Part shown: one piece after another, positions 1 to 64,000 of the stretch
Numbering within the stretch: position 1 is the first letter of the stretch
Layout of the letters: the number at the start of each line of letters is the position of its first letter
From: an uncultured Pseudomonadales bacterium
GTDB taxonomy: Bacteria; Patescibacteriota; Microgenomatia; UBA1400; UBA12108
Assembly: GCA_964347565.1 (NCBI GenBank)
Contig: CAYFZD010000001.1
Location: 70,024 to 134,023 of the forward strand
Direction of reading: 5' to 3'
DNA length: 64,000 bases
The notes under the pieces: model-generated
What the model was told of the DNA's origin: nothing
What the model saw: the letters and a program-made list of their open reading frames with translations, nothing else
Database searches by the model: none
Program-made: the position numbers and the translations under genes

Positions 1-223
1 TGACTCGGTTATTACTCTGGAGTTTAGCTACGTACTCGTTAATTTTCTCGGCGAGGTATCCTGTCACTACCGTGATTTCTGTAATGCGAGAAAATCGAAG
101 GGAAATATCGACTTGGTTAGCCAGGAGAGTAGTGCCTCCAACGCTGATGAGAACCTTGGGGAGGTCTAGGGTAATGGGGAACAACCGAGTCCCCATCCCA
201 GCCGCCAAAATAATATGCCTCAT
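1..223 (-). CDS. sugar-1-phosphate nucleotidyltransferase (RmlA/NTP_transferase-like), N-terminal part; CDS runs off the window start
   Basis: Reverse-strand ATG at 223-221. My translation reads MRHIILAAGMGTRLFPITLDLPKVLISVGGTTLLANQVDISL..., carrying the GxGTRL nucleotidyltransferase signature. There is no stop before position 1. It is absent from the ORF track because the window edge truncates it. Confidence 0.8.
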   Translation of the reverse strand, partial: MRHIILAAGMGTRLFPITLDLPKVLISVGGTTLLANQVDISLRFSRITEITVVTGYLAEKINEYVAKLQSNNRV

Positions 224-231
224 GTGAGTAA

Positions 232-669
232 GTGTACAATATATGCATGGAAGACGGGAAAGAAGTGATCGAGAAAAACGGCCAGATTTTTGCCCTCGTG
301 ATCCGTCGCTCGTACCGCCCAGGAGGGGTCAATTTCCTGACCCCCGACGACTACACTCTCCAGCTAGGTTTGATCGGCCACCCTACAGGCATCCATGTCC
401 GTGACCATATCCATAATCCTCATATTCACTATAAAGTCGATACTACCCAAGAATTCCTCTATGTCGAAAAAGGCAAAATCAAAGCCACCATCTACGACTA
501 CGGCTGGAATGTGATCAAAGAAGTGGTCTTAGAGTCAGGAGATATCCTCTTGCAGGTCTCGGGCGGACACGGTTTTGACGTCCTCGAGCCCAGCTACCTC
601 ATCGAGGTGAAGCAAGGCCCCTTCCCCGGCGATAAACTCATGAAATTTTATAAAGACGATCCACAATGA
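232..669 (+). CDS. cupin-fold protein, putative sugar-nucleotide ketoisomerase/epimerase (WxcM/FdtA-like placement)
   Basis: 145-aa ORF with a His-rich cupin-like motif (HVRDHIHNPHIH...E...G). It is translationally coupled (ATGA at 666-669) to a DegT aminotransferase and divergent from a nucleotidyltransferase. The start may be GTG 232 or ATG 247. Confidence 0.5.
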   Translation: MYNICMEDGKEVIEKNGQIFALVIRRSYRPGGVNFLTPDDYTLQLGLIGHPTGIHVRDHIHNPHIHYKVDTTQEFLYVEKGKIKATIYDYGWNVIKEVVLESGDILLQVSGGHGFDVLEPSYLIEVKQGPFPGDKLMKFYKDDPQ

Positions 670-1775
670 TTCCCGTCAATAGCCCTGTTATTCCTCAAGA
701 GTCAAAGAAATTAGTTATGCAAGCGCTCGAGGAGGGCTGGATCAGTTCAGCCGGTCCCTACCTAGAGCAGTTTGAGAGGGAATTTGCCCAGTTTCTGGGT
801 GTCAAACACGCTGTCGTGGTCAATACTGGCACCGCTGCCATTCACGTCGCGCTCCTAGCTCTCGGCATCGGTGAGGGTGATGAAGTGATCGTCCCCGCCT
901 TCACGATGGCCTCTTCCTGGATGGCTGTCATGCATGCAGGGGCCACCCCAATCTTCGTGGACGTCGAGAGCGATATCTATACCCTAGACCCCCAACTGAT
1001 CGAAGCCGCCATTACTCCAAGAACCAAAGCGATCATGCCCGTGCACATCTATGGTCACCCCGCGGATATGGATCCTATCCTCACGATCGCCAAAAAGCAT
1101 CATCTATTCGTAGTCGAAGATGCCGCCGAGGCTCACGGCGCCACCTACAAAGGTAAATTGGTCGGCTCTATCGGGGACATCAATGCTTTTAGTTTTTACG
1201 CCAACAAAATTGTCACTACCGGTGAGGGAGGCATGGTTACGACCAACTCCGATGAGCTCGCGGACCTCTCTAGACGATTCCGCGATCTCGCGCACTCGCC
1301 TAGTAAGCGTTTCATCCACGACCACCTCGGCTATAACTATCGCATCACCAGTCTTCAAGCTGCCCTGGGGATCGGCTCGCTCCACGCGATAGGGGAGTCT
1401 CTCGCCCAGAAACAGCATATGGCAGAACTTTATCAAAAGGGGCTCTCAGACATCTCCGGCCTCACACTCCCCACAACTAGGGAATGGGCTACCAACGTGT
1501 ACTGGATGTATGCAGTGCTCGTCGATCCCACTCAGCTTGGCATGTCCAAGGACGATCTGCGTAGTAAATTACTGGCCCAGGGAGTGGATACGCGCGATTT
1601 CTTTTATGCTCCATCCGACCAACCTATCTTACAAGCGGGTCATTTCCCTCTCACAGAAAAAATTGCTCAAAATGGATTTTATCTCCCCTCGGGCCTCGCC
1701 CTTACGAACGAGCAGATCCAAATCGTAATCGATACGCTTCGCGGGTGTATTCTATTGCCATCTGCAAAAGTTTAG
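666..1775 (+). CDS. DegT/DnrJ/EryC1/StrS-family PLP-dependent sugar aminotransferase
   Basis: 369 aa. Conserved DegT-family blocks are present, including SFYANKIVTTGEGGMVTT with the PLP lysine, and YNYRITSLQAALG. Confidence 0.9.
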   Translation: MIPVNSPVIPQESKKLVMQALEEGWISSAGPYLEQFEREFAQFLGVKHAVVVNTGTAAIHVALLALGIGEGDEVIVPAFTMASSWMAVMHAGATPIFVDVESDIYTLDPQLIEAAITPRTKAIMPVHIYGHPADMDPILTIAKKHHLFVVEDAAEAHGATYKGKLVGSIGDINAFSFYANKIVTTGEGGMVTTNSDELADLSRRFRDLAHSPSKRFIHDHLGYNYRITSLQAALGIGSLHAIGESLAQKQHMAELYQKGLSDISGLTLPTTREWATNVYWMYAVLVDPTQLGMSKDDLRSKLLAQGVDTRDFFYAPSDQPILQAGHFPLTEKIAQNGFYLPSGLALTNEQIQIVIDTLRGCILLPSAKV

Positions 1776-2433
1776 ATTTGCTCGCTCCCCCGAGCCTCGC
1801 CTGATAGGTAGTGGGGACCTCGAGCATTTTCCACCCTGCTCCAGCTGCGTAAAAAACGAGTCGCAGGTGATAGTCTCCGTAGCCGTAATAAATCCGCTTG
1901 ATTCCGAGTTTCTCAATATCAGCTTTCCTGACGGCGTAATATCCACTCGTGTTATCCCAAATAGGTAGCCCAAACAGGCGAAACATGGCGTTAAAGAGGA
2001 ATGTCGGCGCCATCCTCCATCCCTTCATCCCTCCATTCCCCTTGAACCTAGAGGCCACCACAAGTTTCACCTCACCAGTGAGGTGTTGCAGCATATTAGG
2101 CATATCACTGGGGTCGTGGTTCCCATCCGCGTCCATCCCAATAATTATGTTGCCTTTGGCATGTAAGATCCCGTCCCCGATCGAGAGTCCCAGGCCGTGA
2201 TCTTTCTTCCTCACGATAACTCTGATATTCTGGTTCCTAGTTCCTAATTCCTGTACTACCCGCGCCGTCCCGTCAGGGGAGTCATCATCTACGACCAACA
2301 CTTCGTGTTTATATCCTGCCTTAGATAGTACTTGTGAAACATGTTCCGCGTGAGGGCCTATCGCCTCGGCTTCGTTGTACGTAGGCAAAATGACCGATAC
2401 AAAATCCATAAAAATAATCCTATTCCTGCCCAT
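1702..2433 (-). CDS. family-2 glycosyltransferase, dolichol-phosphate-mannose-synthase-like
   Basis: VSVILPTYNEAEAI...LVVDDDSPDGT...GMDADGNHD are GT2 DxD-type motifs. The probable start is the internal ATG at 2409. It overlaps the upstream minus-strand gene by 52 nt or more. Confidence 0.8.
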   Translation of the reverse strand: MGRNRIIFMDFVSVILPTYNEAEAIGPHAEHVSQVLSKAGYKHEVLVVDDDSPDGTARVVQELGTRNQNIRVIVRKKDHGLGLSIGDGILHAKGNIIIGMDADGNHDPSDMPNMLQHLTGEVKLVVASRFKGNGGMKGWRMAPTFLFNAMFRLFGLPIWDNTSGYYAVRKADIEKLGIKRIYYGYGDYHLRLVFYAAGAGWKMLEVPTTYQARLGGASKSKLLQMAIEYTREAYRLRFGSARS

Positions 2434-3950
2434 GTTAGCATGATCCCTAACCTCTGCACAGGGGGGGCTTCAAACTTAATTTCTAACTGTGATTCTCCCT
2501 TTGGTACGATGCAGATAATGAGGCCCGAATCATCGATATGGGAGAGAGTCTTCGTACTCACACTGCAATTAGCAGGTATTATCCAGCCAGGAAAGAAAGC
2601 TGTATTGATCCTCACAGTTCCCCCCTCTTCGCTCACAACTCGAATCAGTTTGTAATTTGACCTATCGTTCAAAAGTTCTACAACTCCGCTCCCCTGCACA
2701 AATTCGGCCCTCTTTCCAAACGGCGCCGAGTCTCGCGTTGCCCTCGTAAGTGGGGCATACTCCCCGTAGCTATCACCCGTCTCGCTCGCAAACCAGGACA
2801 GCGGCTTATCCCAATATTTATCCGTATGCGCCATCGGCACCGCCAGCAAAATTAGAATTGACGTCACTCCTATCATCACCGATTTCTGTATTGGTTTGTT
2901 GGTAAGTTGATTCACTATCTCCGCCCCCATCCAAGCCGTGCCAAACACGATACACATCAGCAGTCTCCAAGGAAAATCGATCATATTCCCCAGGCCCCAT
3001 CGGTATATCGGGAGCGAGATCGGCAGGATAAAAAATAATGACAGCATTACACTAGCTGATAAATAGCTCAGGAGTGTATTCCCCCTCCTAATTGCCATCA
3101 CTAAGCCCCACAAAATGACCCCCCAACCAATTATGCCTATCTCAAAGGACATGCCATCCCCATTTCCCGGTAGTGATACCCCGTATCCCCAGGGGGAATG
3201 AATCAGCTGGGAAAGGCTAGGGAACATGAGGAGGGTATCAGAGAGCGTCGGTGAGTAGTAAGTATATTTTGTGAGTGCGAGTGTCGGGAGTAAATTAAAT
3301 GCGGCAATGAGTAGGGCGATCGCATAAGCTCCCCAGCGGAATTTTTGCTTCATGACCAGGGAGTAGCCTAAAAAGAATATCGAAAACGCGGCCGAAGCAA
3401 CTGGGTGGGTCAAAAATAAACCTACCCATCCCAGCACAAGTAGTGGTGTAGATGATTTGCTATATCCCCAAATCAAGAGGGGGGCAAAGACAAATGAGAG
3501 TGACTCACCAAGCGCCCCTCGCACAAAGATATCGACGAAGCGGTATGGCGCCAAGCTATAGAGGAGCGCACCCACCCACGCGCCTGCCCAACCAATTTTT
3601 GATCTTAGCGCCAGATACATCAGGGCTCCCGCTACGACAAACGAGAGACCGAGCGTGAGTTTGTAACTATCAAAATAGGAGAGGCCTAGTCTGTGCCACA
3701 GCTCTCCTAGGGCGTAGGGGAGTTGGTAGTTGAGCATGAGCACCGGGGAGCCGATCCCTCCCAGCACCTCTCTCGCCCACATAGGAGGGAACTGACCATC
3801 CTCTATCGCGCTATGATAGGCGATGGCGCGAGAGACGTGAGGATTAGAGTCATGGAACATGGGCAGACCAGGGATCAGCATATCCCTCATTAACCAAGTG
3901 AGGAGGAATACCAGGACTGAGATCAGTGACCATTCCCGCAGTCGTTGCAT
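2358..3950 (-). CDS. large polytopic membrane protein with C-terminal extracytoplasmic domain, putative GT-C-like glycan polymerase/transferase
   Basis: About 530 aa with more than 10 predicted TM helices, followed by a roughly 150-aa soluble region and a final TM. It sits in the glycan cluster. I did not recognise a family; the start was chosen at MQRLREW (3950) to avoid overlapping the divergent gene. Confidence 0.45.
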   Translation of the reverse strand: MQRLREWSLISVLVFLLTWLMRDMLIPGLPMFHDSNPHVSRAIAYHSAIEDGQFPPMWAREVLGGIGSPVLMLNYQLPYALGELWHRLGLSYFDSYKLTLGLSFVVAGALMYLALRSKIGWAGAWVGALLYSLAPYRFVDIFVRGALGESLSFVFAPLLIWGYSKSSTPLLVLGWVGLFLTHPVASAAFSIFFLGYSLVMKQKFRWGAYAIALLIAAFNLLPTLALTKYTYYSPTLSDTLLMFPSLSQLIHSPWGYGVSLPGNGDGMSFEIGIIGWGVILWGLVMAIRRGNTLLSYLSASVMLSLFFILPISLPIYRWGLGNMIDFPWRLLMCIVFGTAWMGAEIVNQLTNKPIQKSVMIGVTSILILLAVPMAHTDKYWDKPLSWFASETGDSYGEYAPLTRATRDSAPFGKRAEFVQGSGVVELLNDRSNYKLIRVVSEEGGTVRINTAFFPGWIIPANCSVSTKTLSHIDDSGLIICIVPKGESQLEIKFEAPPVQRLGIMLTWAGIGLFLWILYRSFCLRTTKPRR

Positions 3951-3972
3951 ATATCCATAGTATACTTTACCC

Positions 3973-5262
3973 ATGTGGGCGATATTGGTTCTGGCATTTC
4001 TGTTGCGACTCCCTTTCCTCAACCAATCCCTCTGGCTCGACGAGAGTCTCGAGGCCCTCGCCCTCCAAGGACATTTTGGTTCACTCCTCTCCTACTCACT
4101 CTCCGATTTCCAGCCACCGCTCTACCATTTTATTCTCCGGGCTTGGACATCACTCGCTGGATATTCCGAGCTCTCCCTCCGCCTGCCCTCGCTCCTAGCG
4201 GGGTTACTCACAGTTTATTTTGTGTTCAAACTAGGGGAACTCCTTGGCTCGCGCAAAGTAGGGTTCATCGCGGGCCTCCTCGCCGCTACCAATCCGCTCC
4301 TCATCTACTACTCACAAGAGGGGCGTACCTACATGATGACCACTCTATTCGTCACAATGAGTTTTTACTTCCTCCTCAAAAAATCCTCGCTTGCCTACCT
4401 ATTCTCTACGCTCCTGGCCATCTGGAGCTCATATCTCGCCTGTTTGATCGTGCCACTCCAGCTGATCTATCTCGTGCGCCAAAAAAGATTTCGTCTTGCC
4501 ATAGCTCTCACCCTCGTCGCTTCCTCTCTTCTTCTTTGGGCTCCCTCATTTCTGCGCTCGCTCTCGATTGGTTTAGGTGACGCCGCTAGCGTTCCTGGAT
4601 GGGGGAGGGTAGTGGGGGGCATTTCGGTCAAAGCTCTTGCTCTCACTTGGGTCAAAACTGTCATCGGACGTATCTCATTTAGTCCATCATGGCTCTATGG
4701 CTCTGTCGTACTCACGCTTATTCTTCTCCACGGGCATATCGCAAGACATGCGAAAAAAATACACCCTCTGCTCTTGATCTGGCTGGCCACACTCGCCCTC
4801 GCTGGCCTGATCTCGCTCTTCGTACCTGCCTATAGCTATACTCGCCTCCTCTTTGTGGTGCCGGCGTACCTCCTGATCCTCGCCCTCGGGCTCGCTCGTC
4901 TCCACCACAGCTTCACTGCCCTTATAATTGTCTCGCAACTCATTTTTCTCTCCATTTTTTGGTTTAGCCCGCGCTTCCACCGCGAAGATTGGCGCAGTCT
5001 GGTCAGTTATCTCAATACGCAGTCAGGAATAGTCGTCCTCCCCAGCCTCAAGCAAGACGCACCTCTTCTATATTATCAATTGACTCTTCCCCTGCTGGCT
5101 TCGACGGATCCTCTGAGCTCAAGTACTGTTTTTTATATCAAGTACGTCGAGGATGCCTTTGACCCAGAGGGGCGAGGGAGAGCGAATCTGACCAATCTCG
5201 GATATACTCTTACTACACAACGTGTTTACACGGGAATTCAGATGGATGTATATGAGAAGTAA
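3973..5262 (+). CDS. GT-C fold membrane glycosyltransferase (PMT_2 / ArnT-like, family GT39/83-like)
   Basis: Polytopic protein. The N-terminal loop carries the LWLDESL acidic motif, and the overall architecture matches ArnT/PMT_2 proteins. Confidence 0.65.
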   Translation: MWAILVLAFLLRLPFLNQSLWLDESLEALALQGHFGSLLSYSLSDFQPPLYHFILRAWTSLAGYSELSLRLPSLLAGLLTVYFVFKLGELLGSRKVGFIAGLLAATNPLLIYYSQEGRTYMMTTLFVTMSFYFLLKKSSLAYLFSTLLAIWSSYLACLIVPLQLIYLVRQKRFRLAIALTLVASSLLLWAPSFLRSLSIGLGDAASVPGWGRVVGGISVKALALTWVKTVIGRISFSPSWLYGSVVLTLILLHGHIARHAKKIHPLLLIWLATLALAGLISLFVPAYSYTRLLFVVPAYLLILALGLARLHHSFTALIIVSQLIFLSIFWFSPRFHREDWRSLVSYLNTQSGIVVLPSLKQDAPLLYYQLTLPLLASTDPLSSSTVFYIKYVEDAFDPEGRGRANLTNLGYTLTTQRVYTGIQMDVYEK

Positions 5263-5301
5263 GATATCCTGTGCCCTTCCGAAGCCTTGGCGGAGGAGGG
5301 T

Positions 5302-6372
5302 ATGAAAATAGCCATTGATGTCTCACAAATGTGTTACGAGGGGAGTGGGGTCGCTCGCTACGTACGAGGACTCACTCAGGCTTTACTCAGCGAGAACTCT
5401 CCCCACAGGTTCATTCTCTATGCCGGTGCACTCCGTCAAAAGTCATTCTTTACTGATCTTGCTCACACCCATCCTTGGAATCGAGCTATCTGGAAGATCC
5501 TCCCGATCCCACCCAAGCTCGCGAGTCTAGCTCTTCACTCGCTCCCCATTCCTTTTGAAATATTCACCGGCTCCGCCGATCTCCTGCACACCTCCGATTG
5601 GGTCGAACCCACGAGTAATTTGCCCATGGTCACGACTGTCCATGACCTTGTGTTCCACCAGTATCCAGAGACTGTTGACCCGCTCATCCTGAGGACTCAA
5701 ACCCAGCGCCTCGCCCGACTTGCCAAAAACTCCACCCATATTATCGCCGATTCATTGAGTACCAAAAATGATCTCATGGAAATATATCGATTCTCGAGTG
5801 AGCGAATCACCATCGTATATCCAGGTATAGAACCTACTTATCAGCCTCAATCGAAATCAGAAATTGATCGAGTGAAAAGAAAGTATGATTTACCTGATAA
5901 ATTCATCTTCTCTCTCGGTACTCAGGAGCCGCGCAAAAATTTAACTCGCCTTACAGAGGCGGTCGCTGGCCTCGACTTACCCTTAGTTCTTGCTGGTAAA
6001 CACGGTTGGGGGGATAAAACTAAGACTCTCGGCTTCGTCCCCGAAGCTGATCTGCCAGCTCTCTATAGCGGCGCCACTGTTTTTGCCTACCCCTCCCTCT
6101 ACGAGGGATTTGGTTTCCCTGTACTAGAAGCGATGGCTTGTGGTACCCCTGTAGTAACCTCCAATATTTCCTCACTAACAGAGGTAGCTGGCGAGGCCGC
6201 CGTCCTCGTAGATCCCTTGGATGTTGACTCTATTCGCTCTGGAATCAAACAGGCGCTCGCTTCCCACGATAAACTTATCAAATTGGGGATCATTCAAGCC
6301 AAAAAATTCTCGTGGGATAATACGGCTAAACAAGTCTTGGAGGTCTATGAAAAGATTGCAAATAGGCATTGA
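5302..6372 (+). CDS. family-4 (GT-B) glycosyltransferase
   Basis: The C-terminal EGFGFPVLEAMACGTPVV motif is typical of GT4 retaining glycosyltransferases. Start taken at MKIAID. Confidence 0.85.
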   Translation: MKIAIDVSQMCYEGSGVARYVRGLTQALLSENSPHRFILYAGALRQKSFFTDLAHTHPWNRAIWKILPIPPKLASLALHSLPIPFEIFTGSADLLHTSDWVEPTSNLPMVTTVHDLVFHQYPETVDPLILRTQTQRLARLAKNSTHIIADSLSTKNDLMEIYRFSSERITIVYPGIEPTYQPQSKSEIDRVKRKYDLPDKFIFSLGTQEPRKNLTRLTEAVAGLDLPLVLAGKHGWGDKTKTLGFVPEADLPALYSGATVFAYPSLYEGFGFPVLEAMACGTPVVTSNISSLTEVAGEAAVLVDPLDVDSIRSGIKQALASHDKLIKLGIIQAKKFSWDNTAKQVLEVYEKIANRH

Positions 6373-7453
6373 CGCCAACGAAGCCAATGTCAAAAACCGG
6401 GTCGGCACTGGCCAATACTGCTACCATCTGCTCAAACACTGGCAGAAGGAATCAGACATAGATTTTCACCTCTATCACCGCGATCCACTTCAGCGGGACA
6501 TGCCAGAAGGTAGTAAAAACTGGCACTATCACCAGGTCGGTCCCTCTCGTGCTTGGATCCGCGTTGGATTGCCCCTCCACCTCATTACCCACCCCAGGAA
6601 CGACGTCTTTTGGTCGCCCGCGCACTACGCCCCGTGGTATCCAGGTGGTCAAAGTGTGGTCACGATCCACGACCTAGCCTACGAATACTTCCCCAACCTC
6701 TTCCTGCCAAGTGATTTATACAAACTCAAAAACTGGACCAGATCGGCCGTCAAACAAGCAACTCGCGTGATCGCAGTCTCAGAAGCCACCAAGCGTGATC
6801 TCGTCAAACTCTACGAAGTCAAAGAAGAGCAAATTAGCGTCGTCCACAACGGCTACGACTCCGATATTTTTAACGTCAGCCCTAAAATTAATCCAGCCTT
6901 ACTTGTAAATTGGAATTTGAAAACTGAAAATTACATCTTGTTCCTCGGCACCATCCAGCCCCGCAAAAATGCCATCAAACTGGTCCAGGCATTTCATTTG
7001 CTAAAGGAATCAGGCTATCCCGGTAAGCTCGTGATCGCCGGCAACATCGGCTGGCTCGCCGACGACACGCTCGCCCTCATCAAAAACTCCCCCGAAGCCA
7101 AGGATATTGTCCTCACTGGCTATGTGAGCGACGAGGTTCGCAAAACCCTCTATACCTATGCCGATGTTTATGTCTTACCCTCTCTCTACGAGGGTTTTGG
7201 GGTCCCAGCCCTTGAGGCCATGGCGTGCGGGGCACCGGTCGCCGTCGCGGACAATTCCTCTCCTCCCGAGGTCGTGGGGGAGTCCGGACTCTACTTCAAC
7301 GCCAATGACCCAGCAGGCATTGCCCGCGCCATCAGTGATCTCCGCCAGGAGCGTGCTCAGTGGAGCCAAAAGTCCCTCGCCCGCGCCCAGCACTTCTCCT
7401 GGTCCAAATGCGCCAAAGAAACACTAAAAGTATTGTCCGAGGTGGCTAAATGA
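6347..7453 (+). CDS. family-4 (GT-B) glycosyltransferase
   Basis: EGFGVPALEAMACGAPVAV motif. The ATG at 6347 (MKRLQIGIDANE) overlaps the upstream GT4 stop by 26 nt in another frame. Confidence 0.85.
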   Translation: MKRLQIGIDANEANVKNRVGTGQYCYHLLKHWQKESDIDFHLYHRDPLQRDMPEGSKNWHYHQVGPSRAWIRVGLPLHLITHPRNDVFWSPAHYAPWYPGGQSVVTIHDLAYEYFPNLFLPSDLYKLKNWTRSAVKQATRVIAVSEATKRDLVKLYEVKEEQISVVHNGYDSDIFNVSPKINPALLVNWNLKTENYILFLGTIQPRKNAIKLVQAFHLLKESGYPGKLVIAGNIGWLADDTLALIKNSPEAKDIVLTGYVSDEVRKTLYTYADVYVLPSLYEGFGVPALEAMACGAPVAVADNSSPPEVVGESGLYFNANDPAGIARAISDLRQERAQWSQKSLARAQHFSWSKCAKETLKVLSEVAK

Positions 7454-7508
7454 TCATTTATGCTTTCTGAAATTTGACATCACGCTCTACTAATGTGAAC
7501 ATAGCGTT

Positions 7509-7928
7509 ATGGAAACGAATGCTGAGATGAGTTATAGCAAAAAACCCCTCTGGCAATTGATCTTGATTTACCTGATCGTAGGTGGACTAGTTTATGCTGG
7601 CATCTACAAGTATTATTACCCCGACAAAAATGCTCCAACTAAACCAACGCAGATGATCGAGGGTTCAAAAGTTACCCTCACTGAGTCTGGATATTCGCCC
7701 GCAACTCTCACGATCAAAGTCGGCGACACCGTCACCTGGACCAACACTGGTTCCAAAAACTCCAACGTGAGCTCTGATCCCCACCCACAGCACACGACCT
7801 ACTCACCACTCAATTTGGGCATGTTGAAGCCTGGTGACTCTCTTTCTCTCAAGTTTGACACTGCTGGTACATATACTTACCACAATCACCTCAACGAATC
7901 ACAGCGCGGTACGATCATAGTCAAATAG
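7509..7928 (+). CDS. membrane-anchored cupredoxin-like (amicyanin/plastocyanin-fold) protein lacking the Cys copper ligand
   Basis: N-terminal TM helix. The C-terminal domain (VGDTVTWTNTG...AGTYTYHNHLNESQRGTIIV) aligns in my reading with the amicyanin GDTVTW / GTYDYHCTPH...M blocks, but Asn replaces the Cys and Ser replaces the first His. Confidence 0.5.
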   Translation: METNAEMSYSKKPLWQLILIYLIVGGLVYAGIYKYYYPDKNAPTKPTQMIEGSKVTLTESGYSPATLTIKVGDTVTWTNTGSKNSNVSSDPHPQHTTYSPLNLGMLKPGDSLSLKFDTAGTYTYHNHLNESQRGTIIVK

Positions 7929-7952
7929 TCTCACACCTTGTACAATGTGACT

Positions 7953-8558
7953 ATGGATTTCCCACTCTCTGACAAACATGGTGGTCGTCTCACCTGGCAA
8001 CAGGGGATGGCGAAGATCTACACCAGGCTAGAGAGCTACCTCCTTGATTTTGGCCTCCTGCTCCTCCATTTGACCACCTGGATCCCCCTCCACTCGGTTA
8101 GAAATTTTTTTTGGCGTCTATCTGGTCTAAATCTGGGGAAACACTCTACCCTCCACACGGGAATCCGTGTCTTTGATCCTAGGAGGATCAGGGTAGGGGA
8201 GGGGACCATCATCGGCTTCGCCTGCTTTATTGATGGGCGTGACCAGGTCAGGATCGGGAATCACACCGATATTGCCTCAGAAGTCATGATCTTTAGCCAG
8301 GAGCACGATCTCTCCTCCCCCAATTTCCAGGCAATAGGTGCGCCGGTCCATATTGGCGACTATGTCTTTATCGGACCTCGCGCCATCATCTTGCCAGGTG
8401 TGAGCATCGGTGACGGGGCGGTTGTGGCGGCCGGGGCAGTTGTGACCAAAAATGTTGAAGCAGGTTCTATCGTGGGTGGAGTCCCCGCCAAAGTGATTGG
8501 CGAGCGCTCTCTCAAAACCCCCCATTATAAGTTGGGAAGATTTAAATTATTCCAATGA
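7953..8558 (+). CDS. hexapeptide-repeat (left-handed beta-helix) sugar O-acetyltransferase, WcaF/Mac-like
   Basis: Hexapeptide repeats ([31 protein letters not shown]) and a WcaF-like N-terminal segment. The ORF track starts it at TTG 7938; the first ATG is 7953. Confidence 0.8.
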
Positions 8559-9466
8559 AGCCACTTGTTTCAGTCATTATAGTTTCCTACAACACTCGTG
8601 ATTACACAGTTAAATCAATGCGAAGTGCGCTCAAGAGTAAAGGCTTTAAAGCTGTCGAAATAGAAGTAATCTTGATCGATAATAACTCCCCTGACGACAC
8701 TGTTAGCTATACAAGAAAGCACCTGCCCAGTGTTAAAGTGATAGCTAACTCAGACAATCGTGGCTTTGGCGGTGGCAACAACCAGGGAGCCCAGTTAGCC
8801 CAGGGGAAATATCTTCTCCTCCTCAACCCCGATGCATTTCTCTCACCCGATTCTCTACGAATAATGATGGATATCCTGGTAAAAAATGAAAATATCGTCT
8901 CCGTAGGTCCTCAACTGCGCTATGAGGGAGGCGCTATGCAGCAATCGGCAGGTTTTTTGCCCACACCCCTAAGAGTCATGGCCTGGATGTGGTGGCTAGA
9001 CAAACTCCCCCTGATCAAAAAACTCTTCCCCACTCCCTACCATGTTTTTGACCTTGACTGGCACAAGAGAGATCATGACCCAGAGTGGCTCATGGGAGCC
9101 TGTATTATGTTCAGAAAAACCGAATTTTTGACTGCAGGTGGGTTTGACGATCAGATCTTCATGTACGCCGAAGAAGTCGAACTCTATCGTAGGCTCAAGG
9201 AGAGTCTAGGTAAGAGGGTCCACTTCACCACCAAAACCAAAGTGACCCACATCGGGAGCGTCAGCACCAAAAAAGCTAATGCCTATCGCCTCAGCTACGA
9301 ATTGCAGGGGATTGAGTACATCTACGCCAAGCACTACCCGCACCTACTATGGTTTATTCGCTTTGTGATCTATACTGGAGTTCTTATGCGACTACTCCTC
9401 TTTAGCTTGATACCCTCTCGACGCGACACGCTCGTGGAATATAAAAAATTCTTCCAAACACGATGA
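8555..9466 (+). CDS. family-2 glycosyltransferase
   Basis: [14 protein letters not shown]...[10 protein letters not shown] and LNPDAF motifs. ATGA overlap with the upstream gene. Confidence 0.85.
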
Positions 9467-11121
9467 AAAAAATTATTATTTGGATTGATCAATATCTTTT
9501 ACTGTTGGTCACCGCGATACTCCTAGTGGTGATCCCGGCCTTCCCCAAGCTCCCCCTGGCGGACTTGATTGAGGGTTATATTGTCCGTCTGCGCATCGAG
9601 GATATCCTAGTACTCTTAGCCTTCCTCATCTGGGTTGTACAACTATTTCGCAAGAAGATTACCTTTCCCACCAATCTCGTTGCCAAATTTATTTTGGCAT
9701 ATCTGATTTTCGGTTTTCTCTCGACTCTCAGCGCCATTTTTCTGACCCAGACTGTCCCCATGGACCAACAGCATATCTTTAAGCTATATCTTCACTTTTT
9801 CCGTCGTGTCGAATATTTTTCCCTTTTCTTTATCGCCTATTCAGCTGTCAAAACTCGTGCCGACATCTTATTCTTACTCAAAGTCAGCGCCATTACCCTC
9901 CTCGCCATTGTCATCTATGGGTACGGTCAGAAGTATTATCTTTGGCCGGCTTTCTCCACCATGAACCGCGAGTTTAGTAAAGGTACCAGGCTTTACTTAA
10001 CCGCCAACTCTCGCGTAATGAGCACCTTCGCGGGCCACTACGACTACGCCGCCTATCTCATGATGTCCCTCTCACTCGTGGTGGCCTACCTCTGGACACA
10101 CAAACAAAAATGGGTTAATCTTTTGGTTGCCCTGTTTGGCCTCAGCATCTATTGGTCGCTCATCCTCACGGCCTCCCGTACATCTTTTATCGGATATTTG
10201 GTGGGTATTACCGCTATTGCTTTAATAATCAAGCGATTAAAAACTGGTCTGCACGTATTTTGGCGCTGGTTAGGTGTCATGTTCGTCAGTTTTGCCATCA
10301 TGCTCACAATGGGGGATCTCTCTGATCGTTTTTTCCAGGTCTTAAAAAATCCCGACCTTATCGTCCACGATGTCACTCAAATCACTCCAATCAAACGCGA
10401 ATGGATCACCAACCCTCTCTCACTCCTTGGCTCTACGCTAGGAGGTTTTGGTGAACGACTTGCCCTCATGCGCACCAAGCTCAATACTAGCGTGGCGACT
10501 CCGCCTCCCAATTCGCTCTCAACCGAGGAGATCGAGAAAGTTGCTGCTGTCTCGGATACGCCACCCTCGACCTCTCCTCCACTCCCTCCCGACGTTTCGG
10601 CAGAAGAGGATGCCTTCCGCAAAGAACAAGAGGCCAAAAATAATGCCCCCTCTCCATCACCTGGATCTGGCTACTCCCCTAACGCCCTTAAATATGGCCT
10701 CTCTGTCGCCATTCGTCTCGATGCACTGTGGCCTCGGGCTGAGGCAGCTTTTTGGCGTAACCCTTTGCTAGGCAGTGGTTACTCCACACTCACCAAGTCG
10801 TACAACGAAGAATTCACACAGGCTGAGTCTACCGACAATGATTATCTCCGCATGCTTGGAGAGACCGGACTCTTAGGTACTCTGACTTTCTTAGCAATAC
10901 CGATGCTTGTCGCCTATTACGGCTATCTCCTTTCTCGCCAGGCCAAATCAGACACATTTAGCTTCTTCGGGATCGCCATGATTGGGGTGGTCGCGAGTCT
11001 CCTCATCAACGCGACCTATATTGACGTCTTTGAGTCCAGCAAGATTGCCTATTTGTTCTGGGCTATGTGTGCACTCATTGTGCGCTCATATGAATTGAGG
11101 CCACATGAAAAAGATTCTTAG
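9463..11121 (+). CDS. Wzy_C-domain membrane protein (O-antigen ligase / O-antigen polymerase / PglL-like oligosaccharyltransferase family)
   Basis: About 12 TM helices. The C-terminal loop motif GSGYSTLTKSYNEEFTQAESTDNDYLRMLGETGLLG resembles the WaaL/Wzy_C signature. It contains a Pro/Ser-rich low-complexity insert at roughly aa 340-410. Confidence 0.65.
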   Translation: MKKIIIWIDQYLLLLVTAILLVVIPAFPKLPLADLIEGYIVRLRIEDILVLLAFLIWVVQLFRKKITFPTNLVAKFILAYLIFGFLSTLSAIFLTQTVPMDQQHIFKLYLHFFRRVEYFSLFFIAYSAVKTRADILFLLKVSAITLLAIVIYGYGQKYYLWPAFSTMNREFSKGTRLYLTANSRVMSTFAGHYDYAAYLMMSLSLVVAYLWTHKQKWVNLLVALFGLSIYWSLILTASRTSFIGYLVGITAIALIIKRLKTGLHVFWRWLGVMFVSFAIMLTMGDLSDRFFQVLKNPDLIVHDVTQITPIKREWITNPLSLLGSTLGGFGERLALMRTKLNTSVATPPPNSLSTEEIEKVAAVSDTPPSTSPPLPPDVSAEEDAFRKEQEAKNNAPSPSPGSGYSPNALKYGLSVAIRLDALWPRAEAAFWRNPLLGSGYSTLTKSYNEEFTQAESTDNDYLRMLGETGLLGTLTFLAIPMLVAYYGYLLSRQAKSDTFSFFGIAMIGVVASLLINATYIDVFESSKIAYLFWAMCALIVRSYELRPHEKDS

Positions 11122-12517
11122 TGTCTTAGTGATTCTCCTTATTTTTGTCCTTGTTCGCACGTATCGTCTAAATACGCCACTCGCCGATTGGCATAGTTGG
11201 CGCCAGGCGGACACAGCCGCCGTCGCCCGCAATTTTATTCAAGAGGATTTCAATTTGCTGTATCCCCAGTCAGACTCCTTCTGGGCTCTCTCGGAGGGTC
11301 AATTACCCAACCCACATCGCTATTTCATGAACGAATTCCCTCTCTATAACGCTAGTGTGGCTGTACTCTATAAATATTTTGGCATAAATCACGTTTACGG
11401 TCGCATTGTTAGTATCGCTGTCTCTGCCCTTGGCGCGCTATATCTATTTTTACTAGTCCAAAAGCTGCTCGGTTATCCCACGGCTATCTTTTCCTTGCTG
11501 TATTACTCTCTGCTACCTTACAACATCTACTACAACAGAGTCTTCATGCCTGATCCCAGCTTTGTGGCCTTCTCTATCATTGCGCTGTATTACACTGTGC
11601 TTTGGGCATCCACGCGCCGCCTCTCTCATGCGCTCGCGATGGTTACGACTTTTGCCCTCGCCACCCTGATCAAGCCCTACGCGCTCTTTATGGCGATCCC
11701 TATCCTCTACTGGGTTTACCGCGAGCAGGGAGTCAGCATGTTTCACGATAAAAGAAACTATCTCTACGTACTCTTAGCACTTCTCCCTCTCGCGCTCTGG
11801 CGCTATCATCTCCATCTCTACCCTGAGGGCTCATTCGCCTCCCTCTGGCTCTTAAATGGCGATCACATCCGCTTCACAGGCGCCTTCTTCCGCTGGATGA
11901 TATATGAGCGGCTCAACCGGCTCATTTTCGCGACCGGCGGTTTCGTGCTTTTTATCGTCGGGCTCTTTTTTGCTCATCTGAAGAAAAACACTTCGCTATT
12001 TTTTATCTGGGCACTCGCCATTTTTCTCTACTTTACAATTTTTGCCAAAGGCAATGTCAATCATGATTACTACCAGCTTCCCATTGTCGCCCCAGGCGTG
12101 GTTCTCGCCGTGATCGGCGCTCAGAACTTGATTGCCATCGGCAAAACCAAGCTTCAAAAGTTGCTTAATGGTTCTCTAGTTCTTACACTTTTTCTTCTCT
12201 CTCTCGCCTTTGGTTGGTTCGAAGTGCGGGGCTATTTTAATATCAACAACCCCGCGATTATGGCCGCTGGCGAGGCCGTGGACCGACTCCTTCCCAGTGA
12301 CGCTGTGGTGATCGCCCCCTACCAAGGTGACCCCGCATTTTTATACCAAACCAACCGAAATGGCTGGCCGGTCGGAGGCAATATCGAGGAGCGTATGCGT
12401 GACGGAGCCACTCACTACGTGACCACCAGTCGCGACCAGGAATATAGTGAGCTCAAAACCAAATATACCCTCATCTTCGAAAATGACTTATATTCGATTC
12501 TCAAACTCTCACCATGA
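11105..12517 (+). CDS. GT-C fold membrane glycosyltransferase (PMT_2/ArnT-like)
   Basis: The N-terminal TM is followed by LADWHSWRQADTAAVARNF, a motif typical of PMT_2/GT39-like proteins. Multiple TM helices follow. Confidence 0.6.
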   Translation: MKKILSVLVILLIFVLVRTYRLNTPLADWHSWRQADTAAVARNFIQEDFNLLYPQSDSFWALSEGQLPNPHRYFMNEFPLYNASVAVLYKYFGINHVYGRIVSIAVSALGALYLFLLVQKLLGYPTAIFSLLYYSLLPYNIYYNRVFMPDPSFVAFSIIALYYTVLWASTRRLSHALAMVTTFALATLIKPYALFMAIPILYWVYREQGVSMFHDKRNYLYVLLALLPLALWRYHLHLYPEGSFASLWLLNGDHIRFTGAFFRWMIYERLNRLIFATGGFVLFIVGLFFAHLKKNTSLFFIWALAIFLYFTIFAKGNVNHDYYQLPIVAPGVVLAVIGAQNLIAIGKTKLQKLLNGSLVLTLFLLSLAFGWFEVRGYFNINNPAIMAAGEAVDRLLPSDAVVIAPYQGDPAFLYQTNRNGWPVGGNIEERMRDGATHYVTTSRDQEYSELKTKYTLIFENDLYSILKLSP

Positions 12518-13698
12518 AAGTATTGATGCTCACGCCCTACTTACCCTTCCCTCTCGTCTCGGGTGGACAGATCCGCACCTATAATCTACTTAAGCATTTA
12601 TCCAAACATCACGATATCACCCTTTTCTCGCTCATTAAGGATGAGTCGGAGCGTTCTTATCTCTCAGAGCTCCAAACATACTGCAAAAAAATCGTTCTCT
12701 TTAAACGGACAAAAAATCCTTTTGTTCTACGCAATATCCTGCTCGCCGGCTTCTCCCCCTACCCGTTTGTGGTCACGCGCAATCTCCCCCTCGGGATGAA
12801 AAAAGCCGTCCAAGCTGAATTGGGGCAAGAAAAATATGACCTCATCCATGCCGAAACTTTTTACATGATGCCCAATATACCCCCCACTCGTGTACCAATC
12901 ATTTTAGCTGAACAAACTATAGAATATCTGGGTTACCAAGATTACATGAAAAAAGCCAATTTGTTTCTACGACCGATCTTGAAAATTGATATCGCCAAGA
13001 TCAAATACTGGGAACGATATTTTTGGAATAAAGCCGACAAACTGATTACTATGTCTGAAGAGGATAAAAATTTTATCGAAAAAGAGCTCGGGAGGCCCCA
13101 AAACATCAGCGTCGTCGCCAACGGCGTAGACCTAGAATTTTTCTCTAAAGTCAAAAAAAATCTCCCCTTGAACCCTACCGTATTATTTGTGGGGACATTT
13201 AAATGGCTCCCAAACATCGAGGCAGTCGACGAGATCGTGACAAAAATATGGCCTCTCGTACAACAAAAATTACCCCAAGCTAGGCTCAAAATTGTCGGCT
13301 TTTCCCCTACGGACAAAATCCAGGGTTACGCTCAGGATCCCACGATCGAGGTCTTGGGCGGGATCGACGATATTCGCCGAGCCTTTGCTACTTCCCATAT
13401 GCTCCTCGCTCCAATCCGCAGCGGGAAGGGGACTCGCTATAAAGTCCTCGAAGCCATGATCACTGGTACTCCTGTGGTGGCGACTACTCTGGCCGCCGAG
13501 GGTCTTGATCTAAAAAACGGTCGTAACGTACTAATCTCCGATACTTCTGGAGAGCTGGCTGAGGCGACTGTCAGACTCCTCAAAAACGTAGATTTACAAA
13601 AGAAACTAGGTACGGCAGGGCAAAAAATTGTGCGAGCCGGCTACAGTTGGGATACAATTGCAGAGGAACTGGACAAAGTCTACAAGGAATTCCTATGA
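12514..13698 (+). CDS. family-4 glycosyltransferase
   Basis: GT-B architecture with the C-terminal block RSGKGTRYKVLEAMITGTPVVAT. ATGA overlap with the upstream gene. Confidence 0.85.
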   Translation: MKVLMLTPYLPFPLVSGGQIRTYNLLKHLSKHHDITLFSLIKDESERSYLSELQTYCKKIVLFKRTKNPFVLRNILLAGFSPYPFVVTRNLPLGMKKAVQAELGQEKYDLIHAETFYMMPNIPPTRVPIILAEQTIEYLGYQDYMKKANLFLRPILKIDIAKIKYWERYFWNKADKLITMSEEDKNFIEKELGRPQNISVVANGVDLEFFSKVKKNLPLNPTVLFVGTFKWLPNIEAVDEIVTKIWPLVQQKLPQARLKIVGFSPTDKIQGYAQDPTIEVLGGIDDIRRAFATSHMLLAPIRSGKGTRYKVLEAMITGTPVVATTLAAEGLDLKNGRNVLISDTSGELAEATVRLLKNVDLQKKLGTAGQKIVRAGYSWDTIAEELDKVYKEFL

Positions 13699-14594
13699 CC
13701 AAACCGGATGTTTCCATCATCATCTTGAACTATAACGCCGAAAAATTCTTGCGTGAAACTCTCAAATCAGTCGCGATGCAAAAAGGTTTAGCAATCGAGA
13801 CCATCGTGGTGGACAACAACTCTAGTGACAACTCCAAAGCGATGGTGGGTAAAGAATTCCCAGGTGTGAAGTGGGTACAGCGCGATACTTCCCTCGGCTT
13901 CTCGGCCGGCAACAATGCGGGACTCCCCGCAGCTCACGCCGACACCATTCTGTTTCTGAATCCTGACGCGAGTTTCACCAAATCCTCCGATCTCAAAACT
14001 TGCTATGACAAACTTTGGAGCGATGACACAATTGGTACCCTGACTCCCCGCATCAATTTGGTTTTGACCGGCGGGATTGACGAGACTTGTCACCGCGGGT
14101 TCCCCACCCCGTTCTCGGCACTCACCCATTTTACTGGTCTCTCCAAGTTATTCCCTGATACTCCTATCTTTAATCACTACACCAAGCGGTATTTAGGTTA
14201 TACCAAAGAGCACGAGATCGACTCTGTGGGCGGTATGTTTATGCTCATGCGCCGCTCTGTAGGGGAGGAGGTTGGGTGGTGGGATGAGGATTACCCCCTC
14301 TACGGCGAAGACATCGACTTTTGTTACCGCTTGCACGAGGCAGGCTATCGCAACCTCTATTACCCCGCCGTGACGGTCTTGCACTACAAGGGAGTCTCTA
14401 CCGGTATGTCCAAGCAAAGCGCAACCATCTCGACCGCCAAAAAAGAGACCACGAGACGCGTCAAAGGCTGGTCCATCCAGGCCATGGAGATCTTTTATCG
14501 CAAACACTATGTCCAGAAATATCCCTTCTTCATCACCTGGCTCGTGTTCCTCGGGATTAAATTACTCAAGTTCCGCCGCGTCACCCTGGCGTAA
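13695..14594 (+). CDS. family-2 glycosyltransferase
   Basis: VSIIILNYNAEKFL...VVDNNSSD...LNPDA motifs. Start at MTKPDV (ATGA overlap with the upstream stop). Confidence 0.85.
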   Translation: MTKPDVSIIILNYNAEKFLRETLKSVAMQKGLAIETIVVDNNSSDNSKAMVGKEFPGVKWVQRDTSLGFSAGNNAGLPAAHADTILFLNPDASFTKSSDLKTCYDKLWSDDTIGTLTPRINLVLTGGIDETCHRGFPTPFSALTHFTGLSKLFPDTPIFNHYTKRYLGYTKEHEIDSVGGMFMLMRRSVGEEVGWWDEDYPLYGEDIDFCYRLHEAGYRNLYYPAVTVLHYKGVSTGMSKQSATISTAKKETTRRVKGWSIQAMEIFYRKHYVQKYPFFITWLVFLGIKLLKFRRVTLA

Positions 14595-14615
14595 ACTTTC
14601 CGCTATAATCACCTC

Positions 14616-15695
14616 ATGATCAAGATCGCCATCGACGCCAGGTTTTACGGTAGCGGCCACACGGGGCTCGGCAGATACACCACCAATGTGCTCAAGTATC
14701 TCCCCAACCACCTACAAGGTTACACCTTGCAGGTGCTGCTGAGGGACGCGGAGTACGACAACTTTCCCTCTGGTAAAAACATCGAGAAAATCCATGCGGA
14801 GATCCCCCATTATTCCCTCGCCGAACAGCTCAAATTACCTAGATTACTCAAGTCTATTGGTGCCGACCTCCTCTACACATTTCACTTCAACACACCCGTC
14901 TTGTCAGATATTCCCACGATTGTCACCGTCCATGACCTGATCAAATCTCACTTTACTGGTAGAGATACCACCACGCGATCACCCTGGCTCTACGCTCTCA
15001 AGCGAGCCGGTTACAATCGCGTACTCGCCAAAACTCTGATACATGCATCAGACATCATCGTCCCCACCAACACTGTTAAAAATGATATTTTAGGTAAATT
15101 TTTCACTCTCAAGCCAGAATCGATCCATCCTATCCCCGAAGCGCCAGATGAAATCTTCCGCCAAAATTTGAAACTTGAGAATTTGAGATTTGAGATTCCC
15201 AACAAATACATCTTATTTGTTGGTAATGTTTATCCCCACAAAAATCTCCCTGTCCTACTCGAAGCCATGAAATCACTCCCTGAGTATGACCTCGTGATCG
15301 TCGCCAAACCCTCACCCTTCCTCTCCCGTGTCCTCGCTCCCTACGAGAGAGCCCGCATCCACATCCTGTCTGACCTTAGAGACCCAGAACTTGTCGGTGT
15401 TTATCGCCGCGCCACAGCCCTCGTGACCCCCTCACTCATGGAGGGATATGGCCTCGTCGGGCTCGAGGCTCTCATGGTAGGCACTCCCGTCATTGCCAGC
15501 AATATCCCAGTCTATCGTGAGGTCTATGGTAAGAATGTTACCTATTTTGACCCTCATTCTGTTTCCGACCTTGTCCGTGCCATTCGATCTTTGGCCATTG
15601 GTCATCGACCATCGACCATGAAATTGGATCGTACTTGGGACAACGTAGCTAGAGACATTGCGGAGGTCATCCATGCGTGTTGCGCTAGTTTATGA
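14616..15695 (+). CDS. family-4 glycosyltransferase
   Basis: IKIAIDARFY...GTGLGRY N-terminal and MEGYGLVGLEALMVGTPVIAS C-terminal GT4 motifs. Confidence 0.85.
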   Translation: MIKIAIDARFYGSGHTGLGRYTTNVLKYLPNHLQGYTLQVLLRDAEYDNFPSGKNIEKIHAEIPHYSLAEQLKLPRLLKSIGADLLYTFHFNTPVLSDIPTIVTVHDLIKSHFTGRDTTTRSPWLYALKRAGYNRVLAKTLIHASDIIVPTNTVKNDILGKFFTLKPESIHPIPEAPDEIFRQNLKLENLRFEIPNKYILFVGNVYPHKNLPVLLEAMKSLPEYDLVIVAKPSPFLSRVLAPYERARIHILSDLRDPELVGVYRRATALVTPSLMEGYGLVGLEALMVGTPVIASNIPVYREVYGKNVTYFDPHSVSDLVRAIRSLAIGHRPSTMKLDRTWDNVARDIAEVIHACCASL

Positions 15696-16722
15696 CCGCC
15701 TCAATAAGGTAGGAGGGGCCGAGCGAGTCTTGCAAGCTTTTCACGAGCTTTCCCCCCAAGCTGATTGGTACACCAGTTTTTGGGACCCCTCTCACGCTCC
15801 CTTCTCCAAAGATTGGCGCGTCCGCTCATTTCCCTACCTGCGGAATCATCACGAATGGTTCCCCTGGCTTATGCCCTTTATCTTTGAGTCATATGATTTC
15901 TCTAGTTACGACCTAGTGATCTCTATCGGTAGCGCGGAAGCGAAGGGGATCATTACGCGACCTGGTACTACTCATCTCCACTATTGTCTGACTCCTACCC
16001 GCTATCTCTACTCGCATGCACAAGAGTATCTCTCAAACTGGCTTTATCGCCTTATCGCTCTCTGGCTCAGGAAATGGGATCAAGTCGCTTCCTCTCGGCC
16101 AGATCAAATGATTGCAATTAGTACTCAAGTGAAAAATCGTATAAAAAAATACTACAGTAGAGATTCAGAAGTCATTTTCCCACCCGTCGATACCCAAAGA
16201 TTCAATTTGCCGTTTAAGAAGGGGGAGTACTTTCTGATCGTCTCTCGACTTGTCCCCTATAAGAAGATTGATGTCATTATCCAAGCATTTAACCAGCTCC
16301 CTAACCAACAACTAGTCGTCATCGGTACAGGCAGTGAAGAATCTCGTCTCAAGCGACTTGCCCAAGGTGAGAATATCCAATTCCTCGGTTTTGTTCCCGA
16401 GGAGAATCTGCCCGCTTACTTTCAACATGCTCACGCTTATCTGCAAGCTAATACCGAAGACTTTGGGATTAGCATGGTCGAAGCTCAGGCAGCTGGACTT
16501 CCCGTAATTGCATATCAGCAAGGGGGAGCCAGCGACATTGTCATCCCCAATGTGACGGGCATCCTCCTCAAACACAATGATGTACAATCCATTATAACTG
16601 CGGTTGACAATTTCGATCAAAAGTCCTTTGATAGGGAGGCGTGCAGAAAGAATGCCGCTCGATTTGACCTCCAAAGCTGGCATCTACAGTTTCGCAACTA
16701 TTTAAAGCCTTATGGATACTAA
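15673..16722 (+). CDS. family-4 glycosyltransferase
   Basis: MRVALVYDRLNKVGGAERV N-terminus and a C-terminal EDFGISMVEAQAAGLPVIA block. Confidence 0.8.
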   Translation: MRVALVYDRLNKVGGAERVLQAFHELSPQADWYTSFWDPSHAPFSKDWRVRSFPYLRNHHEWFPWLMPFIFESYDFSSYDLVISIGSAEAKGIITRPGTTHLHYCLTPTRYLYSHAQEYLSNWLYRLIALWLRKWDQVASSRPDQMIAISTQVKNRIKKYYSRDSEVIFPPVDTQRFNLPFKKGEYFLIVSRLVPYKKIDVIIQAFNQLPNQQLVVIGTGSEESRLKRLAQGENIQFLGFVPEENLPAYFQHAHAYLQANTEDFGISMVEAQAAGLPVIAYQQGGASDIVIPNVTGILLKHNDVQSIITAVDNFDQKSFDREACRKNAARFDLQSWHLQFRNYLKPYGY

Positions 16723-17821
16723 ACCAAATTCACATTTGTACGTTGTCATTCTCTGTGGTGGCGGTGGCACTAGGCTCTGGCCACTTTCCCGCAACTCTAC
16801 CCCCAAACAGTTTATCGAGCTAATTGGTGAAGAAACCTTGTTCGAAAAAACTCTCACACGTGCCCAGTCACTCGTTGACCCAGACCACCTCTATATCATA
16901 ACCAACGAACAATACTTGCCCGACGTCCAAAAATACACGCACAACCTGCCAGCCGATCATCTGATTGCCGAACCCCTCAAAAAGAATACTGGCATGGCCA
17001 TGGGAGTAATCGCTGGGATTATTCACACGCGCGACCCGCAAGCGACGATTATTAATTTGGCTTCTGACCATCTTGTTGGCAACTTGGCGGAATTTCAACA
17101 AACAGTCCTTGCTGCAGCTGCCACCGCCACCGCCACCTCTGCGATTGTGGCCATCGGGATCAAGCCAACCTTTGCCCATCCTGGCCTAGGATATATTCAC
17201 CGAGGGGAAAAGATCCAACACACCTTGGATTACCCAGTTTATAAAGTCGCCGGCTTCCGCGAAAAACCCAGTATCGAAGTGGCCACTAACTATCTCGCGA
17301 CCGGAGAATATTACTGGAATGCCAACCTCTACACCTGGACCTCCCAGTCCATCCTAGAAGAATTCAAAACGCATTCTCCTGAGATTTACTCCCATGTAGT
17401 AAAGATCATGGCCGTCGTAGACAAGCCCAATTTCACCAACGTCATGCGAGAAGAATACGAGGATAGTCCCGATGAACAGATCGATATTGCGATTTCCGAA
17501 AAGACTACTCGCTTAGCCGTGATTCCTGGGGACTTTGGCTGGACCGACATTGGATCTTGGAACGTCGTGCACGACGAAGCCGAAAAGGATCAGGACGGGA
17601 ATGCGTTGGTTGAGCGAGAGGAAGGGGCGGAATGGATCCACCTTGACACTTCTAACTCACTCGTTTCGGCTGGGCGCAAACTCATAGTTACCATCGGCGT
17701 GGACAATCTCATGATCGTTGATACTCCAGATGCACTTCTGATTACTACTAAGCAAAAGGCCCAAGATACCAAAAAAATTGTCGAACTACTTCGCCAAGAA
17801 AATCGCGATACATTGATATGA
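16712..17821 (+). CDS. manC: mannose-1-phosphate guanylyltransferase (GDP-mannose pyrophosphorylase)
   Basis: LYVVILCGGGGTRLWPLSRNSTPKQF N-terminal signature, then GYIHRGEK...FREKP and WNANLYTW blocks typical of ManC. Confidence 0.85.
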   Translation: MDTKPNSHLYVVILCGGGGTRLWPLSRNSTPKQFIELIGEETLFEKTLTRAQSLVDPDHLYIITNEQYLPDVQKYTHNLPADHLIAEPLKKNTGMAMGVIAGIIHTRDPQATIINLASDHLVGNLAEFQQTVLAAAATATATSAIVAIGIKPTFAHPGLGYIHRGEKIQHTLDYPVYKVAGFREKPSIEVATNYLATGEYYWNANLYTWTSQSILEEFKTHSPEIYSHVVKIMAVVDKPNFTNVMREEYEDSPDEQIDIAISEKTTRLAVIPGDFGWTDIGSWNVVHDEAEKDQDGNALVEREEGAEWIHLDTSNSLVSAGRKLIVTIGVDNLMIVDTPDALLITTKQKAQDTKKIVELLRQENRDTLI

Positions 17822-18450
17822 GCTATTCTTATGACTTTACCAAGCGTGCTCTCGATATTGTCGTCGCTTCGGTTCTTTCTTTAGTTTTTCTACCTGTCTG
17901 GTTAATTGTCCCTCTCCTCATTGTTCTGAGCTCTCCTGGCCCCATCGTCTATCGACATCGCCGCATCGGTCAAGGGGGTAAGAGTTTTGATATGTACAAA
18001 TTCCGCTCGATGGTCATGGACGCCGATCATATCCTCCATCATCAGGACAAAAAACTCCTCAAAAAATTCAAGTCATTAGACTGGAAACTAGAGGCCAAAG
18101 ACGATCCTCGCATTACTCCCCTGGGGAGGATCTTGCGCTCACTTACTATAGATGAATTCCCCCAGCTTTATAACGTCCTCAAAGGTGAAATGAGTATGGT
18201 CGGGCCTCGCGCTTATCTCAATCGTGAGTTATCCGAGCAAGTCAAAAAATATCCAGGTACCAAAAAACTAATGGATATTGTCTTGACGGCCAAACCTGGT
18301 CTAACTGGGCTATGGCAGGTTTCCGGTCGTAACGAAATCTCATTTGACAAACGGGTCGCACTTGACGCACAATATGCCAAAGTACGTTCTCTTTGGAACG
18401 ATCTCAAAATATTATGGAAAACTCCTCAAGCGATGATCTCCAAGTGGTGA
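17818..18450 (+). CDS. polyprenyl-phosphate glycosyl-1-phosphate transferase (small bacterial sugar transferase, PglC/WbaP C-terminal-domain type)
   Basis: KRALDIVVASVLSLVFLPVW...GPIVYRHRRIGQGGKSFDMYKFRSM...DEFPQLYNVLKGEMSMVGPR is a classic Bac_transf signature. Confidence 0.9.
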   Translation: MSYSYDFTKRALDIVVASVLSLVFLPVWLIVPLLIVLSSPGPIVYRHRRIGQGGKSFDMYKFRSMVMDADHILHHQDKKLLKKFKSLDWKLEAKDDPRITPLGRILRSLTIDEFPQLYNVLKGEMSMVGPRAYLNRELSEQVKKYPGTKKLMDIVLTAKPGLTGLWQVSGRNEISFDKRVALDAQYAKVRSLWNDLKILWKTPQAMISKW

Positions 18451-20378
18451 GCGAACCTGTCCTGAGTGAGGTCGAAGGAGTCGAACCAGAAATGGTAACT
18501 CTGGAAACACCCAAAAAATCTTGGTACAAGAAGCCCTGGCTTCTAGTTCTAATTTCTTTACTCGGATTTCTGATTTTTATCCTCATCTGGCTAGGGATTG
18601 CCGCCAAATCTACATATAGCAAGGTCACAGAAGCCACCTCGCACGCTAGCGCCATGATGAGCGCTTTTGAGGCACGTGATCTCGCTACGGCAAAATCTGA
18701 GCTAGAGAGTACCAAGCTCGCCCTTGAAAGCACCAAAAAATCCTGGAACACGACTGCCCCACTACGCCTCGTACCGCTTTTGGGTCTATATCTCAAAGAT
18801 GTCGAGCACGTTTTCCAAGCCGCCGACAAAGGTACTCAGATAGGGGATATGGTGATAGCGGCCATCGAACCCTACGCCGACATCATGGGGTTCACAGGCA
18901 CTTCTGGAGGAGAACTCCAGTTAGCCACAGCCGAGGACCGCATCATTTTTGTCGCAGAGACTGTGGAAAAACTCGCTCCGCAAATGGATCAAATCAGCGC
19001 CAAACTAAAAGAGATGAGTAGTGAATTCGAAGCGATCAACGAAAAACGCTACCCCAAGTCGCTCATGGGCAAATCAGTCAGAGAAAAGATCACTACTCTC
19101 AAATCAACCGTGGCTGGGGCTGCGGAGTCGCTTGGCCAATTCCAGCCGATCGTCAAACTTCTGCCCGATCTCCTAGGTAATCCTGACTCCAAAAAATACC
19201 TGATCATGTTCCAAAACGACGCCGAGCTCCGTCCCACCGGCGGATTCCTCACTGCCTATGCAACCATGAAAATCACCAAAGGCAAGATCGAGTCGGGTGT
19301 CTCTCAAGATATCTATACACTCGACGCCGGGTTCAAACGCAAAGTTCCGGCTCCTGATCCCATCAAAAAATATTTACCCCTAGTCTACAACTGGAACCTG
19401 CGCGACATGAATCTTTCCCCAGATTTTAAGAGCTCCATGGACACTTTCACTGGGTATATGAGTGAAGTTCCGGGGAGGCCCGACTTTGACGCTTTGATCG
19501 CAATCGATACCGAGGTCCCCGTGCGCATCCTCAAGGTTTTGGGTCCCATTGGGGTACCTGGATATGGGGGTAAATTCTCGGCCGAAATAGATCCTCGCTG
19601 TAACTGCCCTCAAGTTATTTATGAACTAGAAAACATTATCACTCGCCCCACCTACGAGATCCGCGAAGGGCGCAAGTCGATCCTGGGACCTCTCATGAAC
19701 TCCATGCTCGCCAATATGATGGGTAGCCCCAAGGCCAAATGGGCCGAATTTTTCAATATTTTTACAGAGAGTATTAAAGAGAAGCACCTCCTCATGTACT
19801 TCCGCGACGAAAGCAAGCAGAACGCCGTCGAGGTCTTGGGTGCGGCCGGTCGCATCAATGACTACGTGGGCGACTATCTCCACGTGAATGACACCAACTT
19901 TGCCGGTGCCAAGTCCAACATGTTTGTGACCCAAGAAGTCGAGCAAGTTGTCACAGTGAACACAGATGGCTCCCTGACCAAAAAATTGACCCTCACCTAC
20001 AAGAATCCCAGGGCGGGAGACAACTGCAATCTCGAGGCTGGTTTGCTATGTCTCAATGGCTTGTTGCGGGACTGGCAGCGGATTTATGTTCCTAAAGGTT
20101 CGGTCCTCAAGAGTGCCAAGGGGTATGAGCTCGACATGATCACGACCGAAGATCTGGGCAAAACTGTGTTTGAAGGATTCTTCACGCTTTCTCCCCAATC
20201 CGTCAAGAAACTCGAGGTAGAGTACACTGTCCCAGCTGGCACAGTGAGTGGAGACTACAAACTCCTGATCCAAAAACAGCCCGGCACCAAAGAGATCAAG
20301 ACTACAATTACCGTAGGATCAGCCAAACCCAAAGTCTACAACCTCAACTCCGACCAAGAGATTATTCTCCCTAGATAA
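18414..20378 (+). CDS. DUF4012-like membrane-anchored extracytoplasmic protein
   Basis: N-terminal TM helix then a large domain carrying the DAELRPTGGFLTAYATMKITKGK block I associate with DUF4012. It is coupled to the initiating transferase. The start could be ATG 18414 or 18492; the track begins at TTG 18393. Confidence 0.55.
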   Translation: MENSSSDDLQVVSEPVLSEVEGVEPEMVTLETPKKSWYKKPWLLVLISLLGFLIFILIWLGIAAKSTYSKVTEATSHASAMMSAFEARDLATAKSELESTKLALESTKKSWNTTAPLRLVPLLGLYLKDVEHVFQAADKGTQIGDMVIAAIEPYADIMGFTGTSGGELQLATAEDRIIFVAETVEKLAPQMDQISAKLKEMSSEFEAINEKRYPKSLMGKSVREKITTLKSTVAGAAESLGQFQPIVKLLPDLLGNPDSKKYLIMFQNDAELRPTGGFLTAYATMKITKGKIESGVSQDIYTLDAGFKRKVPAPDPIKKYLPLVYNWNLRDMNLSPDFKSSMDTFTGYMSEVPGRPDFDALIAIDTEVPVRILKVLGPIGVPGYGGKFSAEIDPRCNCPQVIYELENIITRPTYEIREGRKSILGPLMNSMLANMMGSPKAKWAEFFNIFTESIKEKHLLMYFRDESKQNAVEVLGAAGRINDYVGDYLHVNDTNFAGAKSNMFVTQEVEQVVTVNTDGSLTKKLTLTYKNPRAGDNCNLEAGLLCLNGLLRDWQRIYVPKGSVLKSAKGYELDMITTEDLGKTVFEGFFTLSPQSVKKLEVEYTVPAGTVSGDYKLLIQKQPGTKEIKTTITVGSAKPKVYNLNSDQEIILPR

Positions 20379-20423
20379 CTTTCTATCTTGCTATTTTCCA
20401 ATCTTGTGTTACTATAAGCCGAT

Positions 20424-20795
20424 ATGACAAAAGTTAAAGACCTAGTTCCCGGCAAAAGCTATGAAATTCGAGAGATTCACGCGCTTTCACCCCGGACAGA
20501 AAGTGATGTTAATCCTAAAATTCTAGTGTTCGCATGGTGCGATGGGAATACTATCGGAGCCTTCTCAGCTCCCATGTTTGACGTGGTGTGGGGTGATTTC
20601 AAAGTATCAGAAGTTGTGATACCAGAAGATCGAAAAAATGCAGCCACCCTCCGACTCCGACATGGGGATGTAGGAATCTATTATCATAGAGAAAAACTTC
20701 CAAGTGAAGCGCTAATATCCGGTAATTCAAATGCTCGAATAAAAGAAGATGCAATGTTCCTAGGGGCTGGTATTGGCGGAAATATCGTTTACTAA
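20424..20795 (+). CDS. hypothetical protein (123 aa, no recognisable family)
   Basis: Clean ORF with ATG in its own intergenic region, preceded by a TTGCTA-N16-TACTAT promoter-like element. It sits between two otherwise tightly coupled gene blocks. Confidence 0.5.
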   Translation: MTKVKDLVPGKSYEIREIHALSPRTESDVNPKILVFAWCDGNTIGAFSAPMFDVVWGDFKVSEVVIPEDRKNAATLRLRHGDVGIYYHREKLPSEALISGNSNARIKEDAMFLGAGIGGNIVY

Positions 20796-20812
20796 TAGGG
20801 TAAACTGTACAA

Positions 20813-21328
20813 GTGAAATACCAAAAACTCTCGGGTATCATCATCAATCGTCATGTAGTCAAAGACAACGATCGCTTCCTGACCATCTACACACAGGAGG
20901 AAGGTAAGATTTCGGTTTATGCTCGCGGTGTCCGGAGTGTCAAGTCCAAGCGGGGGAGCCAGCTAGATCTTTTCTCCCACATCAAGTTTGAACTTTTCGA
21001 AAAAAATGATCGTCTTACCTTGACTAGTGTCGAGCTCCTCGATGGTCACCACGTGAGCAAAAAGACTCTGGCTAATATCTCCCGCCTCTTCCAGATCGGC
21101 GAGCTCGTGGACAAGCTGACGCCAGAGCATGATCCCCACTACGAAGTTTACGACCTCCTAGTGACTGCTCTAGGTAATCTCTCTCGATTCGACACTCCCG
21201 AATACCTCCTGCGTTTCAAGAAAAAATTACTCCTGCACCTCGGCTACGGCGACTTCGAAGGTCAAGATATCGACATCTTCATCGACTCTCTCCTCACCCG
21301 TCCTCTCCGTGCTAAAATCAATTTATGA
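20813..21328 (+). CDS. recO: DNA repair protein RecO (short form)
   Basis: GTG start. The N-terminal OB-fold region (GIIINRHVVKDNDRFLTIYTQEEGKISVYARGVRS) matches RecO. It is 171 aa, shorter than canonical RecO. ATGA coupling to glyQS as in Bacillus synteny. Confidence 0.7.
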   Translation: MKYQKLSGIIINRHVVKDNDRFLTIYTQEEGKISVYARGVRSVKSKRGSQLDLFSHIKFELFEKNDRLTLTSVELLDGHHVSKKTLANISRLFQIGELVDKLTPEHDPHYEVYDLLVTALGNLSRFDTPEYLLRFKKKLLLHLGYGDFEGQDIDIFIDSLLTRPLRAKINL

Positions 21329-22698
21329 CCACGCTCGCCGATATCACCAGTCTCGCCAAACGCCGCGGTTTCCTCTTCCCCGGGAGCGAGCTCTATGGTG
21401 GCCTCGCCAACACTTGGGACTACGGTCCCCTCGGCGCCGAGCTCAAGAAAAAAATCAAAGACTTGTGGTGGAAATTTTTCATTACCGACCGCGAGGATAT
21501 GGTTGCCCTCGACAGTAGTGTCATCCTCCACTCTAAGGTGTGGGAGGCCTCTGGTCACGTCGCCAGTTTCGCCGATGCCATGGTCGACTGCAAGACTTGT
21601 CATAGCCGCACCCGAGCTGACCATCTCATCGAGGACGCACTGCAGATCAAAGTCGAGGGTCAGTCCCTCGCCGAGCTCTCCAAAATCATTAAAGATAACC
21701 AGATCAAATGTCCCTCCTGCGGCGGCACTGATCTGACCGATGCCCGCTCCTTCAACCTCCTCTTCCCCGTCCATCTGGGGATACTCGCCGAGACTGCCGA
21801 TCTCGCCTATCTGCGCGGTGAGACCGCCCAGGGGATCTTTATCAACTTCAAAAATATTACAGACTCTAGCCGTGTCAAACTGCCCTTTGGGGTCGGCCAG
21901 ATGGGTAAGAGCTTCCGCAACGAGATCACGAAGGGTCAGTCGATCTTCCGTACAGTGGAATTCGAGCAAGCCGAGATCGAATATTTCTTTAATCCCCAGA
22001 CTGAGAATTGGGAAAAACTCTTTGATCAGTGGCAGAATGCCATGAAAGGTTTTGTCATTTATACCTTGGGTATTCAAGAATCCAATCTGCGCATTCGCGA
22101 GCACGACGACCAAGAGCGCAGTTTCTACAGTAAAAAAACCGTCGACCTCGAATACAACTACCCCTTTGGTTTCAAAGAGCTCTGGGGGCTAGCCTATCGC
22201 ACCGATTACGACCTCGCTCAGCACGAGAAATTCTCAGGCAAAGATCTCCACTACACTGACCCCTTCACGGGGGAGAAGTACTTACCTCACGTCATCGAGC
22301 CAGCAGTCGGTATCGATCGCCTCGTGCTCATGGTCCTTTGTGATAGCTACTGGGAGGATATAGAGAATAAACGAGTTGTCCTCAAGCTAGCCCCTGTGCT
22401 CGCTCCCTACACCGCCGCCGTGTTCCCCCTCCTGCGCAACAAGGAAGAATTGGTAAGCAAGGCCAAGGATGTCTTTGACTCACTAAAAAAGTCATTTAGG
22501 ATTGCCTGGGATGACCGGGGTAACATCGGTAAAAGATATCTCTCCCAGGACGAGATGGGGACGCCATATTGCATCACCATCGATCACCAAACCCTCGAAG
22601 ACGCGACTGTGACCGTGCGTGACCGTGACACCACCAAACAAGAGCGAATCGCTATCTCTGGACTAGAAAAATATATTTCTGCTAAACTAAAGTCATGA
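21325..22698 (+). CDS. glyQS: glycine--tRNA ligase, dimeric alpha2 type
   Basis: MTTLADITSLAKRRGFLFPGSELYGGLANTWDYGPLG is the hallmark N-terminus of class II alpha2 GlyRS. Class II motifs lie further down. Confidence 0.95.
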   Translation: MTTLADITSLAKRRGFLFPGSELYGGLANTWDYGPLGAELKKKIKDLWWKFFITDREDMVALDSSVILHSKVWEASGHVASFADAMVDCKTCHSRTRADHLIEDALQIKVEGQSLAELSKIIKDNQIKCPSCGGTDLTDARSFNLLFPVHLGILAETADLAYLRGETAQGIFINFKNITDSSRVKLPFGVGQMGKSFRNEITKGQSIFRTVEFEQAEIEYFFNPQTENWEKLFDQWQNAMKGFVIYTLGIQESNLRIREHDDQERSFYSKKTVDLEYNYPFGFKELWGLAYRTDYDLAQHEKFSGKDLHYTDPFTGEKYLPHVIEPAVGIDRLVLMVLCDSYWEDIENKRVVLKLAPVLAPYTAAVFPLLRNKEELVSKAKDVFDSLKKSFRIAWDDRGNIGKRYLSQDEMGTPYCITIDHQTLEDATVTVRDRDTTKQERIAISGLEKYISAKLKS

Positions 22699-23489
22699 AA
22701 AAGTCTGCCCTTTTTTCCCTCCTTGCACTCGGACTGCTCATCGTCTTAGGAGTTTTCCTCTTCACCAAGAAGGCCTCCCCCCCCCAAACCGTGGAAGATG
22801 CCCGTCCTGACCTCCCCATCAACACCCTACCTCTGTCTGAGCGCCCCTTTGTGACTCTCTCTCCTGACTCCACAGGTCGCAGTTTGAGTATTGCGGTCTC
22901 CGGAGCACCTCAAGAGGGGAGCATGGAATACGAGCTGATCTATAACGCAAGCGGCAAGCAAGAAGGAGCGCTCGGCAGCATCTTCCTGGGTAGTGAGAAA
23001 CAACCCATTGTTAAATCGATTCTGTTGGGGAGCAAATCTGGTGGCGGCAAAGTCACCTATCACGAAGGTGTGACTGGGGGATCAATGACGCTCACCTATG
23101 CCACCACTCGCCTCAAAGAGAGTTGGAACTATCTCCACTTCGACCCCGCTGATCCCACCATTTCTTCGACCGATGCGCGCTTTAGCGTGACACTAACCAA
23201 GACTGCCCTGAAAAAAGATGCCGTCGTCATCACCATGAAAACTTTTGGCTATCCCAAAACTGGCTTGCCCGCCGAAGCCTTGGCGAAGGCGGGTCCCTAC
23301 GGCTATTTTACCCAGACACCGATTAAAGGCACTGCTCAGATCTCCCTGAAGCTCCCTGCGGGCCAGCACGTGAATCCCACTATCTACGGCTGGGACGGCA
23401 AGACTTGGTCCAAGCTCGCCACCAAACTCTCTGGCGACACTGTTTCTGCTTCTTCATCCTCCAGTGTCTTTCTCGTCACTGCGGAGTAA
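22695..23489 (+). CDS. secreted/membrane-anchored hypothetical protein
   Basis: N-terminal signal/anchor (MKKSALFSLLALGLLIVLGVFLF), Gly/Ser/Thr-rich beta-like body and a poly-Ser C-terminus. No family recognised. Confidence 0.55.
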   Translation: MKKSALFSLLALGLLIVLGVFLFTKKASPPQTVEDARPDLPINTLPLSERPFVTLSPDSTGRSLSIAVSGAPQEGSMEYELIYNASGKQEGALGSIFLGSEKQPIVKSILLGSKSGGGKVTYHEGVTGGSMTLTYATTRLKESWNYLHFDPADPTISSTDARFSVTLTKTALKKDAVVITMKTFGYPKTGLPAEALAKAGPYGYFTQTPIKGTAQISLKLPAGQHVNPTIYGWDGKTWSKLATKLSGDTVSASSSSSVFLVTAE

Positions 23490-23492
23490 ACT

Positions 23493-24110
23493 ATGAAATT
23501 CCTTATCATGCATGGCTCCTACGGATCTCCAGAGGAAAATTGGTTTCGCTGGTTAGAAAAAGAACTCAAGGGTCTGGGTCATCAAGTTATTCTCGATCAA
23601 TATCCCGTTGACGATTGGGAGACTGTAAACAAACTCGGCGCTGAAGGCATGGGGACATATGAGCCCGTCCAATCCCTATCTGTTTGGGATGACTTTTTTG
23701 TCAAAGCTACCTTACCCAAGATTGAGGGTGTGCCAGTAGTTTTCGTCGGCCACTCGATCGCACCTATTTTTATGCTCCACCTCCTACAAAAATATTCCTT
23801 CAAGCTCGCTGGCGCCATTTTGGTCGCCCCTTTCTTTAATATTCCTGACACTCCACCAGTGTGGCAGTTCTACCCACCCAACAAGACCTTCTATGGATAC
23901 GACTTCGATTTTGCCAAAATCAAATCCCAGCTAGGCAAATCCTACGTGGTCTACGGCGACGATGACCCCTATGTGCCTGCGACCGAGCCACCTCTATTTG
24001 CAAAGAAATTAGGAAGTGAAGTTCTCATTGTCCCAGGCGGCGGTCACTGCGGCGGTAAATTCAAAGAATTCCCCCGCATTCTCGACCTTTGTCAGAAACT
24101 TATTTCCTAG
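23493..24110 (+). CDS. alpha/beta-hydrolase-fold serine hydrolase, YdeN/RBBP9-like
   Basis: MKFLIMHGSYGSPEENWFRWL N-terminus and a nucleophile elbow VFVGHSIAP. The about 200-aa size matches the Ser_hydrolase (YdeN) family. Confidence 0.65.
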   Translation: MKFLIMHGSYGSPEENWFRWLEKELKGLGHQVILDQYPVDDWETVNKLGAEGMGTYEPVQSLSVWDDFFVKATLPKIEGVPVVFVGHSIAPIFMLHLLQKYSFKLAGAILVAPFFNIPDTPPVWQFYPPNKTFYGYDFDFAKIKSQLGKSYVVYGDDDPYVPATEPPLFAKKLGSEVLIVPGGGHCGGKFKEFPRILDLCQKLIS

Positions 24111-24178
24111 TCCCATAACTCTAATTTCGGGTCATGTTCGGTAAATAGCACAAACAGTATTTTCCTCGTACAAACTAG

Positions 24179-24207
24179 TTGACAACTGTATCAACTTAGT
24201 CTTAAAT
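24179..24207 (+). promoter_or_regulatory. sigma70-like promoter for the mraZ-led dcw operon (TTGACA-17 bp-TTAAAT)
   Basis: TTGACA at 24179-24184 and TTAAAT at 24202-24207, 35 nt upstream of the mraZ ATG, in the only sizeable intergenic gap (131 bp) of this region. Confidence 0.4.
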
Positions 24208-24214
24208 GAAATGA

Positions 24215-24229
24215 GTGGAAAAATGTGGG
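24215..24229 (+). promoter_or_regulatory. candidate MraZ boxes (GTGGA/GTGGG direct repeat, 10-bp register)
   Basis: GTGGA 24215-24219 and GTGGG 24225-24229 are spaced exactly 10 bp apart between the -10 element and mraZ. MraZ is known to bind GTGGG-type direct repeats in its own promoter. Confidence 0.35.
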
Positions 24230-24241
24230 AGATAGACTTAT

Positions 24242-24673
24242 ATGTTTGTAGGTACATATTATCATTTACTCGATGAGAAGAACCGTGTCTCGGTTCCCAA
24301 ATCATTTCGCACCGAGCTCACCCCTGGATCGATCATCACCAAAGGGCTCGACGGCTGTCTCTTTATCTTTACCGGTGAGTCCTGGAGCAAGCTGGTAGAA
24401 AAACTGCAGTCACTCCCACTCACGAGCAAGCCTGCCCGTGATTTCCTCCGTCTCCTCACTTACCACGCGTCTCCCCTGGACACAGACAAGCTCGGTCGCA
24501 CTCATCTCCCTCAAAACCTGATCGACTTGGCTGAGATCAAAAAAGACGTCGTCTTCGCCGGCGCTCTCAGCAGGGTTGAAATCTGGGATAAATCCACCTA
24601 CCACAACTACGTTGATGGTCTCGTCGCACAAGAGAGTGAGCTAGAGTCATCACTGTCGGAGCTAGGAATCTAA
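24242..24673 (+). CDS. mraZ: transcriptional regulator MraZ
   Basis: MFVGTYYHLLDEKNRVSVPKSFR, and duplicated DUF199 halves each with the (D/E)xxR motif. Confidence 0.9.
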   Translation: MFVGTYYHLLDEKNRVSVPKSFRTELTPGSIITKGLDGCLFIFTGESWSKLVEKLQSLPLTSKPARDFLRLLTYHASPLDTDKLGRTHLPQNLIDLAEIKKDVVFAGALSRVEIWDKSTYHNYVDGLVAQESELESSLSELGI

Positions 24674-24674
24674 T

Positions 24675-25559
24675 ATGCCATACCCACTCCACACCCCCGT
24701 CATGCTAGAGGAAGTCATGCACTACCTCGCCCCAGCGCCGGGCAAAAGATACATCGACGCCACCCTCGGCTACGCGGGCCACACGCTCGCTCTCCTCAAA
24801 TCAGGCGCCGAAGTCTCTGGCATTGACCGTGATCTCGACTTGCTCACCCTCGCCGTCGAGCGCGTCACCAAGGAGGGTTATCTGCCTCAATTTACCCCGA
24901 TTCATTCCGCCTTTTCTGAGGCCCTAGACAAAGATAAACATATTTTAGAGGGGAAATTCGACGGGATCTTATTTGACCTCGGTGTCTCTAGCTATCAGCT
25001 CGACACTCCCGAGCGAGGATTCTCTTTCCGCTTCGACGCACCCCTCGATATGCGCATGGACAAGCGTCTTGGGGTCACGGCCGGTGACCTCGTCAATGGC
25101 CTGGGCAAAAATGAACTCGTAGAGCTCTTTACCGTACTGGGTGAAGAGGGGAATGCTAAACGGATCGTCAACGAAATTTGTGACCGCCGTCTCAAACACA
25201 AGATCGAGTCGACTGAAGAACTCGCTAAACTAATCGAGAGTGTAGTCGGTCGCTCCCGCGGTATCCACCCCGCCACCAAAGTTTTCCAGGCACTTCGCAT
25301 GGCCGTCAATAGTGAGCGGGAAGAGCTCAAAGCCGCACTGCCCTCGGCTTTGAGCTATCTCAAAGAGGGAGGAGTCCTGGTCGCCATCTCTTTCCACTCT
25401 CTGGAGGATAAGATTGTCAAAAGTTGGATCAACAACTCTGAGTCCGCCGGCCAAGTCGAGTCTCTCACCAAGGGCGTAGTCGAGTCCTCTCCGGAGGAAA
25501 TAGCCAAGAACCCGCGCTCTCGCTCCGCCAAGTTGCGGGCGCTCAGGAGGCTCTCATGA
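24675..25559 (+). CDS. rsmH: 16S rRNA (cytosine1402-N4)-methyltransferase RsmH (MraW)
   Basis: HTPVMLEEV...YIDATLGYAGHT...LFDLGVSSYQLD...ISFHSLEDKIVK are canonical RsmH blocks. Confidence 0.95.
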   Translation: MPYPLHTPVMLEEVMHYLAPAPGKRYIDATLGYAGHTLALLKSGAEVSGIDRDLDLLTLAVERVTKEGYLPQFTPIHSAFSEALDKDKHILEGKFDGILFDLGVSSYQLDTPERGFSFRFDAPLDMRMDKRLGVTAGDLVNGLGKNELVELFTVLGEEGNAKRIVNEICDRRLKHKIESTEELAKLIESVVGRSRGIHPATKVFQALRMAVNSEREELKAALPSALSYLKEGGVLVAISFHSLEDKIVKSWINNSESAGQVESLTKGVVESSPEEIAKNPRSRSAKLRALRRLS

Positions 25560-25825
25560 AGCTGATTAAAATTCTCTCCGCTATCATAGTTCTCTTGGTT
25601 ATCACGAATGTCACGCTGACCAATCGCTCGGTAGAGGACGGATTGACGCTTACCCACCTCTCAAAAGATATCTCGCAACTACAAAACCAAAACACTATCC
25701 TGCGCGCTAAGATTGCCTCAGCTGGCGCTTTGACAGGGATCAAAGAAAAACTGCTCTTAGCAGGTTATACCGAATCCCCTCGAGTTGTCGCTCTACCAGA
25801 CAATTCTGCGGTTGCTTCTCGCTAG
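25556..25825 (+). CDS. ftsL: FtsL-like cell-division protein
   Basis: 89 aa with a single N-terminal TM followed by a coiled-coil-like segment. Position between rsmH and ftsI is conserved. Confidence 0.6.
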   Translation: MKLIKILSAIIVLLVITNVTLTNRSVEDGLTLTHLSKDISQLQNQNTILRAKIASAGALTGIKEKLLLAGYTESPRVVALPDNSAVASR

Positions 25826-25842
25826 TCTATATAATCATCATC

Positions 25843-27588
25843 ATGCGTAGACGGATCCAAACAGTCTTTATCAGCTTCCTCTTTGTTTTAGGCGTGATTA
25901 TTCTGCGTCTGAGCTACTGGCAAGTCATCAAAACCGATGAACTCGCCGCCCAGGCACAGGGGCAGTATGCCTCCAAGGATGTTTTCGAAGGGGCCAGGGG
26001 TTCCATCATCACCGCCGATGGTCATCCTCTGGTACTCAACCAAGCCATCTATACTCTAGGCGCTTACCTCCCCAGCGTAGTCGATTCACCTCTCTCCATC
26101 GTCGAGCGTGTGATGCCTCTCATCCAACTCACTGTCGATGACCCAAACATTGCCACCGATAGTGCCAGGCTAGAAATTGCCCAAAAAGAGCTCATCACCA
26201 ATACTAGAGACACCATGCTCGAGCGGCTGGGTAAGACTGGGTATGTAACACTCTTGCGTGCCCTCTCGGTCAACGAAAAAGAAGCGCTGGTACAACTAGA
26301 TATTACCGGGCTGACCTTCGATCAGTCCTTTACGCGGGCTTATCCCGAGGCCTCCATGTCGGCTCATCTGACGGGCTTCGTGGGCAGAGATGATGTAGGG
26401 AGTCCCACAGGGTATTTTGGTCTTGAAGGATACTATAACCGCGAATTATCCGGGCGCAGCCGTATTGAGAAACAAGAGAAAGATGGCAGTGGTAATCCAC
26501 TGCTAGTGGGAGATTTCCAACTCTTGCCAGGTCGAGATGGTCGTACCCTCAAACTTCACCTCGACCGGGGGACCCAGTACGTCGTCGAAGCCGAGCTCAA
26601 AAAAGGACTCGAGCAATTCGGAGCTTCATCTGGGGAAGTCATTGTAATGGACCCCAAAACTGGGGGGATCTTGGCCATGGCGAGCTTGCCATCCTATGAT
26701 CCCGTCAAATTTCAGTTATATGACACCAGCTTGTACAAAAACCCCTCAGTCGCCAACTCATACGAACCAGGGAGCACTTTTAAAGTCTTAGTTATGGCTG
26801 CCGCCTTTAACGAAGGAGTCATTACAGAAAAAGATATTTGTGACATTTGTCGTGAGCCATATACCCTCGGTAAATACACCATCAAAACCTGGAACAACGA
26901 ATACAACTCAGATGCCACGCCAATTGATATCATCGTCCACTCAGACAACGTCGGCATGGTCTGGACACAACAGAAGCTCGGGGGAGAAAAAATGCTCGAA
27001 TATATCAAGAAATTTGGTTTTGGCCAAAAGACCGGGGTTGATATCCAGGAGGAATCATCACCCGCTTTGCGTGCCAAGTGGGGAGATATCGACTATGCCA
27101 CTTCCTCTTTTGGTCAGGGGATTGCAGTGACTAGCATTCAGATGCTCACCGCCGTAGGAGCCATCGCCAATCAGGGGAAACTCATGGAGCCGCATCTAGT
27201 GAGTAGTGTCATCGGTGAGACAGAAGTACCCATCTTGCCCAAAAGTCGAGGTGAGGTAATCACCAAGGAGACAGCGGATCGTATCACGGCTCTCATGGTC
27301 CAGGCGGTTGAACAAGGTGAGGCCAAGTGGGCCGCCCCCAAAGGGTACACGCTCGCCGGCAAAACTGGCACGGCTCAGATCGCGGTGGAGGGACATTATG
27401 ATCGAGAAAAAACAACTGCCTCTTTTGTGGGTTTTGCGCCAGCGCGAGATCCCAAGTTTGTGATGTTGGTCAAGTTGAGCGAGCCCAAGACGAGTCAATG
27501 GGCCGCCGAGACCGCCGCCCCACTCTGGTTTAAAATCGCCCAAAAACTGCTCGTCCGCTACAACGTGCCTCCAGACAAGGATTATTAA
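25843..27588 (+). CDS. ftsI: penicillin-binding protein (class B transpeptidase, FtsI/PBP3-like)
   Basis: N-terminal TM and PBP dimerisation region. The transpeptidase motifs are STFK (GSTFKVL), SDN (HSDNVG) and KTG (AGKTGTAQ). Confidence 0.9.
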   Translation: MRRRIQTVFISFLFVLGVIILRLSYWQVIKTDELAAQAQGQYASKDVFEGARGSIITADGHPLVLNQAIYTLGAYLPSVVDSPLSIVERVMPLIQLTVDDPNIATDSARLEIAQKELITNTRDTMLERLGKTGYVTLLRALSVNEKEALVQLDITGLTFDQSFTRAYPEASMSAHLTGFVGRDDVGSPTGYFGLEGYYNRELSGRSRIEKQEKDGSGNPLLVGDFQLLPGRDGRTLKLHLDRGTQYVVEAELKKGLEQFGASSGEVIVMDPKTGGILAMASLPSYDPVKFQLYDTSLYKNPSVANSYEPGSTFKVLVMAAAFNEGVITEKDICDICREPYTLGKYTIKTWNNEYNSDATPIDIIVHSDNVGMVWTQQKLGGEKMLEYIKKFGFGQKTGVDIQEESSPALRAKWGDIDYATSSFGQGIAVTSIQMLTAVGAIANQGKLMEPHLVSSVIGETEVPILPKSRGEVITKETADRITALMVQAVEQGEAKWAAPKGYTLAGKTGTAQIAVEGHYDREKTTASFVGFAPARDPKFVMLVKLSEPKTSQWAAETAAPLWFKIAQKLLVRYNVPPDKDY

Positions 27589-27617
27589 TCGCTAATCTGC
27601 TAAAATGTGGGCTGACC

Positions 27618-28904
27618 ATGCACAAAATATTGTATTATCTACGCAAATATCTACGCCCCCTCGCTCCTCAGATCTTGGTTAACTACCTCTACCATCTCCC
27701 CAAGGCATATCTTGCGGCACGTATTTATGGCAACCCAGGTGAAGATTTGGAAATTATCGGAGTGACGGGGACCGACGGAAAGACCACTACCTCATCTCTG
27801 ATCTATCACATCTTAAAAACAGCCGGCAAAAAAGTCGCCCTGATCTCGACAGTCGACGCCAAAATCGGGCGCAAAACTCTCAAAACTGGCTTTCATGTCA
27901 CCTCCCCCAATCCTTTTGCGCTTCAGGCCCTCTTGCGCCGTATGCGTTCCCAAAAGATCCGCTACGTCGTCCTCGAGGTGACTAGCCACGGTCTCGATCA
28001 ATTCCGCGTATATCCAATACGTCCCAAAATTGCTGTCTTGACCAATATCACCCACGAACACCTAGATTATCACAAGACTCTCGAGGCCTACCGTGAAGCC
28101 AAGCTTAAACTTTTTCGTCATGCACAACATGCGGTCGTCAATAAGGATTTGCCCGATTTTGCCCTGATCAATACGCGCCTTCGCAAGGTCATGTTCTCGA
28201 CATATTCTCTGCAAGTAGACTCCCAAATGAAACCAGATCATATCGAGTACTTACCAGGTAGTACGCTTTTTACGCTCGGCCAGACAAACTATTCGCTTCC
28301 CCTCACGGGTGAATACAATCTCTACAACGCGCTCGCGGCGATCTCCACGGCGCTCATCCTCGAGATTAGCCCGACCGACATCAAGCGCGCCCTCGCTAGC
28401 TTCAAGGGAGTCAAGGGGAGGCTCGAAGCAGTCGAGAACGTGAGGGGCATCCACGCCTTTGTCGACTTCGCTCACACTCCAGGTGCACTCCGCGCTGTCT
28501 TGACCAACCTCAGAGCCAAGAAAAAATCCTCCGAAAAATTAATTGTGGTTTTTGGCGCGGCCGGAGAGCGCGACGACTCCAAGCGCCCACTCATGGGGGC
28601 CGTGGCCGCTGAGCTCGCAGATAAAATCGTCTTAACGAGCGAGGATCCTCGTCACGAAGATCCCAAAGACATTATCAAAGAGATCCTCTCTGGAGTCCCC
28701 AAAAAGAAAAGACCAGACGTAGTGATTGAAATTGATCGCGCCCAGGCTATTGATCGAGCGATCAACCACCTAGCCAAGAGGGGTGATTGGGTGGTAAGTT
28801 GTGGTAAGGGCCACGAAGAATCGATGAATCTCGATGGCTTTACCGAGACCCCCTGGTCTGAGGTCGAGGCATTACAAAGAGCCTTATCTAAAAAAATAAT
28901 ATGA
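27618..28904 (+). CDS. murE: UDP-N-acetylmuramoyl-L-alanyl-D-glutamate--diamino-acid ligase MurE (short N-terminal domain)
   Basis: Mur ligase P-loop IIGVTGTDGKTTT. The HVTSPNPFALQALLRRM block resembles the MurE TTPEAxxLxxxL region, and there is a C-terminal Mur ligase domain. Only about 50 aa precede the P-loop. Confidence 0.8.
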   Translation: MHKILYYLRKYLRPLAPQILVNYLYHLPKAYLAARIYGNPGEDLEIIGVTGTDGKTTTSSLIYHILKTAGKKVALISTVDAKIGRKTLKTGFHVTSPNPFALQALLRRMRSQKIRYVVLEVTSHGLDQFRVYPIRPKIAVLTNITHEHLDYHKTLEAYREAKLKLFRHAQHAVVNKDLPDFALINTRLRKVMFSTYSLQVDSQMKPDHIEYLPGSTLFTLGQTNYSLPLTGEYNLYNALAAISTALILEISPTDIKRALASFKGVKGRLEAVENVRGIHAFVDFAHTPGALRAVLTNLRAKKKSSEKLIVVFGAAGERDDSKRPLMGAVAAELADKIVLTSEDPRHEDPKDIIKEILSGVPKKKRPDVVIEIDRAQAIDRAINHLAKRGDWVVSCGKGHEESMNLDGFTETPWSEVEALQRALSKKII

Positions 28905-29668
28905 TACAAGATTTTTCACACACCGCCGCTATTATTCTTGCTGCTGGTCGCGGTACTCGCATGAATGCTAAAACAAAAAACAAAGTGGCTTTCAAGCTAA
29001 ACGGTCAGCCGATGATTGCCCACACTGTTGATCACCTTTATCAAGTTGGGATAAATAATATTATTGCGGTCGTCGGATATCAAGCCGACTCGGTTCGTCA
29101 AGCTCTGGGAAACAAGGTCAAATATGCTCATCAAACTGACCAAATGGGAACAGGCCATGCCGTCAAAGCCTCCCTCCCGTACCTCGATTCTACTGTCCAG
29201 ACTTTACTCACGGTCTACGGCGATGACTCTGCCTTCTATCCTCCTTCGTTATTCACCGAAATGGTTGCCAAGAAAGAGAGCTTAGGTTGCGATATTTTGT
29301 TTCTGACTATCCACAAAGACGATCCAACTGGTTTGGGACGAATAGTTAGAGATGCTCAGGGCAAGATTTTGCGCATTGTCGAAGAGAAGAATGCCACGGA
29401 AGATGAACGTAAAATCCGAGAGATCAATACAGGATTCTACTGCTTTGACCGAGATTTTCTCGTCCAATATATCGAACAAATCCAGAAAAATCCTGTCTCA
29501 GGTGAGTATTACTTAACAGACATGGTTGAGATAGCTATAAAAAACGGCAAAAAGGTTGAAGCGCTCTTTATCAAAGATGACTCTATCTGGCACGGAGTCA
29601 ACTACCGTGCCGATCTCGTTAAGGCAAAGAAAAAATCAATATCAAAGGATTATGCGCAACAAATATAA
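28901..29668 (+). CDS. UDP-GlcNAc pyrophosphorylase-like nucleotidyltransferase (GlmU N-terminal domain only)
   Basis: AIILAAGRGTRMN...KVAFKLNGQPMIAHTVDHL matches the GlmU uridyltransferase domain. No left-handed-helix acetyltransferase domain follows (255 aa). Confidence 0.7.
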   Translation: MIQDFSHTAAIILAAGRGTRMNAKTKNKVAFKLNGQPMIAHTVDHLYQVGINNIIAVVGYQADSVRQALGNKVKYAHQTDQMGTGHAVKASLPYLDSTVQTLLTVYGDDSAFYPPSLFTEMVAKKESLGCDILFLTIHKDDPTGLGRIVRDAQGKILRIVEEKNATEDERKIREINTGFYCFDRDFLVQYIEQIQKNPVSGEYYLTDMVEIAIKNGKKVEALFIKDDSIWHGVNYRADLVKAKKKSISKDYAQQI

Positions 29669-30650
29669 AATAGTCGCCATCGGTGGAGGTACGGGGACTT
29701 TTACCTTACTTACAGGTCTCAAAGAATATAGCGATCTTGATATCACAGCGATTGTCACCATGGCAGATGATGGTGGTAGCAACAAAGTCTTACGAGACGA
29801 ATTCGGACTCCTGCCTACCAGTGGGATTCGCCAAGCAATCGTTGCGCTCTCCAAAGACACGACACTCCTACGCAAATTATTTGAATATCGATTCTATCAA
29901 GGCACGGGGATTACGGGTATGACATTTGGCAACCTCTTTATCGCCGCCGTTTCCGATATCTTGGGGTCACAAAAACAAGCCATCGAAGAAACTTGTGCTC
30001 TCCTTGGTGTCCAAGGTCATATCTTGCCGGTCAGCTACGAAAACACATCCCTAGTCGCCACGTATCAGGATGGCACAGAGGTGCTGGGCGAGCACTATAT
30101 CGACCTCAGTAACCCCAAAGTTGCCAAGCAAAGGATCATCAATCTTCGTTCTATCCCCAAAATAAAAATTGACGACGCCGCCAAATCTGCCATTTTGCAC
30201 GCCGACATGATCGTGATTGGGCCAGGAGATTTATATACCAATACCATTGCCAATTTAGTGGTGAGCGGAGTCAAAGAGGCAATAGAAGGGAGTATGGCCA
30301 AAGCGGTATTTGTAATGAACTTGATGAGTCGCTCAGGCGAGACCTACGCCTACAAAGCTAGTGATTTTTTGGATGATTTGTCTAAATACATAAATCCTGA
30401 TCGACTTGACTACATAGTCGAGAATATCGAAACTTCTCATAGTCCAGCCGTTCTCAAAAAATATGCGGCCGAAGGATCTGTCCCCGTAGAAGATGATTTA
30501 GATGAAGTGTGGCACCGTGCCAAAGTAATTAGAGCGAGAATGCGCTCCAGCCACAAAGTAGTAAAAAACAAAAGTGATACACTGCCCCGTAGCATGGTGC
30601 GTCACAACCCAGATTTACTGGCCAAAGAAATAATAAAGTTGTTAAAGTAA
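29652..30650 (+). CDS. YvcK/GlmR-family (CofD-like, UPF0052) gluconeogenesis factor / UDP-sugar-binding regulator
   Basis: YKIVAIGGGTGTFTLLTGLKEY...DITAIVTMADDGGS is the signature N-terminus of YvcK/CofD-like proteins. Start at MRNKYK overlaps the upstream stop. Confidence 0.85.
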   Translation: MRNKYKIVAIGGGTGTFTLLTGLKEYSDLDITAIVTMADDGGSNKVLRDEFGLLPTSGIRQAIVALSKDTTLLRKLFEYRFYQGTGITGMTFGNLFIAAVSDILGSQKQAIEETCALLGVQGHILPVSYENTSLVATYQDGTEVLGEHYIDLSNPKVAKQRIINLRSIPKIKIDDAAKSAILHADMIVIGPGDLYTNTIANLVVSGVKEAIEGSMAKAVFVMNLMSRSGETYAYKASDFLDDLSKYINPDRLDYIVENIETSHSPAVLKKYAAEGSVPVEDDLDEVWHRAKVIRARMRSSHKVVKNKSDTLPRSMVRHNPDLLAKEIIKLLK

Positions 30651-30654
30651 TTTT

Positions 30655-31917
30655 ATGAAAGCATATTTTATCGGTCTTAAAGGGGTGGGCATGACGTCCC
30701 TGGCTCTCGCCATGCAAGATGATGGTTGGTCGGTATCTGGCTCAGATACAAACGAATCATTCATTACCGATGATATCCTGCGTGCGCGTAACCTAGGGGT
30801 CCGTCCCCTAGGGTCTGAAGTTCCAGAGGGGACGGACCTAATTGTGTATTCTGCTGCCTACTCACCTCCCCAAACCAAGATCAGGACTCTCTCCCTAGCG
30901 CAGGCACTAGCCGAATTTGTCCAAGACAAAAAGGTCATCGCGGTCGCTGGCGTGGGTGGCAAGACTACGACTACTGCTATGCTCGCCGCTCTCTTCCACT
31001 TTGCTGGGCGTGATGTTGGTTATTACGTCGGTACGAGCTCCATCGCAGGGCTAGAAGCCCCAGGGGCCAGTGGGAGCGATCCCTACTTCGTGGTCGAGGC
31101 TGACGAGTATGCCATCAGTAAAACTGATCCTCGCCCCAAATTCGCCCTACTCTCACCAGAGATTGTTATCACCACCAATATTATTCACGACCACCCCGAT
31201 ATCTATCCCGACGAAGCTGCCACTCGCCAAGTCTTTGCCGACCTCGTCGCCTCCATTCCCCCGGGTGGCACCTGGATCTGCAATCCCGCTGACCCGCTCA
31301 CCGCAGAAATACTAAGAGGATCAGTTCCCCAGTGTCGTGTGATCACCTACAATAGTGATTTACCTGATTTGGATTTACAGGTTTTTGGTGCACAAAATCA
31401 ACTCGATGCCCACGCCGCTGTCCTGGCCGGCGTGGCTGCTGGTTTGACCCGTGAGCAAGCGATCAGAGCGATCCATAACTATCGCGGGGCAGGGCGGCGC
31501 CAGGAGAGTCATGGTGAGGTAGCAGGACGCCTCCTCTATGATGACTATGGTCACCATCCGCGCGAGATCGAGCTTACCCTCAAGTCTTTTAAAGAGCATT
31601 TCCCCACTCGTCGACTTCTCCTCGTCTTCGAGTCCCACACTTATAGTCGGACTGAGTCACTCCTTTCTGAATTTGCAGCCGCTCTCTCCCTCTCTGACCT
31701 GACTTTTATCATGCCAATCTTCGAGTCGGCGCGTGAAAAAGGGACTCCCCATACGGTAACCACCGAATCATTCGCATCACTCATCGAAGGTGCTATTCCA
31801 CTTACCTGGGACACAGCCGCCTCTACAGTTTGGGACTCATCCCAGCCTGGCGACCTGATCCTCACGATGGGAGCTGGCTTCGTCTACAAACTCCACACGG
31901 AGTTTAAGCTAAAATAA
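30655..31917 (+). CDS. murC: UDP-N-acetylmuramate--L-alanine ligase MurC (or Mpl-like)
   Basis: YFIGLKGVGMTSLALAM N-terminal Rossmann motif of MurC/Mpl, followed by the Mur ligase P-loop AVAGVGGKTTTTAML. Confidence 0.8.
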   Translation: MKAYFIGLKGVGMTSLALAMQDDGWSVSGSDTNESFITDDILRARNLGVRPLGSEVPEGTDLIVYSAAYSPPQTKIRTLSLAQALAEFVQDKKVIAVAGVGGKTTTTAMLAALFHFAGRDVGYYVGTSSIAGLEAPGASGSDPYFVVEADEYAISKTDPRPKFALLSPEIVITTNIIHDHPDIYPDEAATRQVFADLVASIPPGGTWICNPADPLTAEILRGSVPQCRVITYNSDLPDLDLQVFGAQNQLDAHAAVLAGVAAGLTREQAIRAIHNYRGAGRRQESHGEVAGRLLYDDYGHHPREIELTLKSFKEHFPTRRLLLVFESHTYSRTESLLSEFAAALSLSDLTFIMPIFESAREKGTPHTVTTESFASLIEGAIPLTWDTAASTVWDSSQPGDLILTMGAGFVYKLHTEFKLK

Positions 31918-31921
31918 CACC

Positions 31922-32893
31922 ATGAACTATACCTTCATCACTCAATCGCTAGGAGTTGACAGACTCAAGCAGAATGAACCACTCGCCAAACATACCTATT
32001 TCAAGCTCGGTGGTCCCGCTGACCTACTCTACGAAGCCAAAACCAGTGAAGAGCTACTGGGGGCCGTCCAGTCTGCCATCCTCTACAAAATTCCCTATCT
32101 GGTAATAGGCGGAGGTAGCAACATTCTCGTCTCTGACTTAGGGTTTCGCGGATTAGTCATCAAAAACAAAACTAGTCAGATCCAACTCAAGGGTTTCGCC
32201 GGGGGTGTGGAGAGAGGGAAATTGGATCTCAAAGAAGCGATTGTTCAGGCAGATTCCGGCGTTCCCGCCAACCTGCTGATCCGCTACACCCTCGACCAAG
32301 GATTGGCCGGATTAGAGGATATGTTGGGTCTACCAGGAACGGTGGGAGGTGCCATTTATAACAACTCCCATCATCTCGACAAACTCTTTGGAGAACACAT
32401 TCTCGAGGTTGAGGCAATTGATCGTGAAGGAAAGATCAAGAAATATACTCAAAAAGATCTCCAATTTTCATACGATTATAGTATTTTTCACAAGACCAAA
32501 GAAATTATACTTTCGGCCTCATTTCAGCTTAAGAGAGGGGATAAAGACCAATTGTGGGGGATCGCCAATGCCGCCGTGCAACGTCGTGCGACCACCCAAC
32601 CACTGGGAGTCCCTAGCTCAGGGTGCATGTTCAAAAATATTCCGCTCTCCGATACTATGCGCCTAGGACTCTCCACTTCCTCGGCTGGGTACTTGATCGA
32701 CAAGGCCGGACTCAAGGGGGAGAGAGTGGGGGGAGCCAGCGTTTCTGATGTCCACGCCAACTTTATCGTGAATGACGGCACCGCCACGAGCCAGGATGTA
32801 CTCGATTTGATCAAGGTTGTCCAAGCAAAGATCAAAGCCAAATTCGGCGTTGACTTGGAATTAGAGGTAATTATCATTAGTCAAAACACCTAA
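31922..32893 (+). CDS. murB: UDP-N-acetylenolpyruvoylglucosamine reductase MurB
   Basis: FAD-binding domain (KHTYFKLGGPADLLYE...YLVIGGGSNILVSD) and C-terminal MurB domain (GCMFKN...AGYLID). Confidence 0.9.
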   Translation: MNYTFITQSLGVDRLKQNEPLAKHTYFKLGGPADLLYEAKTSEELLGAVQSAILYKIPYLVIGGGSNILVSDLGFRGLVIKNKTSQIQLKGFAGGVERGKLDLKEAIVQADSGVPANLLIRYTLDQGLAGLEDMLGLPGTVGGAIYNNSHHLDKLFGEHILEVEAIDREGKIKKYTQKDLQFSYDYSIFHKTKEIILSASFQLKRGDKDQLWGIANAAVQRRATTQPLGVPSSGCMFKNIPLSDTMRLGLSTSSAGYLIDKAGLKGERVGGASVSDVHANFIVNDGTATSQDVLDLIKVVQAKIKAKFGVDLELEVIIISQNT

Positions 32894-32913
32894 TCTCAGC
32901 TACAATCTTCCAC

Positions 32914-34227
32914 ATGACAAGTTTTAAGATCATTGGCGGTACACCTCTTAAAGGTACGGTCAAACTAGGGGGAGCCAAAAACGCCAGCTTCAAGCTCATG
33001 ATCGCCGCGGCCATGGGGCAGGGAGAATCCAGATTACTCAATATGAGTCGTATCGGCGACGTCGACGTCACGTTCAAAACGCTCAATGCCATCGGAATCC
33101 AGTGTACTTGGCTTGGAGATAACGAACTCTCAATTCGAGGGGGGACACTCACGACCGACACGATTCCCCATTTCTCAGGGGAGAAAACTCGTGCGGCCAC
33201 GCTCTTTGCTGGTCTTTTGTTAAATTCATTGCATCACGCTGTCATTCCTATGCCTGGAGGCTGTGCGTTGGGCGACCGCCCCATTGATCGCCACCTAGAG
33301 GGTCTGCGAGCTATGGGAGCACAGATCGATTGTCAGGAAGATGGCATTACCATGTCCGCCCCCACTGCTCTCCACGGTGTCACCTATCGCTTCGAGAAAA
33401 AATCCCATACAGGCACCGAAGCCTTGATCATCGCAGCAGTCCTCGCAGAGGGACAAACGATCATCGACAATGCCGCCCTCGAACCAGAGATCGACGATCT
33501 GATCACATTCTTTACTCAAATGGGGGCTCAAATCAAGCGTGAAAATGATTCGATCGTGATCGATGGTGTCAAAGAGCTACGAGGCGCCCATCATACTGTC
33601 ATATCAGATCGCAACGAAGCCGTCTCCTTTGCAACCATGGCCATCGCCACCAAAGGAGATATTTTTGTGGAGGGAGCGCGGGCTGATCATTTGACCGCTT
33701 TCCTCTCCAAACTCAGTGAGGTCGGGGGTAAATATGAAGTTACTGGAGAGGGGATACGTTTTTATTACACAGACCCTCTGCGACCTACTGACCTCACTAC
33801 TGCTCCCGAGCCAGGATTTATGACCGACTGGCAGCCACTCTGGACGACCATGATGACCCAAGCAGAAGGAATCTCCACGGTCATCGAGGCAGTCACCCAG
33901 CACCGCCTCGCTTTTACCTCCCAACTAGTCCAGATGGGAGCTCAAATTGAATATTTTGATCCCGCTCCCCCTGATCCTGCCAGCTTTTACCAGTTCAACT
34001 ATCCAGAAACTACGAGTTACCCCCACGGCGCGAGGATCACGGGTCCCACGCTCCTTACTGGTCGTCAGCTGACTGTCCCAGACCTTCGTGGCGGCGCGAC
34101 CCTTGTCATGGCCGCCCTGATGGCACAGGGTGAATCAATCATCGATAACATCGAGCTCATCGATCGGGGCTATGAGCGCTTTGACGAGCGTTTAGAGGCT
34201 TTATCAGCAAATATTTCGAGGATTTAG
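32914..34227 (+). CDS. murA: UDP-N-acetylglucosamine 1-carboxyvinyltransferase MurA
   Basis: FKIIGGTPLKGTVKLGGAKNASFKLMIAAAM is the canonical MurA N-terminus. An active-site loop Cys lies in PGGCALGDRPID. Confidence 0.95.
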   Translation: MTSFKIIGGTPLKGTVKLGGAKNASFKLMIAAAMGQGESRLLNMSRIGDVDVTFKTLNAIGIQCTWLGDNELSIRGGTLTTDTIPHFSGEKTRAATLFAGLLLNSLHHAVIPMPGGCALGDRPIDRHLEGLRAMGAQIDCQEDGITMSAPTALHGVTYRFEKKSHTGTEALIIAAVLAEGQTIIDNAALEPEIDDLITFFTQMGAQIKRENDSIVIDGVKELRGAHHTVISDRNEAVSFATMAIATKGDIFVEGARADHLTAFLSKLSEVGGKYEVTGEGIRFYYTDPLRPTDLTTAPEPGFMTDWQPLWTTMMTQAEGISTVIEAVTQHRLAFTSQLVQMGAQIEYFDPAPPDPASFYQFNYPETTSYPHGARITGPTLLTGRQLTVPDLRGGATLVMAALMAQGESIIDNIELIDRGYERFDERLEALSANISRI

Positions 34228-34239
34228 TATACTAGTGGC

Positions 34240-34587
34240 ATGCTCACGCACACCATTTCTTTCAAAAATGCTTTCCGCGGTATCTGGACCGCTCTCACCA
34301 CACAAGTCAATCTCCGTGTCCATTTCCTCATTGGCTCACTCACACTCATTTTTGCGGTTTACCTAGCGATACCCATTTCTCAAATTCTCATTTTGGTCTT
34401 GACGATCGCGCTGGTCATGTTGGCGGAAATGGTGAACACTGCTATCGAATTTTTTTGTGACGCGATTACCTTAGACCAGAATGACTTTATCAAACATGCC
34501 AAAGATGTCTCTGCGGGGGCCGTTCTCCTCACTGCCATCTTTGCCCTCATCATCGGCTTGACGGTTTTCCTTCCCCATATTATATGA
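34240..34587 (+). CDS. dgkA: DgkA-family lipid kinase (undecaprenol / diacylglycerol kinase)
   Basis: 115 aa with 3 TM helices and the AEMVNTAIE...DQND...AKDVSAGAVLL motifs of the DgkA family. Confidence 0.85.
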   Translation: MLTHTISFKNAFRGIWTALTTQVNLRVHFLIGSLTLIFAVYLAIPISQILILVLTIALVMLAEMVNTAIEFFCDAITLDQNDFIKHAKDVSAGAVLLTAIFALIIGLTVFLPHII

Positions 34588-35612
34588 ACAACTTACTTGG
34601 CTTTCTCCTCTTTTCTTTTACCATCAACGCCGCCCTTATCGTCCCTTTCATCAATTTACTCTATAGCCTCAAGTTCCAGCGACCCGGGCGTGGGACAGCT
34701 GATTTTATGGGTACCGTGAATTCCATTTTCAATCGACTTCATAAGAAGAAAGTCGGCACCCCTGTGGGTGGGGGACTACTCATTATTGTCACTACCACTC
34801 TGTTGTTTACCCTTGTGATAGGGATGTTGCGCTTAGTCGGCGCCGATCTACAGAGTGTTTATGATTATCGGGGCGAGATCAATGTCATTTTTGCCACTTT
34901 TATCCTCTACGGCTTGCTCGGGCTCTACGACGACATCATCAAATTCTTTGGTAAAACCACCTATCTGGTAGGGATCTCTTGGCGCTTTAAATTTATCGCT
35001 CAACTCGTGATCGGTCTGGGGATTGGCTGGTATCTCTATCAAGTACTAGGTATCAGCATTATCAATGTTCCCTACTTTGGGGTCGTCGACCTAGGCTGGT
35101 TTTTTGTCCCGCTCTCGGCCTTTATCATCACCGCCTTTAGCAACGCCGTCAACGTCACCGACGGACTCGATGGCCTCGCCGGGGGACTCCTGATGATCAC
35201 ACTCTTCTCCCTCATTATCCTCGCCACCGCTATCCTAGATACGCCAATTACTCTTTTTATTGCTCTCTGGCTGGGCGCTATTTTGGCCTTTCTCTACTTT
35301 AATACTTATCCCGCTCGTCTCACCATGGGGGACGTCGGCGCACTCTCTTTTGGAGCCACGCTCGCGGTCATCGGTCTCATGCTGGGTAAAATCATCGCCG
35401 TTACTATCATCGGCGGACTCTTTGTCCTTGAGATTGCTTCAAGTTCTATCCAAATGTTTGGCAAACGCTATCTCGGCCGTCGCCTCTTACCCCTCTCTCC
35501 TTTCCACCTTTGGCTCCAGTCAATTGGCTGGGAAGAAACTAAGATCGTGAGCCGCGCCTGGCTCGCTGGCATTATTTTGGCCCTGTTTGGTCTCTGGCTG
35601 GCGTTTTTATGA
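34584..35612 (+). CDS. mraY: phospho-N-acetylmuramoyl-pentapeptide transferase MraY
   Basis: NAVNVTDGLDGLAGG and the other MraY blocks, about 10 TM helices. Confidence 0.95.
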   Translation: MNNLLGFLLFSFTINAALIVPFINLLYSLKFQRPGRGTADFMGTVNSIFNRLHKKKVGTPVGGGLLIIVTTTLLFTLVIGMLRLVGADLQSVYDYRGEINVIFATFILYGLLGLYDDIIKFFGKTTYLVGISWRFKFIAQLVIGLGIGWYLYQVLGISIINVPYFGVVDLGWFFVPLSAFIITAFSNAVNVTDGLDGLAGGLLMITLFSLIILATAILDTPITLFIALWLGAILAFLYFNTYPARLTMGDVGALSFGATLAVIGLMLGKIIAVTIIGGLFVLEIASSSIQMFGKRYLGRRLLPLSPFHLWLQSIGWEETKIVSRAWLAGIILALFGLWLAFL

Positions 35613-36256
35613 GCTCTGGACCTATCATCGTTTTTGATTCGGGAATTGGCGGGTTGTCGATTTATCGTCCCCTGAAAAGGGCTTTACCCCACGAAAACAT
35701 TATTTACTTCAGTGACCCGAATCATTTTCCCTATGGAGATAAGAGCTCTACCTGGTTATCTGAAAGATTCACTGAGCTTTGTCAAGAATTCAGTCTACTC
35801 TCTCCCAAGCTTGTTGTCCTAGCCTGTAATTCTGCCACCACTAACATCATCAGTGAGGTACGCTCTCACCTCAGTTGTCCAGTCGTAGGGGTAGAGCCAG
35901 TCATTAAACCACTCTCTCAATTTACCAACTCTCTCGCACTGATGACCAAGGCGACAGCCAACTCAAAGAGCACTTTGGAGCTACTCAAAAAATATGGTCC
36001 CCATGTCAAGATTTTTGTTCCTACAGGACTAGCGGTTGCGATCGAGTACAACGATTATCATCAAGTAAAAAAAAGTATCTCACAGATTAAAAAGACTGTT
36101 CTTAAATATCAGTGTGAGGCCGTGGGATTGTCATGTACTCACTACCCCTTAATACTTCCACTACTTCAAGAAGCCATGCCAAACATCAAATTTATTGACC
36201 CCTCTGAGGCAGTCGTCCAAGAGATCCAGAGGGTGCTAAAATTGAACCAAACATGA
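35609..36256 (+). CDS. murI: glutamate racemase MurI (short)
   Basis: IIVFDSGIGGLSIY...YFSDPNHFPYGDKS...LVLACNSATT, including the first catalytic Cys motif of glutamate racemases. 215 aa. Confidence 0.8.
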   Translation: MSSGPIIVFDSGIGGLSIYRPLKRALPHENIIYFSDPNHFPYGDKSSTWLSERFTELCQEFSLLSPKLVVLACNSATTNIISEVRSHLSCPVVGVEPVIKPLSQFTNSLALMTKATANSKSTLELLKKYGPHVKIFVPTGLAVAIEYNDYHQVKKSISQIKKTVLKYQCEAVGLSCTHYPLILPLLQEAMPNIKFIDPSEAVVQEIQRVLKLNQT

Positions 36257-37473
36257 ATGCATTTGAGGCAGAAATAAAAGGTAAGCAAGTCCTAGTTTTT
36301 GGTCTAGGTAATCAGGGTGGTGGAACAGGTGATTTGGCCTGGCTACAGAAGCACGGAGCCGTCGTTCGTGCCTCTGATAAAGATCTGACTCTGGTCGCAG
36401 AGGGACAAACTCCAGAGCAAATCGATTGGGCAGACATTATTATCAAAAATCCTGGTGTCCCAGATGATCATAAACTTCTCACTTACGCGAAATCATCGGG
36501 GAAGCTCATCTATACTAGCGCGGCAATCTTTGTGAAATATGCACCTATTAAGACCCTCGGCATTAGTGGGACACGTGGAAAATCTACGACCGCTGCCCTT
36601 ATCCACGCCATTTTGGAAAAAGTATACCCAGGCCAGGTATTATTTGGGGGCAATGTCGCTGGCACATCTTGCCTGTCTCTCTTTGACGAACTAGAAGGCA
36701 AAAAATATGCAGTCCTCGAACTCTCCTCTTTCCAGCTCCACAATTTTCATGAACTAAAGATCAGCCCTAATTTCGCTTTATTAACCAATATTTATCCAGA
36801 TCACCTCAATCGCTACCCCGACATGGAGAGTTACTTATATGACAAGCAAGCCATCTATCTCTACCAGAATCCAGGTGACTATCACGTCGAATATCCAGAT
36901 CCCCAGACAGTACGTGATTGGGAGACACCTCTGCCAGGAATTCATAACCTTCAAAACATTGCTGGAGCTTGGGGTATTGTTTCACGGTTGGGAGTCTCTG
37001 AGAATGTTGCTCGTCAAGTCGTATCCGAATTTACTGGTTTACCTTTTCGCCAAGAAAGGATTGCCACCATAAAAGGCATTACTTATATCAACGACACCAC
37101 TTCCACTACTCCCACTGCCGCCATGATGGCTCTCCAAGCAGCCACCATGCCCACAATCTGGATTACTGGAGGTGATACCAAAAATCTGCCATACAATGAA
37201 CTGTTGGATGTAGTCAAGACCAACCATCTACTCAAAAATATTGTCATACTTGGTTCCAAAAATATTCCTGATTACACTGCAGGTTTACTAAAAATAGCCC
37301 AAGATAAAATTATTGGTACAGTCCAGTCGATGCAAGCAGCAGTCGCGATGGCAAACAAAGTTGCCAAGCCAGGGGATGCCGTCCTCTTGTCCCCCGGCTT
37401 CGCCTCTTTTGACCTCTTTCAAAACGAATTCGATCGTGGTCGACAATTTAATGCGATTGTCACCTCACTATGA
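36253..37473 (+). CDS. murD: UDP-N-acetylmuramoylalanine--D-glutamate ligase MurD
   Basis: N-terminal Rossmann VLVFGLGNQGGG, Mur ligase P-loop LGISGTRGKSTTAALI, and C-terminal domain. Confidence 0.85.
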   Translation: MNAFEAEIKGKQVLVFGLGNQGGGTGDLAWLQKHGAVVRASDKDLTLVAEGQTPEQIDWADIIIKNPGVPDDHKLLTYAKSSGKLIYTSAAIFVKYAPIKTLGISGTRGKSTTAALIHAILEKVYPGQVLFGGNVAGTSCLSLFDELEGKKYAVLELSSFQLHNFHELKISPNFALLTNIYPDHLNRYPDMESYLYDKQAIYLYQNPGDYHVEYPDPQTVRDWETPLPGIHNLQNIAGAWGIVSRLGVSENVARQVVSEFTGLPFRQERIATIKGITYINDTTSTTPTAAMMALQAATMPTIWITGGDTKNLPYNELLDVVKTNHLLKNIVILGSKNIPDYTAGLLKIAQDKIIGTVQSMQAAVAMANKVAKPGDAVLLSPGFASFDLFQNEFDRGRQFNAIVTSL

Positions 37474-38549
37474 AAAAAATCAGTTTCTCCCTCTCTACTC
37501 GCATCATTCTAACGACGCTGCTCCTCTTAGGTTTTGGCCTCACCATGATCTATAGTGCCTCGGTCGCCGAGGGCGCTCGCGACTTTGGCAACAAATGGCA
37601 CTTTGTTCTCCTCCAACTGAAATGGGCAGGAGCCGGACTCTTGGGTATGTTTATCCTCAGCTTTATTCCTCCTCGGATTTGGGAGAAACTCGCACCCTAT
37701 ATTCTGCTTTTTGGTTTGACGCTCCTTCTTCTCGTGGCCATCCCCGGTATTGGTACAAAAGTCCAGGGTGCTAGACGCTGGCTCGTTCTCCCAGGCTTCA
37801 CCCTCCAGCCCTCAGAGCTTATCAAGATGATCGAAGTTATTTATCTTTCTTCCTGGCTTCATGCTCGTCGTGTCACGCCCACCCAATTTGGTGTATTCAT
37901 CGCCGTCTTGGGTGGACTCATTATGCTAGAGCCCGATATGGGGACTGCCCTGGTTGTGACTTTACTGGGTCTTACGATGTATTTCCTCTCTGGTTATCCG
38001 CTCAAACATTTGGCAATGCTTGGTGGAGCAGGCTTGGTTTTGGCCACCATCTTCATTGTCAGCGAGCCTTATCGTTTGGCGAGGGTAAAAACCTTTGTCG
38101 ACCCACTCCACGATACTCAGGGTAGCTCCTATCATATCCGCCAGGTCCTCCTCTCGTTGGGCTCGGGCGGAGTCTCTGGACTTGGGATCGGGCGCTCTCG
38201 GCAGAAATACGCCTACCTCCCCGAGGCGACGACTGACTCCATTTTCGCGGTAGTAGGGGAGGAGCTGGGCTTCATCGGCGGCGTTGCCCTGATTTTAGCT
38301 TTTCTCTATTACCTCTCTTTGATTTTCAAGCTGGCCGCGGCCGAAACCGACAAATTTGCCTCCTCACTTGTAGCGGGAGTCGGAGCATGGATCGGTTTGC
38401 AAGTATGTCTCAATTTGGCCGCGATGGTTGCCTTAACTCCCTTGACCGGCGTGCCACTCCCGCTTGTCTCCTACGGCGGGTCCGCCCTCGTCACCATGCT
38501 CGCAGGCGTCGGCTTCATCCTCTCTGTTGCTCGCTACGGTAAACACTGA
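37470..38549 (+). CDS. ftsW: SEDS-family peptidoglycan glycosyltransferase FtsW
   Basis: 10-TM SEDS architecture with the conserved C-terminal block LTPLTGVPLPLVSYGGSAL. dcw position between murD and murG. Confidence 0.85.
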   Translation: MKKISFSLSTRIILTTLLLLGFGLTMIYSASVAEGARDFGNKWHFVLLQLKWAGAGLLGMFILSFIPPRIWEKLAPYILLFGLTLLLLVAIPGIGTKVQGARRWLVLPGFTLQPSELIKMIEVIYLSSWLHARRVTPTQFGVFIAVLGGLIMLEPDMGTALVVTLLGLTMYFLSGYPLKHLAMLGGAGLVLATIFIVSEPYRLARVKTFVDPLHDTQGSSYHIRQVLLSLGSGGVSGLGIGRSRQKYAYLPEATTDSIFAVVGEELGFIGGVALILAFLYYLSLIFKLAAAETDKFASSLVAGVGAWIGLQVCLNLAAMVALTPLTGVPLPLVSYGGSALVTMLAGVGFILSVARYGKH

Positions 38550-38571
38550 TCCACTTGCTATACTTAAGTTC

Positions 38572-39633
38572 ATGAAAACAATCGTCATCACTGGTGGTCA
38601 TCACAACTCGGCGCTCGTTGTCGCTCAGGAATTGGTCAAGCGGGGACACAAAGTAGTCTGGATCGGACATCGCCACAGCAGTAGGGGCGATATTCAAGAC
38701 AGCGCCGAATATCTCGAGGTTACCTCTGCCCAGATTCCCTTTCATGATCTCCTCGCTGGCAAGCTGGTATTTGATCTGCATGAGCTCCTGCGACTCCCAT
38801 CCGGGTATTATTCAGCCCGTAAAATTTTGCAGAAAATCCGCCCTCACGCCATTCTTAGTTTTGGTGGGTATTTGGGAGGAACTGTGGCAATTGCGGGCAA
38901 AGTGCTTGGGATACCCATCTATCTCCACGAGCAAACCATCACTGCTGGACGCGCCAATAAATTGATCGGCCGACTCGCCAAGCGGATTTATCTGACTTGG
39001 CCAGAATCGGCCCAACATTTTAATTCTTCCAAAATCCTCGTCGTGGGTCTCCCCCTCAGAACCAGTATCTTGAGTGCCAAACCCAAATCACTCTTCACGC
39101 GCAAAAAGCCCACTCTCCTGGTGATGGGTGGCAAACAGGGGGCTCATATTCTCAATCAATTTGTTTTCTCCCATCTTACTGACTTACTCACTCACGTAAA
39201 CGTTGTTCACCAAACTGGCACCAACTCTACGACTCGTGATTACGAGCGCGCCCTCGCCCTCCAGGATTCACTCGCCAGTCTCGCTGATTGCTATCTCCCC
39301 CTAGGATACATTACTGAGAGTGAAATCGGCACCTACCTGCGTAGTGCCGACTATTATTTTGGCCGCTCTGGCGCACATATTACTTATGAGCTCGCGGTCC
39401 TTGGTTTACCCGCATTACTGGTCCCCTTGATGTCTACGCACGACCAGGAGCAACTCAAGAATGCCCATGTGCTTTCAAAAGCTAATTTAGGAATAGTTCT
39501 TGCCCAAAGCGAACTGACTTTACCCCATTTCCTCACCAAGCTTACCCAACTCAAATCACTCTCAGGTCAAACTCTCGCCCTTCCCAAAAATAGCGCCCCA
39601 CAGTTGGTCGACGACTTATGTCAAAATATTTAG
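38572..39633 (+). CDS. murG: undecaprenyldiphospho-muramoylpentapeptide beta-N-acetylglucosaminyltransferase MurG
   Basis: MKTIVITGGHHNSALVVAQEL, a GT28 N-terminal G-loop, and C-terminal GT-B domain. The start was chosen at the internal ATG downstream of the ftsW stop. Confidence 0.85.
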   Translation: MKTIVITGGHHNSALVVAQELVKRGHKVVWIGHRHSSRGDIQDSAEYLEVTSAQIPFHDLLAGKLVFDLHELLRLPSGYYSARKILQKIRPHAILSFGGYLGGTVAIAGKVLGIPIYLHEQTITAGRANKLIGRLAKRIYLTWPESAQHFNSSKILVVGLPLRTSILSAKPKSLFTRKKPTLLVMGGKQGAHILNQFVFSHLTDLLTHVNVVHQTGTNSTTRDYERALALQDSLASLADCYLPLGYITESEIGTYLRSADYYFGRSGAHITYELAVLGLPALLVPLMSTHDQEQLKNAHVLSKANLGIVLAQSELTLPHFLTKLTQLKSLSGQTLALPKNSAPQLVDDLCQNI

Positions 39634-40334
39634 TCTTTACCCGCGAAATCATCGCACCTTCTCTCGTGGTGCTTGGTGTTTTAGCTCTCGCCTACATCAC
39701 GATATACTCTTCCTTTTTCAAAATTACCTCGATTGACTGCACCCAAGATTTCCGTCCGTGCGAGAATCCTGCCCTCCTCAGTGAACTCGACAAACTTGTT
39801 GGTCAAAATCTCTTTACCCTCCCTGTGTCCAAACTCAAAACCAGACTACTCTCGGGAGATTTTATGTTACGTGAGTTAGAAATACACAGACGATTACCCA
39901 GCCACCTTCAATTTACCCTCCAGTCAGTCTATCCCGTGGTGTCACTCCAAATCTCTGGGGATCCTAGCTGGGTAATCTTTGATTCCCAATTCCGTGTCAT
40001 TGGACGTCACTTGAGCGACCCCAATGTCCCGACGGTGATCGTGTCAGGTCCACTGACTTTAACTGTTGGTAAGGTCATCCCCGATCAAGACATCATTCGC
40101 TCACTTGCGCTCGCCCTCCGCCTCAGGGACTCGTTGATCTCATTCAAAACACTTACGCTCGTGGATCCTGACACCCTCGAGCTCAAGCTAGATAAAGGCA
40201 TAGTCGCGATCTTTACTCCCAAAATCGAGGAGTCTTCCCAGCTCCACTCATTGCAAGCCGTCCTCTCTGACGCTACAATTATGCAAGGAGTGCACGTTAT
40301 TGATGTGCGTTTCGCTCAGCCCGTGTTACGCTAA
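39618..40334 (+). CDS. ftsQ: FtsQ/DivIB-like cell-division protein
   Basis: Single N-terminal TM (PSLVVLGVLALAYITIY) followed by a POTRA-like and beta domain. Positioned between murG and ftsA. Confidence 0.55.
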   Translation: MSKYLVFTREIIAPSLVVLGVLALAYITIYSSFFKITSIDCTQDFRPCENPALLSELDKLVGQNLFTLPVSKLKTRLLSGDFMLRELEIHRRLPSHLQFTLQSVYPVVSLQISGDPSWVIFDSQFRVIGRHLSDPNVPTVIVSGPLTLTVGKVIPDQDIIRSLALALRLRDSLISFKTLTLVDPDTLELKLDKGIVAIFTPKIEESSQLHSLQAVLSDATIMQGVHVIDVRFAQPVLR

Positions 40335-40424
40335 TAAAGATGATAAGATCAATCATATGACCAACAATATAAATTCTAATAAAAATCGAAATGGTTGCAG
40401 TGTAACGAAGTGGAACGAAACACC

Positions 40425-41717
40425 ATGAAAAAGATATCTCAATATGCGGTTGTAGATCTAGGCTCTTCCAAAATCACCTGTATCATTGCCACGCGGGGAG
40501 ACGAGGATAGTACCTTGCGGGTCGTAGGAGTCGCGAGTGTTACTAGTCGAGGTATCCGCAAAAGTCAAATTGTGGATATTGAGGAGTCGATCGAAGCCGT
40601 TACTGAAGCTGTCGAATCGGCCGAGCGCATGGCTGGGCTCTCGATCAAAGATGCGACCGTTTCCGTCTCTGGCATTCACGTCGAATCACTCAACTCCAAA
40701 GGTTTGGTCGCTGTGCAAGATCAGGGAGGCGAGATCACCTCTACCGACGTGCTGCGCGTGATCGACGCCGCCAAGGCCGTCCCTCTCCCTCCCCAAAGGG
40801 AGATCCTGCATGTGATTCCTCGTTTTTTCCTCGTCGACAACCAAGATGGCATCAAAGATCCCGTCGGAATGTCTGGTGTGCGACTAGAGGCCGAGGCCCA
40901 TTTGATCACCGGCTCCTCCGTGAACCTCAAAAACATCGCGAGGGTTATGAGTGAAATAGGCGTGGACACGCGCAGTATCACTTTCGCCGGTTATGCCTCC
41001 TCGCTCTCTACGCTTACCGATACCGAAAAAGAGCTCGGTACCGTGATTATCGATATAGGGGGAGGTACCACCAGCCTCTGTGTCTACCAAGAGGGGGCTC
41101 TCTCTCATTCGGCCGTGTTACCAGTCGGCGCCAAAAATATCACCAATGATATCGCTATCGGACTACGCGTCAGCCTAGATAGCGCCGAGATCATCAAACG
41201 CAATTTAGCGGAGGGTGAGCAAATTGCCAAAGTGTTAGACCCTAAGAGTGTCAGTAGCAAAAAGCAAGCCGACGAAATAGATCTCCACAAACTGGGTTTA
41301 AAAGATGCCCCACGCAAAATTTCCCGTAAGGCAGTTGTCGAGGGAATTGTCCGTCCTCGTCTCAATGAGATCTTCGAGCTCATCAAAGCCGAGCTCATCA
41401 AGGCGGGCATGGGGGGCAAGACTCCCGCCGGACTCGTCCTCACAGGGGGAGGGGCTATGACGTATGGTCTTAGCGATACCGCCCGTAAAATCCTTAATAT
41501 GCAATCACGCATTGCCACCCCGGTGGGTCTCACTGGGCTAGTTGATGAGATCAATACACCCGAATACGCGACCGCCGCCGGATTACTCATCCTCTCTCAG
41601 CGGGATGAAGGACGCCCAGCAAGTTCTGGACTCAAACTCCCCAAATTGAAGTTTAAATTGCCGACTTCGCATTCTGTGAAAAAAGTGATAGACTTCATTA
41701 AGAGTTTCCTGCCCTGA
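40425..41717 (+). CDS. ftsA: cell-division protein FtsA
   Basis: [16 protein letters not shown] actin-fold phosphate-1 motif, [10 protein letters not shown] phosphate-2 motif, and a C-terminal amphipathic tail. Confidence 0.9.
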
Positions 41718-41727
41718 TAGGAAATCT

Positions 41728-42855
41728 ATGGGTCTAGTAAAACCAGATTTAAACGCGGTCGCCAAAATCAAAGTGATTGGAATTGGAGGTGGAGGCAACA
41801 ACGCCGTGGCCTCGATGGTCACCACTGGTAAGATCAAAGGTGTCGAATTCGTCTCTATCAATACCGACTCGCAAGCACTCCTCAATAACCCAGCCAGTGT
41901 CAAAATCCAGATAGGAGAGAACCTCACCAAGGGTCTAGGTAGCGGCGCTGATCCCGAGATCGGAGCCCAAGCCGCCCAAGAATCTCGTGAAAAAATCAAA
42001 GAGCTTCTCATGGATACCGACATGGTCTTTATCACCGCTGGTATGGGCGGTGGAACTGGCACAGGAGGCGCTCCCCTCATTGCCGAGATTGCGAAGGAAG
42101 CGGGTGCCCTGACTGTCGCTGTCGTCACCAAGCCCTTTGCCTTCGAAGGCATCCGTCGCATGAGTGTGGCCGAGGACGGGATCGAGGAGCTCAAAGGCAA
42201 GGTAGATACTCTCATCGTGATCCCCAATCAAAAACTGATGGACGTGGTAGACAAAAAAATGACGCTCCAGGAGGCCTTCCGGGTCGCTGACTCGGTGCTT
42301 GGCCAAGGAGTGCAAGGGATCTCTGATCTCATCACCGTGGCTGGGCTCATCAACGTCGACTTCGCCGACGTTCGCGCCATCATGACCGACGCCGGTACTG
42401 CGCTCATGGGCGTGGGTATGGGAACGGGAGAGAATCGCGCCCAAATGGCGGCTCGTACTGCTATTTCTTCTCCATTACTTGAGGTTAAGATCGACGGGGC
42501 CCGTGGGATTCTCTTCAATATTACTGGTGGCCCGAGTCTCACCATGACCGAGGTCTCCGAGGCCGCGGAGATGATCTCCACGCACGCCGACCCCGACGCC
42601 AATATCATCTTTGGCGCTACGATCGACGAGGCGATGGGTGACCAGATCAAGATCTCGGTGATCGCGACCGGGTTCGATAATACAAGGGGAGGATTTGGCA
42701 ATCTCCAGGGCATTGGTCAGTCTGCGACGATCAAGTATGACCCCTCAGATGATGACACCCCCAGCGACGACGACGATTCCACCGCGCCTCCCAAACCACC
42801 CGCCTCCGACTCTAGCGATCCCTTCGATATCCCGGCGTTCTTAAGACAAAATTAG
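41728..42855 (+). CDS. ftsZ: cell-division GTPase FtsZ
   Basis: [10 protein letters not shown] tubulin signature, the NTDAQAL-like region, an acidic linker and the conserved C-terminal FtsA-binding peptide DIPAFLR. Confidence 0.97.
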
Positions 42856-42856
42856 A

Positions 42857-43318
42857 TTACTCGATCTTTCTCACCACATACTCAATTTGCCGATCAGGCA
42901 TCACGACGACTGCTTTATCGCCCACCTTTTTCCCCAGTAGCGCCATGCCAATAGGAGATTCAAGTGATAACAGACCCTTTTTGGGATCCGACTCCTGGGT
43001 GCCCACGAGTGTGTAAATATATTCCTTCCCCCCTAGCTCCACGGTGACCTTGTTCCCAAACCCAACTTTCCCGTCATTTTTAGCCTCGACGATCTCGCCA
43101 TACTTGAGGTTGTACTCCAGCCTCCTTAGTTCCCGGTCGACATTCCCTAGCTCGAACCGGGCGGCCGTATAGGCTCCGTTCTCGGATAGATCTCCCATCT
43201 CACGCGCGCGCTGCAGCGACACCAGTACTATCTCGCGTTTTGCCAGGAGCTCTGTTCGTCTCACTTCGAGCTGATCATAGCCCGCCCTCGTGAAGGGGAC
43301 CTTATCCGGCTGCTTCAT
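42857..43318 (-). CDS. greA: transcription elongation factor GreA
   Basis: The N-terminal coiled coil carries the acidic tip GDLSENGAYTAAR, and the C-terminal FKBP-like domain ends PIGMALLGKKVGD. Start taken at MKQPDK. Its stop lies 1 bp from the ftsZ stop. Confidence 0.9.
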   Translation of the reverse strand: MKQPDKVPFTRAGYDQLEVRRTELLAKREIVLVSLQRAREMGDLSENGAYTAARFELGNVDRELRRLEYNLKYGEIVEAKNDGKVGFGNKVTVELGGKEYIYTLVGTQESDPKKGLLSLESPIGMALLGKKVGDKAVVVMPDRQIEYVVRKIE

Positions 43319-43369
43319 ATGTCGCACAATCGCACGTTTACTCATACATGTATCATACAGCATAGATAC

Positions 43370-43398
43370 TTGCTATTTATTATAAGACATGATAGTAT
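43370..43398 (+). promoter_or_regulatory. candidate promoter with extended -10 (TTGCTA-17 bp-TGaTAGTAT)
   Basis: TTGCTA at 43370-43375, TG at 43390-43391 and TAGTAT at 43393-43398. The predicted TSS is about 2 nt before ATG 43407, giving a near-leaderless mRNA. The same TGATAGTAT element precedes the major pilin gene. Confidence 0.35.
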
Positions 43399-43406
43399 TC
43401 GCAAAT

Positions 43407-43970
43407 ATGTTCAAAACAATCTTAGCCCTCTTTATCATTTCGCTCGCGATCCTCTCGCAACACCCAGCCATCTCCGCGGCCAAGCCCTTCCCTCGACCTT
43501 CTCGTACGCCCAAACCAAGTTGGACTCCCAAACCCAGTCCCAGGGTGTCGCCTACGCCAACCCCATCTCCCTCTCCTACTCCTACCCCAACCCCTACACC
43601 AACCCCTACGCCTTCTCCCACTCCAACACCAACTCCAACACCAACGCCCACACCTACGCCTACTCCTTCCCCTAGTCCCACCATCACTTCCGTGAATCGT
43701 CAGGAATGTAGTGTTGGCTCAAGCTGCTACGGACTGGTGACTAATGTCCAGGTTTTTGGTTCCGGATTTGCGATTGACTCGCGCGTGTCCCTCAAAAAAA
43801 CCTATCTCTCCGGGAGTCCAGAGGAATTTGGCCGCTATGTCGGTGGCAACGGCTCCAGCTACATCTTGACTGACTTTACCCTCGCACACTGTACTACCTA
43901 CAATGTCACCGTCAGCGGTAGCACAGGATCTGTCACTGCAACTGGTCTACTCACCTCGATGTGTCCGTAA
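43407..43970 (+). CDS. secreted protein with (Thr/Ser-Pro)n linker and Cys-containing C-terminal domain
   Basis: Signal peptide [24 protein letters not shown], then about 40 residues of [12 protein letters not shown] repeat, then a 100-aa domain with 4 Cys. The ORF track starts it at the upstream ATG 43389. Confidence 0.6.
43549..43680 (+). repeat. imperfect hexanucleotide (CCNACN)n microsatellite encoding the TP/SP linker
   Basis: Visible runs of cctacgcc/aacccc/tacacc/aactcc units. The complementary strand yields a spurious GVGVGV ORF (43373..43687 in the track). Confidence 0.8.
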
Positions 43971-43996
43971 TCTTCTGCTAGTGTAAAATAGTCTTC

Positions 43997-46768
43997 ATGA
44001 CCAAAACTACGCTAAAGGTAGATAAATTCGAATCTGCCTTGAATCACGCCCAGCATGAAGAAGAGGTGCTCAAGTATTGGGACGAAACTAACGCTTTTGA
44101 GCGTTCTGTCAAAGAGCGTCCAGAGGACAAACCCTACGTTTTCTACGACGGACCCCCCTTCGCCACCGGCCTCCCCCATTACGGCCATCTCTTGGCCTCT
44201 ACCGCCAAAGACGTTGTGCCTCGCTATTGGACCATGAAGGGCTACCGCGTTGAGCGCACCTGGGGCTGGGACTGCCACGGGGTACCGATCGAGAACATGA
44301 TCGAAGGCGAGCTCGGGCTCAAAGGTGGCAAAAAGGGGATCGAGGAGCTAGGTATAGACAAATTCAACGCCGCCTGTCGCTCATCTATTCTGCGCTACGA
44401 CAAAGAGTGGCAAATCACCATCAAACGCCTGGGCCGCTGGGTCGATATGGAAAACTCCTACAAAACTATGGACAAATCGTTCATGGAATCAGTCTGGTGG
44501 GCGTTTAGTGAGCTCTACAAAAAGGATTTGGTCTATCAGGGTCGGAAAGTAGTCCTCTATTGTCCCCGCTGTTCTACTCCTCTCTCCAATTTTGAGATCG
44601 CCATGGACAACTCGTATAAAGATGTCGAATCCCACTCAGTTTACGTCAAATTTAGAGTCAAAAATACTCAAAATGAATTTTTTGTAGCCTGGACGACAAC
44701 CCCCTGGACACTCCCTGGCAACGTTGGCCTGGCCGTCAATCCCACAGCCGACTATGCTCTCGTTGAGTCAGGCTCTGAGAAACTCTGGTTCGCCAAAGAC
44801 TTATCGCCCAAAGAATCAAAAGTCCTCAAGGTCGTCAAAGGTACAGAATTAGTTGGTCTCACTTACGAGCCACTCTTCAATTTTTTGCCAGTCGGTGAGA
44901 CCAAATCCTATATCGTTTGCAGTGGCGATTTTGTCACCCTCGAGGACGGGACAGGCATCGTCCACACCGCGGCTATCTACGGCGAAGACGACTATGCCTT
45001 GGCCATCAAAGAAGGTTTACCCACGATTCCCATGCTCGATGATCAAGGCAAATTCCTTGATTTTGTCGCTCCACTTGCCGGTCAGTTTTATACCAAGTCA
45101 CAGGCATGGGTCATCAGAGATTTGACCGAGAGAAACTTAATGTTTAAAAGTGAGATGACCTCTCATTCTTACCCTTTCTGCTATCGCTGTGGCACCGCTC
45201 TCTACTACAACGCTATCCCTGCTTGGTTCATCAACATCCAAAAACTGAAACCAGAGATGGTCAAACAAAACGAAAATATCTCTTGGTATCCCTCCTTCCT
45301 GAAAAAGGGACGTTTTGGCAAAGGTCTCGAGACCGCCCCGGACTGGAATATTTCTCGCTCGAGGTACTGGGGTACCCCCATGCCTATCTGGATAGGGGAG
45401 AAGGGGAGTATCCGTGTCATCGGCTCCGTTGATGAATTACGCCGTTACTCCGTTACCCCATTACCTGATTTACCTGACATCCACCGCGAATTTATTGATG
45501 ATTTAGAAATCTGGGTAGATGATGCCAAAACCGAAAAAGGACGACGCATTCCCGATGTCTTTGATTGTTGGATCGAGTCTGGGAGCATGCCCTTTGCGGC
45601 GGAGCATTATCCCTTCGATGGTAAGACCTCGTTCGAGTCGCGCTTTCCTGGCCAGTATATCGTCGAATACATTGCCCAGACTCGTGCCTGGTTCTACACT
45701 CTCCACGTCATGTCGGTGGCGCTTTTTGGCAAACCAGCCTTCGAAAACGCGGTCACGACTGGCACTATTCTCGCCGAAGATGGCACCAAGATGAGTAAGA
45801 GCAAGAAGAACTATCCCGACCCCACGCTCCTCATCAACAAGTATGGGGTCGACTCGCTCCGTCTCTATCTCATGAGCTCGGTCGTGATGAAAGCCGACAA
45901 CTTGAGTTTCTCCGAGACCTCCGTGGACGATATCCGCAAAAATGTCATGAACATTTGGTGGAATATCTTCGCATTCTATAAAACCCTTGCCCCTACCATC
46001 GACCATTTACCATCGACCATCGACCATCCGCTGGACAAATGGCTCTTGTCCAAAATCGAGGGCTTGACTCACACCGTCACCAAATACATGGACGCCTACG
46101 ATGTGGTCTCCTCGTGCCGCCCGCTCATGGCCTTCGCCAAAGAGTTCTCCACCTGGTATCTCCGCCTCTCACGCGAACGTCTACGTGAGAACCCAGAGAG
46201 CCAAGCTATCATGGGCTACGCGCTCAAGCGCTACTGTCTCCTCATGGCGCCCTTTGCGCCCTTTATGGCTGAGCGCATTTATCAGAATCTACCTCACGAA
46301 TTCGATAGTGTCCATCTTGAGCTCTGGCCGACAGTTGATGTTTCTAGAATAGACCTTGAGCTCGAAAAATCCATGGAGATTGTGATGCAAATAGTCGAGA
46401 AGGGGCACGCGGCGCGCAAAGAGGCGGGGATCCGCCTGCGCCAACCTCTTTCCTCCATCACCATTTCCGAAGCGGATCTGTCCGCCGACCTGCGTCAGCT
46501 GATGGCGGAAGAACTCAATGTTAAGTCCATTTTGACTGGCCACTTCTCCCTCGATACCCAACTCACTCCCGCGCTTGAGGATGAGGGAACTGCTCGCGAT
46601 CTCATGCGAGACATTCAAGGTGCGCGCAAAAAATTGGGTCTCTCTCCCTCTGATGTTGTGACCATAGAGTTACCAGCGTGGCCAAAAGACTGGACGGAAG
46701 AGATCAAGAGAAAAGTCAACGCCAAAGAACTCAACGTTGGATCAACACTGACTGTAACTAAAATATGA
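43997..46768 (+). CDS. ileS: isoleucine--tRNA ligase, type 2 (eukaryote/archaeal-like, no C-terminal zinc finger)
   Basis: HIGH-type motif PHYGHLL, KMSKS motif KMSKSKKN and CP1 editing domain. 923 aa ending without a Cys cluster. Confidence 0.95.
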   Translation: MTKTTLKVDKFESALNHAQHEEEVLKYWDETNAFERSVKERPEDKPYVFYDGPPFATGLPHYGHLLASTAKDVVPRYWTMKGYRVERTWGWDCHGVPIENMIEGELGLKGGKKGIEELGIDKFNAACRSSILRYDKEWQITIKRLGRWVDMENSYKTMDKSFMESVWWAFSELYKKDLVYQGRKVVLYCPRCSTPLSNFEIAMDNSYKDVESHSVYVKFRVKNTQNEFFVAWTTTPWTLPGNVGLAVNPTADYALVESGSEKLWFAKDLSPKESKVLKVVKGTELVGLTYEPLFNFLPVGETKSYIVCSGDFVTLEDGTGIVHTAAIYGEDDYALAIKEGLPTIPMLDDQGKFLDFVAPLAGQFYTKSQAWVIRDLTERNLMFKSEMTSHSYPFCYRCGTALYYNAIPAWFINIQKLKPEMVKQNENISWYPSFLKKGRFGKGLETAPDWNISRSRYWGTPMPIWIGEKGSIRVIGSVDELRRYSVTPLPDLPDIHREFIDDLEIWVDDAKTEKGRRIPDVFDCWIESGSMPFAAEHYPFDGKTSFESRFPGQYIVEYIAQTRAWFYTLHVMSVALFGKPAFENAVTTGTILAEDGTKMSKSKKNYPDPTLLINKYGVDSLRLYLMSSVVMKADNLSFSETSVDDIRKNVMNIWWNIFAFYKTLAPTIDHLPSTIDHPLDKWLLSKIEGLTHTVTKYMDAYDVVSSCRPLMAFAKEFSTWYLRLSRERLRENPESQAIMGYALKRYCLLMAPFAPFMAERIYQNLPHEFDSVHLELWPTVDVSRIDLELEKSMEIVMQIVEKGHAARKEAGIRLRQPLSSITISEADLSADLRQLMAEELNVKSILTGHFSLDTQLTPALEDEGTARDLMRDIQGARKKLGLSPSDVVTIELPAWPKDWTEEIKRKVNAKELNVGSTLTVTKI

Positions 46769-47835
46769 AATGGCTTCCCGACCACTGGCTCACTACACTC
46801 TATCTGATCGCCTCAATTACTAGCCTTGTGATTCTGACAAGTATTTCGCCCGAGCGAGTAGGTCAGCAAGCTCTCACCTTTGGACTAGGGTTGGGTATTT
46901 TTATCTATCTCGCCAACCAAGACGCCGCAGTCTACAAAACTTTTGCACCCCTTGGCTACATTTTTTCTCTACTGCTCCTCCTGGCCACCCTTATTTTTGG
47001 CTCTCCAGTGAGGGGGGCTATCCGGTGGATTACTTTGGGCTCGTCCCAGTTGCAAGCTGGGGAGTTTGTGAAGCCGCTCCTTGTGCTCGCTTTTGCACAC
47101 TTCCTGACAGTCTTTCCTCCCAAGTCACTCAAACATATCTTCACCCACCTACTCCTCATTTCTCTCCCTGTCTGGCTCATTTTTCGTCAACCCGATCTGG
47201 GTACTGCGCTTGTCGTGAGTTCGATTTGGGGAGCCCAACTATTTGTCGCAGGTATCTCGTACTGGTTCTTGGGTGGTGTCGCTGCATTAGGCTTGGCCGC
47301 TGCACAGTTTCTACCTCGCCTCCTCCACGAGTATCAGCTCAAACGACTAGAGACTTTTATAGATCCGTTTCGTGACCCCTTGGGTGCTGGGTATAACGTC
47401 ATCCAATCTATCATTGCCGTTGGCTCTGGTGGTCTACTGGGTAAAGGGCTGGGTCACGGTACCCAATCACATCTTCGCTTTCTTCCCGAGCGCCATACTG
47501 ACTTTGTTTTCGCGTCTATTGCTGAAGAACTTGGTATCATCGGCAGCATCCTGATCATTCTCTGTCTGGGAGGATTATTGTTCCGACTCATCTCGCTCGC
47601 CACCCATTCTCGCGATGAGACTTCACGCTTGATCTACACAGGAAGCTTCGGTTATCTGGCCTTCCAGATCTTTATCAATATCGGGATGAATATAGGGATT
47701 GCTCCGGTGACCGGGGTCACTTTGCCCCTTATCTCCTATGGCGGAAGCTCAATTTTGGCCACCGCGGTCACGCTCGGTATCGCCTCGTCGCTAGCTCGCA
47801 CCGATTCACAAGATGCCTTGCTCGAAATACGCTAA
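46765..47835 (+). CDS. rodA: SEDS-family protein RodA-like
   Basis: 10-TM FtsW/RodA architecture with the conserved APVTGVTLPLISYGGSSILA block. It is a second SEDS gene outside the dcw cluster. ATGA overlap with ileS. Confidence 0.8.
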   Translation: MKWLPDHWLTTLYLIASITSLVILTSISPERVGQQALTFGLGLGIFIYLANQDAAVYKTFAPLGYIFSLLLLLATLIFGSPVRGAIRWITLGSSQLQAGEFVKPLLVLAFAHFLTVFPPKSLKHIFTHLLLISLPVWLIFRQPDLGTALVVSSIWGAQLFVAGISYWFLGGVAALGLAAAQFLPRLLHEYQLKRLETFIDPFRDPLGAGYNVIQSIIAVGSGGLLGKGLGHGTQSHLRFLPERHTDFVFASIAEELGIIGSILIILCLGGLLFRLISLATHSRDETSRLIYTGSFGYLAFQIFINIGMNIGIAPVTGVTLPLISYGGSSILATAVTLGIASSLARTDSQDALLEIR

Positions 47836-47856
47836 ATAGGGTATAATCCTAGAGTT

Positions 47857-48279
47857 ATGAAATACGCAGTGATCAAAACCGGTGGTAAACAGCACAAAGT
47901 GACCCTCGGACAGGTTCTCAACGTCGAGCTTCTGGGTGATGTTAAAACTTTTGAGTTTGACGAAGTACTCCTTGTAGTGGACGGGGAAAAAGTCGATCTT
48001 GGGATGCCCACTCTCTCCGGGATCAAAGTTTATGCCGATGTTGTTTCGGAGGTCAAAGGCGATAAAATCGAAGTGTTTAAATACAAATCCAAGTCTCGCT
48101 ATCGCAAGCATACCGGTCATCGCCAGAAATATACTCAGGTCAAAATCACTGGTATTGGCACCAAACCAGCCAAAACCAAGGCTGTCGAACAAGAAGTTAT
48201 CAAGAAACCCGCCGTTAAGAAAGCCGTCCTTAAAAAACCCGCCGCCAAAAAAGCTCCCGCCAAAAAAGCTACGAAATAA
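47857..48279 (+). CDS. rplU: 50S ribosomal protein L21 with Lys/Ala/Pro-rich C-terminal extension
   Basis: MKYAVIKTGGKQHKVTLGQVLNVE core, plus a roughly 37-aa tail KPAKTKAVEQEVIKKPAVKKAVLKKPAAKKAPAKKATK. Confidence 0.9.
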   Translation: MKYAVIKTGGKQHKVTLGQVLNVELLGDVKTFEFDEVLLVVDGEKVDLGMPTLSGIKVYADVVSEVKGDKIEVFKYKSKSRYRKHTGHRQKYTQVKITGIGTKPAKTKAVEQEVIKKPAVKKAVLKKPAAKKAPAKKATK

Positions 48280-48295
48280 AGCTATAATAACTCCC

Positions 48296-49390
48296 ATGTA
48301 CTACTTTTTCCTCGGTAATACGCCCGATCTCTCCTTCCTCGAGCTCAAAAGCATCTTTGCCGGCGAATTCATGCCACTCCAAACAGGGATTAATACTTAT
48401 GCCGGAGAATTCTCCCTTGCCCAGTGTGAGCGTCTTGGGGGCACCCGCAAGGTGGCTAGTAGTCTCGCTATTGTTGCTCCCGCTGATCTTGAGACCAAGT
48501 TGATCGAGCTAGTCTTGGCAGACGGAGCAAAAAACGTGGCGGTCACGCGTTATGTCCCCGAGTCACTTGTCACCCTGAGCCTCAAAAATCTCAAAACCGA
48601 GGTGATGAAGACACGCTCTATCCGCCTGGTGAGTATGGATCTCAACGAGCACGAGCTCCTGATGCTAGCTCATCAGCACGTATCTGAATTTAATTTATTA
48701 CCTAGTGGTGAAGAGATCATGATCGCCAAAACAGTTTGGATTTACGATGCTGAGGATTGGGTCGCTCGCGATCGCGCCAAGCCCTACCGCGATATCAAGC
48801 GTGGCATGTTACCCCCCAAAGTCGCGCGCATCATGGTGAATCTGGCAACTCAGGGCAAATCAGGTCTCACTCTCGCCGATCCATTTTGTGGGACCGGTAC
48901 CGTTTTATCCGAGGCCATGCTCTTGGGTTATCATGTCGTGGGTGGAGACATCAACCCCGACGCCGTTAGCGGTGCTGAGTCTAACCTAGCCTGGTTGCTT
49001 TCTGGTCGCCCAGTTACCCCCCTACCCAGTTACTCTATTACCCTCACCGATGCTTCGCATTTTTCCCATCCCGTCGACTGTATCGCGACCGAGCCCTACA
49101 TGGGTCCCTTACTCGATGAGCGTAACCCTCTTCCACTCGAGAAAATCCAAAATATAGCCCGCGGTCTCGACAAACTATATCGTGGAGCATTTAAGTCTTG
49201 GTTGGAGGTCTTGCCTGCAGGGGGGCGAGTGGTCATGTCTATCCCTAGTTTCGTGGTATATAACCGGATTGTTTCGACCATTTCGATTGACACACTGCAG
49301 GCGCTCGGCTACAATTACCTCTCGTCTGTCACATATAGCAAGCCAGGCGCAGCGGTCATCCGCAATATAACCATTTTGGAGAAAAAATAA
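48296..49390 (+). CDS. THUMP-like/UPF0020-family SAM-dependent RNA (guanine-N2) methyltransferase, putative
   Basis: A SAM-binding motif DPFCGTGTVLSEA is followed by VVGGDINPDA (motif IV-like). The N-terminal about 150 aa are THUMP-like. The track ORF (47999..) is extended upstream in the alternative frame of the rplU tail, so the start is set at MYYFFLG (48296). Confidence 0.65.
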   Translation: MYYFFLGNTPDLSFLELKSIFAGEFMPLQTGINTYAGEFSLAQCERLGGTRKVASSLAIVAPADLETKLIELVLADGAKNVAVTRYVPESLVTLSLKNLKTEVMKTRSIRLVSMDLNEHELLMLAHQHVSEFNLLPSGEEIMIAKTVWIYDAEDWVARDRAKPYRDIKRGMLPPKVARIMVNLATQGKSGLTLADPFCGTGTVLSEAMLLGYHVVGGDINPDAVSGAESNLAWLLSGRPVTPLPSYSITLTDASHFSHPVDCIATEPYMGPLLDERNPLPLEKIQNIARGLDKLYRGAFKSWLEVLPAGGRVVMSIPSFVVYNRIVSTISIDTLQALGYNYLSSVTYSKPGAAVIRNITILEKK

Positions 49391-49636
49391 ATGTCACATG
49401 TCAAAGCCGGTGGTGCTACACGCCAAGCTAGTCCTAGACCAGGTAAACGTCGAGGGTTAAAGAAATTTGGCGGAGAATCTGTCAAAGTCGGTCAAATCAT
49501 CATTCGTCAGGTCGGTACTCGGGTCCACCCAGGCAAGGGAGTTGGAGTCGGTCGTGACTATACCATCTTCGCCATGAAAGACGGTCTAGTCGAATTCTTC
49601 ACCCGCCTAGGCAAGTCTTTTGTTTCAGTCAAATAA
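49391..49636 (+). CDS. rpmA: 50S ribosomal protein L27
   Basis: MSHVKAGGATRQ...GKRRGLKKFGGE...GTRVHPG is the canonical L27 sequence without an N-terminal pro-peptide. Confidence 0.95.
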   Translation: MSHVKAGGATRQASPRPGKRRGLKKFGGESVKVGQIIIRQVGTRVHPGKGVGVGRDYTIFAMKDGLVEFFTRLGKSFVSVK

Positions 49637-49674
49637 TTTTCCTTTCTTCACCCGTGTGCTAAACTGGCATTGCT

Positions 49675-50052
49675 ATGAGTGATACCCAAAAACATATCTT
49701 GATAGTGGAAGATGATGATCTAATCGCCAAATTGTACCAAGCGAGTTTGGTAGATTCTGGTCTTCACATTCAGCTCGAAACTGATGGTGACTCAGGTTGG
49801 CAAGCACTACAAGCCCAGATTCCCGACTTGGTGATACTAGATATCATGCTCCCCAAACTCAGTGGTCTCGATCTGCTCGAGAAGATGCGTGCTGATGAAC
49901 GACTCAAAGTAGTGCCCGTGATCATGTTAAGTAGTCTCAGTAGCGAGTCCGACAAAGCACGAGCGCTGGCGGCCGGGGCCAATGCTTACTGGGTCAAAAA
50001 CGAAGTTGATATGCCACAGTTCTCGGCACAAATCAAAAGCTTCCTCCCATGA
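49675..50052 (+). CDS. single-domain response regulator (CheY-like REC only)
   Basis: ILIVEDDDLIAKLY...DLVILDIMLPKLSGLDLL...VPVIMLSS gives the acidic pocket, phospho-Asp and conserved Lys region. There is no output domain (125 aa). Confidence 0.85.
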   Translation: MSDTQKHILIVEDDDLIAKLYQASLVDSGLHIQLETDGDSGWQALQAQIPDLVILDIMLPKLSGLDLLEKMRADERLKVVPVIMLSSLSSESDKARALAAGANAYWVKNEVDMPQFSAQIKSFLP

Positions 50053-51299
50053 CTAACCTATTCAAATATTTTTCCCCTCAGTCATCACTCACTGATGGCT
50101 TAAATAAACGGCTTGCCACTATCACTTCGTCCGAAATCAATCTACCCATACTTGAGAAAAAACTCAGAGATATTCTAGTGGGAGAGTTCTCTGCATCTGG
50201 CGCGGCATTTGTCCTAGTTGCGGACTTTGTCGCCGCTCCTCCCGATTCTCTAATCACGCCCAATCCCTTAAATCTCAAATATGCTCGTCTCGAGAAACTC
50301 CAACACCGCGTCAAACAGACCATGATCTTGGACCAACTTACCGATCCGGCCGACAAACAGCTGTTTGCTGATTTGGGCATTGCTCTGATCTTACCCCTCA
50401 CTGTCCAAGAAGAGGATCTTGGTCTCCTACTTTTGGGTCCTATAAAAAATCATAAGAGTTATCGACCATCCGAGATCAAATCACTCGAGTCAGTCCTCGC
50501 CAGTATCTCAATTGCAATTAAAAATGCCCTAAGTTACCGCAAAATCCAAGAACTCAGTGCCTCCCTGGAGAGCAAAGTCATCGCTCGTACCCACGAACTA
50601 CAGGCCGCGCAAGAAGCCCAGCTCAAACTCAAAGACGAATTTGTCTTTATTGCCACCCACGATATCGCCACCCCAGTAGCCGCGATTACTGGTTTTGTTG
50701 CCCTCATCAATAGCCAAGGTGCAGAGCTCCCCTCTGAGATCAAGAATTATCTCGATTCCATTACGCAAGCCAGTAATCGTTTGAGCGCCCTGGTCAAAGA
50801 TCTTTTGGAGGTTGCGAGGTCCGACTCCAATACCATCAAGCTTGCTCTTACCCAATTTGATGCCAAGCCCATTATTGAGTCTGTGGTTGAGACCATCACT
50901 CCCCTCGTCAAGCAGAAAAATATTCAGTTGGTACTGGCACTGGGGAATGACAACCTCGTTCTGGCAGACCCAGCCAAACTCGCCGAAGTCTTTGAAAACT
51001 TACTTAGCAACGGAGTCAAGTACAACAAAGTTGGGGGTGAACTCAAACTCACCTCCAGTATTTTTGCCGACCAACTAGTCTTTACCCTGACCGATACTGG
51101 TATCGGGATTGACCCAGCAGAGTCTCCCAAGGTCTTTACCAAATTCTTCCGCTCAGACTCACCCGAGGCTAGAAAAAATCCTGGTACCGGTCTAGGCCTG
51201 TTTGTGGCCCGTATGCTCACGCAAAAAATGGGTGGAAAGATTTCCTTTACTTCAGTCCTAAACCAGGGGACAACATTCACCCTTACCTTTAACCGTTAA
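50049..51299 (+). CDS. soluble sensor histidine kinase (GAF/PAS-like N-terminus, HisKA + HATPase_c)
   Basis: H-box FIATHDIATPVAAITGF, N box LLSNGVKYN, G boxes DTGIGI and GTGLGL. No TM segment. ATGA coupling with the REC gene. Confidence 0.8.
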   Translation: MTNLFKYFSPQSSLTDGLNKRLATITSSEINLPILEKKLRDILVGEFSASGAAFVLVADFVAAPPDSLITPNPLNLKYARLEKLQHRVKQTMILDQLTDPADKQLFADLGIALILPLTVQEEDLGLLLLGPIKNHKSYRPSEIKSLESVLASISIAIKNALSYRKIQELSASLESKVIARTHELQAAQEAQLKLKDEFVFIATHDIATPVAAITGFVALINSQGAELPSEIKNYLDSITQASNRLSALVKDLLEVARSDSNTIKLALTQFDAKPIIESVVETITPLVKQKNIQLVLALGNDNLVLADPAKLAEVFENLLSNGVKYNKVGGELKLTSSIFADQLVFTLTDTGIGIDPAESPKVFTKFFRSDSPEARKNPGTGLGLFVARMLTQKMGGKISFTSVLNQGTTFTLTFNR

Positions 51300-51337
51300 T
51301 ACTTTATACTCTATTCTCAATACTCTATACTGTTCCT

Positions 51338-53023
51338 ATGATACTGCCCGACGATCAACTGCGCGCTATTCTCGAAAAAAACGGCTCGGTCAACCCAGAA
51401 ATTCTAAAAGCCATTGCTCCACTCTTGGGGAGTGAGCATGGTGGACTCTCTGCTCAGCTCATCTCTCGCCATATTTTGACCGACGAGCAACTCGGCCAAA
51501 TTTTAGCTAAAACAATCAAAGTTCCCTTTGTCACCCTCTCCAAGCTCAGTATCACTCCCGATGTGTTTGCTCTCGTCCCTCCCCGCCTGATGCTCAAAAA
51601 CAAACTTGTGGCCTTTGAAAAAACCGGCAAAACCCTCAAGGTAGCCATGTCCGATCCTCGCAACAAAAGTCTGGTCGAAATGCTCTCCAAAAAAACCGAT
51701 CTCAAAATCGAGGTTTACTATGCCACCGAGTCAGATATTACCAGTCTAGTCAGTCTCAACAAAAAACCTCTTCAGCTCACGATCGATGAATTACTCAAAA
51801 ACGAGATCGCCCTCTCCACTAGCTCCACCAGCGATAGTCTGCCTATCGCCAAGATCGTTGATATTCTCATCAACACAGCCTACGAAGATCGTGCCTCTGA
51901 TGTCCACATCGAGCCCCAAGAGACCGAGAGTCTCGTGCGCTTCCGTATCGACGGGGTGCTCCAGGATGTTTTACGTCTCCCCAAACCCATCCACGATCGC
52001 ATGATTACCCGTATTAAAGTTCTCTCCAATCTGCGTACCGACGAGCACATGAGTGCTCAGGATGGCAAGATGCGGGTTATGATCCCCCAGGAACAGCTCG
52101 ATATTCGTGTCTCGATCCTGCCCGTCTCAGGTGGAGAAAAAGTTGTCATGCGTCTTTTATCCTCAAAGTCGCGGGAGTATTCGCTCGAGAGTCTTGGTAT
52201 GGCCAAAGAAGATCTGGTCAAGCTCGAGCGCGCCTATGCCCAGACTTATGGCATGATTCTCTCTACAGGCCCCACTGGCAGTGGCAAGACTACTTCGATT
52301 TATGCCATTCTCAAAATTCTCAATACCCGGGAGAAAAATATCACCACCATCGAAGATCCCGTCGAGTATTGGATCAGTGGTGCCAACCAAGTACAAGTGA
52401 ACGTCAAAACTAATCTGACCTTTGCCGATGGTTTGCGCTCCATCCTGCGACAAGACCCCAACATTATATTTGTGGGTGAGATCCGCGACAACGAAACGGC
52501 GGGGATCGCGGTGAACGCTGCCTTGACCGGTCACTTAGTGCTCTCGACTCTCCATACCAACGACGCAGCCACCGCTATTCCCAGACTTTCCGATATGGGC
52601 GTCGAGCCCTTCCTCGTGGCCTCGACTGTCCGCGTCATCGTGGCTCAGAGACTCCTCCGCAAGATTTGCGATAGCTGTAAAACTAGTATCGATTTCACGC
52701 TCCAAGAGCTCTCTAAACACTTTGCACTAGAGACCCTCAAAAAATATTTCCCTTCAGGTACAAAAGTCACGACCTATCGCGGCGCTGGCTGTAAGCTCTG
52801 TCACAAAACAGGCTACAAAGGACGTCTAGGCGTCTTTGAGGTACTCGAGGTCAGCAAGGAGATTCGCAGCCTAATCGCGCAAAAATCCGACGCCGAGGCT
52901 ATCAACCAGCAGGCACTCAAAGAGGGGATGCGCTCGATGCTCGATGACGCCATGATCAAAGTGCAAAAGGGCCTGACTACGATCGAGGAAGTGATCCGGG
53001 TTACCAAGTCGGAGGCGCTATGA
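51338..53023 (+). CDS. pilB: type IV pilus / type II secretion assembly ATPase (PilB/GspE family)
   Basis: N-terminal GspII-like domain, Walker A GPTGSGKTT, Asp box, Walker B, His box and tetracysteine motif CDSC...CKLC. Confidence 0.92.
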   Translation: MILPDDQLRAILEKNGSVNPEILKAIAPLLGSEHGGLSAQLISRHILTDEQLGQILAKTIKVPFVTLSKLSITPDVFALVPPRLMLKNKLVAFEKTGKTLKVAMSDPRNKSLVEMLSKKTDLKIEVYYATESDITSLVSLNKKPLQLTIDELLKNEIALSTSSTSDSLPIAKIVDILINTAYEDRASDVHIEPQETESLVRFRIDGVLQDVLRLPKPIHDRMITRIKVLSNLRTDEHMSAQDGKMRVMIPQEQLDIRVSILPVSGGEKVVMRLLSSKSREYSLESLGMAKEDLVKLERAYAQTYGMILSTGPTGSGKTTSIYAILKILNTREKNITTIEDPVEYWISGANQVQVNVKTNLTFADGLRSILRQDPNIIFVGEIRDNETAGIAVNAALTGHLVLSTLHTNDAATAIPRLSDMGVEPFLVASTVRVIVAQRLLRKICDSCKTSIDFTLQELSKHFALETLKKYFPSGTKVTTYRGAGCKLCHKTGYKGRLGVFEVLEVSKEIRSLIAQKSDAEAINQQALKEGMRSMLDDAMIKVQKGLTTIEEVIRVTKSEAL

Positions 53024-54087
53024 CAGACAAAACCAAACAATTTGCGAGGGTGACCCTCAAGGGGACCGAAAAACTCGAGTTGATCGGAAGTTTTGCCACC
53101 ATGCTTGGCTCTGGTATCTCAATCCTAGATATGGTCAAGTCGCTCGCCGAGGATACCAAGGGGGGTCAGCGCCTCATCCTCGATGAAATGCGCGACGATT
53201 TGACCCAGGGTAAACGGATCTATGTGACTTTTGCCAAGTTCCCTCGCGTCTTCGACCATGTGAGTGTCAATGTCATCCGCGCCTCCGAGGAGGCCGGAAC
53301 GCTCGACGTCGCCCTACGAGATCTACGCACTACTCTCCAAAAGGACATGGAGTTCTCCGACAAGATTCGCTCGGCCCTCATGTATCCCGCCTTTATCCTC
53401 GTGGTATTTGTCGGGATCTTGGGTATGATCTTAACTTTTGTGATCCCCAAAATTAGCGTCGTCTTTACCCAGCTCAATGTTCCGCTCCCGTTCCCCACCC
53501 GCGTAATGATTTTTCTCTCTGACCTCGTCGTCAAACAAACACTCTGGTTTGGGCTGGGGCTTGCAATTGTCGCCGGACTCTTGTTTTATCTCTTTAGCTA
53601 CAAGCGCAAACAAGTACTCGAGGTCCTTTATCGGCTTCCCCTCATCTCCACCCTAGTTATGCAGATCGACGTCACCAATTTTGCCCGCAATCTCTCCGTT
53701 CTCCTCTCATCCGGTCTCCCCATCACCCAAGCACTTGACCTAGTGGCCGAGGTCGTGGTGCGCCGTCGCATGGCCCAGCTTTTACTCAACGCCAAAGCGA
53801 TGGTGCTGGCTGGTCGCCCGCTCTCCTCCGGGTTTCGCGATGACAAAGGCGCTGTCCCCAATATCGTCATCAAGCTCGTAGAGGCCGGGGAGAAAACTGG
53901 CTCGCTCGACCGCTCGCTCCAGGAGATCGCCGAGTACTTTGATTACAAAGTGACCTACACGCTCAAATCGCTGACCGCACTCCTTGAGCCCATCATGCTC
54001 GTTCTAGTGGGCGGGGTTGTCGGGGGGATGATGCTCGCAATCATTGCTCCAGTTTATGGACTCATTAGTCAAATTGGTGGGCACTAA
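53020..54087 (+). CDS. pilC: type IV pilus platform protein (PilC/GspF family)
   Basis: Two GspF repeats with 3 TM helices, 355 aa. ATGA coupling to pilB. Confidence 0.88.
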   Translation: MTDKTKQFARVTLKGTEKLELIGSFATMLGSGISILDMVKSLAEDTKGGQRLILDEMRDDLTQGKRIYVTFAKFPRVFDHVSVNVIRASEEAGTLDVALRDLRTTLQKDMEFSDKIRSALMYPAFILVVFVGILGMILTFVIPKISVVFTQLNVPLPFPTRVMIFLSDLVVKQTLWFGLGLAIVAGLLFYLFSYKRKQVLEVLYRLPLISTLVMQIDVTNFARNLSVLLSSGLPITQALDLVAEVVVRRRMAQLLLNAKAMVLAGRPLSSGFRDDKGAVPNIVIKLVEAGEKTGSLDRSLQEIAEYFDYKVTYTLKSLTALLEPIMLVLVGGVVGGMMLAIIAPVYGLISQIGGH

Positions 54088-54088
54088 G

Positions 54089-54499
54089 ATGAAGTGGGGA
54101 CTTGCCCTGAGCTTGCCGAAGGGTTTCACTCTCGTGGAGCTCATGGTCACGATTGGGATCTTTGCGGTCCTAGCCACTCTCTCCTCGATCAATTTTTTCT
54201 CGACTTATTCCCAGTCCAATTTGGGTGCCACGCAAGATGTCTTGATAGCTGATTTAAAAACTGCCCAATCTAACGCCATGTCAGGCTCCTCGGACGTCAC
54301 CTGGAGCATTACAACGATGACTCCGCTCTCGCCAGGCCTGACTTTGACTACTGAGTATCCTAGTAATCAAGTCACTTTTCTGCGTGGATCGGGTGAAATC
54401 TCTGGCTACAACAGTGATTACGACACCATTACCATCAGTTCAAGTATCGAAAGCAAAACGCTAGAACTCAATAAATATGGCACCATCACGGGAAATTAA
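54089..54499 (+). CDS. type IV pilin-like (pseudopilin) protein
   Basis: Class III signal MKWGLALSLPKG|FTLVELMVTIGIFAVLA, i.e. the prepilin peptidase site and N-methylation motif. Start taken at MKWGL. Confidence 0.8.
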   Translation: MKWGLALSLPKGFTLVELMVTIGIFAVLATLSSINFFSTYSQSNLGATQDVLIADLKTAQSNAMSGSSDVTWSITTMTPLSPGLTLTTEYPSNQVTFLRGSGEISGYNSDYDTITISSSIESKTLELNKYGTITGN

Positions 54500-56464
54500 A
54501 TGAAATTATTTAAATACGGTCAGGCACTTGTAGAGATGATGGTGGGGATGGGTATCGCCGCCGCCATCATGCCTGCGCTCGTGACCTCGTTCTTTGCTGC
54601 TCGCGGAGGGAGCGCCCAAGAGCAAGTGCGCATGCAGGCCCATGGACGCCTGCGCGAGGCCCGCGAGGTTTTGCGACTAATCAAGCAAGACGATTGGGAT
54701 GCTGTCGACACTCCTGAGACGTACCACCCAGCTTTAGTCTCAGGTTCCTGGCGCTTAGATCCGGGACTAGAGTCCAACCTCGATGGACTCTTCAGTCGCC
54801 AAATCATTCTCTCTTATGCCTATCGCACAGGGACAAACCAACTAACTACTCTCTCTGCGGGGAATACTCTAGATCCCTCTGTTATGCACGTCAATATCTC
54901 CGTCGCCTGGACCAATCCCATCGCTTCTTCCGTTGTCTCTGATTACTATCTTATGCGCCTCGAAAACCTCGCGCATATCGAAACCTCTTATGCCGACGAC
55001 TTTGACTTGGCCACGAACCCCAACGTCGTGCATCGCTCGACGGTCGCCACCAATGTCTCAGGAGGCGAAGTCCAGCTCGGGGGATCAGGTAGTGGGGTCG
55101 GCAACTGGTGTGATCCTAGTCTGACCCTCCAGACTCTCAATCTGGTTCACTCCTCCGTCCCCACCTCCATCTCTGCGATCGAAGGTCACGCCTACGCCAC
55201 GACCGGAGAAAATGCCTCTGGACATCCACTCACAAGCATTAACATCACCAATCCTCCTCCTCCCACCCTACCCACTCCCACTGAGGGGGGGAGTTACAAT
55301 CCCAACCCTCAGCCCAAAGCCTACGGCTTATTTGCCACCAGCAATTATGTATATATTGCTACCAAACCGGCCGGAAATCCCAAAAAGACAGTCGATATTT
55401 TAAATACTTCTTTAGTCTCTGTAGGGTATTTTGACGCAGGTAATAAAACAGGCGATAGCATTTATGTGTCAGGCACCGTTGGTTATGTGACCAGCGGCAC
55501 GACTCTCTACACTTTTGACTTGTCCGGGACAATAAATCCTTCTCCAGGGTTGCTCAGTACTACGATTGCAGGTAACGGTAAAAGGGTCATCGTCATGGGT
55601 AACTACATCTATGTAGTCACTGACAATACGACATCTCAGCTACAAATCTTTAACAAAAGTAACTTATCTCTCGTCAAAACGCTCAACTTAGGCAACAGTC
55701 AACCAGGTGTAGATATCTTTGTCAAATCTACAAGCGACTACGCCTATATGGTTACTAATTACGCCTCCCCCGACTTCTTTGTCATCGATCTCTCCAACAA
55801 CACTGTGGTAGGCACCTACACTACCGCCAGCAACATGAACCCCAGAGGTGTCACAGTCATACCCCAGGATAATATCGCGATCATTGTCGGAGCAGGGAGT
55901 GACTTGTACCAAGTCCTGCGAATTGGTATTCCCACTAGTCCCTCTAGATGTGGCACTCCGCTCACTTTTCCGAATGTGAGCGAGCTTTACGCGATCTCGT
56001 CTGTCACCGAGTCCGACACCGATGCCTATTCGTACGTCCTCACGAACGACGCGAGTAATGAATTCCAGATGATCCAGGGTGGCCCAGGCGGAGGGGGCGG
56101 AGGCAGTGCCCTCACTGGCGTTTTTGACTCCGAGCCCTTCACGCCCGTTAGCCTCGCCACCTTCAACCGTTTCGACGTCAATACCTCTTTACCTGCTGGC
56201 ACTTATGACAATTACCAAGTTGCTGTAGCCAACAAAACCGCAGGTGGTAGTTGCATCGGAGCTAACTACATATTTGTTGGACCGGGCATGGATCCCAGTC
56301 AATGGTTTACAACTAGCGCGCAGATACCCCTGGGCATCGGTACGGGAGCCGCTTTGGGATATGTCAATCCAGGGCAATGTTTTCGATACAAAGTCTCGCT
56401 CTCCACCGACACTCTGGGCACCTCCCCCATCTTTAATGATATTACAATCAATTACTCACTATGA
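54500..56464 (+). CDS. large pilin-like protein fused to a YVTN-type beta-propeller domain (candidate pilus tip adhesin)
   Basis: The N-terminus GQALVEMMVGMGIAAAI resembles a prepilin hydrophobic segment. The body has repeated YVVTD / YAYMVTN / YVTSG blades reminiscent of YVTN beta-propeller repeats, and a GGPGGGGGGS tract near aa 525. Confidence 0.55.
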   Translation: MKLFKYGQALVEMMVGMGIAAAIMPALVTSFFAARGGSAQEQVRMQAHGRLREAREVLRLIKQDDWDAVDTPETYHPALVSGSWRLDPGLESNLDGLFSRQIILSYAYRTGTNQLTTLSAGNTLDPSVMHVNISVAWTNPIASSVVSDYYLMRLENLAHIETSYADDFDLATNPNVVHRSTVATNVSGGEVQLGGSGSGVGNWCDPSLTLQTLNLVHSSVPTSISAIEGHAYATTGENASGHPLTSINITNPPPPTLPTPTEGGSYNPNPQPKAYGLFATSNYVYIATKPAGNPKKTVDILNTSLVSVGYFDAGNKTGDSIYVSGTVGYVTSGTTLYTFDLSGTINPSPGLLSTTIAGNGKRVIVMGNYIYVVTDNTTSQLQIFNKSNLSLVKTLNLGNSQPGVDIFVKSTSDYAYMVTNYASPDFFVIDLSNNTVVGTYTTASNMNPRGVTVIPQDNIAIIVGAGSDLYQVLRIGIPTSPSRCGTPLTFPNVSELYAISSVTESDTDAYSYVLTNDASNEFQMIQGGPGGGGGGSALTGVFDSEPFTPVSLATFNRFDVNTSLPAGTYDNYQVAVANKTAGGSCIGANYIFVGPGMDPSQWFTTSAQIPLGIGTGAALGYVNPGQCFRYKVSLSTDTLGTSPIFNDITINYSL

Positions 56465-56982
56465 GCCATCAACCATTAACCATTAACCATAAGCTCGGTT
56501 TTACAATCCTTCGACTTCGCTCAGGATTTACAATGGTCGAGATGCTCATGGTCATGGGGATCACAGGCGTGATGCTCGTAGTCCTCTCCCAGGTTTTTGG
56601 CGCTATACTCAGCATGAAACTACGCTCCCAGGCGACGAGTTTCGTGGCCCAAGATTCACGCTATGTCCTCAATCGTCTAGCTTACGACGTGATGCGCGCG
56701 AGCGATATCGTGAGCGGGAGTGGCAATACCCTCACCCTCACGATCGACGGAGTGAGTCATGCTTATTCAGTCTCTGGCACCACCCTCATGCTCTCTGTGG
56801 ATGGAGCTCCAGAAGAGAAGCTCACGGGGATCGGAACCCAGATCAGCTCGCTGACTTTCACCCGCACAGACTTGAGCGGTCACAAGGCCGTCCAGATCAG
56901 CATGAATATTGCCCCCACCATTATCCAGCCAGGAGGCGTGACCGGGGCGCGTCAGCTTACGACCACCGTGGCATTGAGGTAA
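56461..56982 (+). CDS. type IV pilin-like (pseudopilin) protein
   Basis: SG|FTMVEMLMVMGITGVMLVVL prepilin motif after a 22-aa leader. Confidence 0.7.
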   Translation: MSHQPLTINHKLGFTILRLRSGFTMVEMLMVMGITGVMLVVLSQVFGAILSMKLRSQATSFVAQDSRYVLNRLAYDVMRASDIVSGSGNTLTLTIDGVSHAYSVSGTTLMLSVDGAPEEKLTGIGTQISSLTFTRTDLSGHKAVQISMNIAPTIIQPGGVTGARQLTTTVALR

Positions 56983-56988
56983 AAATAT

Positions 56989-57357
56989 ATGAAAAAAGGC
57001 AACGTCTCTATCATGCTTGTCCTGATCATCATGGTGCTCACCGTGCTCACAACTGCCGCCGTGGCCCTCGCCATCTCTACCACTCGTGATACCACCACCA
57101 TCACACTCGGTGAGCGCGCCCTCACGATCGCCGAGTCCGGGGCCGAGAATGCGATTCTGCGACTCCTACGTGATCCCAGCTATACGGGGGAGTCAGGCTT
57201 GCTGATTGGTCCCGGGTCTGCCACAATTGCAGTCACGGGGACATCACCCAAAACCATTACCAGCACAGGGGCCGCAGGCGCATTTACCCGCATCGTCAAA
57301 GTCGATGTGACGAATGTGGGAGGCGCGCTCACCCCAACCAATTGGCGAGAAGAATAA
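56989..57357 (+). CDS. PilX-like minor pilin / pilus assembly protein
   Basis: N-terminal hydrophobic segment SIMLVLIIMVLTVLTTAAVALAI without a G-F cleavage motif. Small, Thr-rich, and located in the pilin gene array. Confidence 0.45.
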   Translation: MKKGNVSIMLVLIIMVLTVLTTAAVALAISTTRDTTTITLGERALTIAESGAENAILRLLRDPSYTGESGLLIGPGSATIAVTGTSPKTITSTGAAGAFTRIVKVDVTNVGGALTPTNWREE

Positions 57358-57358
57358 T

Positions 57359-58009
57359 ATGCTAGGACAAAAAAGTTGGCTCACGATCATGCTCAGCGGC
57401 AATTCTCTGCAATTTATTGGACAGGATATCGATGTAGTCCAGACTATCCCACTCCCCCCGACGCTAGTCAATAACATGGAGGTCGTCAACAAAGATGGTC
57501 TCTACACCTTGATCACCGACTGGGTCAAGGCTCGCACCTATACCAACACCAATATTCTGCTCCTACTCGCTCCCGATCTTTGTTTTTATCATCAATTTGT
57601 GAATATCGAGCAAGACAAGGTAGATAGTGAGACCCTCCAATTCCTCGATACCGTCCCCTTTGAAAGTGTTTTGAGTCGTACCTATGCACTCGGTGAGGGG
57701 AGGCAGATTATCGCGGCAAACAAGGATCTGGTCATGGCCCTCGTCCAGGGCTTCACGCTCCACGGCTACACCACCAAAGTCGTCGTACCCGCTATTCTCG
57801 CCCAGGCTGAGACTGGCCTCACTCCCGAGGTAGAGAATTATGCCTTCAAACACCTGACAGAGCTCACACGAGATAGCCTCATCTCTGAGGTAGCGCCCGT
57901 TGTTTCCTCGGTAGCAAAGCCCAAACCCAAATCTTCATTGCCACTACTACTGAGTGTTTTTGGAGTGCTACTTGCAATCCTCGTAATTGTGATAGTATTA
58001 AGTAAGTAA
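57359..58009 (+). CDS. hypothetical C-terminally membrane-anchored protein of the pilus locus
   Basis: 216 aa with a soluble N-terminal domain, a Lys/Pro linker and a C-terminal TM (LLLSVFGVLLAILVIVIVL). No family recognised. Confidence 0.4.
   Translation: MLGQKSWLTIMLSGNSLQFIGQDIDVVQTIPLPPTLVNNMEVVNKDGLYTLITDWVKARTYTNTNILLLLAPDLCFYHQFVNIEQDKVDSETLQFLDTVPFESVLSRTYALGEGRQIIAANKDLVMALVQGFTLHGYTTKVVVPAILAQAETGLTPEVENYAFKHLTELTRDSLISEVAPVVSSVAKPKPKSSLPLLLSVFGVLLAILVIVIVLSK
57972..58001 (+). promoter_or_regulatory. candidate promoter for the major pilin gene (TTGCAA ... TGaTAGTAT extended -10)
   Basis: TTGCAA at 57972-57977, TG at 57990-57991 and TAGTAT at 57993-57998, located inside the 3' end of the upstream gene. 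It leaves a roughly 27-nt leader carrying GGAGG. Confidence 0.35.
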
Positions 58010-58031
58010 TAAATTATTTTGGAGGAAACAT

Positions 58032-58481
58032 ATGAAACTTGCCCAAGTTATTAAGAAAGGGTTTACATTAATCGAGCTCCTGGTCGTCATCGGGATTCTG
58101 GCAATTTTGCTCGCCATCACCCTGATCGCCATCAACCCTGCGCGTCAATTCGCGCAAGCCAACGACACCAAGCGCAAGTCAGATGCTGCCGCGATCTTGA
58201 ATGCGATCGGGCAATATAGTGCTGACAATGCAGGCGCACTGCCTGGCACACTGGGCACAACCGCCCTCGAGATCAGCAATACAACTACCGCAGATATCTG
58301 TGATGAGTTGGTGCCTACCTATCTCTCAGCTCTCCCAGTTAACAATGCTACTGGTACTGGAGTATCGCTAACGACTTGTCCGGCCACCTACGCTACAGGT
58401 TATACCGTCAGCGTAACCGGTGGTAGAGTTACCGTCTCTGTTCCCGGACAGATCACTGACCCGATTACTGTCACTCGTTAA
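58032..58481 (+). CDS. pilA: major type IV pilin (PilA-like)
   Basis: MKLAQVIKKG|FTLIELLVVIGILAILLAI is a canonical type IVa prepilin leader plus N-methyl-Phe segment. A perfect GGAGG sits 6 nt upstream, and the gene is followed by a strong terminator. Confidence 0.9.
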   Translation: MKLAQVIKKGFTLIELLVVIGILAILLAITLIAINPARQFAQANDTKRKSDAAAILNAIGQYSADNAGALPGTLGTTALEISNTTTADICDELVPTYLSALPVNNATGTGVSLTTCPATYATGYTVSVTGGRVTVSVPGQITDPITVTR

Positions 58482-58501
58482 CTGGTTTACTCAGTATGTA
58501 C

Positions 58502-58530
58502 AAAAAACCCCGCCTAAGGCGGGGTTTTTT
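58502..58530. terminator. bidirectional rho-independent terminator
   Basis: AAAAAA-CCCCGCC-TAA-GGCGGGG-TTTTTT: a 7-bp GC stem flanked by an A-tract and a T-tract, so it functions on both strands. It sits between the convergent pilA and a small minus-strand ORF. Confidence 0.85.
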
Positions 58531-58548
58531 AATGATTAATGGACCAAC

Positions 58549-58710
58549 TTACATCGTGTAGCTCTTCACAAGCATATAGGAGAGTAGCACCATCCCTATC
58601 GCAAAAACGACAAGGAGTATGTTCATCTTCTCACTCATCTGTTCCACTTTTTTCTCTATCTTTACCATTGGCTTGGCGACTGTTCTTATTTTCTTTTTGG
58701 CTGCGGGCAT
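58549..58710 (-). CDS. small tail-anchored membrane protein (53 aa), not in the ORF track
   Basis: Reverse-strand ATG 58710 is preceded by GGAGG with a 5-nt spacer. My translation is MPAAKKKIRTVAKPMVKIEKKVEQMSEKMNILLVVFAIGMVLLSYMLVKSYTM, a basic N-terminus with a C-terminal TM. It ends just before the bidirectional terminator. Confidence 0.45.
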   Translation of the reverse strand: MPAAKKKIRTVAKPMVKIEKKVEQMSEKMNILLVVFAIGMVLLSYMLVKSYTM

Positions 58711-58782
58711 ATCAACCTCCCATGTAAGTATCTAACTACTTAAGTGTATGCTCTTCGACCCACTTTGTCATCTTTTCACGAT

Positions 58783-58798
58783 ACGTTTCACGTGATAA
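58783..58798. promoter_or_regulatory. parS-like half-palindrome upstream of parB
   Basis: cGTTTCACGTGAtAag matches the tGTTTCACGTGAAACa parS consensus at 12/16 positions with an intact GTTTCACGTGA arm. It lies 10 nt upstream of the parB ATG. Confidence 0.35.
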
Positions 58799-58807
58799 GT
58801 TGGATCT

Positions 58808-59629
58808 ATGACCGACCAATCAAATATTCACGAACTCGATATCGACATGGTCCAGCCCAATCCTCTCCAGCCCCGTGGCACCATCCTCCCAGGTTCTGTC
58901 GCCGACCTGGTCGAGTCCATCAAAGAGCACGGGATCCTCGAGCCCCTCGTTATTGCCCATACTCCCGCCGGATACCAGATCATCGCCGGTGAGCGCAGAT
59001 GGCGCGCCAGTAAGATCGTCGGTCTTAAAAAGGTCCCAGTCGTAATCAAAGAGACGACTCCCAAGGGCATGCTCGAGATGGCAATTGTAGAGAATGTGCA
59101 GAGACAAGACTTGAACCCGATCGAGCGGGGAAAGGCCTTTATCCGGCTCATGCACGAGTTTAATCTGAGCAACGCTGATATCGCCAAGCGAGTCGCCAAA
59201 TCTCCCGCCTATGTCAGCAACACCCTCAAACTCCTCGATCTCCCCGATGCCCTCAAAGACGGATTGATCGGTGGGCTCATCACCGAGGGTCACGCTAGAG
59301 CACTCTCCAGTATCGACGACACGCGCCTAATGATCGAGGCCTACAAAATGGTACTCAAAGAGGGAGCTAGTGTGCGCCGCGCGGAAGAGATCGCCAGGAG
59401 ACTCAAGAAAGAGTTTGACGAGAAACCCACTCAAAATGGTGGTCGCCCCGCCTTTATCTTGAACGATGAGACCACGCAGATGCAAAAGAAGCTCACAGTC
59501 GCCCTAGGCGCTCTCTCTAGCGTCAAACTGACCCGCTCCAAGCGCGAGACCAAAATCCTCATCAAGCTAAAAGGTAGTCCCGAAGATACCGCCCCCGCCC
59601 TCGCCAAAATCCTCAAACTTGCCGAGTAG
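58808..59629 (+). CDS. parB: ParB/Spo0J-family partition protein
   Basis: ParB N-terminal box GILEPLVIAHTPAGYQIIAGERRWRASKIVGL, a helix-turn-helix region and C-terminal dimerisation region. There is no adjacent parA. Confidence 0.9.
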   Translation: MTDQSNIHELDIDMVQPNPLQPRGTILPGSVADLVESIKEHGILEPLVIAHTPAGYQIIAGERRWRASKIVGLKKVPVVIKETTPKGMLEMAIVENVQRQDLNPIERGKAFIRLMHEFNLSNADIAKRVAKSPAYVSNTLKLLDLPDALKDGLIGGLITEGHARALSSIDDTRLMIEAYKMVLKEGASVRRAEEIARRLKKEFDEKPTQNGGRPAFILNDETTQMQKKLTVALGALSSVKLTRSKRETKILIKLKGSPEDTAPALAKILKLAE

Positions 59630-59703
59630 TGGACGATGCTGGATTCGAACCAGCGACCTCTGCAATGTGAATGAAGCGCTCTAACCAACTGAGCTAATCG
59701 TCC
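59630..59703 (-). tRNA. tRNA-Val (anticodon CAC), CCA not encoded
   Basis: Manual fold of the reverse complement: acceptor GGACGAT/ATCGTCC, D arm GCTC-AGTTGGTTA-GAGC, anticodon loop TTCACAT, variable AGGTC, T arm GCTGG-TTCGAAT-CCAGC. There is one U-C mismatch in the anticodon stem. Confidence 0.75.
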
Positions 59704-59740
59704 GCTTGCACTATTTTACCATGCCCTGTATTCTAGAGAC

Positions 59741-60337
59741 ATGTTCTTTTTGCGCAATCTTTGGCTCTTTTTCCTCGATTTTCTCGAAACGATTGTGATA
59801 AGTCTCGCCATCTTTGCGGTGGTCTATATTTTCCTTTTCCAGCCTCACCAAGTCGATGGTCGCTCTATGGAGCCCAACTTCCACAATGCCGAATATATCT
59901 TGACTGACAAGCTCTCTTACCGCCTCCACTCCCCCAATCGCGGAGACGTGGTGGTCTTCCACTCTCCTCAAGATGAGAGGGTGGACTTTATCAAACGCAT
60001 CATCGGTATTCCCGGTGACACTGTCAAAGTCGTGGGTGGCTACGTGTATCTCAACGGAGCCAAATTGGACGAGAGCTATATCAATGATCCCGGCCAGGTC
60101 CTCTCCGGTCGCTTCATGCGAGAGGGGATTGAAGTAGATGTACCTCCAGGAGAATATCTCGTGATGGGGGACAATCGTCTCCATTCCTCCGACTCGCGCG
60201 AGTGGGGACTAGTCTCACCCTCGGGAATTGTCGGTCGCGCCTTCTTCCGCTACTGGCCTTTTAATAAACTCGGACCAGTCTCTACCGCCGAGGCCGAGCT
60301 CACCCTAGGCAGTGTCAAAGGTGCGATGGCAAAATAA
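59741..60337 (+). CDS. lepB: signal peptidase I
   Basis: N-terminal TM, catalytic Ser box VDGRSMEPN, and Lys box GDVVVFHSP / RIIGIPGDTV with GDNRLHSSDSREWG. Confidence 0.9.
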   Translation: MFFLRNLWLFFLDFLETIVISLAIFAVVYIFLFQPHQVDGRSMEPNFHNAEYILTDKLSYRLHSPNRGDVVVFHSPQDERVDFIKRIIGIPGDTVKVVGGYVYLNGAKLDESYINDPGQVLSGRFMREGIEVDVPPGEYLVMGDNRLHSSDSREWGLVSPSGIVGRAFFRYWPFNKLGPVSTAEAELTLGSVKGAMAK

Positions 60338-61563
60338 TGCATTACTCTCTCACCAGAGCGACGATCTGGAATCTCACCGGCTACCTCTATCTCATCATCG
60401 CCAGCCTGATCGCCACCCCCATCATCCTCCACGGTCTGGGTCTTGCGCAGTTTAGCCTCTATAGTCTCATCTTTGCGGCTATCATCCTCGTCTCATCTAT
60501 AGATTTTGGTTTACCCCAGGCAGTAGTGCGAGCGCTCTCACACGAACCGGACGATTCACCCTCTCGACGCATCCTCTGGGCTACCTCTAGTCAGCTATTC
60601 ATCGCCTCTGGTGTGGTGGCTGGTCTCGTGGCGGTCGCCGTCACTTCGACTTTTCATGTTGCCCCCACTATCCTGGTCCTCGTCTTCTCCCTCTGTCTGA
60701 TGAACAATCTGATCGGCCACTATTTGACCCTCCCACACTCCGAGGGGAGATTTGACTGGTACAACACCAAAACCTTTGTAATAGGCACCGCCAACACCTT
60801 CCTCACCGCCTACCTCGCCTGGAGAGGGCAGGGGATCATGGTTATTTTGCTCTCCCAATTACTCTGTTACTTAATTACTCTTTTCATCCTGGTTTCTTTC
60901 TCTCTCCAGTACTTTCCCCGTCCCTGGGAGGGTCGAGCCTCCCTCAAAGTGGCCAAGTCACTCATTATGTTTGGTCTCAAGAATCAGGTGGGTAAAGTAG
61001 TGGGTCAGATCCAGGGTCAATACGGTAAATATTTGCTCAGTTCCCTCTCCCCACTATTGCTCTCATCATATGTCATTGCTCTTGGTCTAGTCCAAAAATT
61101 AACTGGCGGCATTTCTCAGGTCGCGACGGCTCTCTATCCAGCGACCGCCAGGAACACCCATGGTCCTGCTATCCGCATCTTTTATCATCGGCTCCAGCTC
61201 GGCTTGTTCGCGCTTGGACTTCTAGGCGTTGGGGTATTTGAGATTATTGGCTATCCCTTTCTCAGCTGGTGGTTACATTCTCCCGAGCTCACACCCATTG
61301 TTCACTCGCTCATGCGAGTGCTTGTCTGGTACTTTTCCATTCTCATCCTCACACCTCTTGCCAGCAGCATGCTCGATGGTCGCGGTCGCCCCGAGCTGAC
61401 TTCGCTTTTTGCCTTTCTCACTGCCCTGGTAGAGATCTCCCTCGCACTCTTCCTCTTCCCCCGCTATGGCCTCTTTGCGCCAGTCTACGCCGCCCTCATC
61501 GCCGTCACCCTCACCACTCCCGCACTCCTCTACGTGACTGAACGGGTAATTAGGGTAAAATGA
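60337..61563 (+). CDS. MOP-superfamily polysaccharide/oligosaccharide flippase (Wzx / polysaccharide-biosynthesis-protein-like)
   Basis: 408 aa with about 12 TM helices and a Wzx-like N-terminus. It overlaps the lepB stop by 1 nt. Confidence 0.65.
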   Translation: MHYSLTRATIWNLTGYLYLIIASLIATPIILHGLGLAQFSLYSLIFAAIILVSSIDFGLPQAVVRALSHEPDDSPSRRILWATSSQLFIASGVVAGLVAVAVTSTFHVAPTILVLVFSLCLMNNLIGHYLTLPHSEGRFDWYNTKTFVIGTANTFLTAYLAWRGQGIMVILLSQLLCYLITLFILVSFSLQYFPRPWEGRASLKVAKSLIMFGLKNQVGKVVGQIQGQYGKYLLSSLSPLLLSSYVIALGLVQKLTGGISQVATALYPATARNTHGPAIRIFYHRLQLGLFALGLLGVGVFEIIGYPFLSWWLHSPELTPIVHSLMRVLVWYFSILILTPLASSMLDGRGRPELTSLFAFLTALVEISLALFLFPRYGLFAPVYAALIAVTLTTPALLYVTERVIRVK

Positions 61564-61567
61564 TCTC

Positions 61568-62254
61568 ATGAAATATGGCTCAATTCCCGCCGGAGGCCTA
61601 GGCACTCGTCTCCAACCACTCGGATTCTCTAAGGAACTCGCGCCCGTCGCCGGTCGTGCGGTGATCGAATATCTCCTCGAGCGCCTGCTCATTGCAGGAG
61701 TCGATAAGATCTTTATCAACACGGCGGAGGACAAAACTGATCTCATCCGCTACCTCGCTGGCAAATCTCCCTTCAGCGACAAACTCATTTTCCTCGTGCG
61801 CCCTCGCACTGGTCTCCTGAACGGGATCATCCTCCCAGAGCAGTTTTTGCGCGAGGATGATGAGCTCTATTTCGGACTTCCCGACACCATTTGGTATCCC
61901 AAAGACGGCTTCGCCCAGCTAGATACAGTAAAAGACGAGCTCGTGCTAGGTCTCTTTGATACGGGTACACCGGAGAAATTTGATAGTGTAGTCATCGACG
62001 CCCAACATCGCATTCAATCGATCGAAGTAAAGGTGGTAAAACCCAAAACGAAATGGACCTGGGCGATGGGTAAGCTGAGTGTGAGAGTAGCGCGAGCTCT
62101 CAAACCCAACCCTCTCTTTGGTGCTTCGCTCCACGAGTATTGCCAGACCCATCCCGGCTATGCCCTCGAACTCTCAGGCTCTAGTTGTCTCGATATCGGT
62201 GTTCCCGACGATTACGCTCGTGCCGAAGCATTTGTCAAACAGCATGAAAAATAG
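61568..62254 (+). CDS. sugar-phosphate nucleotidyltransferase
   Basis: GSIPAGGLGTRLQPLGFSKELAPV N-terminal signature. 228 aa. Confidence 0.75.
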   Translation: MKYGSIPAGGLGTRLQPLGFSKELAPVAGRAVIEYLLERLLIAGVDKIFINTAEDKTDLIRYLAGKSPFSDKLIFLVRPRTGLLNGIILPEQFLREDDELYFGLPDTIWYPKDGFAQLDTVKDELVLGLFDTGTPEKFDSVVIDAQHRIQSIEVKVVKPKTKWTWAMGKLSVRVARALKPNPLFGASLHEYCQTHPGYALELSGSSCLDIGVPDDYARAEAFVKQHEK

Positions 62255-63137
62255 TTTAAAATCTCGCTCAGCGGGACCGCTCGTCTCCATCCTCATCCCC
62301 GCTTTCAATAGTGCCAAATACTTGGGTCTTGCCCTAGACTCCGTCCTCGCCCAAACTTACAACAACATTGAGATCATCGTCCACGACGACGCTTCTACGG
62401 ACGCAACCCCATCAATCCTTAAAAAGTACTCCGATCCTCGACTCCACATCATTCGCACTGTGGATAATCACGGCATGATCGGCGGGTGGAATTACATCGT
62501 TGCCAAAGCCAAGGGAGAATATATCAAATTTCTCGCCTCAGATGATCTGCTCGCTCCCACGGCTGTTGCAGAATTAGTCAGAGCCGCGCTTGCCCACCTA
62601 GAAGCCGCCATCATCACGTCTCAGCGCCAGTTTATCGATGAGCAGGGGAGGGTAATTAAGAAAATGGGTTTCTCCACCAAACATTCCGTCGTAGACGGCA
62701 AGACTCATGCCCACTGGATCCTCACCACGCTCAGGGAGAATAAGATCGGCGAGCCTACGGCCGTGCTCTACCCCAGAGCACTAGTGAAGGAGGCTGGGGA
62801 GTATGATCCGCGCTTCTCCCAGTTCGCTGATTTTGAGTACTGGATCCGCCTCCTCCAGTTCGGTGACCTAGTTTATGTGGACAAACCTCTCTGCTCTTTC
62901 CGCCTACATGCGAGTTCCAACACCGCCGCCGCCATTCGTGATGGTCGCTTTATCACCGAGACTTTTCAAGTGATAAAGAAATACCATTACCTCCTTACTC
63001 CAGCTGAGCGTTCTAGCGTCACACGTATGAAAATTCTCGATACACTCAAAAATATTAAAGATCTTATGTTTACAGGAAAAATTACTCAGGCTTTACGCTA
63101 TACAGGCAGGCTCGTCAGTTCTGTTGTATCAGCATAA
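62244..63137 (+). CDS. family-2 glycosyltransferase
   Basis: VSILIPAFNSAKYL...IIVHDDASTD...LASDD motifs. Start at MKNSLK overlaps the upstream stop. Confidence 0.85.
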   Translation: MKNSLKSRSAGPLVSILIPAFNSAKYLGLALDSVLAQTYNNIEIIVHDDASTDATPSILKKYSDPRLHIIRTVDNHGMIGGWNYIVAKAKGEYIKFLASDDLLAPTAVAELVRAALAHLEAAIITSQRQFIDEQGRVIKKMGFSTKHSVVDGKTHAHWILTTLRENKIGEPTAVLYPRALVKEAGEYDPRFSQFADFEYWIRLLQFGDLVYVDKPLCSFRLHASSNTAAAIRDGRFITETFQVIKKYHYLLTPAERSSVTRMKILDTLKNIKDLMFTGKITQALRYTGRLVSSVVSA

Positions 63138-64000
63138 TATAGTTCTGCAATTGGGTTTTGACCTCAGGAGCGATAAATTTAGGTGATTGCTGAGAGATAA
63201 ACTTGTTCAGATTGGGTAGGGAGCTCATGTCGGCGAGAAGATTGGTGAAGCGGGCATAAAGGGCCTGAAAAATCCCATTTGCTGGAGTTTTTGACTGTCT
63301 CAGAGTCTTGAGATACTCGAATATAGAAGTGTAGTTGAGCACAATCGGACCATTGAGGTTGGGTATGGAGGAATAATTAATAGCGAAGTTGGCGCTCGTG
63401 GCGGGAGGGATCACGAGTTCATCTAGGGACACTCCTCCGTTCTCGTCATATAAATAGGTATCGACCGCTGTGGGCGCGCCAGTTGGATTCTCTATGTGCA
63501 GCGCATAGATCCCATCAGCAGGCTTAGGGATCATCGAGGTCAACACACTCGGACTTGGCGCTCCACCCATATCATCGTCGATATGTTCCTCTACCCAATT
63601 CATCGCTACAGGGTTACCAAGGGGATCACTCATGCTGATATTCACTCCTGGAGGCGATACAAACACCATATAGGAGAGATCAGTGAATGAGGGGATGAAA
63701 CGATTGATACTGCGAATCGTGCTAGTCATGGGCAGGTCTGTTGCATCCTCATCATTTGGATCGTTGATCTTCCAGTTCGGAGTTTCTGAGCCGTGCGCCA
63801 CGATGAAGTGGCCTGGTAGACCCAGGATGGCTGGTAGGACTGGAGTGGTAGGGGAGTATTCACGGACGAACTCGAGCTTGTAAGGTGCGTGACCTGCCAG
63901 ATAACTCAGCCGCGCGTAGCGGGTGATCGCGATCCAGTTCACGAGCCCAGGACCGACATAACCATCAGGCTGGGTCTTGAGCCATGCGTTCAGTTTACTC
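63115..64000 (-). CDS. hypothetical protein, C-terminal part (reading frame stays open to the window end)
   Basis: The track ORF begins at GTG 63942, but the same frame has no stop up to position 64000, so the gene probably starts outside the window. It is convergent with the GT2 gene (23-nt overlap). No family recognised. Confidence 0.45.
   Translation of the reverse strand, partial: SKLNAWLKTQPDGYVGPGLVNWIAITRYARLSYLAGHAPYKLEFVREYSPTTPVLPAILGLPGHFIVAHGSETPNWKINDPNDEDATDLPMTSTIRSINRFIPSFTDLSYMVFVSPPGVNISMSDPLGNPVAMNWVEEHIDDDMGGAPSPSVLTSMIPKPADGIYALHIENPTGAPTAVDTYLYDENGGVSLDELVIPPATSANFAINYSSIPNLNGPIVLNYTSIFEYLKTLRQSKTPANGIFQALYARFTNLLADMSSLPNLNKFISQQSPKFIAPEVKTQLQNYIMLIQQN

Follow-up and report, generated by a model that had tools for sequence, protein, structure and literature searches.

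The gene at 54500-56464 (+ strand) encodes a type IV pilus subunit of an ultrasmall bacterium of the CPR/Patescibacteria, in which a pilin stalk carries a seven-bladed propeller and a small jelly-roll. It lies in a 64-kb stretch of DNA, here called the window, and the ORF called in the original prediction is real: it starts with ATG, encodes 654 aa and is packed between its neighbors, with its start abutting the upstream stop codon (TAA|ATG) and its stop codon overlapping the next start (ATGA). Upstream, on the same strand, are genes for a pilB-type assembly ATPase (51338..53023, +; T2SSE E 5.6e-127, MshEN E 1.9e-15), a pilC-type platform protein (53020..54087, +; T2SSF E 8.6e-50) and a GspH/ComGD-like first minor pilin with the signal G|FTLVE (54044..54499, +; N_methyl E 2.2e-7, GspH E 8.5e-7, ComGD E 5.2e-6), the true start of which is probably an internal ATG near 54089. 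Downstream are a third pilin gene, which encodes a minor pilin with the signal G|FTMVE (56461..56982, +; TIGR02532 E 2.7e-4, weak matches to GspH and, at E 0.0064, to ComGF), a fourth pilin-like gene of 122 aa without Glu at +5 (56989..57357, +), a gene for a conserved protein of 231 aa with a C-terminal transmembrane segment (57314..58009, +), for which profile searches gave no family match, and the major pilin gene (KKG|FTLIELLVVIGILAIL; 58032..58481, +; N_methyl E 1.2e-7, TIGR02532 E 2e-8, GspG E 4.3e-8).

This cassette is conserved as a unit. The order pilB, pilC, minor pilin, target, minor pilin, Glu5-less pilin, 231-aa protein and major pilin recurs on one strand, with constant offsets, in 67-76 of 80 species-level loci (pilB in 73, pilC in 76, the first minor pilin in 71, the third pilin in 70, the 122-aa pilin-like protein in 76, the 231-aa protein in 67 and the major pilin in 69), and it is also present in loci L001-L004. 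Among the pilins of the cassette, the major pilin is conserved best (median identity 56%). Every sampled relative of the 122-aa protein (1 in 5) reads G|Q-x-L-V/I/M followed by T/I/L/V at +5, and never Glu; one sampled relative reads G|MIVIT. GspK/PilX-type minor pilins are known to lack Glu5. Within the 64-kb window, a motif search found no peptidase A24 motif of a prepilin peptidase, tblastn with PilB found no PilT, and no PilM, PilN or PilO genes were found. PilD has been reported to be widespread in CPR (PMC6744442).

Several lines of evidence, the location of the gene among pilin genes being one of them, support the claim that the N-terminus is pilin-like. The N-terminus reads MKLFKYG|QALVEMMVGMGIAAAIMPALV, in which residues 1-7 (MKLFKYG; 54500..54520, +) are a leader peptide with Gly-1 as the predicted prepilin-peptidase cleavage site, so that the protein would be cleaved after Gly7. 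Glu+5 (E12) of this class III signal is followed by the hydrophobic run MMVGMGIAAAIMPALVTSFFAA, and Gly7, Leu10 and Glu12 are each conserved at 90% or more among 46 homologues. Of 81 family ORFs recovered from the loci fetched, 72 have the motif G-x-x-[LIVMF]-[LIVMAP]-E plus a hydrophobic run, and 58 of these 72 have Gln at +1. Moreover, the signal aligns in register with PKG|FTLVE of the neighboring minor pilin (hhalign E 3.9e-5). In the AlphaFold2 model, a helix spans residues 7-64 and strands follow at residues 73-162 with a pLDDT of about 85-96. Based on the model, conservation and profiles, we assign residues 8-64, with E12 and the hydrophobic alpha-1N, to the alpha-1 helix of the pilin module (54521..54691, +) and the strands, supported also by homology to a standalone pilin, to its beta-sheet region (54692..54985, +), giving a predicted pilin fold of an extended alpha-1 helix and a beta-sheet. 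The standalone pilin is P0065, a 162-aa protein (G|LTLVE) homologous to residues ∼7-150 (hhalign probability 99%, E 5.4e-18; profile columns 3-147); it is encoded in locus L086 of another lineage in the same operon slot, i.e., after pilC and the first minor pilin. A profile of the alpha-1 region gave weak matches in the PDB, most of them to pilin alpha-1 segments (6 of the 10 matches listed, including the two best; among them Geopilin at E 0.04, Thermus thermophilus PilA and PilE1). The 562-aa protein encoded downstream in L086 was considered as a detached head and rejected as unrelated (hhalign probability 0.2%). P0053, which also appeared to be a standalone relative, adjoins ORFs of 368 and 137 aa on a contig of long-read style, and its most likely origin is a full-length gene that has been split or frameshifted; P0050 is a further relative of standalone appearance.

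The target itself matches neither N_methyl (PF07963) nor TIGR02532 at E≤1, while PF07963 matches 18 of the 46 relatives (best E 3.8e-6) and TIGR02532 matches three. The low N_methyl score is probably explained by Gln rather than the usual Phe at +1. Profiles of the GspI/PilV/ComGE type gave weak matches (ComGE in 9, GspI in 2 and PilV in 1 of 46 relatives), and JGI gives one standalone relative the name PilV. The target is second in a row of four minor-pilin genes, a position that fits the GspI/PilV slot of the H-I-J-K order.

The pilin module is followed by a linker at residues 163-204 (54986..55111, +; pLDDT 54-69) that ends in W203-C204; W203, C204 and P206 are invariant in the homologue alignment. 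Residues 205-526 (55112..56077, +) make up an LVIVD-type beta-propeller, the repeats of which are predicted to form seven blades, and the second strands of successive blades carry YVYIATK, VGYVTS, YIYVVT, YAYMVT, IAIIVGA and AYSYVLT. The original prediction of a YVTN beta-propeller is correct as to the blade motifs and, in the AlphaFold2 model of the domain architecture, as to the fold, but not as to the type: the proposed search with TIGR02276 gave no match for the target at E≤1, the other YVTN-type models also gave none at this threshold, and none of these models matched any of the 46 relatives at E≤0.1. On this lack of any profile match, the YVTN assignment is rejected. By contrast, the LVIVD model PF08309 matches 40 of 46 relatives (best E 1.1e-12) and the choice-of-anchor B model TIGR04312 matches 25 (best E 2.6e-7). 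The target scores below the curated cut-offs of both (PF08309, E 0.04 and 13.7 bits against a cut-off of 20.2 bits; TIGR04312, E 0.11). Judged by these profiles, the family belongs to the LVIVD/choice-of-anchor-B group and the target is a divergent member. An acidic loop in blade 7, E504-x-D506-x-D508, is conserved. Comparison of four loop classes gave no clear signal for a conserved propeller face (conservation 0.57, 0.53, 0.51 and 0.46), no hypervariable patch was seen, and conservation is even over all modules (0.51-0.60); thus, no binding site and no host-specific diversification can be seen. Searching the PDB with the complete protein sequence gave nothing significant.

A poly-Gly hinge, GGPGGGGGG, connects the propeller to the C-terminal domain (residues 527-535; 56078..56104, +). 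The predicted tract GGPGGGGGGS corresponds to residues 527-536, in which G527 is invariant, as are, with few exceptions, G528, G533 and G534; residues 529-535 have a pLDDT <50 in the AlphaFold2 model, consistent with a flexible hinge after the propeller. Residues 536-654 and the stop codon (56105..56464, +) encode a predicted C-terminal jelly-roll beta-sandwich with conserved C585 and C627 and the N-Y-S C-terminus. All four cysteines of the protein (residues 204, 484, 585 and 627) are conserved, and the two in this domain bear out the Cys-containing C-terminal region noted previously. Foldseek searches of the PDB with the C-terminal domain gave nothing below E 0.026 and a profile search of the PDB gave nothing significant; lacking a close solved relative, the domain can be likened only tentatively to the galactose-binding-like, discoidin and CBM32 jelly-roll domains, and "lectin-like" is a fold-level hint only. 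The suggestion that many N-x-S/T sites could be glycosylated fared less well. The protein has 14 such sequons, whereas shuffles that preserve composition gave 8.4 ± 2.5 (shuffle fraction 0.03), and conservation is confined to two of the sites, N238 and N651; with a marginal excess and two conserved sites, this suggestion is weak and not supported. The model of the whole protein has a pLDDT of 86.2 and a pTM of 0.64, and its inter-domain geometry is uncertain.

The uncharacterized family to which the target belongs comprises 1,473 clusters (50% identity) at E≤1e-30. The gene is present in 80 of 80 loci with its full length kept (aligned fraction 1.03), and its divergence is similar to that of the other minor pilins (median identity 36.5% vs. 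30-40%). Some relatives have two or more propellers with the same Gly linkers in between and the same C-terminal domain last; in a duplicated variant in L043, two propellers are separated by the same Gly linker as in the hinge of the target. Two relatives of 821 aa, P0045 and P0046, were considered as cases of module swapping, which was rejected because their architecture is unchanged apart from a larger propeller.

The design of the target is already known, and the protein is a well-resolved further example rather than a novel type of system. It matches the definition of modular pilins by Raynaud et al. (2021, PMC8179133), i.e., an N-terminal pilin module, a linker and a structured module that is not pilus specific: the propeller belongs to a general family of surface proteins and module number varies among relatives. 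The same authors argue that modular pilins serve as adhesins exposed at the tip (PMC8179133), and Dataset S1 of their study lists architectures of N_methyl plus LVIVD (IPR012902 with one to 12 copies of IPR013211); an 860-aa modular pilin of Falkowbacteria is also mentioned (PMC8179133). IPR013211 is the LVIVD repeat (PMC10210494). That catalogue is built on InterPro signatures only, describes the motif as "of unknown function" and gives no fold, operon position or C-terminal domain; many family members, including the target, fall below the N_methyl and LVIVD thresholds and would escape it. The LVIVD/choice-of-anchor B surface proteins (PF08309, TIGR04312) share the propeller repeat but use various cell-surface anchors, whereas the anchor of the target is a type IV pilin module. 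CofB of the type IVb pili of ETEC and PilB and PilC of Streptococcus sanguinis are likewise minor pilins with bulky C-terminal binding modules, a flexible linker and a proposed tip location (PMC8179133); however, their modules are a beta-repeat plus beta-sandwich, a vWA domain and a ConA-like lectin, and they belong to other pilus classes and organisms.

Among the closest known systems is PilX2 of the T4P-2 of the saccharibacterium Nanosynbacter lyticus TM7x. This minor pilin, which has a non-canonical signal and a heptabladed propeller at its C-terminus, has been proposed as a tip adhesin; filaments are extruded without PilX2, but efficient binding to the host requires it, and its deletion halves host binding (PMC11623550). 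PilX2 and the target have in common that they are minor pilins of CPR bacteria, begin with a pilin N-terminus and a non-canonical signal, carry a seven-bladed propeller and are each the largest pilin of their locus. Compared by description only, the PilX2 propeller is reported to consist of RCC1 repeats, while that of the target is of the LVIVD type and is joined by a Gly hinge and a jelly-roll. Also, PilX2 is encoded in a pilin-only locus, while the target is encoded between pilC and the major pilin.

On balance, we favor a model in which the target is a modular minor type IV pilin of a Microgenomates-type CPR pilus with a tip-exposed head that binds a ligand, and we regard this model as probable. 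We suggest that residues 1-7 function as a class III leader and that a prepilin peptidase, the gene of which would lie outside the window, cuts it off behind Gly7. The mature QALVE... N-terminus, the 58-residue alpha-1 helix and the small beta-sheet would constitute a normal pilin module that allows the protein to enter the filament as any pilin does; the LVIVD-type seven-bladed propeller, the flexible poly-Gly hinge and the jelly-roll beta-sandwich would be grafted onto this module. Together with three other minor pilins, the fourth in the row being Glu5-less, the target would most likely form a priming complex that ends at the pilus tip. There, the exposed propeller/jelly-roll head may bind its ligand, probably a component of the surface of a host or partner cell. 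We infer cleavage, tip incorporation, binding and the nature of the ligand; a binding head displayed at the pilus tip is the most likely role of the propeller and jelly-roll. A function as a tip adhesin is plausible and consistent with the published work on TM7x PilX2.

PilY1/PilC of Pseudomonas aeruginosa, Neisseria and Myxococcus are tip adhesins of type IVa pili that are also large, have a seven-bladed propeller, locate to the tip with four core minor pilins and function in adhesion and priming. By contrast, they are non-pilins that dock on the minor-pilin complex, while the target has its own class III signal and pilin module. The target could be a core component with which the pilus is primed or regulated, acting like PilY1 in assembly priming, anti-retraction or surface sensing, with a propeller that is mainly a structural cap or sensor rather than an adhesin for a specific ligand. 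Its presence in 80 of 80 loci at a preserved length (aligned fraction 1.03), a divergence like that of the other minor pilins (36.5% vs. 30-40%) without a sign of diversifying modules, and the acidic loop E504-x-D506-x-D508, which could be a metal site and which we liken to that of PilY1, would all fit such a function. Nevertheless, PF05567 (IPR008707), the Pfam signature of the PilY1/PilC-type propeller, matches none of the 46 relatives at E≤0.1, and in TM7x, PilX2 is dispensable for extrusion yet needed for host binding (PMC11623550), and we consider this explanation unlikely. Priming or regulatory and adhesin roles are compatible with each other.

It is still less probable that the cassette is a Com-like uptake machine of a competence-type pilus, in which the head of the target would bind DNA or position the pilus as a DNA receptor. 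The gene order recalls comGA-GB followed by ComGD/GE/GF/GG-like pilins, with matches of the first minor pilin to ComGD (E 5.2e-6), of the third to ComGF (E 0.0064) and of 9 of 46 relatives of the target to ComGE, but the ComG matches are weak and mainly cover the N-terminal helix. Although DNA uptake has been proposed for CPR pili (PMC6744442) and the window is without a PilT gene, propeller and jelly-roll folds are atypical as DNA-binding modules, and TM7x T4P-2 mutants had no competence defect (PMC11623550). The failure of the N_methyl models on the target and the unusual Gln at +1 would agree with a non-pilin surface protein that is held by an uncleaved signal-anchor helix and neighbors pilus genes by chance or co-regulation. 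We regard this as highly improbable, because deep divergence has left Gly-1 and Glu+5 almost unchanged and a plain anchor would need neither, the entire module shares homology with a canonical pilin that stands alone in the equivalent operon slot, the model predicts a long alpha-1 helix together with a sheet, and synteny with pilin genes is near-universal.

Going beyond the favored model of a modular minor pilin with a ligand-binding head at the tip, we tentatively suggest, as a possibility about which we have considerable doubt, that in Microgenomates-type CPR bacteria one polypeptide merges the tasks of what are two proteins in other pili, a core minor pilin in the GspI/PilV position and a docked PilY1-like adhesin. 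The target would then be an obligatory part of the tip, and the propeller and phage-tail-like jelly-roll would be a receptor-binding head that recognizes the host envelope. If so, the family would be the primary host-recognition device of a large uncultured episymbiotic branch, and differences in the number of propellers (from one to five or more) would adjust its reach or avidity.

A life attached to other microbes is assumed for CPR/Patescibacteria, for which type IV pili are the best candidate for the organelle of attachment. In conceptual terms, the target stays within what modular pilins and TM7x PilX2 have already shown. It does indicate that signature-based surveys of modular pilins undercount, as its scores reach neither the N_methyl threshold nor that of LVIVD. 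Given the size of the family, its occurrence in nearly every copy of a conserved pilus cassette, the confident model and the clean module boundaries, which would permit the head to be expressed alone, we see in the family a well-defined candidate for the head with which Microgenomates-type lineages would bind their partners.

The best-supported reading of the 654-aa protein encoded at 54500-56464 on the forward strand is that it is a modular minor pilin. The TAA of the upstream gene immediately abuts its ATG start codon, and its stop codon overlaps the next start as ATGA, so that the gene is closely coupled to those on either side. The original observation was confirmed: the sequence contains the ORF, its N-terminus (MKLFKYG/QALVEMMVGMGIAAAIMPALV), the Y-x-Y-hydrophobic-T blade repeats and the GGPGGGGGGS tract, as well as four cysteines (residues 204, 484, 585 and 627). 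An AlphaFold2 model based on a 46-sequence alignment (mean pLDDT 86.2, pTM 0.64) comprises a helix (residues 7-64), strands (73-162), a linker of lower confidence (163-204), a propeller of seven blades and 27 strands (about 205-526, pLDDT mostly >90), a Gly hinge (529-535, pLDDT <50) and a beta-sandwich (539-654).

Several lines of evidence support the pilin module. Gly7, Leu10 and Glu12 are conserved at a level of at least 90%, and the pattern G-x-x-[LIVMF]-[LIVMAP]-E followed by a hydrophobic run is present in 72 of 81 family ORFs, 58 of which have Gln at +1. The signal segment is in register with that of the neighbouring minor pilin (hhalign E 3.9e-5). PF07963 is matched by 18 of 46 relatives and not by the window protein itself. 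A profile of residues 5-165 finds short proteins in addition to family fragments, and P0065, a related protein of only 162 aa (G/LTLVE), is homologous across essentially the whole pilin module (hhalign 99%, E 5.4e-18) and occupies the same slot, i.e., the second pilin gene after pilC, in the cassette of another lineage. Signal conservation, this homology and the shared slot together identify the protein, at the sequence level, as an ordinary minor pilin that is extended at its C-terminus by 450 residues.

The original prediction of a pilin fused to a propeller therefore stands, while its assignment to the YVTN type does not: YVTN models matched neither the window protein nor any of the 46 relatives. 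Instead, profile matches across the family assign the propeller to the LVIVD type, with PF08309 matched by 40 of 46 relatives (best E 1.1e-12), choice-of-anchor B TIGR04312 by 25 and Beta_propel PF09826 by 11; the window protein itself scores below the PF08309 cut-off (E 0.04; 13.7 versus 20.2 bits). Pilins carrying such repeats have precedent, as Dataset S1 of Raynaud et al. 2021 lists architectures in which IPR012902 precedes 1-12 copies of IPR013211 (PMC8179133), the LVIVD repeat (PMC10210494). The protein is thus a divergent addition to a known pilin-propeller type and belongs to a large uncharacterised family.

All 47 homologues (34-75% identity) are metagenomic, and the named sources are Patescibacteria (Saccharimonadia, Shapirobacteria). 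With one genome scanned for each GTDB species, 95 loci were recovered, mostly from the Microgenomates groups Levy-, Gottesman-, Ames-, Roizman- and Woesebacteria. A full HMMER search of 1.84 billion cluster representatives identified 1,473 family proteins at E<=1e-30; among the 150 best matches, nearly all have a length of 620-720 aa and align end to end. Many GTDB records with this CPR-type cassette are titled "uncultured Gammaproteobacteria" or "Pseudomonadales" (loci L005, L010, L011, L018 and many more), apparently as placeholders or through mislabelling. At L085:6001-8467, on a 1.23-Mb contig, the family gene is split into three consecutive ORFs of 239, 368 and 137 aa, probably by frameshifts from long-read assembly, or as a pseudogene.

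The gene lies in a conserved type IV pilus cassette. PilB-type ATPase (51338-53023; T2SSE E 5.6e-127) and PilC-type platform (53020-54087; T2SSF E 8.6e-50) genes are followed by a minor pilin gene (54044-54499; G/FTLVE, N_methyl E 2.2e-7, weak GspH and ComGD matches), our gene, a second minor pilin gene (56461-56982; G/FTMVE, TIGR02532 E 2.7e-4) and genes for a 122-aa pilin-like protein (56989-57357), a 231-aa protein with a C-terminal membrane segment and no family match (57314-58009) and the major pilin (58032-58481; KKG/FTLIE, N_methyl E 1.2e-7, TIGR02532 E 2e-8). In tblastn searches of 80 species-level loci with the window's proteins, pilB, pilC, the first and next minor pilins, the Glu5-less 122-aa pilin, the 231-aa protein and the major pilin were matched in 73, 76, 71, 70, 76, 67 and 69 loci, respectively, at near-constant offsets and, save a few, on the same strand as the family gene. 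Gene calls at four loci (L001-L004) gave an identical order. The family diverges (median identity 36.5%) much as the other minor pilins do (30-40%); median identities are higher for PilB (58%) and the major pilin (56%). The pilin order, i.e., GspH/ComGD-like, our protein, another pilin and a Glu5-less pilin, parallels the H-I-J-K arrangement typical of core minor pilins; GspI/PilV/ComGE profile matches for the family are weak.

Sampled relatives of the 122-aa protein, which has the highest median identity among minor components (40%), read G/Q-x-L-V/I/M with T, I, L or V replacing Glu at +5; one sampled relative reads G/MIVIT and the window copy KKG/NVSIM. Absence of Glu5 is typical for GspK/PilX-type tip pilins. 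The 231-aa protein, encoded between the minor and major pilins, may substitute for PilM/N/O-type alignment proteins, none of which were seen in the window. Directly upstream of pilB lie genes for a response regulator (49675-50052; Response_reg E 8.9e-23) and a histidine kinase (50049-51299; HisKA and HATPase_c), matched by tblastn near the cassette in 36/80 and 5/80 loci, respectively. Because gene calls nevertheless place a kinase beside the cassette in L001-L004, regulation of the cassette may be conserved with the kinase itself diverging. In the 64-kb window, a pattern search located class III-like motifs with Glu+5 solely in the cassette pilin genes, and neither a second PilB/PilT-type ATPase nor, by motif search, a peptidase-A24 motif was found. 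The remainder includes cell-wall and division genes and IleRS, with a complete upstream cluster at 25843-42855 (PBP, Mur ligases, MurB, MurA, MraY-type, FtsA and FtsZ, with FtsW later); therefore, the source organism makes peptidoglycan. GC skew is negative in all 2-kb bins of positions 1-64000 (cumulative -3.6), and nearly all long ORFs are on the forward strand; unusual strand composition disparity has been noted for a published Microgenomates genome (PMC7143001).

The extension itself is modular. Representatives of 897-1,998 aa contain 2-11 matched stretches, and the distant relatives P0204 (1,998 aa), P0185 (1,262 aa, with a large insertion within the pilin module) and P0175 (953 aa) each have multiple LVIVD propellers in addition to the pilin N-terminus and a C-terminal domain related to that of our protein, an architecture that suggests a broad "pilin-(propeller)n-jelly roll" superfamily. 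The relative at L043:5956-9024 (DATLDE010000005.1, titled "Candidatus Limnocylindrales" despite a CPR-like cassette), with a mature length of about 1,007 residues, contains two tandem propellers, each with a W-C motif at its start and a GGPGG or GGSGGG linker at its end, before the usual jelly-roll. Each propeller has its own cysteine pair at matching positions (W-C at the start, R/L-C-G-G near blade 6), supporting predicted disulfides C204-C484 inside the propeller and C585-C627 inside the jelly-roll. MdbA-like disulfide oxidoreductases are enriched among CPR genomes (PMC6744442). The suggested glycosylation is not supported: the 14 N-x-S/T sequons exceed the 8.4 +/- 2.5 of shuffled sequences (shuffle fraction 0.03), but just two are conserved.

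We suggest that, as a modular minor pilin, the protein would be cleaved at Gly7 and join the other three minor pilins in a priming complex, thereby coming to sit at or near the pilus tip with its propeller and jelly-roll head exposed via the flexible hinge. In the CPR bacterium TM7x, the minor pilin PilX2 has a propeller with RCC1 repeats and PilX1 a jelly-roll, and deletion of PilX2 reduced bound host cells from about 10.6% to 4.6% with filaments retained (PMC11623550); these two proteins are functional and structural precedents. Along with the architecture and the way in which modular pilins generally behave (PMC8179133), PilX2 points to a binding function and makes the tip-adhesin role originally proposed plausible. 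PilY1 is an unrelated functional analogue; our protein lacks the two features that define PilY1, as a PF05567 match is absent and it is itself a pilin. The acidic loop of blade 7 (E504, D506 and D508) is conserved, and one may speculate that it binds metal as in PilY1.

No binding site was identifiable, conservation being even over modules and loop classes. A mainly structural or priming role is an unlikely alternative, and a role in DNA uptake is considerably more doubtful still. Least likely is that the N-terminus is a plain membrane anchor, because Gly-1 and Glu+5 are conserved in the family and the module is homologous to a standalone pilin. The reading as a modular minor pilin with a putative binding head will hardly surprise specialists; nevertheless, it makes this family a useful experimental handle for attachment in the CPR.
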